A stretch of 64,000 nucleotides of DNA from the NCBI GenBank assembly GCA_024137785.1, contig JAHRHZ010000116.1, positions 62,001 to 126,000 of the forward strand, written 5' to 3'. Positions 1 through 64,000 of the stretch are shown here, one piece after another. Every line of letters begins with the position of its first letter. Position 1 is the first letter of the stretch. Position numbers and translations under genes: made by a program. The stretch is from Ginglymostoma cirratum (Eukaryota). The notes beneath the pieces are model-generated. The model did no database searches and was not told where the DNA came from. It saw only the letters and a list, made by a program, of their open reading frames with translations.

Positions 1-3000
1 TAGGGTGGAAGCTTAGAGCTAGAATAAGCAGAGTTGTTATCTCTGGTTTGTAACCCGTGCCACGTGCTAGCGAGGCGAGGAATAGAGAGAGAGAGCAGTT
101 GAACACGTGGCTACAAGGATGGTGCAGGAGGGAGGGGCTCAGATACCTGGACAATTGGGGCTCATTCTGGGGTAGGTGGGACCTCTGCAAACGGGATGGT
201 CTACACCTGAACCAGAGAGGTAGCAATATCCTGGGGGTGGGGGGGGGGTGGGGGGGGAGGTTGCAGGGAATTTGTTAATGTTCTTCGGGAGGGTTTAAAC
301 TAATTCAGCAGGGGGTTGGGAACCTGAATTGTAGCTCCAGTGAACAGGAGGTTGAGAGTAGGGAGGTCACAAATATGGTTTCAAGGTTGCAGGAGTGTAC
401 CAGCAGGCAGGAAGGTGGTTTGAAGTGTGTCTACTTCAACGCCAGGAGCATCCGGAATAAGGTGTGTGAACTTGCAGCATGGGTTGGTACTTGGGACTTT
501 GACGTTGTGGCCATTTCTGAGACATGGATAGAGCAGGGACAAGAATGGTTGTTGCAGGTTCTGGTATTTAGATGTTTCAGTAAGATCAGGGAGGTGGTAA
601 AAGAGGGGGAGATGTGGCATTGTTAGTCAAGGACAGTATTAAGGTGGCAGAAAGTATGTTTGATGAGGACTCGTCTACTGAGGTAGTCTGGGCTGAGGTT
701 AGAAACTGCAAAGGAGAGGTCACCCTGTTGGTGGTTTTCTACAGGCCTCCGAAAAGTTCCAGAGATGTAGAGGAAAAGATTGCAAAGATGATTCTGTATA
801 GGAGCAAAAGTAACAGGGTAGTTGTTATGGGGTACATTAACTTTCCAAATATTGACTGGAAACGCTATAGTTCGAGTACTTTAGATGGGTCAGTTTTTGT
901 TCAATGTGCGCAGGAGGGTTTCCTGACACAGTATGTAGATGGGCCAAAAAAAGGCGAGGCAACATTGGATTTGGTACTGGGTAACGAAACAGGCCAGGTG
1001 TTAGAATTGGAGGTAGGTGAGCACATCGGTGATAGTGACCACAATTCGGTTACGTTTAATTTAGCGATGGAAACGGATTGTTATATACCGCAGGGCAAGA
1101 GTTATAGCGAAGGGAAAGGCAATTATGAGGCGATTAGGCAAGAATTGGGATACATAGGATGGGAAGGAAACTGCAAGGGCTGGGCACAATTAAAATGTGG
1201 AGCTTGTTCAAGGAACAGGTGCTGCGTGTCCTTGATAAATATGTACCTGTCAGGCAGGGAGGAAGTGGTCGAGCGAGGGAACCATGATTTACTAAAAAAG
1301 TTGAATCTCTTGTCAAGAGGAAGAAGGAGGCTTATGTAAAGATGAGGTGTGAAGGCTCGATGAGGGCGCTTGAGAGTTACAAGTTAGCCAGGAAGGACCT
1401 AAAGAGAGAACTAAGAAGAGTCAGGAGGGGACATGAGAAATCTTTGGCAGGTAGGATCAAGGAAAACCCTAAAACTTTCTATAGGCATGTCAGGAATAAA
1501 AGAATGACTAGGGTAAGATTAGGGCCAGTCACGGGCAGTAGTGGGAAGTTGTGTGTGGAGTATGAAGAGATAGGAGAGGCACTAAATGAATATTTTTCGT
1601 TAGTATTCACACATGAAAAAGATAATGTTGTCGAGGAGACTGCTGAGATACAGGATATTAGACTAGACTTGATTGAGGTTCATAAGGACGAAGTGTTAAC
1701 AATTCTTGAAAGTGTGAAAATAGATAAGTCCCCGGGACAGAAGGGATTTATCCTAGGATTCTCTAGGAAGCTAGGGATGCAATTGCAAAGTCTTTGGCTT
1801 TGATCTTTATGTCGTCATTGTCTACAGGAATAGTACCAGAAGACTGGAGGATAGCAAATGTTGTCCCCTTGCTCAAGAAGGGGAGTAGAGACAACCCTGG
1901 TAATTAAAGACCAGTGAGCCTTACTTCGCTTGTGGGAAAAGTGTTGGAAAGGATTATAAGAGAAAGGATTTATAATCATCTAGAAAGGAATAATTTGATT
2001 AGGGATAGTCAACACGGTTTTGTGAAGGGTAGGTCATGCCTCACAAACCTTATTGAGTTCTTTGAGAAGGTGGCCAAACAGGTGGTTGAGGGTAAAGCAG
2101 TTGACGTGGTGTATATGGATTTCAGTAAAGCGTTTGATAAGGTTCCCCACGGTAGGCTATTGCAGAAAATACGGAGGCATGGGATTGAGGGCGATTTAGC
2201 GGTTTGGATCAGAAATTGGCTAGCTGTAAGAAGACAGAGGGTGGTGGTTGATTCGAAATGTTCATCCTGGAGTTCAGTTGCTAGTGGTGTACCGCAAGGA
2301 TCTGTTTTGGGGCCACTGCTGTTTGTCATTTTTATAAATGACCTGGATGAGGGCATAGAGTGATGGATTAGTAAATTTGCGAATGACACTAAAGTCGGCG
2401 GAGTTGCGGATAGTGCAGAAGGATGTTGCAGGTTACAGAGGGACATAGATAAGCCGCAGAGCTGGGCTGAGAGGTGGCAAATGGAGTTTAATGCGGTAAA
2501 GTGTGAGATGATTCACTTTGGAAGGAGTAACAGGAATACAGAGTACAGGGCTAATGGTAAAATTCTTGGTAGTGTGGATGAGCAGAGAGATCTCGATGTC
2601 CATGTGCATAGATCCCTTAAAGTTGCCACCCAGGCTGATAGGGTTGTTAAGAAGGCATACGGTGTTATTTAATGGTGTTAGGTTTTATTGGTAGAGGTAT
2701 TGAGTTTCGGAGCCGTGAGGCCATGTTGCAGCTGTACAAAACACTGGTGTGGCTGCACTTGGAGTATTGCATTCAGTTCTGGTCGCCGCATTATCGGAAG
2801 GATGTGGAAACATTGGAAAGGGTGCAGAGAAGATTTACCAGGATGTTGCCTGGTATGGAGGGAAGGTCTTATGAGGAAAGGCTGAGGGACTTGAGGCTGT
2901 TTTCGTTAGACAGAAGAAGGTTAGTAGGTGGCTTTATAGAGACATACAAGATGATTAGCAGATTAGATAGTGTGGAGAGTGAGAACCTTTTTCCTCGGAT

Positions 3001-3287
3001 GGTGATGGCTAGCACGAGGGGACATAGCTTTAAATTGAGTGGTAATAGATATAGGACAGATGTCAGAGGTAGGTTCTTTCCTCAGAGAGTAGTAAAGGCG
3101 TGGAATGCCCTGCCTGCAACAATAGTAGACTTGACAACTTTAAGGGCATTTAAATGGTCATTGGATAAACATATGGATGATAATGGAATAGAGTAGGTTA
3201 GATTGACTTCAGATTGGTATTACAGGTCGGCGCAACATCGAGGACTGAAGGGCCTGTACTGCGCTGTAATGTTCTATGTTCTATGTA
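1..3287 (+). mobile_element. CR1-clade LINE, cut by the window edge, frameshifted (ORF1 esterase tail + ORF2 APE endonuclease/reverse transcriptase)
   Basis: ORF1 end WCRREGLRYLDNWGSFWGRWD...DGLHLNQRG; endonuclease motifs YFNARSIRNK, ISETW, DSDH; RT motifs [32 protein letters not shown] (degenerate FADD); 3' tail ATGTTCT repeats near 3270-3287; several frameshifts and stops. Confidence 0.95.
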
Positions 3288-3776
3288 GTCAAACCTCTGT
3301 TCAAGGATGGTAGTTTCGTTCCATAACGGGTGTTAGTGGACTAGACTTTTCTCCCCCTGACAATCGGTGATAGATTCATGGCTAATTCCAGACTTTTTTT
3401 AAAATTTCAAGTACCTTCAAATTTGAACCTGGGTCCCAGAAAACATCTCTCCATTAATAGTCCAGCGATAATAACACTAGGCCGTCACCGGCCTCCCTTC
3501 TCCTGCAATGGTTTATCACCATTCCGTCCTCAGTGAACATAGTTACTGCATTTCTCCAGTTCCTTTCTTTTCATCTTTTCTTCTGGCTTGTATGTATACT
3601 GTCACTTCCTCTCTGCCCAAATTTCGAACTTTCTTCATTTCAGACTACATTCCAATTATGCATTTCCTTATTTTCTGTTGTATTTTCACCTAAATCCCTT
3701 AAAACTCGGATTTTAGAGCTGTGAATTAATAACACTGATACTCAAAATTAGCATCGTTAAACTACAACTTGGTGGA

Positions 3777-3815
3777 GGTATTTGTACGGATTCTCCAGCT
3801 CTTTGTCACACTGTG
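3777..3815 (-). other. 23-spacer RSS
   Basis: CACAGTG (3815-3809) + 23 nt + ACAAATACC (3785-3777). Confidence 0.95.
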
Positions 3816-4164
3816 TCCTCGTGGCGCATAGATAGGTAGAAGTGTCAGTAATTCTGGCGTTTCTCACAATCAGGGCGCTGAATTTGTAATCTCCATTGAT
3901 TGAAGCTGTGATTCTCTCATGCTGGTAAACCTCTGTTACGGGCATCACCAGAAGTTGTGGTGACTGATTTGGGAGCTGTCTGTACCAACGCACCATATTA
4001 AATGTAATGGTACAGGTGCAGTTCAGAGATAGAATTCCTGCTTCGCTAACAATCATCTGTGGAGGAAGTTGAATTACTTTATCTTTTCCAATCACCGCCA
4101 TGCGGATCAGAATGAAAAAAAGAGTAAGAGGACTCTGTGAATTTTTAACATGATCAGATTCCAT
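3816..4164 (-). CDS. TRAV/TRDV: TCR alpha/delta-locus V segment, open frame, apparently with leader and V in one exon
   Basis: MESDHVKNSQSPLTLFFILIRMAVIG-KDKVIQLP...LNC...WYRQ...DTSTYLCATR; both canonical Cys and Trp present; followed by a 23-RSS. Confidence 0.85.
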
Positions 4165-5409
4165 AAAATTTGGACTGAAGTAATTTTCCACGAATCTCCA
4201 TTTCGAACAAGGAGATAATCCTATATATTTTTTTCAATTAACAACTAGAGAATTGCCCTCTTCAAGTTCAACTCAGAGCTGCTTTCGTGTTAAAGCTGCG
4301 GAAGAAGTTGAGTCTTGGTGTTTGTCTTTCGATGCTAATCGTTTCACACTGACAGCTGCTCAGTCTGCTTTAATGCCACTCCGTATCCAGCACTTAAATT
4401 CCATAGTTATCACAGGTTAACACTGCACTCTAGGGTTGTGTATGAGTAATTGCTAGGTAAAATTTCTCACCAAGAATTCATGTCGTCCTCAATGACAATA
4501 GATTTGTCATCCTTCCCTATATAAAACAGATCTAGCGATAATTTGCTTTTCAGCTTCAACTACATCAGGTTATGTTCCTCCAGCATTGTAGCTGAGGCCT
4601 TATTCCACACTCAGGCCGCTCTCAGTGTAACTGAAGAAATCTCCTACATTAATCAGAAAATCTTGATTTGTACTTGCAAATCGTGTACTTCTTCAGATTC
4701 AGAAGGAAAAACAACCGAAAGCACTGTAGATGTTGTAAATCTGAAACAAACAAAAGAAGAAAATGATAGAAAATCTCAGCAGACCTGGCAGCTTCTGTGG
4801 AGAGAAACCAAAATTGACATTTCGTGTCCAGTGACCGTTCATTAGTACAGAAAATGTTTCTTCAGATTGATGCAACATGAGTATTTACTTCCCTTATGTG
4901 AAACATGCCATTAAGAAGAGTGATATTGACAGCTTGTTACTTTACATCACATTAACATGGGAATTGGCATCATTGTTGAAATAATACTCTCTTTGCCCAT
5001 CTATTCCTTCTGATTTGCCCTGAGAACATCAAAGGATCTCCTTGCCTTCTGCTGATGTTGACATGAAACTGCTGCATATTGTTTCATTTTAATATGACAG
5101 CTACCTCCAACCATTTCCAATGCTAATTACCACTGATATTTTTGACTTCCTTGTTCCATTTCTCGGTTATTTTAATTTTTGGTCGGTATCTGTTACCAGC
5201 AAATGTGCTTTTAATAAAGGCAACTTCCTGATACCAAACTTTTCATCTATTTGACTTTTCCAAGTTTGAACATTTTTTTTAAAAAAGAAACAAGTCATGT
5301 GTGTTCTAACTTCCAACTGCGCCTAGAGAATGTTGAGACTGTATGGAAAACATTTGTTGAACATGTACTTTTACTTTGTCATGGAGAACCAACTCAGACT
5401 GGCAGAAAT

Positions 5410-5900
5410 ACTTTAGCTCACACTTTCTCATACACACATTGTCTCCCTCTTACACACTCACACATGAACGTAGCCTCTCACACTCACACTGTCAAACTCA
5501 CTCTGAGAAAATCTCACACTCTCTTGCTTTGACATTCATATACATTCTTTCACTCACACTCTCTCGCACTCACATACTGTTTCACCAAATCACAGCCATG
5601 CTGCTAAACTTATTCTCAGACACAATGTCACTCAAACACACTCTGATACACTAGCTCACCATCACCCCATCTCTCTGAATCAGATATGCTCACATAGCCG
5701 AATTCACACTCGTCAAACTCTTACCTATGCACACTCTCACACACTATCAAGCTGACATTTTTTGTCTGTCATACATGCAATCATACACTCTCCAACACAT
5801 GAGCATGCTATTTCTCTCAATCATAGACTCGAAAAGTATTAAATCACTCGCAAACCACTCTCACAAACTGACAGATTCACAGAATTAGATGCACAAATGT
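5410..5900. repeat. CA/CT-rich low-complexity tract
   Basis: degenerate cacact/ctctca repeats. Confidence 0.7.
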
Positions 5901-6964
5901 TCCAAACTGCTGTTCCCACTCTGAGGCAGAACGATCCTCATATTTACACTTCCTTACAAACAGAATGTTTCAAAAGATTTGGGACATATGTGCGCAGTTT
6001 ATCTTTAACAAACATATTCCTAAACTGAAATGAACTGATTCACAGGGAGTTCGAACAGTTTCAATTCCATCTTGAAATGTCAAAATATGCAGGGCTCGTG
6101 TGGAGAATAGGGGAGTTGCATTAACTGAATTACTCAGTTTAGAGTGGGGCGTATTCCCGGAGGCAGCAAGACCTCTTCCTGTGACTGCCAGATAGTGATG
6201 CTCCGACAGATAGCAGAGATTATTGCACAGGTGGCATGTTTTCAGTCTACTGCATTCAGGACTTTGAAACAAAAGACTAGAATCTGCAACAAGGGAAGAA
6301 TTTGCAACGAAAATCAAGTACTTGTAATATGGTGACAACTGTTAAACGGGAATGACAATAATATTAATGTGGCAATATTCAATAAATTAAGAGTAAATGC
6401 TGCATAGAACTTCATATGTGGCTGTGTGTATAATATTTGTACATATCTAACTACATCTGTTTGTGTTCACTGGTGTGTGTCCTAAGTCTCTTTGTGTGTG
6501 CCTATATGTATGAATCCCTGTCTGCAATGACAGATATAAGGCCCTCTATTTCTTTTTTTTTGAACACATGAACCTGTTTCTTTACGTGGGTGCATGCATC
6601 ACTGCCTGAGCTGTTTTGTGGGGATTGCATGAATCAAGAAGTATGAAAGTCACATTCTCTCTCTTCTTCCCTTTTTTTAAAGTGATATTATGTCACACAT
6701 TGGTGGCGGATAAATACTACTGCACAAACACGGGGGATTCACTTGGAGGGAGGGCAGTAGCACACAGCACCACCCAAATTGACAGCAGAATCAACTGACA
6801 AATAAACTCAGCGTGGAGGTCTTCACAGGTGACAAGAGACTTCTTAATGTTCAGATTTTTCTTATTTCTTCTGTCACACATGTTTTTCAAGACAGCTCAT
6901 GATTCAGAGAAATTAGTGGGATTGAATGCACAAAACTGATTTCAGGCCCTGTAGTGTAATGTCT

Positions 6965-7345
6965 CCTATATCCATTTTAAATATTTTCTCTCTCACCTTA
7001 AAAATATGCCCTCTAGTTTTGGAATTCCCCACCTGGGGATAAGACTTTGGGTATTCACCCTATTCCTACCCTCTTGATTCTATAAACCTCTAAGTGGTCA
7101 CCTCTTTTCCCCCTACTCTCCAGGGAACATTGCCCCAGCCTATTCAGCTTCTCCCTATAGCACGAACCCTCCAGCACTGTAATATTGTAAATCTTTCACA
7201 TTTCACAACATCCTTTTTGCGGCAGGCAGACCAGAATTGCAAACAGCATTCCAAAAACGGCCTAAACAATGTCCTGTAAAAGCCGCAATATGACCTTCCA
7301 ACTCCTATACACTGTGCACTGACCAACGAAGGCAAACCTACCAAT
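6965..7345 (-). mobile_element. CR1 LINE 3' fragment
   Basis: minus-strand translation YRTLFRPFLECCLQFWS...KKDV matches the ORF2 C-terminus of the CR1 at 2672-3196. Confidence 0.75.
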
Positions 7346-8041
7346 GTATGAAAAATATGATCTTAGTGTAAAATGTGTACGTGTACACAATATTCTCACC
7401 GTACTAAATCATCTTGTAGCTAGGTCTTCAGTTCCAAGACCGAATGAAACTCTTGGGTTTGAGGGCCAGTTTTCCTGGTCAGATGCTTCCCCGAGTTCCT
7501 GTTAACCTGTTCAGCATTAAATAACTACTGACAATTTCGGATTAAAATGGAGGATGGGGGACGGCAGGAAGGTAGATAAAGGCGTGGTGTGACTAGGGTA
7601 CTGGGTAAGGTTGTTTTTGGGTTGTTCCAGTATCACAAAATTACATTCTTTGCACAACACATATTACCCAACAGAAACACAGACCGAGGGCCGAGCTCGT
7701 TACCACTGGACAAGGAGGGCTGTGGTGATCGCTGACAAAGCACATCCCCAACTTCAGCCCCTCCTCACCTCTGTGCAATGGGCGAATGTAGGAGATGGTT
7801 TCATATCCAGCAGACAGAGCTGGTGGTGACATACAACTGTAAATTTTCTTTCTAAACCTGCCTTCAATTTAGACAAAGCACGACCAGAGACCCTGAATCC
7901 ATTTGGCACATCAGTCACATCATGCACACATCTGCCTGCAAATCAACTCCTTCCCAGCCCAGTTCACGATCCAGTCTCCCAGAACAGTTTCCAGCTTCAT
8001 CATCTCAATCATCCAAACCATCAGCTGTCGGCACAGGAACG

Positions 8042-8567
8042 ATGGGAACTCGCCTTGTTTTCATTCTCTGTGTCTATTTAGCCTGTGAGTACTGATCACA
8101 GAAACCAAAATTGTATGGATTTAACATTGCGCTGCCCGAGTTTATCTGAAAAACAGTGACAGTTTGGCGTATAACCCTGTTTTCTGGTTCCCCTGTTTTG
8201 GCTTATAAACTTCTCTCTGTTTAATCTCCAGGTTCTTCAGCCAGTGAGTGACACAGGCCCTACAAGAGCAAGAGCGAGTGTAAATCTCTCCTCATCACCA
8301 GAGTTTTGTATAATTAGAGTTATAACTTAAAAACTGGATATTTGGTCAAACAAGCGCAGACTGCAGTGGATTGGAAGAGGATCTCTGGCAGTACGGAGAT
8401 TTTTGTGTCCACGAATAAAGTGCAAAATAGATTTTCCCTGAAAGTTCTGGATGTCAGTGCAGAAGAGGTTGCCACCTATTCCTGTAAGGTTCAGTACTAG
8501 TATCAAAGCATAATGTCAGAAAAGACACGGTGAAAGAGGTCCGAGTAAATTACATTGTACAAATAAG
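8042..8567 (+). pseudogene. NAR-TCR V (IgNAR-like V) pseudogene, cassette A, with leader exon
   Basis: Leader 8042-8084 MGTRLVFILCVYLA|gtgagt; acceptor ends 8231; exon reads KSLLIT(R)VLYN*SYNLKTGYLVKQAQTAVDWKRISGSTEIFVSTNKVQNRFSLKVLDVSAEEVATYSCKV. The first Cys position (AGA 8300) to second Cys (TGT 8483) is 61 codons, the VNAR spacing with no CDR2. Stops and frameshift present; degenerate RSS CACGGTG (8526) ... ACAAATAAG (8559), 26-nt spacer. Confidence 0.8.
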
Positions 8568-8855
8568 ATATTAATTCTCCGGCATAACAGCCAATTGTTG
8601 AATTGAAGATCCCTTCTCCAGAATTTGGTTTGATTTCTTTTAACTGTCCAGCAAGCAATTTTTTGATAACTATTTCTGCGTTTCTATGAAGCGAGTATCT
8701 GCTTCCCTACTCCTCCACTATTTGGTAAAAGTGAGATTAGCTTGTATCAAAGGAAACTTCGACAAATAGAATATTGGTTCTTTATCGACACCTCTTGAAT
8801 AATTCGAATGTTTAAGTAGCGAGCTGATGAATTCTCATTTCTTTCAGTATGCTGT

Positions 8856-8944
8856 GTTGCTTGTAGAGGTGGAATTGAGAGGAGCATTACTGCGTGACTA
8901 TAAATATGTAGATGGATCCAGAACGATGGCGACTGGTACAGCTT
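8856..8944 (+). pseudogene. NAR-TCR J segment with 23-RSS, cassette A (degenerate)
   Basis: nonamer GTTGCTTGT 8856-8864, 23-nt spacer, heptamer TACTGCG 8888-8894; coding DYKYVDGSRTMATGTA (degenerate G-x-G-T-x-V-T-V); phase-1 donor GTAAGT at 8945. Confidence 0.75.
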
Positions 8945-9099
8945 GTAAGTTAATCCGTACACCATTGTGTTGTAGACTATCTTGGTTGAATGTTCAGTTT
9001 ATTATTTTGACGTTTACTTGCAAAGAAACTAATGTTTTGGAGTAGATTTGTAGCTTAGGTTGTGAATGTTGAGGTTCGTTGACATGTTGAGCTCGTTTG

Positions 9100-9150
9100 T
9101 TGTTCCGCAGACGTTTCGTTACCATGCTGGGTAACATCATCAGTGCAGCC
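9100..9150 (-). ncRNA. Minimal hammerhead-ribozyme-like motif in a Penelope-type repeat fragment
   Basis: minus strand ctgca CTGATGA t gttacc cagcat ggtaac GAAAC GTC tgcgg: catalytic core, 6-bp stem II, palindromic ACGT stem III, GUC site, 5-bp stem I. Confidence 0.55.
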
Positions 9151-10859
9151 TCCGATAAAGCTTCGTTGTATTTTCCCGTCTGTTTTTTTAAAAGAAACTA
9201 ATACAAACATTGTAGAATTAAATGTCTTTGCTGCAGTGTCTGAATTGTTAGATTACTGGAGTCGAGTCCTGGTTTGCTCAGGTGAATGTATGTATAATAC
9301 CTGGCTCTTATTTTGGAATTGGCGGCTTCATTGCACCTGTGGCAGTATTAGTCGAGCTGATCAATATTGCAGTACCGTTAATACGGTGAACTCTTAATGA
9401 GTCCAGAGTGCTGACAGTCTGCACTCACTGTAGGAATTACTCGTGACTGAGGGAGCTCACTCTGTTGCTTCAGTCACAAGAGAAGGGCAGAGGTTGAAGT
9501 CTAAAAAAGATAACAGATTGGAAAATTTCAACAAAACCATCTACCCGACGAAAAATTTGGAAGCATCACTCAGCGAACATCAGATTTTTTTTCCTTTATT
9601 CATTCACAGACTGAGGGCATTACATTTATTGCCCATCCCTAATTACTCAGAAGGTAATTGAGAGTCAACCCCATTGCTGAGGGCCTGGAGTCACATGTAG
9701 GCTGGACCAGGTTAGGATGGAAGTTTCCTTCCCTAAAGGTCATCAGTGAACCAGATGAGTTTTTCCAACAATTGCCAATAGATTCATGGTCATCATTAGA
9801 TTCTTAATTCCATTTTTTCCCTTGAATTCAGGGAGGAGAACGGAATACACCAACACATTATGCTGGATGAGCAGTTTCAATTAGGTTTTGACTGGGCTTG
9901 GGCTTTGGAGTGTATGCACATGCAAAAATCAGTTGGGCCGAATGACCTATTCCTCGTCTTCAGATTTAATGCAAAGCTAAATGGATCTCCACTCACAGTG
10001 TTCATGAGGCAATAAGTCGACGCATTAATTGAAATTGAGGGCGATATGAATGGGAAACAACACGAGAAACAACGGAAACTGAACCCAATCGAGCACGAAG
10101 AGACTTTGGGTTGTCACGATTGAAAGAAAAGTAAAAGACACAAAGAAAAAGGAGAAAATAAAAAGAAACTAAATTGAAATATTTCACGTTAGAGGTGAGC
10201 AGACAAGAAGGGGATCTGATAGATCTGATCAGGAAAACAAGGTAGTAGATCAGAAATCGGGTATAATATCCTGGACAAAGTTAAACTGCAGAAATTATTG
10301 ACTTGGTCGTTGCTGATCAATCACTTTGTTTATTTTGGATCTTGCTGTGCATAGTAACGAAATACAATTGGGTCACTTTCGACACCTTTTTTTTTGGAAT
10401 TTGTCTCAATGAGTTGCAGACGTTTCCCCGACTTTGCCGTTCATCAGAATAAACAGAAACAGAAATGTGGCATCCATCACAGAATTACGCAGGATAGCAT
10501 TTTGCCCCTCGTTCAACTACTGTCCTCTTCAGCGTACTTGAATCCTCCCCATAGCCCTGCATTTTCTCCCTGTTTCAGCTGCAGTCATTATCCAGTTGAA
10601 AGTTGCTGTCCAGTAAGTTCCCACTGCCCGTTTTGGCTTTGCATTCCACATTGTAAGAAGACTATGTATAAAAGAAAATGTCACCTCATCTCCTCATTAA
10701 TCTATATTTCAATAAAAGAGAATAGATTCAAACTGATTATCAACAAAATTAATTAGCACAAAAATATAGAACAATTCCCGTGATTTACAATTTCTCCCGT
10801 GTAAAAAGTGGCTGAACAGTAACAATGTTCAACTTCGTCGGCACATTTCTTTCCCCTGG

Positions 10860-11190
10860 TACTCTGGACGCTGTTTCGACAAATCTCTGCTGCCGGTGGT
10901 AACTTCACTTTAAACTGAGTATTCAGGGTTAAGCAAATACACAGTTTGCTATTACTGTCAGTCCACAAGACAGGCTCCGAAACATCTGTTTGAACGGTAC
11001 ACTTCAAGAGAGCTGAATAAAAAAAATTGCCGGCGGGGACAAATTTCTGTTTCCATCTGCCCATTGGTGAAAATCGTTAGTTAATAATCTCTCAAATACA
11101 ACTATGTAACTTGGTTGTGTATTACTATTCATTGATTCGATGGCCAGCAGGCATAGTAATACAGAGCACGGAGATTGCTGTACAGAAAAT
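10860..11190 (+). pseudogene. Leaderless 'supporting' TCR-delta-type V pseudogene, cassette A
   Basis: YSGLSKYTVCYYCQSTRQAPKHLFERYTS...ISQIQLCNLVVYYY; paralogous to 34419-34764; RSS CATAGTA (11152) + 23 + ACAGAAAAT, spacer ATACAGAGCACGGA... shared with the cassette B copy. Confidence 0.75.
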
Positions 11191-11536
11191 GGCATGGTGG
11201 CTAATTGTTTAGCATAGCTTGCTCACAGCGCCAGGGACCTGAGCTCGATTCCATCCTCCGAGGAATATTCTTCCCGTGTCTGCGTCAGTTCCCTCTGCGC
11301 GCTCAGGCTTCCTCCAACAGTCCAAGGATGTGCAGATTATGAATATTGGCCATGCTAAATTGCCCATGGTTTCAATGAGTCCGTACATTATGTGGATTAG
11401 CACTGAAGAATGCAGGGTTACAGAGATCGGGTGGGGATGGGGTGTGGGTGTTGGTGAGTACATGGTTTTCAGAGAGTCGGTGTGACTCTCTGGTCCAAAT
11501 GGCCTGCTTCCGCACTGTAGCGATTGTATGATTCTA
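11191..11536 (+). mobile_element. HE1-like tRNA-derived SINE
   Basis: ggcatggtggc...cacagcgccagggacc...cagtccaaggatgtgcag...gctaaattgccc; same family at 22.6, 32.0 and 51.2 kb. Confidence 0.8.
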
Positions 11537-14075
11537 AAAATCAGAATATATGACGACAGACGTAAGGATACAGAGAATGGAGAGAGATGTACAAAACTTG
11601 GACATGGTGGGGATCACCCTACAGTAATACAGATGTTAGAGAGAGTTGCAAAACAAAAATCTCTGCAGAGGTATTTAGCACAGCACTGCGAACCCTGCAT
11701 TGGAGTGGGGATATGTGGCATGGTTTAAAACCAGAATTTGAGGAATTAAATGGTATTTATAGTCTGGCATTGCACTATTTATGGGGGAAGCTTCCAATTC
11801 ACAGGAAGGATTCTGGCTCTCATGTAAACCAGCGTCTTATACAACTTGTTGCATCTTTACACACTTCGAAGGGATAATCAAATAGTGAATGAAATAGCGC
11901 GCTATTTTTATGACAAGGGACAGTAGTATGAACCGATTCATCACTAACTTCCAAGTTTTAATTGAATAAGTATTGGTACCAGAAATTTGCGTGGCACAAC
12001 TTAGAAGTCAACAGTCCCAAGGCCAATTGATGTCTAGTTTCATGCAGCAGGGTGTACAGCGCTGGTGGAATAATACTCTTCTGTACTGAGTGACTCCATG
12101 ATTAAAAATTTCAATATTTTTCTTGAGGAAAGATAAACGCTTCAAAAATTCCAATATCAGTAAAACATTGACTTTCCAAATCCTCGTTTCTGAGAATGAC
12201 AGAGTTGTAATATATCACTCCTCCTAAGAATATATGTATAAAAAAACATAAGTTCATTTAAACTGAATATCGACCGTTAAGATCATTATTTTTTGATATA
12301 TAAACATTTCAACTAATCTCCTGTCAGCCTTTCACTTTTTCCACCCAATTTCGTCCATCAAGGGCCACATTTCCAATTGTAAATTACATTGAATTTTCAA
12401 ATTAGTTTCATTTTTGATGTACATCCATGTTGTATTCTTTATGGCCTGTCCCTTCATGGGATCTTGTGGTAAAGTCTATCAGTTGTCAATTAGCTTCAGT
12501 TTGTGTAGGTTCCACTGTGGTTTTACTGTTATGCAGTGGGAACAACGTCGACAGAGCTCTGGTAATTTCAGTTCCCCACAACCCATTGGTTGATAGTTTC
12601 TTATTTTCTTTGCGCGTATTTTTCCCTGAATTGCATAGAGTAGGGACAGGACGTTCGTTCCAACTTCACAATGCGAGTGCGTTTGTTCCACATCAGCCTA
12701 TCATATCTCTACATTTAATGACAGGGACCTGCAACCTTCTAATATTTTGTCCATCTTGTCGCTTCCCTATTTTATCCATTCCATGCATCAGTTGTTGCAT
12801 TCTATATTAATACGTCCTTGTATATGTATATTTGAAATGTCTCTGTGTTCTTGTGAACTTATATATTGATGTCTCATTGTTGTGGAGTCACGCACAATGA
12901 TTCTTTCTGCATTCCATCGCATTTAATCTGTGCATCATACAAATGATTTATCTGCAGACACCTCGTTGTTCCCTATTTACTGTAAATAGTTTGCACTACT
13001 TACTACTTCCTTACCATGAAAGGCAAGATGTTACTGTAATTTTCACACTGCACTTCTGCAACAACTGTTATTAGATGCTGAACTATGAATTGCAATGAAT
13101 GAGTTTGCATGAACATTAGTCTGTAATAGTATCAGGTATTCCAATTCAAATTCCAATCCAATTCAGTGAAATGTAATTTAGCGTCTTAGTGCATTGTGGA
13201 ATGATTAGTGTAAGACAGCACAGTGAAATGCCAGTTCTGCACAGGTGTCATTTCAGTATCTGCAGTTGATTTATTTTGTGGTGTTGCATTATGAGATATT
13301 TTGTAATACAGACATTCATTCAGATAGTCCGCAAATTCACAGTGCCAGCGCAGGAAGGATACATAAAAAACATTAATATCCCAATGTACAGCGCAAATGG
13401 TAATGGCATCTTAGGAATTCATTACTGTAAGGTCTAAAAATAAAGTCAGAAGGGATGCAAGATTTTTAAGCTGTTATTCATTTGTTTCCTAATAATTCCT
13501 AATTCCTAATAAGTAGCCCAAAGAGGTTGGTTAACAATTATTAGAAGGCATGGATGCGTTTCTTTCTCTCATCACAATGCTGCATATAATTGATACAGTT
13601 GGACATATTAAATTGAAGGATAAACAAGAGGCAGAATCAAAGGAAGCATGAGATTCAAGATAGTTGCATTATGTTATGGAAGCATCAGTGAAGACTTTCT
13701 AGAGTTTCTGAATATCTGAAGCATGATATTATAAAACGTGACATGTTGCTGATGACGATCCAACATCGGTTAACGGTTATGGTGTTGATGGATGGATGGA
13801 ACATAAAATGAATAGGGCCATGAGCACCAAATGTTTCCAATAAACCAAAAAGGACATTTAACCACTGGGACTCACTTACTGGCTGGCAAGCGGAGATTGT
13901 GATGAGGACTGATTGCAGTCAAAGATATTAGATATCTTATACTCACCAGTGGTTATGAAATAGATGGATACTAGAAATGGCAAATTGTTAGATCAAGAAA
14001 GCTGAAAAAGCAGACTGCAAGGGGCAGTAGCTGGTGTTTAGGCTGACCTTAACAACATATCTTTCTTTATCTCAG

Positions 14076-14930
14076 TCAACATGGTGGAGATTCTAATTCT
14101 ATCTCGAGGACGGTGAGGCTTTCCCCTGTGCATCTCAGGTTGCCAAATGGCAGCCACAGCCAATGATTTCCTTGTCATCATCACTGTAATCATCGTCAAC
14201 CAAGTCAGCCGCCTCTACTTCCTAGAAAGTGTCCTGTCCACCATTACTGCCTGCATTCTCAGCGTCGTACTATCCTACATTAGCTGGAATGGATTGGTCA
14301 TCTGACAGTGACCTTCATCATCGACCGTTTTATGGCCATTTTCTTCAAGAGGCTGAGACAAGATGATGCACCGAGGAAGCTACATCAATGGTCAAAGGAT
14401 TGACCTGTGTCCCGAGCTGTATAAATGACTAACTTTCTATTTGCATTCCAGCCCTTGTTCATCTTGGACAGGGTACCCTGGTTTTGCAACATCAAAACCA
14501 ACTTCTGTATCTGACCAGACTAGCAGGCTTAAGATTGGCTCTTCCAGATGTTTAACTCTTTTCTCTCATTCTGATGCTCAAGGTCCTGACTATATGAAAA
14601 AAGACGTTTATAGGAGTTTATAAACTCGGAAGGACCATGGATAGAGCAAACAATCAAGGCACGTGTCCCAGGGTTCTGCAGCCAAAAACTAGAAGGCATA
14701 GATTTAATATGGGCTGGGTAGGGAGGGTTTAAAAGTGACCTGAGGGGCAACTTTTTTTCATGGAAATGGTGGTGCATGTATGGAACAAACTGCCACAGAT
14801 GATCGTCGAGGCGTGCACAATTACAGGTGCTGCTCAACGTCCTGAGCATTACACATATCCTAGTGGCCGGCAGGGCCCATAGGAGGTTCCAGAGCGCCGA
14901 GAAGAGACAAGAGACAGAAATGGACAAGTA
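14076..14930 (+). pseudogene. Rhodopsin-class GPCR pseudogene (GPR139/GPR142-like), interrupted by a CR1 fragment
   Basis: after acceptor tttctttatctcag: VNMVEILILSRGR*GFPLCI...ANDFLVII...LTVTFIIDRFMAI (DRF motif)...CTEE...ILDRVPWFC...DWLFQ; resumes after the CR1 insert (~14580-14826) as LLNVLSITHILVAGRAHRRF. Confidence 0.75.
14580..14826 (+). mobile_element. CR1 LINE 3' fragment inserted in the GPCR pseudogene
   Basis: aaaactagaaggcatagatttaa...gacctgaggggcaacttttt resembles the CR1 ORF2 3' end. Confidence 0.65.
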
Positions 14931-16968
14931 TCAATGTAATCAATGTGAATGTTCAGCGCACAGTAATACATTCCACTGTCATCCAGCTGTTATAGTGCCA
15001 AGGATAAGCTGAAGAAATGAGCTGATGCTTGTAGTGTTGAATAGTTTCGAGTTTCCATATTCTCCTGTTTCTGCCCATCTCCTCCAAAATTCTTTTTTCT
15101 TAAAATTACCATTGTCTCCCCTGTCCTTTGTTGACACCATAGCAGATCATATTGGCTGCTGACTGTGGAAAATGAGCAGGTCAGCAGCATACATTCTTTC
15201 TCCAAGCATAATACTGAAGACATTGATTGCTTAATGGTGTTGCAATGGTGCAGTCCTTTAAGAGTAAAGAAATAAAAATCAGAACAATAAAATGTTTAGG
15301 TAGCACAGACATCAGTAGTCGTTCTTTCTTTCCCTTTATCAGACAATCATAGAATGTATAGCACAGAACGAGGCCATTCAGCATCTTGGGCACGTGTTGT
15401 GCCTTTGGTAAAGTTACTGAATTATTGCGAAATCCCCATTGGTTCCTGATGGACTTGCAAATGCTTTCCTTTCCAGAAACTTTACTTTGACTGTTGTTTT
15501 CCTTTCCAGCATGTTTAGTTTGACAGTTGCTATTAAATCAGCGTCCACTACATTATAACGCAGGGCATTTCACTTCAAAACAGTCATTGATAAAAGCAAT
15601 GACTTCTCAATTTCCCTGAGGTTCGATTGAAAATGACTTCAAATCCAAACCTCTTCTCACCGAGTTTTTTCGACTAAATGCAATGAAATTGCATTGGTAA
15701 CATTTGATGAGTTGTTTCCCCTTTTGGGAGAGTCCAGGGCATTAGGAATTACTCTTAGAGTAAAGGATCGACCGATCTGAGACAGAGATGAGGAGGAATA
15801 TTCTCTCTCAGAAGACAGTAAATTGCGAATTCTTTACCACAGAGGCTGCGTCGTTAAGTTATTCAAGGCTGAGATAGACCAAGTTTTAATTCGTAAGTGT
15901 TTATGGAAAAGGCATTAAACTGGAATTCAGAATTATCAGATTAGATATAGTCTCGATGATTGCCTGAGTACATTTGATGGGCCGCATTGTCTATTTCTGG
16001 TACTGCAACTTAGAGTCTTGTACAATGCTTCTATTGATAAATTCAATAATTCAAAATGTTTCAAAATAAGTCTTATCCCACTCTGTCCATATTTGAATTT
16101 TTGCACCCATAAAATATCTTACAACACTGTTGCAACCCTCTCTACAATGCAAACGTATTTATTTTCTTTTGCCTCCCTTCTTTATTCAAACAATAATGTC
16201 TCAGAGTTTGGAAGTGGTATTTATCATCTATTGACTCAGCTGCCTCAATTTCTGCCCATACTGTACAAAGTACAAGTCAGAAAAGAGATTCGACGATTTC
16301 CACCTACCTGGACAATTGCAGCTCTCAAGAAATTAAATGCTGTTCAGGGCAATGCAGCCTATCCATTGACACCTCCTTCATAACCGTCAACATTAATTCT
16401 CTTCAGCACCAGCAAAGAGTGGTAGCCGTGTATGTTATTTAAACTATGCATTACATGAACGGACCTCCCATACAGAATACCTGTATCACCTAGTCGGCAA
16501 GGGCAGCACTTACATGCAAATGCCGTCAGCTGTATGTCCTGCTCAAAGCTACACATCAACCTGATTTGGATATATATCGCAATTTCCTCACTGTCACTGA
16601 GACAAAATCTTGGAGCACCATTTCAACAACACTGTGGTTATCAATGCATAGCAAGGACAGCAGAACTTCAAGAAGGCTGCTCAGTACCCTCTTCTCCAGA
16701 TGATAATGTGTAATAAAACTCTCCCTATGCGTGGACGAATAAATCACAAATTATTTCATGGAGTTATAATTGTATTCATTTTTTTGCTGCCCATAAGCCT
16801 GCAAAATTCGAGGAATCGTCCACGCCCTCCTCAAAATTGTTCACCATTCTCCTAACTGTTTACTATGTTCCAAGACTACTACAATCTGCAAACTGGGAAC
16901 CCAGCGTCCAGGTATCTACGTTGCTACATCGTTATATTAACTGGATAATGATTTATTGTATGATTTCT

Positions 16969-17109
16969 NNNNNNNNNNNNNNNNNNNNNNNNNNNNNNNN
17001 NNNNNNNNNNNNNNNNNNNNNNNNNNNNNNNNNNNNNNNNNNNNNNNNNNNNNNNNNNNNNNNNNNNNNNNNNNNNNNNNNNNNNNNNNNNNNNNNNNNN
17101 NNNNNNNNN
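16969..17109. other. Assembly gap (N run)
   Basis: 141 N. Confidence 1.
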
Positions 17110-20100
17110 GACGCTTTGAGGAACCCAAACGTAAACCTTCACTGCAGTTTACAATTAAATCAATACAATTATCTGTCAACCAATAATTCTTATTGCCTAT
17201 TCCATTCATCTACTTATCTACATTTAACATTCTTTCCTGACACCTTTGGTTTGAAAATGTCTATTTCACGAGACCTCGCTTATGAGGCAGGTTTATATTA
17301 TAAAACTTGCATTTTAATTGGGCTAAAGTGACTCAACGAGTTTAAGGACAAGAATGATACCTGAATCCCTTGGTATTATTTTGTTCTCATACACCGGGTG
17401 TGTTGCACACTTTGAAATTTTCCAACTTACAAACTTGTCAAAAATTGTTGACAAGTTGTGAAAGGTGTATTTGCTGTAAACAACTATTGTGTAGCTAGTT
17501 TGCCTAACTTGACTAGCAGCAATTAGTTATCTTTCATCAAAAAGGCGATCAAACTGAATAGTCTCTTGTGAATACAGCAGGAAGAAAAAGGCTGAAATTC
17601 AATATAAGCAAAACCACACAACAGAGAACAATACAGGACGAAGAAATGGCACTTTGGTCTTCAATTTACGAGAAATTTGATTTATTTTATATATTGCAGT
17701 GTAATTCTTTTAGGAAGTGAGTTAAAACCGTCGGTGTATAGAAGGAAATGAAGAATAAACACGTCAGCGAGAATCAGACAGCAATAATCCTAATTTCCTC
17801 ATAGTTTTCCAACTATCAATGTGATTGTACTGATACAGTGGTATTAATGATGCAACATTAACTGCTAGCAATGAGCTTAATGCTTTGTCATATTTTGAGG
17901 AGTTTACTGTTTATGAGGGGAAATCTAAAAAGCAGGTTTTAATCAGCATCAGGCGACGACTTGACTGGAATTTCTCATCGTTTACATGCATTTGGCTTTC
18001 CAGTGACGACTCCTTCTGGATATTCAGACTTAAATTCCACATCTCTTGCACTGTTCTCCGGCTTGTTCTGACCACTGACACAATTCGGCATTTTTTTTTG
18101 TTCATTCATGCGATAGCTGGGGCAGCATTTATTGCCCATCTCTAGTTGCCCTAAAGAAGAGTTTGGCTATATGGCTTCTCGAACCACTGCAGTCCACTTA
18201 GTGTAAGTCTAATGATACAGTGACTTTAAGAAGTGAAATTTTCTTGTTTGTTTTTAATGAAGAAAGTTTGGGACAGAAATGCAGAGTTGTCTGCTCCAAC
18301 AGCGTTTTGGGGCCTTGGATTCTTTTTATTTAAATTAGAACAATAGAAGCAGCCTGGGTGGATGTCGTAAATCTCCCACAGAGCCAGGATTGTTAATTTT
18401 ATCTTCCTGCACTTGCTGGGGTCTTGAAGCTGGGTGTGGAAGCTTTTACTCCTCTTTCTGTTACAGCTTGTCCTTTCCCCAAGAAGTGAAGGTAACACAA
18501 TCTATTATAATGAACCTGCCTTTGTCATGGGTGCGTTTATGGGATCTTACTATTTTGTAACAATTAATTTATAGTAGTCTATATATCATTTTGATAAACA
18601 TTTCGACAGAGTCACCGTTAAGCCAATTATTTTTTCTTTATTTTATTTTACAGGTATTTTAACTGTAGTGTAAAAATAAAGCGTGTTTCTCTTACATCCG
18701 ATTAGTTTGACCAATAGAATTGCATCTCAAATGCAATGCCTCACACTTAGTTTTAAAATAAGAAAAAAATTATTGTCTAGGCAGCCTTAATATATATGGA
18801 AGAGCGTTTGCCTGGTCCATAACTTCGGCGCACCATCAGCGCTAGTAAGGAGTGAGTGTCATAATTTTGAGAGGACGACACTGAAAATAAGAGCATAATA
18901 GTATATGATCGTGGAGCAAGGGTTGGCAGTTTAGCATCTGAGCCTCTTCCATCATTTGATACGATCATGTCTGATCTAATCTCGGCCTCAACAGCGCTCT
19001 ATTACCCGCTGTCCATAATTGTTCAACCAGTAATAATTAAATATCTGTCTACCACCTCCTTAAGTTAACACTATCTCCCATTTTTTCACCACCCTCTGGT
19101 GTAGCAAATTCCACAGAATTAATCTCTTTGAGAGAAATAGTTTCTTCTCGTCATTTCTTTAAATTTGCGACTCCTTATCCTAAGTCTATGATCTCTTGTT
19201 CTAAAATGCTCCATATAAGGGAACAGGTTTCGATGGCTGCTTTGTCAATCTCCTTTGGCATCTTACATGCATCAATTTCTTCTCCTTTCATTCTTCTAAA
19301 CACCTGAGAAATCAGCCGAAACTGGTTACTTTTTCTTTATAATGCAATCCCACATCTCTGGAATCAGTTTCATAAACCTCCTCTGACCTGTTGGCAAATA
19401 TCCGGGTCGGAATGGTAACTTGTTTAGTGACAACTTGCAAGTAGTTGTGCTTCTGTGTATCCACGTCATTGTCCTTATATATGGCAGTGGGCATGAGTTA
19501 GAAGGGTGCTGTCTCACGATGTTTGGTGAATTTTCAGCACTGCGTCTCGAAGGTAATACACGCTGCTGCTAGGGAGTCTAGATGGTGGAGGGAGTTACTT
19601 GTTGTTTCTATAGTGCCAAATAAGCGGCCCATATTTTGCTTGATGGTGTTGAGCTTCTTGAGTGTTGTTGGAGGTGCAGTGTTCCAGACAAATTGGAATA
19701 TTCCATCGCATTAAGGAGACTCGCACCTTGCAGAAGGTAGATAGTGTTTGACACTACTTTGACATGTTCATGCATTTACAAGACACTGTTCTTTCGATGG
19801 ACTTACTCAAAGTAAGTAGCTCGTTAGGGTTACTGCCTTATTTATAACAAATGTGCTGGTTGCTTCCTGTTGTAGAAATAACAATGAAGATATACTCTTT
19901 TGATATATAATCCTCTGGCGGATATGTTGGAAAATGTTTACATGTCATTGGACAGAGTTTATAGTGTTAACTGACCTGCTCTGACAATGCCTGCTTGTGA
20001 AAGTAAGCAGGTGATTTATTTGCATTCCATTCATGAGGGATTGTAAATGATTATGTAATACTGTAATTGGGGAGAGTTAACAGGACTACGCAGTGAAATT

Positions 20101-20139
20101 AGTCTGCAAATAGCTTGAAAGCCGGCTCTTATGGTTCCT

Positions 20140-20390
20140 GGAGTCGAGCTGAATGAACACAGCCGGCCAAGCAGCATCAAAGGAGGAGGAAGGCTGACAT
20201 TTCGGGCCTAGACCCTTCTTCAGAAATAGCATTTCAATTTCAAATGGCAATCCGTTTCTGAAGAAGGGTCTAGGCCCGAAACGTCAGCCTTCCTGCTGCT
20301 CTGATGCTGCTTCGCCTGCTGTGTTCATCCAGCTCTACACCTTGTTATCTCAGATTCTCGAGCATCTGCAGTTCCTCCTATCTCTTATGC
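20140..20390. repeat. Head-to-head inverted pair of Penelope-terminus-like repeats (hairpin)
   Basis: ...tttcgggcctagacccttcttcagaaa [~28 nt] tttctgaagaagggtctaggcccgaaacgtc...; related copies near 26530, 42300, 46410, 46840, 59825 and 63024. Confidence 0.75.
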
Positions 20391-21527
20391 TTCCTGCCTA
20401 TCTTCATATCAAAACACCCTCTTCTAATCCTTGATTAAATTTGCATCCATCTTAATAAGGTCGAAAAACTAACGTGTAATTCAAGATGCCAGCATTCAAC
20501 CCGTTTCAGAATACCCTGCTGGGTTGACTCTTGAAAAGTGAAATGATATCGACAGAGTGTGTGATATTGCCAATGGCTGTTGAACTCTAGCAGTATGTGA
20601 ATAGTGAATATACAAAATAAACTTGCATTCATAACTGACAGAAAATTACAGCATCCTTAATAACAAGAATGCTGTAAATTCATTAAAACCCATTGAAATG
20701 AAACTGCTGCGTTCTTAACAATTATCCACTAACATATGTAAATACAGACCACGGCCAAAGTGAATCTTATATCACTATCGATTGGCTGTTTAGCTTCTTC
20801 CTTCACTGACGAAGAGATCAGCACATTCTCAATCGTGGGCACTGCAGTCTCATATGTGTGTTATTGTGCAGCTAGGCATCAGACACAAAAATGGAGCACA
20901 CCGATATAATGTGTGCTCCCGGTTTATGTCTTGCCAATGATATGTACTTTCTTTTCCTGCATGCATACACTCTGTCATGTAATCTATTTGAACAGAATTC
21001 ATCAAAAATATGCGAGAAGAGTTAATTTTTTAAATCAGTTTACTATTTTTGAGGTGCATGTCTATAGCCTCTCTACAAAAACTTTTAGGAAAGAGCTTCA
21101 CAGAATTTCTCCGGTATGTGTTATGCATTGTGAGGTACGGATTTAAAGGCTCAATACATTTTTGAAGGAAGTATTTAACGAAATTTCAAAATTCTCTTTG
21201 TCTTTTTAGAGAAATACTATAATAAAATTCTGCACTTCCCTCACTTCCCTGCAGAAGGAAGAGAGGACCTTGCTGGTCTTTAGACAGTTGACATGATCAA
21301 ATGTGGACGGCTGAACAAGTGAGAACCGACCGAGAAACCGTATCTTCACATGAAACGATCATATCTTCTTTTCGACCAATCCAAGAGCAGAAAGCCCACG
21401 TGACTTTAAGTGGGCGGCGCTGACTTTAATCCTTCGACAACTTAATGCCTTTATTCCATTCATGTGCTTCGATTTGAGCTGTGTCTAATTTTCTGACTTA
21501 AATTTCAGAACGTATTATTTGGTGCAA

Positions 21528-21962
21528 ATGAATTCATCACTAGTCATTCTGGCAATGCTAAGGTATAGGTACATGACTTGTACACAACAAGTATTTGTTT
21601 GTCTTTTAATTGTTCATGTTTTTCCAGTTTTCATCGTCTGAATTTTTTTCTCCGTCTGCGTCTCTCAGACCGTGTGATGCAGTTGCCCTCTTCCAAAATG
21701 CTCCAACAATGAGGGCAATGAGGGCAATAAGTATCTGTGATATGCCCAACATTTATGTGATGCGTGGCTACAGTCAGGGACTGGAGTAGTTAATAAATCG
21801 AGCATTGTTTGTCATGACCAGAAGCGGACAGCTTGAACTGAAGTTTATCATCACAGATAAATGAGGCCAACTGGTCTCTGAAAACACAGGAAATACTGAT
21901 CCTTCAGTTTATTTCTCGAGTAGCACACTGAGTTAAAACACAGCACCCGCTGGACAGACAAC
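21528..21962 (+). pseudogene. TCR V pseudogene
   Basis: leader-like MNSSLVILAMLR at 21528; acceptor ends 21668; DRVMQLPSSKMLQQ*...TDPSVYF; RSS CACACTG (21924) + 23 + ACAGACAAC. Confidence 0.7.
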
Positions 21963-22625
21963 CTTATTCATGCCAACAGATCCGGAGCAGTTCTAGCAGC
22001 CTTTCTAATAACAAAATTGCACTTTCTAGTTAAACATCATATCAAACATTCCCTGCTTCATACTATTTCATTTCTTCGACAACGTTTATAATACAATAAG
22101 AGACCGGAGATAAGTTGTGTGGGAATATTGACCAGAGAGAACCCCGACTAATCAAAATGTATTGCTTTGAAAAGTTGCATGGGAAGAAAGGGCCCCGATA
22201 GAAGCAACTGTGAAACAATAAATGTAAGATACACAATCACGCAGTTGGCTCCGAAGACCATAGCTTGTACGATGAATTTTGTGTATACTTTTATCAAGAT
22301 TTTCAACCATGCAAACCTATTCGTACAACTCTTCATTTTCTAATCACTCCTTGTCTTTGGAATCCCCACGGATAGCTCATTCTCCCTTTATTTATATGAC
22401 TCCAAGTCTTACTCTCATTTTGTCCTTCCTTCTTCATCATAATTTTTTGGATTACTACTCTCATTGTTCATCATTCTGTGCCTCTGTAATGCTTAATATT
22501 TCAAGACACCTTTCTTGTGTACTTAATTATTTTTGAAGTAAAGACCAATGTGTAAATGTACTATAATATTTTATGAAACTCAGCTCGGGCTCTGTAGCGT
22601 TCCAAGGAATGAGAGATGGCTTAAT

Positions 22626-22943
22626 TCTTAGAACGAATCCTTCGCAGTGTGGAAACAGGCCCTTTGGCCCAACGGCCCAACAAGTCCACACAGAACCTTA
22701 GAGCACCCCACACAAACCCACCTAACCTACACCTCCCTGAACACTATGGGCAATTTAGCAAGGCCAATCCACCTTGGCTCCACATCTTTGGACTGTGGGA
22801 GGAAACCGGAGTGAACCCACGCAGACGCGGGGAGAATGTACAAACTCCACACAGACAGACAGACGCCCGAGGCTGGAACCGAACCCGGGTCCCTGGTGTT
22901 GTGAAGCAGCAGGGCTAACCACTGAGCCACCGCGCTGCCCACA
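22626..22943 (-). mobile_element. HE1-like SINE
   Basis: reverse complement gcagcgcggtggctcagtggttagc...gtctgtgtggagtttgtacattctccccgcgtctgcgtggg. Confidence 0.85.
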
Positions 22944-25900
22944 GCATAGTCACTCAATTGATTGTTGTAAAATGATCACAAGGTATAATAGTGTCAGAAG
23001 CTATTTCCGTATCCCTGGTGATTCAAGAAGCTGCGGAAATAATCTTGGGATAATGTGTAGGCCATTTAGGGCAGTGATGATGAAGAACTTCCTCACTCAG
23101 AAGGTAGTGGATCTTTAGAAATGTCTACCTCAGAGGGTTTTGGAGGTTTAAATCCATAAATGTTTGGAGACTGTTGACATCAATTGCAAGGAGGTAGCGC
23201 AGAAAAGTGACATTGAGGTAAATGAGAGCAAGTTAGATGGCCTGAATGACCTATCCCTGTACTTCATTCCTATCAAATCAACATCTTTTCATTTCTCACA
23301 ATTTGATCGTGTGCTATTGTTTCTCTGTTTTTTTTCAACCAACTGTGAAACCTACTTTATTTTCTCCTTATTATGTTCCAGTCTACCACTTTCTACCCCA
23401 TTCTCTTACCCTCTTTGTTTCCCTTTGAAGCATGTTTACTTCTCTTGCTAATTTACTATCCAAACAATTAAAGTATTGACGTAAAGCCTGGATGCAAATA
23501 TCCTATACTGTCTCCATTTGAATAATTTAAGTGGACAAGAGAGGCAGTGCACCACCCACTTCATAAGGATACTTAAAAGTCTTCAAGAAACACCGGCCTT
23601 GCTATTGACATTGACACCACTGTGAAGAAAAAAAATGTAACTGATAGGTGGAAGATGTGCAGCTTGAGTCACAGCCTCCTTCGTCTTGATGTGAAGGAAG
23701 TTTTAAGAAAAACTAATGTTATGTCAATTAAAACTACTATGCTTCCAGGTGAAAACCAGAAAGGGTTTCGGTTCAAACTCTGTCATTAAAATATGAAACA
23801 TTTATTTTATACTCTGATGCATTTAGAACCTATTTGCTGTACCCTCTCTCAGTTCCTATTATGTTTACCAGAAAATGACTTGAACACATCCAGAAGGACG
23901 GCAGGACCTTAGAACAAAGAACTATTAGATATAGAAATATAAACAAGTCACTTTCACCAACTAGTCTGTACCATATGAAATGCCGTCTCATGGTAGCCAA
24001 CAAGAATTTTCCATTAAAAAAAACCGGAAGAACAGCGGATGCTGCAAACCAGAAAGAAAAATAAAAGTTTCTGGAAAACCTCAGTCGGTCTGGAGGCATC
24101 TGTGAAGAGAGATCAAGTTAACTTTTTGGATGCTTCCTCAGACCTGATGGTAGCGAAGAAAATCTCGTTTTTTATGCATACGATAGCGCAGAGGGAGGGC
24201 GTAAGGAGTAAACAATAGCTGGGGATTGAGTCCAAAGCAACAGAAGGACAGTTGGACAAAGGAGTCGATAGCGATCGGGCTGGGAGACTGATTATTCAAT
24301 GTTCACCTGTAAATCTTCTAAAGTATTTATTGAAAAGTAAATCAATAAAGGCTAAAACTCTTCTAGGTATGCCAAATCGGTTAAGTAACCTGACACATTT
24401 AAGCATGACGTAATTGGGAACATTGTGGAGATAAGATGAGGCAGTTAAAAAAGCTGATCAAATAAGTGGTTCTACCCGGAAGGGACGAATACAAAATTTG
24501 CAGTTGACAGTTCACCCACGAACACAATTGATCGCTTATAACTTCAGTCAGAGAAATGGAAGACGTGAAACCATGACTTGATTATGGATATGTAACTGAT
24601 TTGGGTGCTGTACCTTAATAGTCCTTCTGGCTCTTAGTTTAAACAACATAGGAGCGATTTGAATGTATCACTGAGCTAAGGTCTGAAGCTTCAGGCTTTT
24701 TTTTCTGAAGAAGAAATGCACGGATTAGGGAATGTGCTCTTATTTACCATTTCTATCCTATTGTAACCTTAATTGGTGCACAGGGTAGGAAATGGATCTC
24801 AAGTACGTTATTTCATTATTATTTTGTAAATCTGTACGAATTTAATTTCTTCCCTTTCATGATCAGATTATTTTGTTCCACTGTTCAGCGCTGTCTGAAT
24901 GTAAGAAGTTTCAACACATGTAATATGTATTTTACTGTATTATGTGGCTTTAGATGCTGTTATGGCAAATCATAGAGCATTACTTGTACTTGCAATGAAA
25001 ATGATATTGGTCAAAGTATTATGCTGCATGTTTATAAAAATACTGCTTATTAGATTGTTGAAATATGAATTACCATGAATAAAACATCGGTCTGTTAGAT
25101 ATTTGACAATATATCGTTACAATGCAGTTGAAAACCCATCCAGTCTATTCAGTGTTCTTTGGAAAAATAACACTATTATATTACATGAATATTTAACGTG
25201 CGAGTATGATCTCCGAATTTTATTACCAAGACATTTGAAATATATGAGTATTATAAGTGCAAGATATAAAAACACTTGCGCATTTTAGCTTGTCCTGATA
25301 GGTATTGTACATTTCTCTTTTACTTTGGCCAATTACATATTTTCATCATGAGTGAACTGTTGCAGGCGCTGGCAAGGAAAAAGTTGGTTACTTATCTCCA
25401 ACCTTAACTTCAGAGTAGAGTTTGCTTGTTTATTCACCTCTTACATTGCGCTTGATGAGGATCTGCTTAGTATGTTTTACAAACAAATTTGATTTCGAAA
25501 CACATAAGAAGATGACACCCAGAACTTGACCCAATTCCTTTATCTGATGGCTTTTGAAACTTCCATTGAATGTTTTTCTCGACTGTTTCTTTGCCCCAAC
25601 ATCCGTCGACTCTTCAGTTAATTTCCTTCTTTGTGTTTTCATTTATTTTTCTCTCTGTCTCTGAGTCTCTTTCTCCAACACTGTTTTTGGAAAGTGCAGA
25701 GTGGAAAACTAATTTATACTGCGCAAACCATTCTATGAACTTCTTTTCAAATCTATTTTTACCCATTTGATTTTTCAAGTCTCTGTAAGAGATGCCATCA
25801 ATTCTGAGGAAACGTGTAGAAATCAGTGAAGATATGGAGAATGCGAGACATTAGAAGGTCTTAGGAGAAGAAAGGAATTTCTGCCTGAGTGGACGTGAAG

Positions 25901-26940
25901 TTAGAAGCATTCATAGCAGTGAATGTGGAAGGGCAGAACTGAGCTGAAAAACTCGAGGCTGGAAACAGAAACATGGGTTAATGAGATAGGGGCAAATTAC
26001 AAATAAGAATTCTGCAGAAAAAAAATGTTTTTATATCTGCTAACAGCTTGCTGACTAATAATTTCTTTTCAATACAATCAGTCACTGGGTGAAAAATCCC
26101 AATTTCTCAGATCCGGAAATTTCTCTGTCAGTATTCGATTGGCATCATGATAACAGGGATGTGATTCCCCCATAGTAACAGTGGTCATAGGACAATACAT
26201 AACAGTGCTTCATCGAGTGAAACCATTTCTCTTAGTTATGCATCCTGAATTTTAAGAAGGTTGTGAGTTGCCTTCTTGATATACGCACAGCATGTGGCTT
26301 AGATTGACTGACAATGCAAAAGCATAAGGATTAAAATCCAGGAACACCTCTCAACCAATTCGTGTACCAACCAAAACTGAATGACTAGAACAGTTCTCGA
26401 AGGCAGCTGAACACTGCTTTCGTAAGCGCAGCTGGGAAAGAACAATAAGTGCTGGTTTAACGAATGGCATCCATATTCTGTGAATGAATGATTTAGAGGT
26501 CCTTCTCTCCCATTTTGAAAATTACTCTGAGATAGTAGGAATTGCTGATGCTGGAGTCTGAGATAATAAGGTGTGGAGCTGGATGAACACAGCAGGCCAC
26601 GCAGCATCAGAGGAGCAGGAAAGCTGACGTTTCGTCGGAACACTTCTTTAGAAATTACTCTGTCACTTTTATACGGTCCTTAACATAACAGGTCTAAATT
26701 TACACTTTAATAATAAGGCATTAATATACCCATAGTAATAAAGGTAATAACACAATACTTTCATGCTGATAACAAAGTTATAATTCATCATCAGTAACAG
26801 CACCATTAAGACACTCGGGGTCCATTTATGTGTGATAAGATTCTAGTAATTTATCCAAATTAAAAGAGATAATGCCGAAATACCACATTTACGACTCAGT
26901 AATTTTGTGGCAATTGGCCATCAAAAGCATTGCTAATAAT

Positions 26941-28057
26941 AGAATATAATAACGTTGAGACAATATAATAATATCATAAATCCCTCACAGTGATTGCGAA
27001 TAAAACAATATAGGTATGTTTGTATCTTGAAATGTCAAAGGTGAGTGAAGAAAAAGTGGAGAAATGACACCTGTCACACCAAGACACATAAGCATTAAAG
27101 GGATAAATTAGGCAGATCATGAGGAGAAACTGCACGGGTAAGCTGATATAAAACATGTTGGGTGAGAGAAGGTAAATAATTTATTTAGAAAAAGCCTCTC
27201 AGTCGATGGCCTAAATTAGAAGGTTAACTAACAAGGTAAAACAATTGCAGTAGTGTAATGACGTTGTAAGAAAAGTAGGAATTATATCAGATAAGGGGAA
27301 TAATATACATGTAGCCAGATAAAAGAAAATATACGGATCATGTTACTAGCAAAATGAAGAGTAGACGCAGTCGACCAATGAGCCACGTAACAACGACTGA
27401 AGTCCTGTATTTCAACTGGCACCCTGTTTGGACAGGGTAAGTAAAGGGCAAAACCCAGGTCTTTCGGTCTTCCAAGCATTTTTATACGAAGCTCTGGTGC
27501 ATTCTGCACCTCACTGCAAAATGATCACATTTGGAGCTGGTGACATGTCTGCACAGAGATAATTAGAGATTTGATCTTTTACATAAATCACATTGAAACA
27601 ACACAGGTCGGTGTGACTGATGCTTGACCGTTCTTTCACATGAGCTGGAATTAAGTATATTTCATGGGTTAAGGCATTACTCTAATATGGAATGCCCAGA
27701 GGTTGTACAGCATTTCGCCATGTAACAGAAAGATACTTACCTGGATGTTGGGACAAAGAAGACGTGTTCATTACTGACCAGTAAGAGGCTGGAAAAAGCC
27801 TTGGAAGGCATAGCCATCTTCTCATTCTAACAATTATTATATCGGTTTGATCACTAACCAAGTGCATTTTGAGACTCATGATCTGCCTAATTTATCCCTT
27901 TAATGCTTATGTGTCTTGGTGTGACAGGTGCCATGTCTCCACTTTTTCTTCACTCACCTTTGACATTTCAAGATACAAACATTGCTATATTGTTTTATTC
28001 GCAGTCACTGTGAGGGATTTATGATATTATTATCTTGGCTCAAAGTTATTATATTCT
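26941..28057. repeat. 183-bp inverted repeat (26941-27123 / 27875-28057) around a ~750-bp spacer, each arm with a 12-RSS-like signal
   Basis: 8 mismatches over 183 nt by manual alignment; CACAGTG + 12 + ACAATATAG at 26986-27013 and inverted at 28012-27985. Confidence 0.9.
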
Positions 28058-31031
28058 TGCAATTTTGAGACTGTATAATTTGTATCACAATTGGTTGTAT
28101 CAAAATTATCTAAAGATGTTTTAAAGTAGTTGCATTAAAGATGCACGAGAGCAGTCTTCATAGATGCATAAACATATTTGCCCAAGTTAGTGCCCTTATA
28201 CCTAAAGCGACAACACTATACAGTTAAACTTAGTATGAGCATGTCTATTTCAGCACAGTCACACTGTCGACGTATCCAGTTCAGGACGTGCACAATTTCA
28301 ATGAAAATCCATACAATGCAGATGTACAATTTCACAGCAGTGTAGTTTTGTCGAACCTACACCAGATCAACTCCAGCAAGGGCCCATACTGTTTGCAGCA
28401 CGTTGACTTAAGCTTGGCTTAAAATCAATATGGACACATCCAAACTGTTACTTTTTATGACAGACAAATATTTGGACAACAACTTCATCCCTTGAACGAG
28501 TTGAACTACAGTCTCACGCTTTACGAGGATTGATATAAAACCATCATACTAAGGAGGAGCTGGTTATTTTATCAAATTAATTGCGAAGATAATTAGCATA
28601 TTTTATGTGGTTTGGCTTAGAATGGTCAGACATAAAATAAGGTAGCTGATACGAGTAAGAGCCTCGGCCAATGGTCCCCATGGGTCCCCGCGGTAGGATC
28701 AACCTTGGACACCTTAGTGAGCATCCCTTACAAATATTTCACAAATTTTGTATTTAATACTGCCATATATGGTGTCAAATAGCGGGATGTTCTAAAGCCA
28801 CATTCTGTCTGTGCAATGCCTGTGTTGGTAAAAAAAAAGTGTATCGAAATCGATTGTAATGTCTAAAGCACCATTCAAAATATATGTAATTGCGCGTGAT
28901 CCTTTATAGGAGCTTGCTGTACCTGGACTATGTGAAGAAAACTTCAGAAAAGTTCAAAAACAAGAACAATCTATTAAACTTTCTCCCTGGATCAAAAATA
29001 AGCACTACTGCCTCAATATTCCGGAACTCAGAACTCAGTCTATCATGCTCAGCATCAGAATACAGAGCGCCTTTCTATCATGGGTCATCACACACACATG
29101 CTGGTGACACCTACGCAATTGACTGCAATAAGGCACATCATAACGAGAATTCTCCGTTTGGCATATCTTCCCGAGTTTCTGTCCGAGCAAAGAACACTCT
29201 TCCGTACAATTGCAGACTGAGGAAGCAATGGTCTAGTCGCATTATTGGAGAACTGTTAAGCCAACGACCTGGATAACGTTCTGGGGACCCAGGATCGAAA
29301 CCTTCCATGGCCGATGGGGAAGTTTGAATTTAATAAAATAATTAACACAGAATCTAATGATAACCATTAGTCAATTGTCAGAAAATACATCTGGTTCACT
29401 TATATCCTTTGGGGAAGGAACCTGCCATCCCTTCCTGGTCTGACCTACATGTGACTCTAGACCCACAGCCATGTGTTTGACTCTAAACTGCCCTCTGGAC
29501 AGTTAGAGCTGCACAATAAATGTTGCCTGGTCAGCGACGTCCTCATCTCATTAATGAATAATAATAATAAAAAAATGAAAGCTCATAAGCTGGTTGCAAC
29601 TGTCCAAGCTGCACTTCGCTTACCCTCTCCACAATGACTTTCTCAATCTACTTACTGTCTATCAATCACTGGGCGTCCCTCATACAGGAAGATTCTTGAG
29701 CAAGTTTTAGCAGTCCTTTTTGGATCAAGGCATGAAGTAGGGAAAAAAAAGGTCGTCAAATGTAGGGGTGATACAGTATGGAGCTGCTAGAACTCAGGAA
29801 AGTTTCTGCTCCTCTGATGTTGCCTGGCCTACTGTATTCTTCGAGTTCTCTACTGCTTTATTTCTGACACCAGAGTCTGCAGTTCTCGCTATCGCTATCA
29901 ATAATGAGAAGCTCCATCTGGAAAATGGCAGCTATCATGGCGAGAGTGGTCCTTGGTAAATGCAAAACTCCTTGGTACACTTGTGCAGAGACACTAACAA
30001 TGCTGCATACTATTGATGAGTGCCCCATCGCCAGTTTTAGTGTTGGAATCATCATCTTAAGCTCTGAAAACAAGTTTTTTTTGCTTGGCTGCAGGCCTTT
30101 TTATTTGGTGAACAAATGAGCACAATATTAAGGCGACAGAAAGCTTACTGGCAGATCAGTCAATGCAGCTAAAAGCGATGTGTGCAATCTTATATGGCAC
30201 CCATTAAGATTCTCAACTGATTGCCCTGCAGCAGAACATACAAGAAAACATTGTCAATTGAAATCTTTAAAACAAACAATCAATTGCTGCATCGCTCGAA
30301 GCTTCGAGTTCAATATCGAGCATTTCAGCAAAATGTCTGCATATTCAGCAGCACAATTCTCCAGTACTGTTCCCGGAATGTTGTCAGAACCTCAAGCTGT
30401 TCCGGTGCCCAGTACCTTCATTCGTTACTCCATGTGATTTGGGCCAGATAGAATCAGTAGAAACCCACTATTAATGATGATTAATTCACCTCCAACGAAG
30501 TGCACCCACCAGCTGATCTATGCTTGGAGCCAATACCTAACAACATGGAAGTGCACGCATTCTGGAGGCAGGTATTAGTTGATATTATAGCATGTAGTGT
30601 TATGTTGTTGTGGGGACTGCTCATTGGTTTATTCTATTATTCAATAACAGCATGACTGATCTGCAGTGCATCAAACCTGCATCAAGTGAGACCTATAAAC
30701 AACTTCAAGTGTCCTGCTAAATCACACATGCAGACATTCCCTGCACATCAGACTACCATGGGAAGGGATATTTTGATCGGGTTCATTGTTCACATGATTG
30801 GGCAGGAAGTTGCATGATCTCTCTTTAAACCCGTCCGTGTTCACATTACTCAAAGCCTGAGATACTAGAATGCGACATCCATTAATGACCTCCCATTAGC
30901 TGTCCCGTAGAGATCACCTCAATCGTTTCGAGTGTTTCAGTCTAGTTCTGAGGTCGGGCCTCTCAGAGAAGTTCTCAGCTGCTGCCCTCAACTGCCCTTC
31001 ATATTAACTATCAGCTCTAGGCTGCAGAAAG

Positions 31032-31548
31032 ATAGAATTCTTTGCTATTGTAACCCAGTGCATCTGGATACCCCGTGAGTACCAATGAAGTAAATGGACA
31101 TTGCTTTGATTCAATGAAATGTTACCCACGATCATGCCATTTGCGAACATAGGCACCGGGTTAACATCGTTTGTTTTTGTGCTGTTGCTCTGATTGTCCA
31201 TTAAACTCTCTGTGTTTAATTTCCAGGCTCTTTCAGTGAGTGACAAAAACTGCCACAATGGTGACCAGGACGGCGGGTCAGTCTGTTATCATCACCTGTG
31301 TTTACTATTGTCATAATTGGGTCACTATTTCAAAGATGCTTATCTCCTCAGGCAGATCCAGATGTTGACAAATTGGGAACAGATTTCCAGTGGAGGGAGA
31401 TTTGTTGTGAGGAAGAATAGAAAGAAAAGACAGTTTCACTGGAGATCCGGGATGTAAGAACTGAAGGCACTGCCATCTATTACTGTAAAGCATATTACTA
31501 CTGCAGCAGCTAGAGTGATGGGCCAATACATTGTGCAAAACAAAAACA
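31032..31548 (+). pseudogene. NAR-TCR V (IgNAR-like V) pseudogene, cassette B, with leader exon
   Basis: Leader 31032-31074 (start mutated to ATA; 14 codons + 1 nt, donor GTGAGT as in cassette A); acceptor ends 31226; VTKTATMVTRTAGQSVIITCVYYCHN/GHYFKDAYLLRQIQMLTNWEQISSGGRFVVRKNRKKRQF/SLEIRDVRTEGTAIYYCKAYYYCSS. EQISSGGRFV matches the IgNAR ESISKGGRYV motif; RSS TAGAGTG (31511) + 22 + ACAAAAACA. Confidence 0.85.
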
Positions 31549-31864
31549 AACACTGCAGATTTTTACAGAAAGAATCAGGGAAGTACAGTTAATTTATTCA
31601 TAAAAACACATAATTCTGCATCTCGACATACCATCCCTCACATTGTAATTTCCAAAGCTATGTTATTATTGGTGTTAACATCTAAAATTTCAAAATGCTG
31701 AGTTTGTTGATGTTTTTTTTTCTTGTAATTGGAGTCTGTAAATGTTGGGAATGATGAACGCAATTAGGAGTTCAGAACATATCGGGACCCAATTCTCAGA
31801 GCCAGGACGTGACGACACGGGCTCCGCGGTATAGTTATTGTCTCCATATCTCACTAATGTCTGA

Positions 31865-31937
31865 GGTTTTACCGTTAATTTGAAACATTGTGTTCAATTT
31901 TCGGGATTCCACAGTGGTTGGGATCTGAATAAATACC
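31865..31937 (+). other. D segment flanked by two 12-spacer RSSs (NAR-TCR D), cassette B
   Basis: GGTTTTACC + 12 + CATTGTG (31886-31892) | TTCAATTTTCGGGATTC (31893-31909) | CACAGTG (31910-31916) + 12 + ATAAATACC. Confidence 0.85.
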
Positions 31938-31994
31938 ACAGTGCAATTGAAAATAAAAGTGCTGGTTAGTATCCCGGAATGTAAAATGTATTTA

Positions 31995-32272
31995 TTAGAA
32001 TCCCTACAGCGTGGAAACAGGCCCTTCGGCCCAACAAATCCACACTGACCCTTGGAGCATCCCACCCAGAACCATCTCGCTATCACCCACAAACCCCTGA
32101 ACACTATCAGTAATTTAGTATGGCCAATCCACCTAGCCTGTGGGAGGAAACCCACGCAGCCACGGGGAGAATGGGAAAACTCCACACAGACAGTCACCAG
32201 AGACTGGAATCAAACCTGGATCCCTGGTGCTGTGAGGCTGCAGCGCCAACCACCGAGCCACCATGCCACCCC
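31995..32272 (-). mobile_element. HE1-like SINE inserted between D and J of cassette B
   Basis: same family as 22626-22943. Confidence 0.8.
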
Positions 32273-32546
32273 GAGATATGCTCAATATACTCAGTACATT
32301 TTCCTGCAATGTCCCTTTTTTCTCTGTTACCGTTCTGTGATATTTTTGCCCCTTTCCGTGATGCGCTCATCAACTACCCGTTTTCCTGCGTCCATTTGCT
32401 AGTATCTCAGAGTCTCATGAATAACAGTTTGAACCAACACGATATGAGAAAATTTGAATGTTGTTATTTGTTAGAAACACTCCCAAAAATTACAAGCAGA
32501 ACTAAATGTTTTGTAACATGTGGCTATCAGATTAAATGGTAACAGT

Positions 32547-32636
32547 GGTTCGTGTCTGGGGTGACTGAGAGCAGCGTCACGGTATTGGTAATATGATATT
32601 GTGGATGGACCTGGGATCTTGGTGACGTCACGACAG
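32547..32636 (+). pseudogene. NAR-TCR J segment, cassette B (degenerate)
   Basis: nonamer GGTTCGTGT 32547-32555, 22-nt spacer homologous to the cassette A J spacer, heptamer CACGGTA; coding YDIVDGPGILVTSR; donor CAG|GTAAGT at 32637. Confidence 0.75.
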
Positions 32637-34418
32637 GTAAGTGACTCCAAATGCTCCATGTCACAGACTGTCTCAATTAATATTCACTGTCAGTATATTT
32701 TTGAGACCTGTGTCATTTCAATCTTACTGTGGGAAGTCAGGGAGGACATGGAAGGACTGGTTGAGTTGTATTCCAATCTTCAATGGCAAACGAAGGAGGA
32801 AATCAAAGGAAACCTGACTCCAACATGGGAGACTGACAAAAACAAAGAAAGCACATGGCATCCGGAGTAACTTGTCAACTTGGATCCTTGTTGGTATGGT
32901 AACAGACAGAGTGTGGTAATAGGAGATTATTTGCGTGAGTCGAAGCCGGTTTCCAATAGCTTACCGCAAATATTAGTGCCTGGGTCCCGACTAGTGATGC
33001 AGAAGGCCTTAAGTTTTAGGAAAATATCGATGGGTTATTCAGATCGGCAGATCAATGGCAGATAGAATCTAAAACTGATAATTATATTTAAGGGAATGGA
33101 ATATGCCATCCTTACATGGGCTGGTCCACCTGTGACTCCGGGCACACAGGAATGTGTTTGACTCATTTCTGGAATCTGGGAAAATAGTTATGGACTAGAA
33201 ATATTAACTTTTTCAGCAACTCCCACATCCCGTAATTTTGTTTTTAACGTAAGGAGATGCAGTTTGGAAGAAGTAACAAGACAATGGAGTTTGCAAGAAT
33301 GGCAGGACGCTAAGGAGTTGAGAGGAACAGAGGTATCTTGGGATGCTTGCTCACAGATCCCTAAAGGTCGAGGGGCCAATGAAAAGGTTGGTAAAGAAAG
33401 CATACAATGCACTTATTTTTATTAGTCTTGAAATAGACTATAAAAGTAGGGAGGTTACGTTGGAGCTGTACAAGGCTTTGGTTAGTCCACAACTGTGACT
33501 TTCTCCTTTAGAGAGTCAGCACATGCATGGCGGATCTTTTGGACTTCTGTTCTGTGATCGTTCTATCATTGTGTTCCATGAATATTTGACCACTGTCAAC
33601 TTGAATCAATTTGCACTCAGTTGAATCTTTATGTGGGCTGTGATACAACAAATGTAATATGTACATGGGAGAACTACGAACTGCAAGTTCCTCTCCAAGG
33701 GAGTCACCATCCCGACATGAAATATGATTCCGTTCTTCCATTGTCGCTGAATCAAACCCTGGAAATGACTCTCTAACGGCATTTTGGACGGACTAGCACA
33801 AAATGATTGGAGTAGTTCAAGAAAACAACTCACCATCACCTATGAAAGGGAAACTAGGAATGGGAGATGAGCTCAGATTTGGACAGTGGCGTCCAGATCT
33901 CAAAAATGAATAAAGACAGAAGCACATGCAATGGCGTTGCTCTCCATCAACTAATTCTGGAATTGATAGTCTCAGTGAAAAAAGAATTAATTGTTAAAAT
34001 ATTTCCAATATGTGTGTTTTACAAAGTGGTATGTTTGCAGATATCCAACAGAATTTACCTATGGCCTATCTCAAGGTATTTTAAAATTGCGAACACTCCT
34101 TTTTTCATTTCCACCTAATCCCAGAATATTAAATGGTTCATAACGTGCTCTCAATTTCCCTTTGAGAAATACTCTTGAGTCATCTTCTTCCACAGAATCT
34201 TCCATTCTGGCATTTGATCCTGATCAAAGTAATATGCTTTCTCTTTTCGACAGAAAGCAAATCCCAACATCTCCATGCTGTGTTTTTTTCTTAATTCGAC
34301 TGAAGACATTTCAAACCTGCTCCAAATGAAGAAATACGCCTTAAAATGAGAGCCGCTCACACCAATGACAAGTTTTCTAAATATGCCATTGCAAAACAGA
34401 CTTCTTTTCATCCCACAG

Positions 34419-34764
34419 AATCTTGTTCAGTGTTGTAGCAGAATCCACATTTTAAAACCTCCACTACCTCTGAAATGTTACTTTACCTGCCAATAGTCAG
34501 GGTTCTGTCAGCGTGCAGTTTAAAGGTACAGTCAGTCCCCAAGTCAGGCTCTGAATACCTGCTTCAGAGGTACACTTCAGCCGAGGAGAATAATGAACAC
34601 GGTGCCAGAGTAAGGCTGTCTGCATCCATCAATCCTGTTGTGAAATTCAGCAAGTTAAAGATGTATAAACTACAGCATATTGACTCTGTTGTGTGTTACT
34701 GAGCACCGAGTCGGCGCTCAGCGCACACAGTGATACAGAGCACGGACGTATCTGTACAAACACC
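34419..34764 (+). pseudogene. Leaderless 'supporting' TCR-delta-type V pseudogene, cassette B
   Basis: acceptor ttcttttcatcccacag; SCSVL*QNP...NVTL/CQ*SGFCQRAV*RYSQSPSQAL/EYLLQRYTSAEENNEHGARVRLSASINPVVKFSKLKMYKLQHIDSVVCY*; near-consensus RSS CACAGTG (34726) + 23 + ACAAACACC; no leader found between J and this exon. Confidence 0.85.
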
Positions 34765-37700
34765 TGTACATGATGACGATTACAGATACTGTCATATAGA
34801 GCCTGGAGAGAGCTGTACAAAACCTGACTATAACGCTTCGGACTGGTGGACTCTGGGGCACTAGCAAACTGTATAAACATTTTTTTTCCTGAATTTGCTT
34901 GTTCACATTTTATAGAGGAAACACATTCATCTTAGGATTAATTCTGTATTCCTAATGGTTGTGCCAATTTGCAATTTACCAACTCGTTACTGTGACATGA
35001 TTCAATGAGGAATGCAGTCTGTTACATTTTACATAGGTGTATATGAATTCAACAACAAATTTCAGTCTTTAGTTTGATAAACAATAGAGCGTGTCAAGTA
35101 TGTGGATTTATGGGGAAGCAGCAAACAAATTAGGTTATGCCTTCCAGAAGTGGGAACATGTGCAATAAAATTATTCCGTGTTGCCCGATTCTATGATTAC
35201 AAATTTATATTTCTATTTTCCTTGTAGAAAGAACAAACCTAAATTAATTAGCATTCGAACATCAACAAGGGAAACCAAACATTCAAAAAAAACGCAATTC
35301 TGAGGGTAAACCAACTGTGTTCCATTACTGCCCATGGAAAAATCAAATAGAAAGCGTAGGGTTAGTGACACCAAATATGCAATATAAGACTTTTATGTCA
35401 GTTTTACATATTACAGGAATTCCTGCATATCTTTCATTCTATTTGACTCTTTCCTTTGACTTTTTTTTGAGTTTTCATTTATTTTAATTTTCATATGAGG
35501 TTTAATTTTATTGCAACACTTACTTTGCATTGCTTGTGGTGTGATCATTGTGGGAACATATCTTAACGGTTCACATCTGTCCAAAGTATACAGTTTCCAT
35601 TGTGGTTTTACTGTTACTCACTGGGAACTGCCTGTTCCGCGTCTCTGACAATTTTAATTGCCTGGAACCCATCGGCTAATTCTCTCCCGTGTTCTCTGAG
35701 CGTACCTTTGCCTGAATTTCATATTAAATCAACTTTCGGATTTGGGACAGACTAAGCGGTCTATGACTGGGAAGCACATGTTTCCTTTCCACGAGAGCCA
35801 ATCTATTTACAGTGAACTATTGTCTTCAGGGCCCTCTTTCTCTCTACTCCTTTCTTCCTCCTACATGTTTCTTCTTCATTCACTCCACATCTTTGTATCT
35901 TTGTGCATACTTTGTCAGCATTTTTCCGTACACACAACGCTAGACAAATCCGATTCACTCAAGTACCCATTCTCTGTCCGCTCAAAGTGATGACAAGCAT
36001 CGTCAACAGAGCTATTAACCAGCTCATGCAAAAAAAAAAACTGACTGATACGAATTTTGGGTTACGCCACATCCTCTCAGCTGCTGACTGCATAAAGCCT
36101 TGGTCCAAACAAGAATTAAAGAGCTGAACTCCAGAAGTGAATTGAGAATGGCTATAGTTGACATCAAGATGGCACTTAAACGAATATAATATCAATGATA
36201 CCGACACAACCTTCAAATGTTACAGTGATACCTGGTAGTAAAAGAGATGATTGTTGATTTCGAAAGCCATTCATTTCAGCCGTAGAACACTGCGCAGGAA
36301 TTCATCAGGATAGTCCTCACTGATGAAACAAATTCTGCTGTTTCTTTAGGGATATTCACTCCATTATATTGTGAGAAATGTAGAATCTGTTTGATGATTA
36401 AACAAAGTTAAGCACCATTACTGAGTTCTTAGTTACTCAAACAGTCAATCTTGTTTGCAACAAGCTTTGGACGATATTTAGGTTTTCTATGTTAATTGAA
36501 AATAGGATTCGCGCCACGTGCGCACCTGGAAGTGACTATTGCTAACAAGAGAGAATTTAAACATTGCCCCTTAATATTCAATGGCATTACTGTAACTGAA
36601 TCCACAATAATCAGCATCTCGAGTTAGCACTGACCAGAAATTTTAATAGATCAGCCAAGTAAATGCAACACACAGGTAGCCAAGAAAATACAATGGCTTC
36701 AAGAGCAGGTCAAAGTGTCGGAATTATGTGATGATTAACTTATTCCTTTTCCTCCCAGTGTCTGCTCATCATTCATAATTTACAAGCATAAATCATTAAT
36801 CTTTTTATCAAACACAGTTGGCTGATGAGTCCAGTTACAACAGGATTCAAGAAGCTGTACAACATGAGGATTCCATGTGATTGGTTCCCATCTGCTATCT
36901 TCAATATGCATTAAAATCACCACTGATGCACGTTAGGAGCAGTTTGAGCAATATGCAAAATTTCTTCCACGAACTCACGAAGGTCCCCCGAACTGTATCT
37001 TCCCGTCCTGCAAACTCCACCATTTAGAAGAATTCGGGCAGCTATAAATGAGAACACAAACACCTGCAATTTCCCCTTCAAATCGCAGATCATCCTGATT
37101 TTAAAAAAAATCCGCAATTTCTTCAGTGTCGCTGCATCAGAAATGTTGACACTCTGCTCCTAACAGCGCTTTGGATGTCCAATGGACTTCGTCAAATCAA
37201 AAGGGCAGCTCACCTAACTGTCTTCCGCATGGAGGCAATTGCTGACCTAATCAGTAACGGCCACGACCCAATGATCAATAATATAATCTTCTGGTTTAGG
37301 CTATGCAATTATTTATACTTCATTTGACTTTGTCTTGTTACTGTCTCACCAAAAGTTATATTTTGTTACGTTACTCTAATTTCTGTCCCTGTTTATATTA
37401 GAAGAGAACTTACTATGGTTATGTTATGTTTCCCGTCGTTATCGTTGAGAGGTTAGCCCTTGTGTCTTAAATCGGTGTGTGTCTAACTTGCATTGTGTGG
37501 GAACGTTCTCTGTTGCATAACTATAACCTCTGTTGTGCAAGGACATTCAATACTATGTGATGGCCACTGCCACCATCATCTTCAATTGCTCTAATGTAAT
37601 CACAATGTTCTGTGTTGGCCTCATGTCAACGATAATTCTTCATTGTTTCAGAGAAGCAACGTCCCACAGCAGTAAGCTGAAGTACAAACATGCCATATTC

Positions 37701-38930
37701 AAACGTACACGGGTAAGCATGGGATATCAAAACTCCATTGCCATCTCACAAGATTTTCCCAACGTTTTATTGTCTCCCTAATAGCAAATATCAGCTGAAT
37801 TTGTTTACTCATAGTACTTTAAATATCTGGGCAACGTAAGTGGCTCTCTGCAGATGTCTAACCATTATAAATTGTCACAGACAACCTGTGCAATCGACAT
37901 TCGCCAGCAAAGAACATTGCTTCATATTAAAAAAAATGCACAGCCGAATTGGGCCAGTATATGCAATTTACTATCGAAGTCTAACTGCCAACCGAGTGCC
38001 AGGTGGATCATTATAATGAATAACTGATTGTGGGAATTACATATTTTATTAAATTAGTGCTGTCACTGATATTTGCCATTATGATATAATGATCACAGTT
38101 CTCTATGGGAATGCTTTTTACTCACGAAATTTTCAACACCTATTCGTCCGAACGAAAGTCTTTATGGGTGATAAAGTCCAGGATGATAATATCCCTTGAC
38201 TGATTGGAAAGAAAGAATAATATTTGGCCAGTTATTCAAGATCTAGAAATCTTGGGTGGAAATTCGAGACTTGATAAGGGAAATTATAGTTTAGATTGGT
38301 TCTTCAATGGAATTATGTCACCTGAATGAATCATTTGTTACTTCGGATGGCTTTCACATGATTCCAAATTCCACAACTGAACTTATTTTTTTTTCAAATA
38401 AATTGGTCCACAATTCAAACCTAATATCAGTATCAATGGTAATCTTGGATTGTGGATTATCGGAAAAACCTCATTCAGTTTATAAATTCCATTTCTGGAA
38501 ATATATCTACTTCAGTCACCTGAGGCGCGCTGAACTTCAGGATAAACCAGCATCAGCCATTTCTCTAATGAATGAACAGTCCGATGATACTCTGGAATTG
38601 CAGCAAGTTCACCTTTCCCTTTGTTTCAGTCTACAACCTGTTAGTCGAATCTTCATGTCCCTTTGAACTTACCTAACTGATGTAAGCACACAGAGTTTGG
38701 ATCACCACTATTTTATGATTGGCTAAACTTCTGCCAAAACTTACCTGGCCTCTGATGGCTGTGTACTACACATAAATGAGTTAAGAAAAATAAAAATCTG
38801 CATTTGAGTTAAAGACATCGTGAATGTTGAAGTAATTATACAGATAATTTGATGTTAATTATGCTGACACCTGATTTGACGCTGACATTATCGTGATGTA
38901 TCTCAAGGCTGATTATAGGTTATTTGATGC

Positions 38931-39274
38931 AATAGTGGCGCATCAAGCGCAAATCTAAAATAAAGAATACATGGCACTTTTATTCGTCAATGCTAACTTT
39001 GAAAGGATTGTTCTCGTATCTTTATTTAAGGTGGCAAAGAATTACATGTTTCATCTAGGCAGTTGCATTATTTTTTCAGATTTCACCTTTTCAAATAGAC
39101 TTTGAAGTTTTCTTTCTGGCAGCTGGACATGTCTGAGAAAGCAGAATAAGGATGCTGCATCGAATAATTTGCATAAGCCACATTTCTCTTGGAGCTCACG
39201 ATGTTGTTCTTTGGATCTTGAAACCCATACTCTATTTCGTCGCCAGATTGGGGAAGAACTGGAATCATTGGTGT
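38931..39274 (-). pseudogene. Highly decayed TCR V relic
   Basis: fragments FQDPKNNIVSSKRNV / CKLF / VQLPERKLQ / FFATLNKDTRTI / SAMY...CA, collinear with the 60.3-kb V (FQDP...FSANLDKNKKTV...SAVYRCA). Confidence 0.5.
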
Positions 39275-40703
39275 CTAAAAGATGCAAAGCAGCATGTTGT
39301 CAGAATAAGCAGCACACCGTAAACAAAGAATCAGAACTATAGCAAGTTCTACATAAATCGTGATTTACATGATAACAGACACAGCCCCCTACCCCCCACC
39401 CCCCGCCTTGCAAAATGTGGGGTTTCCATGAGACAATCACGTGAAATGTGCTTTTGATCTTGCACCTCTGGAAGCCATAACTGGAACTGTCAGTTTTGAT
39501 AACATGTTGAGATACTTTCTGAGTGATATTACTATTCCAACTTCATAATGATTCCAGGGTTCCAAGCAGCATCACTTAAACATAGTTTAGATTTCAATTT
39601 GTGGGAGCCTGCTAGGCGAAAATTCGCTGCCTCTTTTCCTGCTTTCGACAGTGAATATATATTTCGGCCGCCTGTGGCAGTAAAATGGATTTTCGGATTT
39701 TGACAGAATGAATTACTCTTTAAGTTAAAGTTTTCCTTCTTCATTCTTCATGAAACAGAGAGATGGAACATCGAAGCCAAATAATGGGACTGAATGTGTT
39801 ACGACAAAAGAAGGAAAAACAAAGAACTGTGGATGCTGAAGATGTGAAACAACAACAGAAATTGTTGGAGAAACTCAGCAGTTCTGGCAGCATCTGTTAA
39901 GTGTAAGGGGAGTTAAATTTTCAAATCCATTGACCCATCTCTGGGACCAACTCTGAACCAACCGTTTAAATGGACTGATTCACTTGTAGATAGCTCATAA
40001 TCAGCTGTTTATAGGAAACGAACGCCGGGGATATATATTGATCTTGACAGCGGTGCTGACATATCAAGAAAGAGTGGAAATAAAATCTCTGGTTACACTT
40101 ATATTATCAATATATCTAGTTCTGAGCACAACAATTTGTAAAAGAGTGATATGATTCGAAAGCAGGCATTGAGTTACCATGGGAATTGCAATTGAACCGG
40201 AGATGCTTGTTATCTGTCAAAAAAGATGGCTAGAGAAGCTAAGCACATTTTCATTTGACAAAGACGGTTGAGATTTGTTTCAATTATAATGTTTAAAATT
40301 GCTACTTGTTTTATCCAGCAAAGAGTGAGAAGATCCTTCCACTGGCAGAGAAGTCTGCTGTCAGAAGACAAATGGGATAAGCATAGAATGAAAGAAAAAT
40401 TTTTTTGTGTAAAGCATAGATTGGTGTGATATGTAATGCACTGCTTGAAACGGTAGTAGAAACAATACGAAAGGTAGCCAACAGAAGCCATTGAATAAGA
40501 AACTTAAAGGGCAGAAATTTTGCTGTGCTGCTGGGTAAGTCACTGGACAGCGTGCTGTCCAGACCTTTAAAGGAGTTTCGCAGATGACATTGCCTTCATC
40601 TACGATGTCTGAAAATGTGATTCAGTTCACAGAAATTTAATTTTGTGCTGTAAACACAATCTACCACAATGTCATTCAACCTCTGTGAAAACAGACCTCA
40701 ACC

Positions 40704-40742
40704 AGTTCTTGTATGAGAGCAGTACTGGGTTACACCACAGTG
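40704..40742 (-). other. 23-spacer RSS
   Basis: CACTGTG + 23 + ACAAGAACT. Confidence 0.85.
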
Positions 40743-41206
40743 TCGAACTGATTTGGAGAATCCACAAATGTACAATGCCGCGTCACTCAACTGAAGATAA
40801 GTGATCGTTAAAACAAATGTTTTTGTTGTTGTGTTTATCTCAGAAGAGAAGCGAGTTCCAATATTTTTCGCTTTTCCCCGACTGCCACTCGCACTACTCC
40901 ACACTATCATCTCCAGGGGAGCATCAGGAGACTTTCGGTACCAGTACAGATCATACGATCTTACTGTTGTTGAATAGCTGCATTGCGTTGTGAAAGTTTG
41001 ACCTGCTTTCAAGGTTATTTCTGACCAAGACTGAGACACGGTATCTTCCTGAGACAAACCTATTTGAAAGATTGAAAGCATAATTCAGAACATAACGATG
41101 AAATTCTCAGAAACCTGTTTCTTAAACATTTTTAATAAAACAAGACAGAAATATTACCGAATGTCATGTAGGTGAGAGCAGTTAAAAGGCTGAATTTGTA
41201 AAGCAT
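40743..41206 (-). CDS. TRAV/TRDV: TCR V segment (delta-like), intact: leader exon 41206-41158, V exon 41059-40743
   Basis: MLYKFSLLTALTYMTFG|LSQEDTVSQ...QCSY...LYWYRK...LQLSDAALYICGFSKSVR; canonical GT-AG phase-1 intron. Confidence 0.92.
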
Positions 41207-41889
41207 TATCTCCGACAATCCCAGGTTCAGAATGTCTCTCCGGGTTGATTCGATACCTGATAACTTCATTGGTTGAGTACTTGTTAAAGTCTCTGCAATC
41301 CTTTTAAATTCAAAATGACATCTCAAACTGAACCAATCAGGAAACTAGATTTATCGCCGCAGCAACCTATTAACATATGACGGTGATATCGAGTCGGATT
41401 GGATGGAAAAGAGTCACAAATGTAAAGACCACATATTGTCTTGGTGGGGTGTGATACATGCTAATTCATTCTCGAATTGTTAGAGTCGCTGGTGGATTCA
41501 AATGTTGTTCATGTGCACGAATGTCAAGAGAAAAGGACTTCAATTCTACACCAATGCATTATTCAAAATAAAAATCACTTAAATCTAATGAGTGAACTAT
41601 CAAGACAATAATCTATGTAGGGGAAAGTACAGGGAGGCAATCAATTCAATTTTGCCAGCACATACATATCAAAGAAACAATCAGAAGTGTTCCCCCAGTT
41701 ATGCAAAATCTATCTAACATATTTGAACGAGAAAGCTAATTTTCTTCTTTTGTATATTCACTGATGGCACTAAAATAGGAGCAAATAAGACCGAGAACTA
41801 CATGTAGATGAGCCTTCGAGTGTGTAAGGATAGTTGGAATATTAAACCTAAAATGCGAAATTAGCCACTATTTCTAAATGTTTCAAAAT

Positions 41890-44800
41890 TTGTGATGAAC
41901 CAAGACGAGTATGTATTATGCCATTACTCACTGATAGCTAATATGGTTGACCAATATTAACAGGGGAGGTAGAATCTCCTCAGTTCAGGTGACTGACACC
42001 AAGCTGGCTAGCTGCAGCTAGTGCAATGTACACAAGTAAATTAAGGGTGTCTTGGTGACGGGAAACTGGCCTCTGTGCAGTTACCTCTGTGGCGCTAAAA
42101 TAAAACAATACATGCCTCAAGAACATCAGATCTCAACACTCATCTTGCAATTGTGGTAAGCATTTCTGGAAGGATGCCTTTATTTGGCAGTTTGACTCGT
42201 TTGATCTTGCTATTGAAGCCTGGGTCCAGTATGTGGAAAGAATGCTTTGTCTTTTTATTTCCGGGCATGTGACATATTGCAAGGTGAAAAGCAAAAAGAT
42301 TTTCTGAAGAAGGTCCCGTCCCGAAACTTCAACGTTCCTGCTCCTATGATGCTGCCTGACCTGCTGTGTTCCTCCAGATCTACAGTGTGTTATCTCTGAG
42401 TCCAGCACCGGCAGTTCTTACTATCTCTGAGTTATCCTTCTGGCTGCTTTCAAACCTGCAGCATTTTCGGTTCAAGGGGGCTCAACCATCTCAGAGGAAC
42501 TAGACATTTAAACGTTCCATGAATTTTTGGAGTTGGTTGCGGTTTATTACGACGCCAAACCTCCTCTAATTCTGAGCCATTATCAGTCTTATTCAGCTGT
42601 TAGATAATTGGGATAATCATAACAGGATTTTTGACAAGATTAAGATGATTGGCCGGGGCCTGTGATTTTGAGTTAACCCTGAATGAAATGCAAAGGGACC
42701 GTTTCATATGTGGAAGTAATGGTGTAATCATGCACAAGCGCCTACTGGCTGAAACTAAACTGGACTTCAAACAAGCATTGCGACTGGTGTAGTCATTAGA
42801 TAATGCAGCAACTGGAGCATCTGAATTACACGGAGTCCATTTGGAAATGAGCACACTTACCTGTTCTACTGAGTTTGGGGAACGCCACTTGAATGCAGGC
42901 AAATATAGAGCCTCATTCAACGCATATACTCAGCAGAGGGACCTTCAGTCAGTCCCCAGCAGAACCTCACAACAAATCCCAGACCCGGCCAAGTGGCTAA
43001 AATATTCCTCAGGATCTGAGCCGGCAAGCCATTGTAGTTTTTGTCGTTATGCACACTCCAGACAGCAACGCAGTGCAACAAGTCCGGACTTGAGTAACAA
43101 AATTCCTACGCCACAACTTAGGACAGTGCACATCCTGGAAAGTTCTGGGCATGCAGATTGGAACAACTAAATTGCTTAGCTTTGTGCAAATTAGAACTGA
43201 TTAAAATTAATACTTGGTGAAATGGTCTCCCGGTTCCCTTGGAAGTCAATACTGGTGCAGCTGTACCTTTGAAAGCAGACAAGATGCTCTCGGGTCTCCA
43301 GCCCTTACACTTGTGCACAACCTCAACCATACTGTGAACTTACACTGGGGAACAGTTGCAAATTGAGAGTACAACTTCAGTTCCTTTCTCCAATGTGAAA
43401 AAAAAGGTACCATTAACACTGATGTTAGTAACAGGCTCGGGCCCAAGTCTATAGTTACAGAATTATTTGAGAAAGATTCACTGATATTGGCTAAACATTT
43501 TTCAATTGGAAAATACCTGCCTCAGTGAGGTCAGAGTGAAATGCCCAGGGGTTGTTCAAGAATAGATTGGGGATATCAAAGGGGCCAAAGCTGCTTGACA
43601 TATTGACAAGCCAACAAATTCACAAGTTTACAAAGTCCGCCAGTGCATTTTGCCTTCAAGGAAATGTAAATGCAGAATCAGGTGGCTAGAAAGTGAACGA
43701 ATCTTCAAACTAGTACCATTTGTGGAAAGGGCAACAACAATCACGATTATGAACATTGACAGCTCAGTTTGACTTTGTAGGGGTTTTAATCAAACGGTAA
43801 ACTGCTTCTCGCAGCTCGATAAATACACAATCACTCTCATAGAGGACTTGAACACAAAGTTTGGCGGGCGAACTGTCCTTTACGAAGCTGGGCTTGAGTC
43901 GTGGCTGCCTGAAATTGCAACTGGACGAGGAGTCCCAGATGTATGCCCCAATTAATATACATAAGGGTTTACAATAATATAAAATATTGCCATTCGGGGT
44001 ATCAACAAACTGCGGTCTTTTGCAGAGGAACATGGAAAACAGTTTACAAGGACTACCCAGGTTGACATGTATCTGGATGACGTATTAAGAACCGGGAAGA
44101 CCAATAAAGACTACTTGGAAAAGTTGGACGCAGTGGTTAAACGTTTCTCCTGGGAGACAGTACACATTAGAAGGGAACATTATGCATTCCAGGCGACCCG
44201 TGTGACTTACCTTCATTACAGAGTTGACACCAAAAGATAAATTACACCCATCAGAAAATAAAGCGAAAGCAATCAAAGGAGCCCTGGCTCCCACGTCTGT
44301 TCTGGAGTTTAGGACTTTGCTTGGGTTAGTCAATTAGAGAAATTGACACACAACATATTCTCCATTTCGATAGCCTTGCATCTGCTATTGAAAAAGGGGC
44401 AGCCATGGAAATGGTCGTTTCGCCATGAAGTAACCTTCAGAGAAATGAAAAAGCAACTATTTTCATTTAAGTTGTTGGCCCACTACGATCTGAAGTGAGA
44501 CGTGGTGCTGATATGTTATGCTTCACCGTACGGTATCCGGGTAGGGGTGGCTCACCGCTGGCTCAATGTAGAGGAATGCTGATATTGTATGCTTATTAGA
44601 CTTTGGCTACTGCTGAATGCAAATACGCTCAGAAAGAAAGTAAGGTTTGGCGGTCATGTTTGATGTGAGGAAGGTGCACTAGTGCATTTACAGACAGGGA
44701 TTTGTCATAATAACTAATCACAAACTCCTGCTAGGGTACACTGAAGGAAGGAAAGGCGGTGCTGCCCATATCTTCCAAAAGAATTCAGTGCCGGCCCTTT

Positions 44801-46665
44801 ATTTTCAGTGCTTTCAAGTACAAGGTCGAACATTGTCCAGGTAACCAAGTGATTATGCAGATGCCTTGAGCTGCTACTCAATATCTGATACTCCTCTGGT
44901 GTAACCACCCCTGGAAGAGACATTTCTCGTTTTTAACTCCATGGACATCGTTCCAATCATGGCTGGCAATATCTGGCTGTGGACAGAAAAAGATTCGGCC
45001 TGAGCAAAATTAAAAGAGCTTATGGTAATGGGGCAAACAGAAGGGCCAGAACAACCAGGAATGAAACGTTCTGGACACACTGAGACCAGATCGCTTTGGA
45101 GGACGACATATTATTTTGGGAAGCAAGAGTGATTGTTCCGAGTAAAGATTCCCACCAGATGCTGGCCAGACTCCACCAGGGTCATCCTGGAGCTTCCAAG
45201 GTGAAGATGCTGGCAAAAAAGTTATGTGTAGGGACCAGTGTTGGATGCTGACATAGCTGCGTTGGTGTGGCAGTATCCAGAATGCCAACAATGACAAAAA
45301 TTGACACCAGCGGATGGTCCACATTCGTGGGAACGGCTGTGTAAACTCTGCACCCGGTTACATGTTGACTATGCTGGTTGTTTCATGTGCTTAATGATCC
45401 TGGTCATCGTAGATGCCCAGCCAAAGTGGTTGGAGATGCATACAGTCAGTTCGGCAAACTCAGGGAGAGTAATTGAGATGATACGAGCATCAACCGTGAT
45501 AAATTGACTCACAGGCATCTTGGTAACGGACAATGGAACATCATTTACCAGCAAAGAATTTGAGTAATTCTCGAAGTCAAATGACATGCAGCGCTTAAGG
45601 ACAGTTCCATACATACCATCAGAGGGTGATTTAGCGGAAAGAGCAGTCTGAACATTGAAAGCCTGCCTGATGAATCGGCCTGCAGATCTGTTTATATCAA
45701 ACTGTTTCGGTTGATGTTGGATTTTAGCACCACCTCGCATACAACAACAGGGATAGCTCCAGCAGAGATGCTGATGAGGAGAAGTCTCTGCAACAGGTTA
45801 ACCCTGGTATTCTTAGATATAGGACGAAGAGTGAAACAGTAACAGGGTGCCAATGCCAGCCACATGTTTCCACTAAGCGAGAGATACAATTTAATTTGGG
45901 GGACGACATTTGGCCCTGGAAATCATGGAAACAGGCCTGTATGGTACGGGACGAATTTTGATGCGAATTCAGGTCCGATGACTTGCAAAGTTCGCGCAGG
46001 TGAGGCAGTCTTGAACAACTATGTGGGTCACCTGAAAGCTGTTACCTTGCAAACTGGGCAGGATATACCATACCTGGGCCCTCAGAACAGCCAGAAAGCC
46101 TGTCAGAAACTGTAGGTTCTCCCCGTTTGTCTGGTGTCGAGGAAACTTCGGAGTGCAAGATTGTTGCAGTCTCAATATCATTCCTGCTGCAATAAGAGGA
46201 AGAAACTCGCCTGAGTCTCTCCAAACGTGAAGGACGGGCAATGGTCTGGTACACACAGCCCATATCAGAGTCCGAATCTGAGGAACTAGACCTGTGGCGA
46301 AAACGTCGCAGGAAAAGCTGCAAGAGAAAGACGAGGTCTCTGTTCCCGGATTCAGGGTGGGATGTAACTATTGGCACCAACTGGGTCTCATTGACTGGCA
46401 GGTCATTTTTTCTGAAGAAGGGTCTAGGCCCGAAATGTCAGCCTTCCTGCTCCTCTGATGCTGCTTGGCCTGCTGTGTTCATCCAGCTCTGCACTTTGTC
46501 ATCTCAGATCCTTGATTGGGGTTGTTTACGAGGGCAGATCAGGAAACACTGGCTGACTAATATTTAGAGGGGATTTATAATCTATTCAGTTCAGCCAGTG
46601 TACTGTGCAAAAGTACGTAAAGGATTAATTGCTGACGGGATACTGACCTCTGTGCATTTATTTCA
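41890..46665 (+). mobile_element. Decayed Ty3/Gypsy LTR retrotransposon
   Basis: protease EVNTGAAV (~43242), RT YLDD (44070), RNase H ASPYGI (~44520), integrase RLHVDYAG...VTDNGTSFTS (45350-45550); LTR-like matching ends gacgggaaactggcctctgtgca (~42057) and gacgggatactgacctctgtgca (~46634); boundaries approximate. Confidence 0.85.
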
Positions 46666-47049
46666 GAAAGACAATAGCGAAGCTGTGCAGATGCAGCAGA
46701 ATCTGCCACATGAGCCATGAATAGATGAGCTCCAAGCTCAGGAGCCGAACATGCTGACCCAGCCACTGCCATCTGTTGGAAATCTGAAAAATAAAACCAG
46801 AAAATGATTAGAGACTGTTAAGAACTGCAGATGGTGGTTTCAGAGATAATGCAGTGTGGATCCGGAGGAACACAACAGGTCAGGCAGCATCAGAGGAGTA
46901 GGAAAAATGACGTTTCTGGTTGGTGCCCTTCTGAACCGAAATATCATTTTTCCTGCTCCTCTGATGCTGTCTGGCATGCTGTGTTCCTCCAGTTCGACAA
47001 GGTGTTATCTTAGAAAATGTTCAAAACTGGGAAAAGTTTGAAGTCTAAA

Positions 47050-50000
47050 GATGTCTTTCACTGAAATGTGACACATAAACAATTATCCATAAAGGTCTCT
47101 GTATCTGAGTTGCCAATACTTAATTAATTTGAGTGATCCACTCAGCTCAAGTCCAAAACCTAATTCAAACGGACAGAATTCTGTCAATTTGTTCGGTACA
47201 TTGTTAATGAATAAAAGGTAGAAATAGCATTCTGTTCTCTCAAGCGTTTGGAAAATCTTGACTATAAGCTCTCAACATGATGTTTAAAATTTGATGCGAC
47301 TGTTCCAATGCTCCTTGCGTTTATGGATGGTATGCAATTGAGTTATATTGCTTTATTCGTGAGTTATTTAAAATTTTATTGAATAATTTTGATGTTAAAT
47401 TTGGCACTTGTACTGATTGTATCTCTGTCGTTCTCCGTATCTCATTATAAAAAAAAGTCTCTTCTGTAACTTTTCTGTGATATTGTACAATGGAATGGCC
47501 TCCAGAAATCGAGTAGATCATATCTATTATGGTCAACAAATATTTACTTCCACGTTTTGTTTTAGAGTGGGATCCCATCTAATCAATTAAGTCTCTTGCA
47601 AAAGGCTCATCAATGCAGGAATGGTTTTTAAAGTTGCTGGTATTATCACAACTTGAGATTTTCTTATGGAAAGTTCTCTGAACTTTGTCTGATGAAGCAA
47701 TTCATAATCATCTGCCATTTCATCTATTAATTTTGCAGTCTTAATTCGCTGCTCTTCGACATGAAAAATGAAATGAAGTTAACCTCTACATCCTTCTCAG
47801 AGATCATAGGCAATACTTGCACTTCGGTAAACGGATATCCATCAGGCCTGTGGCTTCGATAGGATTGCTCTCCATCACTGTCCCCATCACTGGTTGTACC
47901 TGTCACCTTAACCTCTGCCATTAGAAGTCGACTTTGAGTCTTCAGTTCAAACTTCCAAAGTTCTTCCTTCCTTTCTTCTGCAAAAGCCTTCCTTTCCTTT
48001 TCTTTTTCCTGTGTTAGGGCTAATACCTCCTTACCGCTTTTTTTTCTGCTTTCAATCGGAATTCAAACTGTTACATTTCATTTTTATATTCAAGTTGCTT
48101 TCGTTGCAATTAAAGTTTCAACATTTCCAGTGACCCTGATGACATTTCCAACAATAAGAAATTTAGAAATATTGAGGCAACTACATTCCTTTTTTGCACG
48201 GATAAAGGCAACCCCAACTCTACATTGTCTGCCAATTCCAAAAGCTTTGTCTTGCCAACTTTATATACCACGAAGTGGTATATAAAGTTGCCCAAGTGAC
48301 TTCTTCCATACTTGGAAAACTCTTAGTGAATGAAAGAGCCATCAGTACCGTGGCAAGCCCTATTTAAGCCATATTAATTCAACAGCTGAAATAAACAACC
48401 ATAATAACAACAAAAAAAACACAACACTCACACCCCACTTCCTTTGAGTCCAATATTGCTGAACTCAACCTGCAATTAAAGATTTTGATCACGACTAGAG
48501 ACCCTATTTGTTGTGGAGACGACCAAAACCCCTCAAATCATATTAAGAAGATATTCGACCTTTTGCCCCACTCCCCACCCCCCCATTTTAAAGATATGTG
48601 TAAGGTGTTTTGTTTCAGATGCAATTTGATTGTTCAAACTACTCAATTTTAGGAAAGCCAATTTAATTTTCACTACAATTAAAGGACAGATAAGATAAAG
48701 GAAAAAAAAACAAAATAAACGAATGTGCTTAACAATATCATATATAGCTACTACAAATTCATCGATCCACTGTCGTAGTATTCCGTAATAATACATTTAG
48801 CAAATGCAGCTAGATTGCCTCACTTACAAATCTAGCAGGAGGAAGAGAACTCCAGCCTTTCGGTTTAACTTAGAGAGGAATAAGAGCTTCAAGATCCAAC
48901 AACTGTTGAAAGCTAAAACTAAAACTTCAGATTCTGTGGGAGCTCAAGCCAACGCATTCAGGCTGCTTCTAATATTCAATTTTAAAAAAAAAAGCCTCTT
49001 AGTTGTTTGATGTATTGGCTTTGATCAAACACTTCTACACCTGTGTCTCAAAATTCCCTCATTAAAGAAAGGACAGTTTATACCTCTTAAAACTATCATC
49101 AAGTCAGCTTCCACTGGGATCTCTTTTACCACTTTCAAAAACCCCACTGACTTAATGTATTTTACCACATCCGTTTTCCATACGATTTTCGTAAACCAGC
49201 AGCTCTATGACTTTCTTTTCCTTTCTTCACTACAGTAAAAACCTCTGAGTTTTTTTTAAACTTCCCTCCTCCGCCCTATGTGTTTACTTTTTAACCTATG
49301 CTAAACTGCCTTTATGATCTTCAATTAGACTTCATTTTCCTTCAATAACGAGCATTTCTTCTTGTGGCAATTTCTATCATTTACAGATTGAAATTGAGAA
49401 TGGAAGTGAAGCTTTGATTTATGTTCGAACTCATAAACATTTAGTGCTGCTAATATTGCAATGTTAAGTCTCTTCTTTTCCACATGAGTTCTTGAGTTCA
49501 TTAGTTTTTGAACACCTTAATAATAATCATTTCTCGAAGAGCATCATATGTTTCATTTATTTTAAGTGCCCTCACCAATTAAAGTTAATTTGTTTGATCC
49601 TTTCAAACTCTCAGTACATTTAACGAGGATCTGCCTTAACTATGTAAGCGTCTGGCACTAGTTCATTTGCGCTTAAGATAGACTTTATCATTTTATCAGA
49701 AAGATTTTATACTCCCCAGACAAAGTGATTGTGATAGTGATACAAACTCATCGCTAACTCGAACTACCAATTTTGATTGAATCAGCAATATCCACATGAA
49801 CACTGGCCATTTTATTTATTTAGCCACTTTCTCAAATTTACTGAAAAAGGTTTCTATGCCCTTATTATCAAACGCTGGTACCCCTGAGACATATTTAAAC
49901 AGATCCCCACTACACCTTTGGCTAAGTTTGGTTTGCTCTTCATTATTGCCCTGATCACTACGCCGAATTTCGACCTCCACGTCGAACATTTTAAGCTGAC

Positions 50001-51630
50001 TTCCATCTTTCATTATAAACTTCTGAAGTTCAAAAGCTTTCACTTTATTCCACACTTCTCTCTCTTCATCTCATTCTTCTGTTGGAGCCATAATTTCCTT
50101 TTTGGTCTTGCTCTGACAGGGCTATTCTTTAATTTATTTTTTCTCTGCTTTTAATCGTCATTCAAACTATTTCATTTTTCCCCCATTTTTTCTGACTGGG
50201 CTATGTTGTTTTATTTTTCTTTTTTCTTTCTTTTTCCCCATGCCGTTGCCTCTAACTGAAACTGCTTCATTTGCAATTTAATTTTAGGTATTTTCAGTTG
50301 ATATGACTGAATTCCTAGCATCGTAAATGCTAAGTTATTATTACAATTATCTCCTTTTTCCTAATAGACACAAATAACATTAACGTCAGCATACTTTTCA
50401 ATTCCGAAGGTTTTGCATGGCTCTCGTTCTGTAAACTACCCAAAGTGACTTCTTCCACCTCCAATAAACTCTGAGCAACTGAAAGAGCCTTCATTAAACA
50501 AAACACGCACTGGTTAAACCAAGAAAATGTAACACAGGGAAGAAAATATCCAACAATCTACACTCGCTATGTGTGAGACCAAGGATCCTCAACCCAATGT
50601 GGAATTGGAGATTTTGATTTCGTCAAGAGCCCACGGTTTGTTATAGAGCAGAACAAACCCCTATCGTGTAAATCAAGGAGATAGCCTTGGCATTAACGTT
50701 TATATTATTTAAAGACAATTGCAAGGTGTTGTGTTCCAGTTGCAATTTGATTCGTTACACTACTTGCCCTTACTCAGAACACTTTGCTCTTACCTTCGAG
50801 GTAAAATGCAAACAGAAATAACGAAAAATTCATGTAACATTAATTCTACTGGAAAACTTAAAATATTAATAGATTATTTAACAGCTAAACTGCAACTTCC
50901 CATACAGTATCAGAGCACTAACCAGGCCTTAACAAAGGGAAATTCAGTGAAGTAAACTGGTCTCACTTGCGATTCTGGCAGTAGCGAGAGAAAAAAAAAG
51001 GTAGAGAGAAAACTGCTATGATATGTAATAACGTTTCAGGTCAACTTTAACACTCAAAAACTACTCAACGCAAAACTAACACTCTGGTTCTGTGGTATTC
51101 TGACCCCACCAGTGCACGCTGCTACTATTGTTCCAACAGTTAAACAAAAACTTATCCAATGTTGTTCAAAATAGGACAGCACAATGGCTCACAGTGCCAG
51201 GAATCCGATTTCGATTCCACCATTGGGCAACTGTCTGTGTGGCGTTTGCATATTTTCTCCACGTCTGCATGGGTTTCTGCTGGGTGCTCCGGTTTCCTCC
51301 CACAGTCCAAAAATGTGTAGGTTAGGTAGAATGGCCATAATAAATTGCCTTTAGTGTCCAAAGATGTGTAAATTAGTTGGATTAGACATTGGAATTGGAG
51401 GATTAGAGGGTAAGGGTGGGCGAATGTGTCTAGGTGGGATGCTTTTCGGAGCGGTGGCTTGGATTTGTTGGGCCGAATCGCCTGTTTCCAATGGGATTCT
51501 ATGATAACCCGGGACCTCAAAAGCCGTTTACGCTGTTTGTTTGAACTAGACAGTTCTGAGACTCAGTCTCAAAATCACCTCTTCAAAAATAAAGGACAGA
51601 TTATGCCTCTTAAAGTCACTGCAGCGTCAC
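47050..51630 (-). mobile_element. Two tandem decayed Gypsy-type LTR-gag units (Gmr1/SCAN-like gag), the left one with an integrase remnant
   Basis: paralogous gag starts (ALSFTKSF..EEVT at ~48340; ALSVAQSL..EEVT at ~50488); PAFDNKGIETFFSKFEKVAK; integrase KTKRGSKYLLTIIDM...AYHP; paired LTR-like blocks ~48510-49105 and ~50640-51630. Confidence 0.65.
51172..51505 (+). mobile_element. HE1-like SINE nested in an LTR-like block
   Basis: gggtttctgctgggtgctccggtttcctcccacagtccaaa. Confidence 0.8.
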
Positions 51631-51789
51631 GCCTTCCTGCAATTGTATTGAGCCATGGTGAAGCCATAAGTAGATCCTCGTGCCTCATTTCAATACTTTT
51701 ACATAATGTATAATATAGTACCACCGAGGGACAACAACAAGGTTTGTCAGACAAATTTTTTGAAGGCAGGATTTTCAAACAGGAATAGA

Positions 51790-52475
51790 TTATGAGATCA
51801 GAGTCATAGAAATGTGCATCATGGAATAAAACCCTTCGGTCCACGACTTCCTTTGTGCAAGATATCCTAAACTAATGTAATTCCATTTTCCAGCATTTTG
51901 GCCATATCCCGCTAAGACATTATGATTCAAGTACCGATCCAATTGCCCATTCAGTGTTGTAACAATGCCAGCCTGCACCATCTCCTCTTGCAGCTCATTC
52001 CATACAAGCAACACCAACTGCGTGAAAAGTTTGTTCTCAGGTCCCTTTTAAATCTGTCCATTCTCACCATAAACCTATGCCTTCTAGTTTTTGATTCCAT
52101 ACCATGCGAGGAGAAAGAAAAACTTGGTTATTCAATCTACCTATGCACCTCATGCTTCTATAAACCTCTATAAGTTGACCTCTCAGTCTCCAACTCACCA
52201 CAGGAAATAATACAAACATATTCAAATTTTCCTTATAACTCTCCCGATAGCTCAAACTCTCAAAACCCAGCAACATCCTTGTCAATCTTTTCTGAACCCT
52301 TTCAATTTTCACAACATATTTCCCACAGCAGGGAGTCCAGAAATGAAAATAGTGTTCCAAAAGCGTGTTCTTTACGGCTGCAGCATGATCTTCCAACTCC
52401 TTTATTCGATGCACTGACGCATAAAAACAGGCGTACCAAACGCCTGCCTCACTATTCTGTCTACCTGCAGATTGT
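51790..52475 (-). mobile_element. CR1 LINE 3' fragment
   Basis: IERVQKRLTRMLLGFESLSYRE...LRGQLIEVY. Confidence 0.8.
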
Positions 52476-55430
52476 CTAGATAGTAGACTATTGTAAGTGA
52501 ACTTTAATGAGCCAGACAACATGCTTTCAGGGCTCTTTAAGACAGATGCAGAAAGATTATCGTGCTAGCTGGAAATGTCCAAAGACAGACACGGTGTCAG
52601 TATAACAGTGAGAACGATGCTGTGTTCAAATTTGGGTAATATTCCTCAGTCAAACGATCAGAAGTTTTTGGAATTCTTTGCCATATTTGGCTGTGTAGGC
52701 TCAGTCATGAAGTATGTTGAAGATAGAAATCGACAGGTAAAACAGAAAAGCTCACCAGATCTAGCAGAATTTGAGAAAAAAGTGACAGAGCCAACGTTTG
52801 GTTTATGATTTGGCTGCTGAATAGTTGTATCCAATACGAAATGCTAACCTATTTTTCCATGAACGGGTATGTGGGACATCCTGGGTTTCTCCAGAATTTC
52901 TGCATTTCTTTTCAAACTTCTAGCATCCACAATAATTTGATTTTATCTGAGAAATCGATAGATGCAGATTTGTTCAGTTGATTCTGAGATATTGTGATAG
53001 CACCAGAGAATAGAGTTGCAATATTCGAGGAGACATGATGTAATTGAATCGAAAAGCAATTTTAACTGGTCGAGTCGCCTACTTATGTTGTTATACCCAG
53101 CTTTACTCTATTACTAGCTCTGACTGCTGACCACGTCTAACACGACCTTGCACGTAATATTTCCTTGAATATCGGACCCGTACTTATATTGGTCTTAAAT
53201 TAAAACAATATGACATTATATCCATTCCCAACTTCGTCTTTTAAAGAAGAAAAAATGAACATGCAATGATTTAACTAATCTTTGTCAGCAACGGAAATTA
53301 TGTCAGTCAACGGTTTCGACAGAGTGGATTGTCAAAAATCAACCATCTAACACAGTAAACCAAATTAAGTTCATATTGGATGGTTGCGAAGACAAGTGCA
53401 GAAATCATGGGGATGTATTTTCCCTTGATATCTGTCCAGCATTACTTATGGCGCTCAGAGATATGCTGTTCTGGAGAAAAGGGAATAACGGTACAAAACA
53501 CGAATGTCTAATTTAGCACAGGCAAAGGCACATTCTAAATCAGTGGTCTGGAAATGGAGCAGACGCACTGAGTGCTTTTTACCCCCCTCCATTGTTTACA
53601 GGGGTGTAGCTAGTATCAAATGTGAACTGTAACACCAAGACATAGGGAAAGGCTGAGCACTGATGTGGACAAACAAAAATGGAACATTCTGTAAACCAAC
53701 TAGTCCCTGCTTTACCCAGGTACAATCCTAACCAAACGTAAATCATATAGCTTCCTGTGCTTTTAATGCCTCGATCACAACTTCAAATTGTTTGGACTGT
53801 ATTTCTTTAATTTAAAATTTGATGTGAAAATTCTAAAGTAATTCGGGCTCTATTCATGGTAAAAGGTGATGAAGCAGTAGACTGAATCTACAGCACTTGG
53901 GTCATTTCTGATGTATGTTACGCTCAAATACTTTCAATTGTATGATGTAAAGGATTTGGGACTGCTGTACTCGTGAAGAAATTTGGGGTTTGAGAGAAGA
54001 CATATCTGTGCTGCTAATTGCACGAACCAACGACCTCCTAGAATTGGATAGCAATTTGTGGACTGGACGTGTGCAGATTGCTTTGCGTTATTCTTACTCT
54101 ATCTCTGTCCTTCTTCAAATATCTGTTCATTTAGTTCCACCTCTCTGTCTGTCTCCAACCTGACTTTGCTGTGTAATACCGTTCACTTTTTCCTCGTCGT
54201 ATGGAAATTGAAAAGAATACCTTGTCTCAGACTTTCATTTCAAAAGGGGCTCACATAAAGTATTCCCTTCAAAGTGACAATTAAAATATATCAAAGTACA
54301 GCCTGTAGGTCAAGATAAATTTAAAATGAAAATGGTTACATGTAACATGTTTAGTCGTTAGATGATTGTGAGAATATATGTTCCTTCAATATGTGACTTT
54401 TATTTATTCCTTTATGAAATGTTGGTTTCGCTGGGAAAGACAGCATTCATTACCCTTCCTTAATTGCCCTTGAACAGAGTACCTTACAAAGCCTTTTCAA
54501 GATCAATCAAGAGTCAAGCACATTGCCTATGTCTGGAGTACCGTGTAAGCGAGACCATTGTATTATTCTTTCTGGAAAGGTAATTGAAATTTTGTTTTTC
54601 TTACAACACGCAAATCAATTACCGTTTCACTTCTGCTGTTAACGTGACTAGCTAATTTCAGATTATTTCATAACTCAGTTTACATTCCTTTATCGGATTC
54701 GTCTGTAGAATAGTTAGCCTGAGCCTCTGAATTACTAGAGCAGTAATATCACCATGATATCACCATCTGCCAATGTAATCTACATTGATTTATTTTACTT
54801 TGCTCATTCATTGTTCATTACTTCTGTTGTGAACATCGAAACTATCAATGAAATTTTGCCAAATGTAAGTTCAAATGACACGAATTTCGTTTATTCTTCC
54901 TCGATTTAAAAGTTTTAGAAGTGATAGCATTAGTGTGCGAATCAAGAATAGTGGATGGGCTGGTCATTATATTGTCGACAGCATTGTCCCGGTTGCGTCG
55001 TTTACCGTTCCCCAATCCAATACTGAAGCAATGATGCTGATATTCAAAATGTTATTTCTCCTGTTTGAGTTTCTACCCGGATTAATTTAAAATATTTTTC
55101 GCTGTTACAGTAGTACAAAATATTGAAAAATGGTAAGTAATATTTTGTATGTTTTGAAAGCAGGTCGCAGGCTGGAGATACAATCGTCACGCTTTTCTCC
55201 CTGTCAACTCCGAGTGCAGCTGAGATGTCAAATTTAGACTCGACTGTATCCCCGCCCAAAACTTCCGTTTCATTCTCCATCTCTCCCCTACCCCTTATTT
55301 TGCATGACGCAATTGTGTTTTTAGAGAGACTGCTACCGCTATGCTATTTTTGTTATTGACTGGAACAGCAATGCAGTTGGGTAGGGATCTGCCTTTCTGC
55401 TCCGTTAGGGGTGCAGAGTCGTCATTCAGC

Positions 55431-55967
55431 ATGAGGAAATTTTCATGCCGTTCCTCATCATCGTATTCATTCTGAGTAAGTATGTTCTTCTCAGAAAAAA
55501 AAAATGTGCCGATTGTTACGATATGAATGTTATTGTTTGTCGATGAGATGGTGCCAATTATGTAGACCAATATGAGTCTGACGCTATTGCCATTTTAACG
55601 TTGCTTCATATATTAGAATGGAGCCACCAGAATGCAGTGGAACAGCGGTTGGGTAAAATATTGGTCGAAGATGAAAAGAACATCGCCATTACCTGTAACT
55701 TGAAGAACAGCAGCTCTAACGATTATGCAAACTGGTACAGTCAGCGTCCAATGCAGTATCCAGAGTTCATGCTTCAGCTTATTGGGATGAGTGTGCACAA
55801 GAATACTGGCATCAGTGATCGATTCTCTTCGAAAAAAAACTGGCAAGATCATCGAACTAACAATCAGCAACATCCTCAACTCTGACAGTGCAGTCTATCT
55901 CTGTGCCCTGCAGTATGCTTCAGTATATTACAGTGAAAGTATTTCTGTCCGAGTCGATCATGATCAG
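55431..55967 (+). pseudogene. TCR V pseudogene (homopolymer frameshifts, defective RSS)
   Basis: leader MRKF/MPFLIIVFIL|gtaagt (55431-55475); exon from 55617 WSHQNAVEQ...ITCNLK...NWYSQ...RFSSKK/TGKIIELTISNILNSDSAVYLCALQ; heptamer TACAGTG 55929 with poor nonamer. Confidence 0.85.
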
Positions 55968-56463
55968 TGAGCAGTGCTATTAATGGCAAACTGTAACACC
56001 AGTACCACAACATAATTTGTACGACCCCCAGTGGCCAAGACGCATTCTGTACAAAGCGATAATTGAAATCAATACACATTTCGAGCTTAATTCGGTCATC
56101 AAGAATTTTTGCTTTTAGTCATTCTGTTGAGCATATTTCGGACAATGTCGATTAATTGCTGGGCCTTAAAGTAAAGAAGTGATTTGAGATTTCTGCTAGG
56201 AATGAAGTGGATCAACTACGATCTCATTCACTGGTACAGCAGATTCGACAGTCTAAATAGCTTCCTCCAGCTCCCGTCCTGTGTTCATATGGCCGACACT
56301 TTGATGTCTTAAATTGTAGAACAATGAATCTGCAAGTCGATTTGTTGACTCTGTCAGAAATAAATTAATCAGCATGGAAATAGGATATGACACATCGTTG
56401 ACTCCTAGCTGAAACAATTCAACTTCAAGCCCTTTGTTCAAACCAACCATTCACTCTGCAATC

Positions 56464-57009
56464 ATGTTGGATTTTATTATTGTCTTATTCCTCACTGCTG
56501 CCACTCCTTTAATTGGTAAGTTCCTGTGTTGTAAAATGTTCACTTCGAGGTAATATGACTACAGCAATCTTCTCTTTGGCTGTGTTTCTTTATTTAACAA
56601 TATAAACTTTAACGGTATAACATTTACTGTAACCATTATTTCAAAATTATTTTCCTTCTATATTTATGCAGGCATTAATAGTGCAGACTCGATTTCACAA
56701 GAACCTTTTACAGTGATACAATTTGATGGAGAAATTGATGAGTTTTCATTTGAGCTATTTGACAGAAGATAATACATACGCCTTGTAATTGTGCCGTCAC
56801 TACCCGGGTAAATCTCTGACATTCTTCAGCGACATTTCTAAATATGGGAGTGTTGTCAGAGCAAAAGGCATTCATGCTCGATTTTATTTATCTTTAAAAT
56901 GTGAGGAGAAGTTCACCATTGGTGACCTGCGGCTGTCTGACAACGTGGTATGTTACTGACAGCTAAGGGATACAGTAACGGAACCAGTGGGAGTTGCAGT
57001 CAAAAACGC
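56464..57009 (+). pseudogene. TCR V pseudogene
   Basis: leader MLDFIIVLFLTAATPLIG|gtaag (56464-56515); exon from 56672 INSADSISQEP.../...RHYPGKSL...FTIGDLRLSDNVVCY*; RSS TACAGTA (56971) + 23 + CAAAAACGC. Confidence 0.85.
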
Positions 57010-58020
57010 CGCTATCATGGGACAAAGTGAGTGGTATGGGGAGCATGGGGCGCGCAGACTGCAGAGTAACTAAGCCGCGCTAAACGTTTTCTTGGAAACC
57101 ACTGAACTCAGAAATATCCTGCTATTTAACAACAGAGAAGAATAACAAGTGCTGCTTTGGAGAATGTTGCCTTTATATAGGCTGCATTCAGAACATCACT
57201 CATATATGTGATTAAAGAATTTATGCCATTTTATACAGTAAAAATTTTTTGACACACCAGTTTCCCAAAATATCTTTCCTGACTTTTCGAGCCATTCCTG
57301 ATTATTAAACTGAAACAAGAAAGCACCGTGGGATGTACAACAAAATTTAAAAAAAAACTCTTTTTATTCAATTATATATGTAGCCTTAGCTGATGAGTTC
57401 ATATTTCAAAAAGGTCTTCGAATATTCTGTATGATAAGTGCCACTTTCTTCAATTAAGCTTTCATACTTAGTTAGTTTTCTCACCAGCTATTCCAAGAAA
57501 ACCCTACTTCTGTTCTTCCAGATTATTGCCGTTAATATCATCGTTCTTCATTTTCTCCTTCTATCCTGAAAGTATCCCTCTTTTACATTGCGAAATTACG
57601 GTCCTTATCTTTATTATGTACACACTTAAGAGGTGTTCAATTTGGTTGGTGGAAATATTATGTTTCTCACTTTGCAGGCTGTTCTTCATACTACATTCAG
57701 CAACTTCACATTGAAAATTATTTGTTTTTTTTCCCCAATGCTGCGATACACAGAAATATTTAGTGCCAGGCCAGCTGCACAGTCTGTACCCTCACTGAAG
57801 CAGAGTTAGGTGTTCTCTAACATTCCGAAAGAAAGATTATTCAGTCCTCTCACAGTCAACACAATAATCAGAATCAGTATTCGTTGTGAACAACTTTAAA
57901 TGTTGATAACGTGGATTGTCCACCAAGATTTTCCCTTCGCAGTAAGTGAATTGTTAGTCTGTAACCTACTTTCATAAACAGATCACAACAACAGCAGCTG
58001 TAACCTAGAACAATGCCAAC

Positions 58021-58059
58021 AGTTATTGTACAAGGCTTTTACTCGTTTCTATCACTGTG
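58021..58059 (-). other. 23-spacer RSS
   Basis: CACAGTG + 23 + ACAATAACT. Confidence 0.92.
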
Positions 58060-59145
58060 AGGCTGATTGCACAGTAATAGACCATTGTGTCAGACAATTG
58101 CAGGTCTGAGATGGTCAATTGATACAACTTGTCTTTCTGCTGTACTACATCAGAAAACCGGGTCCGAGCAAAATCCGCCTTCAATTCAGCACTGCCAGTC
58201 GTGTGCCTCCGGACTGTGAACTCTGGCTGTCTGTCTGGGTACTGACGATACCAGAACAAGTAATAACCATCGTCAGTGTAGGTACAGGTTAACGTGATAT
58301 TGCCTCCCTCCATCTGCTTTAGCGAAAGATCCTGCTGAGTAACAGAAACGGCATCACTCAAATCTGGAACACAAAGTTAGAGAAAGCAGATAACAAAGAT
58401 TACATATTTGAGCAAAATGAACGAATTGTAGAAATTCTTGATCTTGCCTAAAACTAGACAGAATTTAAAGCAGGTAGAGCTTGTTCAGATCGTTAGGCGC
58501 ACGCCTGTGTATATAACAACTACAAGCATCCTTCTTATTTCTTCCGATCGTTCTACTAGCAAATCACTCAATCCCTTTCTTCCTCTTTTCTGCTTTTGGA
58601 TGCGTCTTTGTTGTTTCGTACAAATACATCCTGTGCCTACGAAAAACACATCCTTCATGTTCTCCAGTTTTTTTTTTCAAACTCTGAAATCCTCGTTGTA
58701 TCATTTTGTATCGTTTGAACTTGTTTATTTACATTTATGTATCTGAAACCCCCTCCAAGTGGAATATCTCACACCGTGACTGGAAGAAAATATCTTTTCA
58801 CTGTTGTAAAGACATCAGTCCGGATACCCGTTAGTCGTCTCTTCAGTGGAGAAAACAACCCTAGCCTACTCTTTTTTTGTCAGTTACGAAATCTAAATTC
58901 CAGCGCTAAATCCATAAACTATTTTTTTTCCTGTTGCGCTTGACATCTCTTCAATCTTTGTGTAAAATAGTGACTAGACTTGCACACAATTCGAAAGTGT
59001 TCTCTGATCCAGCTCTCGTGCCTGTATAACATTTGTAATCTCTTTCTCAAATATATTCCTCCAGCCATTAAACACTGTTCAAAGCTATAAACACCTTACC
59101 AATAGTAGAAGTCACCCAGGCCAGACAGAGAAAGCACAGCCACAT
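58060..59145 (-). CDS. TRAV/TRDV: TCR V segment, intact: leader exon 59145-59100, 736-nt intron, V exon 58363-58060
   Basis: MWLCFLCLAWVTSTI|DLSDAVSVTQ...LTCTY...LFWYRQYP...LQLSDTMVYYCAIS; donor GTAAGG, acceptor ttgtgttccag. Confidence 0.9.
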
Positions 59146-60275
59146 CGCTACTGCTCTGGGATTCGAAGGATATTTCTGTATCTCAAAAATCCACAGAACG
59201 TCTGACAAGAAAAAAAAATGATGATAGTTTGGATTGAGTTCAAATTGATATCACTTCCTGCGAATCATGCGATAGGAGGACCTTAATCTGACGTTCTGCT
59301 GACGTCGATCGCCACAAATCTCTGTTTACTTCAGAAAAGAGAGACAGTCAAGGTTCTCCCTGTTGTTTAGAGAAAGATGAGCAAATGTAAACAGCTTGTA
59401 TTTAACTCACCCAAGAGAAGAGTAAAGTGAATGCAGAAGGAAGCTTGGTCTCTGACTGACTTGACACACAGCTTAGTCATCAAATGATCTAAAGCAAACT
59501 GTCTCAATAAAAGAAGTTTCATTGTTGAAGTTAGATTGAGAAGTTCGCTTGTCATTCATTGTGAGTAATCCGACTGAGTTGGCAACAGGGTGAGCCCTGT
59601 TAAACTTTCTACGCGGGACACCTGATGCTTTCCATTTGTGGCACCAAACAGTGGGGAGAGGAGAGATGTGTTTTGGGAGTAGGGGATGTGGCGGTGGCGG
59701 GTGTGTGTCGAGTAGTGGTGGTCAAATATGTCAATGAGCTAAATCACTCGGCCAAATATTGTCCAATAAGAAGTATAATTTCAGAAACTGCAACTTGTTT
59801 CTTCTGCGAATTCCTTACAGTGGAATTCTGAGGAAGAATCATTGGACCCGAAGCTTTAACTCTGAGTTTGCTTCACAGATGCTGCCACACCTGCTGAGCT
59901 TTTACAGCAAATTCTGTACATGTTCAACCTCAGAACAAAGTTTTGTCTCTGATTTACAGAATAATAATGAACTGGGCATAAACAGTAGTTTGACTCCTTT
60001 GTCAGGGCCAATGTTAGTTTCGGGAATAGATGAAAAATAATTGCATTTGTTGAGTAATAGCGCCAGAACCCGCTGTTTCAAGACCTGCTCGGTGTGAGTT
60101 AAAGAAAAATCGCATCCAACATTAAGAGTGATTTGAACAGAACATAGCGGAATCAATAATTCAAAAAGAAAAAAAAATGGACAGGCTGACGTGAAAATCT
60201 ACTTTTTATTATGGTAACAATTCATGATTCAGCTCAGAGATCTGATCCATTGAGAGGAGGTAGAGGTGTCTTGCT

Positions 60276-60314
60276 GGTTTTTGTACATGCCAAAAGATTG
60301 TGCGTATCAATGTG
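60276..60314 (-). other. 23-spacer RSS
   Basis: CACATTG + 23 + ACAAAAACC (perfect nonamer). Confidence 0.93.
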
Positions 60315-60754
60315 GAACTCAGAGCACAGCGGTAGACGGCAGAGTCGGAGACATCAACGTTGGTGATATTTAAGTTCACTGTTTTCTTGTTTTTGTCCAA
60401 ATTAGCAGAGAACCGATCAGGAAAATCTGTAGACCTGTCCCCTTGCTGCTCTTTGTATCTGTGCAGTAAATATCTTGGAAATTTCCCAGGAGACTGGATG
60501 TACCAAAAGAGAGTTTCTCCAGCGAATTCTGCTGTTGTGTAATTACAGTTCAGTATTATATTATGGCCTTCCTCAGCGATCCATTCTGGTGGATCCTGGA
60601 AAACGGAATCTTGGCCATTCGTTCCTGCAACAAATACATGCACCGTGTTAAAAATCTGCATACGTAAATCTGATCAAACACACAATGGCGATTTTATCTC
60701 TGACTTACCAAGCACCGCGGCCATGATTATCAGTAAGGAATACAGGAAACACAT
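60315..60754 (-). CDS. TRAV/TRDV: TCR V segment, intact: leader exon 60754-60709, V exon 60624-60315
   Basis: MCFLYSLLIIMAAVLG|TNGQDSVFQDP...LNCNY...LFWYIQSP...DSAVYRCALS. Confidence 0.93.
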
Positions 60755-60879
60755 GATATCTACCTCAACAGTAAACAGAACGTTTTAAATGAATTGATGA
60801 CTCTTACATCAGCCACTAAACTTAACTAAGGGGCCTGCTTCACTTTTGGGGAAAAATGAGCAAGGCTTCACTCTGCTGC

Positions 60880-60908
60880 GATTGGTTGTGCTCTCAGATT
60901 TGACGTCA
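60880..60908 (-). promoter_or_regulatory. Putative V promoter: CRE plus CCAAT
   Basis: TGACGTCA at 60901-60908 and ATTGG at 60881, about 130-150 nt upstream of the leader ATG; similar TGACGTC near 59300 upstream of the 59145 leader. Confidence 0.55.
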
Positions 60909-62647
60909 ACTACGGACGAAACAGAATCTGTTAACGACAAAAACTAAATTCGTTCTAATTGTATATCTTGTTGCTTTGGTGTCTTTCTCATCCGTTTGTT
61001 CAGTCTCACATTTTTAGGCATTCTGCCTCTGTTTAACTTGCTTCTGTTTTCAACCCAATGTCTCCATATTTTCACCGATTTATCATTCTTTCTACTTTAG
61101 GTGAAAGGTTAATAATTCAAAATTGATGTGAAACTCATGTATTAATCGATGTATCCGAATGCTGTCTGATTTACAAGGCAAGAATAAGTCGTGATCCCAT
61201 TCCAAATCAGATTATGAATTAATAGTGGTGATATTGGAAGGAAGACAACGATTTCAGTCATACATGATCCTTACCAGAAGCACTTTCGATTGCAACACCC
61301 CTGGAACTCGCTTTGAGATTTGATAAGCTTTGAAAGACACCACGATATATAGGCATCAGACAGAACTATTTTTCAGTTAAAATTTAACTAATTACATATC
61401 ACTGCATCTTTTAAAAAAATCAACAAGGAACAGAAGCACGACGGCTTCTTCCCTCGCAGAAACAGGCAGGAATAGCCCAAATTCTGGGGCAGCGAGCTGA
61501 AGACCGTTCCAACCAAAGAATGGGAAGGGAAGACGCTAAAAAATACGTTCCCTTTGACGGAAACTTAATTACACTGTCGTCTCTTCTCAAGAGCAAAACC
61601 CTGAGAAGTGGGCAGGCAGATTCACAAACAACTGCTGAAAGCTATACAAGCCAAATCATATTCATTGATTTGATTCTCAGTCTGCAGGTACAAGCTGGAT
61701 TACTGAAACCAGACAATCGAAGGGAATGAGCGTGGTGGGACTGGGGAGTGGGAGTACAGAAAACATGGTGCGTTGCGGTAAGATGATAGATTTGGATTTC
61801 ATCCTTGGAATAACAATTATTGCGTGGAATTTAGAATTATAGACATCTTTAGAGAACAATAGGAGATAAGAGACTTATATTATCTGGGGTCTTAGACAAG
61901 ATTTGTTTTCCTTATATTGATGTACGTTTCACGGTAATATGGCTGAGTTAATCAAATTTAAAAGGAGTTTAGATAGAATATAAAGCATGCTATATTGGCT
62001 TCATTGGCAAGGCTTCCAATAACAGGAGGAACGAGATCAAGAGAATCGATAAAACAGAAAACATCTTTTAAGCGTTGTACTTTATTCAGATTCATAATGC
62101 CCCATGTGAGAGGACTGTGAAAGCTCATTAAATGCTAACTTTCAGAATGGTGTTTTAAAAGACCTGGGAAGTGGTTAAATATGAAATGCTACAGCAAGTG
62201 AGAAGAACGGTGGGAGTGGAATTAATGACTTGGTCCCTTCAAAGTGCAGGCATAAGCACGATGACCAATTTCCTAGTCTTGTGTCATAGGTCTATGTGAT
62301 ATTTGATCCTTTATTCGTCCCCTCAGCTCTTCCCATGTGTTCCTTGGTTACTCTGTTCTAAAGAGCGTAGGATGGTCACAGAACTTCTAACATTTACCAG
62401 TTCCCGGTACATTTGAGCAGTGCTGTGCAATTTCTATTCTGACATGGAGAAATTACACTCAAAGCCAATTCTACCGCAGTCCTGCACTCAGCTTCCGTTT
62501 TCTGTTTTGAAATGACCCGCCTGGCCTTCCTATGTTCCTGTAACGATTTTTGCAATCATCACTGTTTGTCATGAGTGGACCAGCTTTGAATGGGGATCAC
62601 GGCGTGTGGGTTTTTTCACGCATCAAAATGGCAACCCAGAGAGCACA

Positions 62648-63317
62648 ATGAGGAACTGTCTCCCACTGGGTCTTGCAATTATCTCATTTCTAGGGCAGTG
62701 ATTCTTTTCCAGAAAAAAAAAATCTCCATTGTCCCCGAACCGTATGTTTGCAACCCTGGTATTATTACTTGTAAATCACTGACAGTAATGATTATAATTT
62801 TGATTACTGGTGTTACTTAATGTTAGAATGGTGTCAGAAAGATACAGTGGAACAGCTGCTTCCTGAAATGGCATTTAAAAGACAGAAGTACTTTTCTACA
62901 AATCTGAAACTTGAAGACAAGTGATGCAAGTTGTGCTCAGTGATACAGCTAGTACCCAGTGCAGCATCCGCAGTATGTACCTTGATTGGGGAGTTGATAA
63001 ACAGGAACTCTACCTTCAGTTGATTTCTAAGGATGAATCACTGGACCCGAAACATTGACTTTCATTTCTATTCACAGATGCTGTCAGACCCATGGAGTTT
63101 ATCCAGCAATTATTATTTTAGTTTCTGCTTTCCAGCTTCTGCAGTTATTTTTCAAGTTCTTATGCGAACTTTTGTGAGCTATCCTCTGCAACATTTAATA
63201 AAACTATGATGATTACCAAATTAACCATCAACAAGGCCCTCTTTTCTGACTCTGCCGTGTGTTTCTGAGCCATGTGCCCCACACTGATTCAGAGATGACA
63301 GATTCCATATAAACCCC
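62648..63317 (+). pseudogene. TCR V pseudogene (same family as 55431), interrupted by a Penelope-like repeat (~63024-63160)
   Basis: leader MRNCLPLGLAIISFL with mutated donor; WCQKDTVEQLLP...*NLKTSDASCAQ*YS*YPVQHPQY; KLTINKALFSDSAVCF*; RSS CACACTG (63280) ... ATAAACCCC. Confidence 0.8.
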
Positions 63318-64000
63318 ACTCTGAAACTTGCAGGTAGAGTGCTCCAGGTGGAGCTCTCACACGAAGCAGAGGAGACAATACAGCTCCAGAGACGATCATT
63401 TCTGATTTTCTTAAAGAGACAAGAATAAATCTCAAGAAGAAATGTTGAACTTTACTTGGTGAATTATATCTGTCTATGAGTTCAGGATGCAAATGTAATA
63501 GGAAAGAACATCAGAAACCTATCTGTGCAGTTCTGCTTCTCCAATTCCTGCACTGGGAGGGGCCAGATTAATAATGTAAATCTTTGTTGCCGTCCAGCAT
63601 ACGACTTCAAACATATCACAACACCCGGCTTCCCATAAGGTAGATCTGAAGACCGAGTACCGAATACAACTAGAATGTCTCACTCTCTCGTCCACAAACA
63701 CATGAACAGTTCTCAGTGCACACAGAAGAGGGAGCCAGCTCAACATTTTCTCTCATGATCCCAGGCGGTCAGTTAAATGCTGTTTATCTGTTGCCTCAGA
63801 CATGGATTGAATAGAAGATTCATATTAGAAATCCACATTAGGTTGGATCGGTCATTGAGCAATAATCATCAAACAGAAACAAATATATGAAGAGGACTGT
63901 AATTGTAATAAGTGGAATTTGTGCTGCAGAGACAATTGTATTGCACTTTCTTTACCTTTCCAAACGAAATAGTTTGTCATATGAATGTTGCAAATATAAT

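Follow-up and report, generated by a model that had tools for sequence, protein, structure and literature searches.

What kind of unit occupies positions 31032-34764 of the window, i.e., the whole 64-kb stretch of DNA that was analysed, and could it still work? NAR-TCR (NARTCR) is, as cited in PMC1845163, PMC5931798 and PMC12227049, a TCR delta of cartilaginous fishes that undergoes two rearrangements (Criscitiello, Saltis and Flajnik, 2006). The original prediction had assigned the locus to this type from a succession of leader, V, D, J and second V, every coordinate of which was confirmed in the sequence. It had also given the class as known from nurse shark, which is right, although the class is not limited to that species and is found in all cartilaginous fishes (PMC1845163; PMC3149040).

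We conclude with high confidence that 31032-34764 is a NAR-TCR cassette in germline configuration, set in the V array of what is probably a TCR alpha/delta locus of a cartilaginous fish, and that it is now a pseudogene. Within 3.7 kb, and all on the + strand, it contains a putative leader relic, a NAR-type V, a D, a J and a leaderless TCR V, and its neighbours are several V relics and four intact ordinary V genes of TCR type, which have 23-signals. We infer the “delta” identity and the TCR alpha/delta placement, the 64-kb window itself holding no TCR constant region and no delta D, J or C. What ties the cassette to the named family is its architecture and a set of published diagnostic features rather than a labelled sequence, and protein searches for relatives returned no database protein named NAR-TCR or IgNAR.

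In a working cassette, RAG unites three segments in a single exon: a D with 12/12 signals, and a NAR V and a J that each carry a 23-type signal. The supporting delta V downstream, which has no leader and bears a 23-signal, rearranges separately with delta D and J segments. The transcript begins at the NAR leader, and splicing links the NAR J donor to the acceptor that opens the supporting V, so that this V can do without a separate leader. A further splice connects the delta J with the delta constant region, and the resulting delta chain has three domains, the one at its tip being antibody-like and unpaired. The layout of 31032-34764 suggests that it would once have used the same splicing and double rearrangement.

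Parts of the cassette and their signals

The cassette opens with a putative leader exon relic of the NAR V (31032-31074, + strand, 43 nt, phase 1), in which ATA stands in place of ATG and behind which, at 31075, lies the donor GTGAGT. It stands where a leader would be expected relative to the V, and its length and phase match those of the ATG-started leader (8042-8084) of a second cassette in the window, hereafter cassette 2, the two sequences being only loosely similar; shark leader-NAR V models begin with MG..L..C..P. The NAR-TCR-type V exon, a pseudogene, runs from 31227 to 31510 on the + strand behind the acceptor TTTCCAG. It is read in three frames (31240-31317, 31320-31418 and 31421-31510), with a TGA at 31237-39 and 1-nt frameshifts near 31315-22 and 31419-23, and the tblastn matches of shark models extend over 31210-31570 in frames 1, 3 and 2. 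The two cysteines (Cys1, TGT at 31297; Cys2, TGT at 31484) are 187 nt apart, i.e., about 62 codons, against 59-65 in intact NAR-TCR V models and 73 in the TCR V at 60.3 kb. The original prediction had set about 62 codons against 73, and both numbers are right; the motif “EQISSGGRFV” that it named is present as well.

NAR-TCR V domains are recognized by the lack of the canonical Trp in “WYRK” and by an a-b loop cysteine (PMC1845163). Indeed, the Trp is missing from the NAR V, which reads YLLRQ at 31.2 kb and YLVKQ in cassette 2, 26 of the 33 models having FF[KR]Q. The missing tryptophan is a hallmark of the NAR-TCR V (PMC1845163) and not damage. The a-b loop cysteine, present in 29 of the 33 models, is absent from the 31.2-kb V, in which codon 31276-78 encodes Gly (GGT). 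Since a related organism's copy has TGT at this codon, with T at 31276, and cassette 2 keeps the Cys (ECKS), the Gly looks like a loss in a dead copy. Hence, the 31.2-kb V belongs to the NAR-TCR type through its ancestry rather than as a functional gene.

Among the PDB matches listed for the middle piece of the NAR V, VNARs were the best and made up seven of nine, with weak E-values. The N-terminal V domains of its relatives had shark VNAR structures as their sole full-length PDB matches (E 3e-18), the alignment with VH chains being restricted to framework 3. A homologue search with the 46-codon middle piece gave no candidate, a blank made uninformative by length limits and by the word index, and Pfam searches with the cassette pieces, which are too short, gave V-set hits that were all below threshold. 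The V recombination signal (31511-31548, + strand) is disabled: its heptamer reads TAGAGTG, the CAC being lost, and is followed by a 22-nt spacer and the nonamer ACAAAAACA. This signal was placed by homology, intact models reading CACAGTG through as “..THSD..” where the 31.2-kb copy reads a stop followed by SD; the heptamer of the related organism's copy is CAGAGTG.

The D segment with its 12-spacer signals (31865-31937, + strand) was located by a double-signal scan. Its 5' side consists of GGTTTTACC (31865-73), 12 nt and CATTGTG (31886-92), its coding part of 17 nt (31893-31909), and its 3' side of CACAGTG (31910-16), 12 nt and ATAAATACC (31929-37). This is the 17-nt D with 12-RSSs on both sides that had been predicted. 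Such a double 12-signal element occurs once in the 64-kb window and in none of 100 Markov-random 64-kb sequences, both strands being scanned. Between D and J lies a high-copy interspersed repeat (31998-32315, + strand, 318 nt) that is not original to the cassette: the related organism's contigs, from which it is absent, join 31997 to 32316. Other copies lie at 22635-22931 and 51188-51490 of the window, its depth in DNA runs is 1e5-1e6, and an Rfam search of 30500-35500, repeat included, found no family.

The J recombination signal (32547-32584, + strand) is weakened and consists of GGTTCGTGT (32547-55), a 22-nt spacer and CACGGTA (32578-84), in which the coding-side GTG has become GTA; its counterpart at the same relative place of cassette 2 is GTTGCTTGT-23-TACTGCG. 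The NAR-type J (32585-32636, + strand) reads W, a stop (TAA, 32589-91) and YDIVDGPGILVT.., and ends in CAG before GTAAGT, with the GT at 32637. It is 1 nt shorter before the donor than the J of cassette 2. The corresponding reading is ..NWKYDYAEGSGTVMTVTAD.. in shark models and DGAGTVLTVN in VNAR J segments in PDB. A J with a 22-spacer RSS and a GTAAGT donor, as predicted, is therefore present at 32547-32637. The spacers of V (22), D (12/12) and J (22) fit the 12/23 rule. By consensus, the V and J signals are weak, and their position comes from homology with intact relatives, not from score alone. Because both of these heptamers are mutated, V-D-J joining is not expected from the sequence.

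The J-to-supporting-V intron (32637-34418, + strand, 1782 nt) contains repeat fragments, with repeat depth at 33032-33531 and 33657-33781, and no leader exon. Indeed, a scan of the 1.8 kb upstream of 34419 found no plausible leader exon; by contrast, the V exon at 60.3 kb is preceded, at a distance of about 100 nt, by MCFLYSLLIIMAAVL and GTAAGT, and ordinary TCR V genes with leaders are present in the same window. Downstream of the J donor (32636/32637), coding homology resumes with the V at 34419 and not with a constant exon. This leaderless supporting TCR-delta-type V exon, a pseudogene (34419-34725, + strand), follows the acceptor CCCACAG. It is interrupted by TAG at 34437-39 and 34494-96, TAA at 34521-23 and TGA at 34700-02, which replaces Cys2, and by two frameshifts at about 34475 and 34551. 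It keeps Cys1 (TGC, 34488) and a CDR1 Cys (SGFCQ), the latter found in 27 of the 33 models. This is in line with the published hallmarks of the supporting V in NAR-TCR, i.e., no leader and a CDR1 Cys (PMC1845163). Its homology is 56% over 62 aa with P0008 and 45% over 99 aa with P0013, in which it continues through the signal; a PDB search with the piece 34553-34699 gave nothing at E up to 1. The 23-spacer signal (34726-34764, + strand) reads CACAGTG (34726-32)-23-ACAAACACC (34756-64), with 7/7 and 8/9 consensus positions. The second V had been announced with an acceptor, a 23-RSS and no leader of its own, and it carries all three features.

Relatives, tree and second cassette

With the open 60-codon V piece of cassette 2 as query, an HMMER scan of 1.84 billion proteins retrieved shark models (lowest E 5e-15) in which leader, NAR V, J and second V follow one another; they belong to Heterodontus, Hemiscyllium, Scyliorhinus, Cetorhinus, Rhincodon and Chiloscyllium. 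About 60 models with these four parts in one frame were found in at least 12 elasmobranch species, sharks and rays included. Their NAR part matches the window only at 31210-31570 and 8267-8509, and the best window matches of their second V are at 34418-34849 and 10917-11191.

A tree was built from model V domains, cassette V domains, window V genes and VH-like V, without IgNAR V; its input was the joined reading, in which an X replaced each break or stop, separate pieces being used for the homology searches. The 31.2-kb V falls in the clade of model N-terminal V domains (SH-aLRT 99, stem length 1.29) and the 34.4-kb V in the one formed by the second, or “supporting”, V domains (support 95), both clades being apart from the four ordinary V genes of the window and from the VH-like V. 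The original prediction had named two tests, a grouping of the 31.2-kb V with ordinary TCR V or IgHV and a dedicated leader exon for 34419. Instead, the first V lies inside the leader-NAR V-J-second V clade and the second lies in the supporting-V clade with no leader found upstream. The NAR-TCR-type assignment is thus borne out by shark and ray models of the same architecture and by a dedicated clade for each V domain.

An N-terminal V of VH lineage (VH-delta/TAILV, TCR mu) was also considered. It was rejected, as the starred stem of the NAR clade sets the V apart from the two VH-like V domains of P0009.

Cassette 2 (8042-11190, + strand) is also dead, has the same layout as 31032-34764 and is more diverged and decayed. 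Its NAR V retains a 60-codon open piece (8318-8497), for which, as a single domain, VNARs are the best PDB matches. Its J (about 8910-8946) is followed by GTAAGT and its decayed supporting V carries the signal CATAGTA-23-ACAGAAAAT; no D was found in it, the alignment score being 23 against a null mean of 25. Because its NAR V and its supporting V both group in the tree with the same Hemiscyllium and Rhincodon models, the sequences point to a probable duplication of the V pair as a unit. A TGA before “GTGACA” that is common to both cassettes was examined as a sign of duplication after death. This candidate was dropped because the relative has CGA, which makes parallel CpG decay as likely.

A search of sequencing runs for the stretch matched DNA of the related organism, with only about 6% of words shared, and neither an RNA run nor a run of the window's own organism. 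In this DNA, from four studies, a collinear copy was found that is about 93% alike over V, D, J, intron and second V. Hence, the cassette at 31032-34764 is not an assembly artefact. The related copy has CGA where the present one has TGA, keeps the a-b loop Cys and is free of the repeat insertion, and comparison of the two provides a small dated example of cassette decay.

The locus might instead be the relic of an IgNAR cluster (V, three D, J and constant exons) lying beside an unrelated TCR V pseudogene. In IgNAR clusters, 12/12 signals flank the last D and the J has a 23-type signal, and the heavy-chain-like arrangement of D (12/12) and J (23) would agree with such an origin. So would the NAR-type V, which matches VNAR structures, is short, has no CDR2 strands and carries “ISxGGRF/Y” and “FSLxIxDLxxEDxxTYxCKA”, and the J, which resembles VNAR J in its motif DGxGTxxTV. 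However, in place of the order V-D1-D2-D3-J-C there is one D and not three, and the J donor precedes a TCR-type leaderless V of a dedicated clade, not constant exons. Moreover, the V-J-V order is repeated at 8042-11190 and in about 60 models from other species, the neighbours belong to a TCR V array, and the missing WYRK Trp is the NAR-TCR state (PMC1845163). An IgNAR relic is therefore very improbable, and the NAR-TCR cassette is the reading that we retain.

Decay and orientation

Judged from its sequence, the cassette is dead and is predicted to be unable to perform any step of a working one. Stops occur in all three coding parts (NAR V, J and supporting V), four frameshifts are spread across both V exons, the J is 1 base short, and the V and J heptamers are without the essential CAC/GTG. 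Altogether more than a dozen independent lesions were counted, mostly substitutions (ATG to ATA, five stops, Cys2 to TGA, heptamer CAC to TAG and GTG to GTA), i.e., more than were given when the copy was first called a dead member. Could these stops and frameshifts be errors of a long-read assembly in a functional cassette? Two frameshifts do lie in short A/G-rich runs prone to such errors (31419-23 and the 3' end of the J). However, this reading, which we judge still less credible than an IgNAR relic, is opposed by the number of independent lesions and their nature as substitutions, by the 318-nt repeat inserted between D and J, and by the long end branches of the cassette V domains (0.47 and 0.65, against a median of 0.089). 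A chance cluster of unconnected V, D-like and J-like fragments that do not share an origin as a unit is just as implausible: the array is rich in V relics in both orientations and weak signal-like sites are common, but order, strand and spacing recur both in cassette 2 and in contigs of the related organism, the V pair of cassette 2 groups with the same Hemiscyllium and Rhincodon models, as in unit duplication, and the D is unique in the window, far beyond chance. The high-copy repeat between D and J adds to the lesions of this decayed cassette.

The + strand of the window carries both NAR-TCR cassettes and two further V relics, all dead, and the - strand carries all four intact ordinary V genes. 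It is conceivable, if rather unlikely, that NAR-TCR cassettes face as a rule against the ordinary V array, the supporting V being joined to the delta D-J by inversion. Such inversion, if true, would be a locus-wide design rule, which was not found stated in the literature examined. Alternatively, the + strand block could have arisen by inversion of a segment that is now in decay over its entire length.

The biological weight of the locus is small, since it adds a further dead copy to a type of unit known since 2006 and found across cartilaginous fishes. For annotation, it illustrates that NAR-TCR cassettes escape ORF-based gene finding. At least 12 elasmobranch RefSeq genomes contain intact ones that are labelled “uncharacterized protein” or carry misleading names.

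Comparison with known receptor systems

The cassette is of a known kind, described in 2006, of which it is a new and ordinary dead member. It resembles NAR-TCR in its NAR-type V, probably leader-bearing, without the WYRK Trp, its own D and J, the splice donor of the J, and the leaderless supporting delta V with a CDR1 Cys and its own 23-signal, as well as in its placement among TCR V genes and in the duplication of the V pair, probably as a unit. It differs in having no ATG, in its stops, frameshifts and broken V and J heptamers, in the stop that replaces Cys2 of the supporting V, in the Gly for the a-b loop Cys, and in the repeat between D and J.

Close counterparts are RefSeq models in which a germline leader, NAR V, J and supporting V are read in one frame, such as XP_060678048.1 (Hemiscyllium), XP_038644744.1 (Scyliorhinus), XP_078392284.1 (Cetorhinus) and XP_048475041.1 (Rhincodon). 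Identity between such models and the pieces of 31032-34764 is 41-76%, and the models are open reading frames whereas the present copy is broken. TCR mu of marsupials and monotremes is likewise a three-domain chain in which an unpaired antibody-like N-terminal V stands on a supporting V (PMC3457774; PMC2275272). NAR-TCR shares with it the three domains and the unpaired N-terminal V above the supporting V; however, the V genes of TCR mu are VH-related and the likeness is regarded as convergent and not as a sign of common descent, whereas the 31.2-kb V is of the NAR type.

Parts and age of the cassette at 31032-34764

The region 30800-35000 was read and translated in three frames, and all parts of the original prediction were found on the forward strand. 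A leader-like exon of 43 nt (31032-31074), starting with ATA and followed by a GTGAGT donor, is separated by an intron of 152 nt with the acceptor TTTCCAG from the NAR V exon. The latter starts at 31227 and its reading is split across three frames, at 31240-31317 (VTKTATMVTRTAGQSVIITCVYYCHN), 31320-31418 (the middle piece, GHYFKDAYLLRQIQMLTNWEQISSGGRFVVRKN) and 31421-31510 (KEKTVSLEIRDVRTEGTAIYYCKAYYYCSS). Its canonical Cys codons, at 31297 and 31484, lie 187 nt apart, and codon counts returned both predicted spacings, about 62 codons here vs 73 in the ordinary TCR V gene at 60.3 kb. The 17-nt D (31893-31909) is flanked, as predicted, by 12-spacer signals on both sides (GGTTTTACC-12-CATTGTG in 5' and CACAGTG-12-ATAAATACC in 3'), and a scan of both strands for such double-signal elements picked out this D and no other in the 64-kb window, while 100 Markov-random sequences of 64 kb gave no hit. 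A second perfect CACAGTG at 31937-31943 overlaps the last base of the 3' nonamer of the D, with no matching nonamer 12 or 23 nt beyond it; it could be either a chance occurrence or the trace of a lost second D. The J (32585-32636) is preceded by the anticipated 22-spacer signal, GGTTCGTGT-22-CACGGTA, reads W, a stop, then YDIVDGPGILVT, and ends in CAG directly followed by the GTAAGT donor. After an intron of 1782 nt with the acceptor CCCACAG, the supporting V, a TCR-type exon, starts at 34419 and carries CACAGTG-23-ACAAACACC at 34726-34764. It had been described as leaderless, and a scan upstream of 34419 found no leader candidate. By homology, the exon begins at the point where, in shark and ray gene models of the same layout, the second V opens with 'D/E-S-S-S-L-V-S-K-N-P-P'.

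Because contigs of a relative, taken from four DNA studies, are collinear with 31038-34764 at about 93% identity, the arrangement is real and predates the split of the two organisms. In these contigs 39 letters, different from those of the window, separate 31997 from 32316. They thus lack 31998-32315, a stretch whose depth in the relative's DNA runs reaches 1e5-1e6. Given this depth, 31998-32315 is a very high-copy interspersed repeat and, since the collinear contigs of the relative do not have it, it was inserted between D and J in the window's own lineage. No Rfam family matches it; further copies stand at 22635-22931 and 51188-51490.

Identity of the two V domains

Pfam returned only sub-threshold V-set hits for the pieces of the first V, because they are too short and too damaged. 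Against PDB sequences, the best match of the middle piece was to shark VNAR domains, which made up seven of the nine among the matches listed, and there is no break in the alignment at the place of CDR2 in other V domains. VNAR was also the best single-domain match of the open V piece (8318-8497) of a second cassette of the same layout. In a Chiloscyllium relative, the first V aligned with VNAR structures from end to end (E 3e-18), and VH chains aligned with it over framework 3 only.

When the 60-codon open piece of the second cassette was searched with HMMER against 1.84 billion representative proteins, every single-stretch match was a gene model from a shark (Heterodontus, Hemiscyllium, Scyliorhinus, Cetorhinus, Rhincodon or Chiloscyllium), with a length of about 230-340 residues; the other hits were generic multi-Ig-domain proteins, e.g., obscurin-like and sidekick. 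All of these models encode, in a single reading frame, a leader, then a NAR-type V (…ECQSLTITCVF…FFRQT…WERISSGGRFVVSVNKAEKTFSLEIRDVRVEDTATYYCKA), a J (…DGSGTVVTVTAD) and then directly the second V (SSLVSKNPPLQTSAAGDTVTL.CEYSGFCQYTVHWYRQSPGQAPEYLLQRHTSGEENKENAAGGRISASI…LSDSAVYYCA). In NAR-TCR, the first V has a leader, an a-b loop Cys and no Trp in 'WYRK', and the second V has a CDR1 Cys and no leader (Venkatesh et al., 2007; PMC1845163). The models carry these diagnostic features: the a-b loop Cys in 29 of 33, FF in place of the Trp in 26/33 and the CDR1 Cys of the second V in 27/33. By tblastn, their NAR part matched the window at 31210-31570 and 8267-8509 only, and their second V matched best at 34418-34849 and 10917-11191, the ordinary V genes being weaker.

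A tree was computed by maximum likelihood from 76 V domains, with an X put in wherever the reading of a window row is broken. The first V domains of the two cassettes lie within the NAR-TCR V clade (SH-aLRT 99, stem 1.29), and their second V domains within the supporting-V clade (support 95). The window's four ordinary V genes and two VH-like V domains fall outside both clades. Hence, the V at 31.2 kb groups neither with ordinary TCR V nor with VH-like V.

Lesions and genomic surroundings

Alignment with the models and with the second cassette bore out the prediction of a dead copy. The leader start codon is ATA, and the NAR V exon seems to lack about 4 nt at its 5' end by comparison with the protein models, and would therefore misfit the leader phase. 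This V also carries a TGA (31237-39), a Gly in place of the a-b loop Cys (GGT, 31276-78), two 1-nt frameshifts (in CDR1 at ~31315-22 and in an A/G run at 31419-23) and the heptamer TAGAGTG vs CACAGTG in intact relatives, where it is translated as '..THSD..' in models running on through the signal. The J has a TAA (32589-91), a heptamer whose coding-side end is GTA and not GTG, and 1 nt lost before the donor. The supporting V accumulates two frameshifts and four stops: TAG at 34437-39, TAG at 34494-96 (at the Tyr that follows Cys1), TAA at 34521-23 (at the Trp) and TGA at 34700-02 (at Cys2). Apart from the D with both its signals and the supporting V's 23-signal, no part looks intact. Among the listed differences from the relative, which include a minority of those beyond 31713 and of the indels, the relative is less damaged at three places: 31237 (C, giving CGA and not TGA), 31276 (T, giving TGT and keeping the a-b loop Cys) and 31511, where its C gives the heptamer CAGAGTG, still not CAC.

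The second cassette (8042-11190, forward strand) is likewise a dead NAR-TCR cassette. Its leader (8042-8084) is intact with an ATG, and its NAR V keeps the a-b loop Cys but has an Arg at the Cys1 position and a CDR1 stop. It has no recognisable D, its J reads DGSRTMATGTA followed by GTAAGT, and its decayed supporting V has the signal CATAGTA-23-ACAGAAAAT. In the tree its first V and its second V have identical Hemiscyllium and Rhincodon models as neighbours, as duplication of the pair as a unit would predict. Both cassettes have a TGA at the same codon (31237-31239 and ~8248-8250), just before GTGACA near the V exon start; because the relative's counterpart of the cassette at 31 kb has CGA there, a lesion inherited from a common ancestor is no more likely than CpG decay in parallel.

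Around the cassettes lie V genes of TCR type that have leaders and 23-signals. Four intact ordinary V genes (3817-4086, 40743-41048, 58053-58355 and 60305-60613) and a pseudogene (14942-15241) lie on the reverse strand, and two dead V relics (55679-55910 and ~63200-63280) on the forward strand, where all V-like elements, including both cassettes, are dead. By hand count, the chance of all four intact V falling on the reverse strand among nine elements is ~0.04. A run of 141 N at 16969-17109 is an assembly gap or a masked stretch.

Comparison with known receptor systems

The arrangement of a 12/12 D and a 23-type J is heavy-chain-like, as in shark Ig clusters. An IgNAR cluster was rejected on account of the single D, the absence of the Trp and the V found after J in place of constant exons; a VH-type delta V or TCR mu identity was rejected as well. 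The NAR-TCR interpretation is supported. The description of NAR-TCR reportedly dates from 2006 and was made in nurse shark. Reports of it cover all cartilaginous fishes (PMC1845163, PMC3149040), and NARTCR V segments appear in recently drawn maps of the TCR alpha/delta-IgH region in elasmobranchs (PMC12227049). About 60 models of the leader-NAR V-J-supporting V layout were found by further search in at least 12 elasmobranch species, and none carries the name NAR-TCR. These intact germline models are called 'uncharacterized protein', 'immunoglobulin gamma-1 heavy chain-like', 'T cell receptor alpha chain MC.7.G5-like', 'Ig heavy chain Mem5-like' or 'Down syndrome cell adhesion molecule-like'. 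Automatic naming of RefSeq models in these species has missed the family. The cassette at 31032-34764 has the layout of this family; it is a NAR-TCR member by descent and a relic as a gene, a further dead copy of a kind already known.
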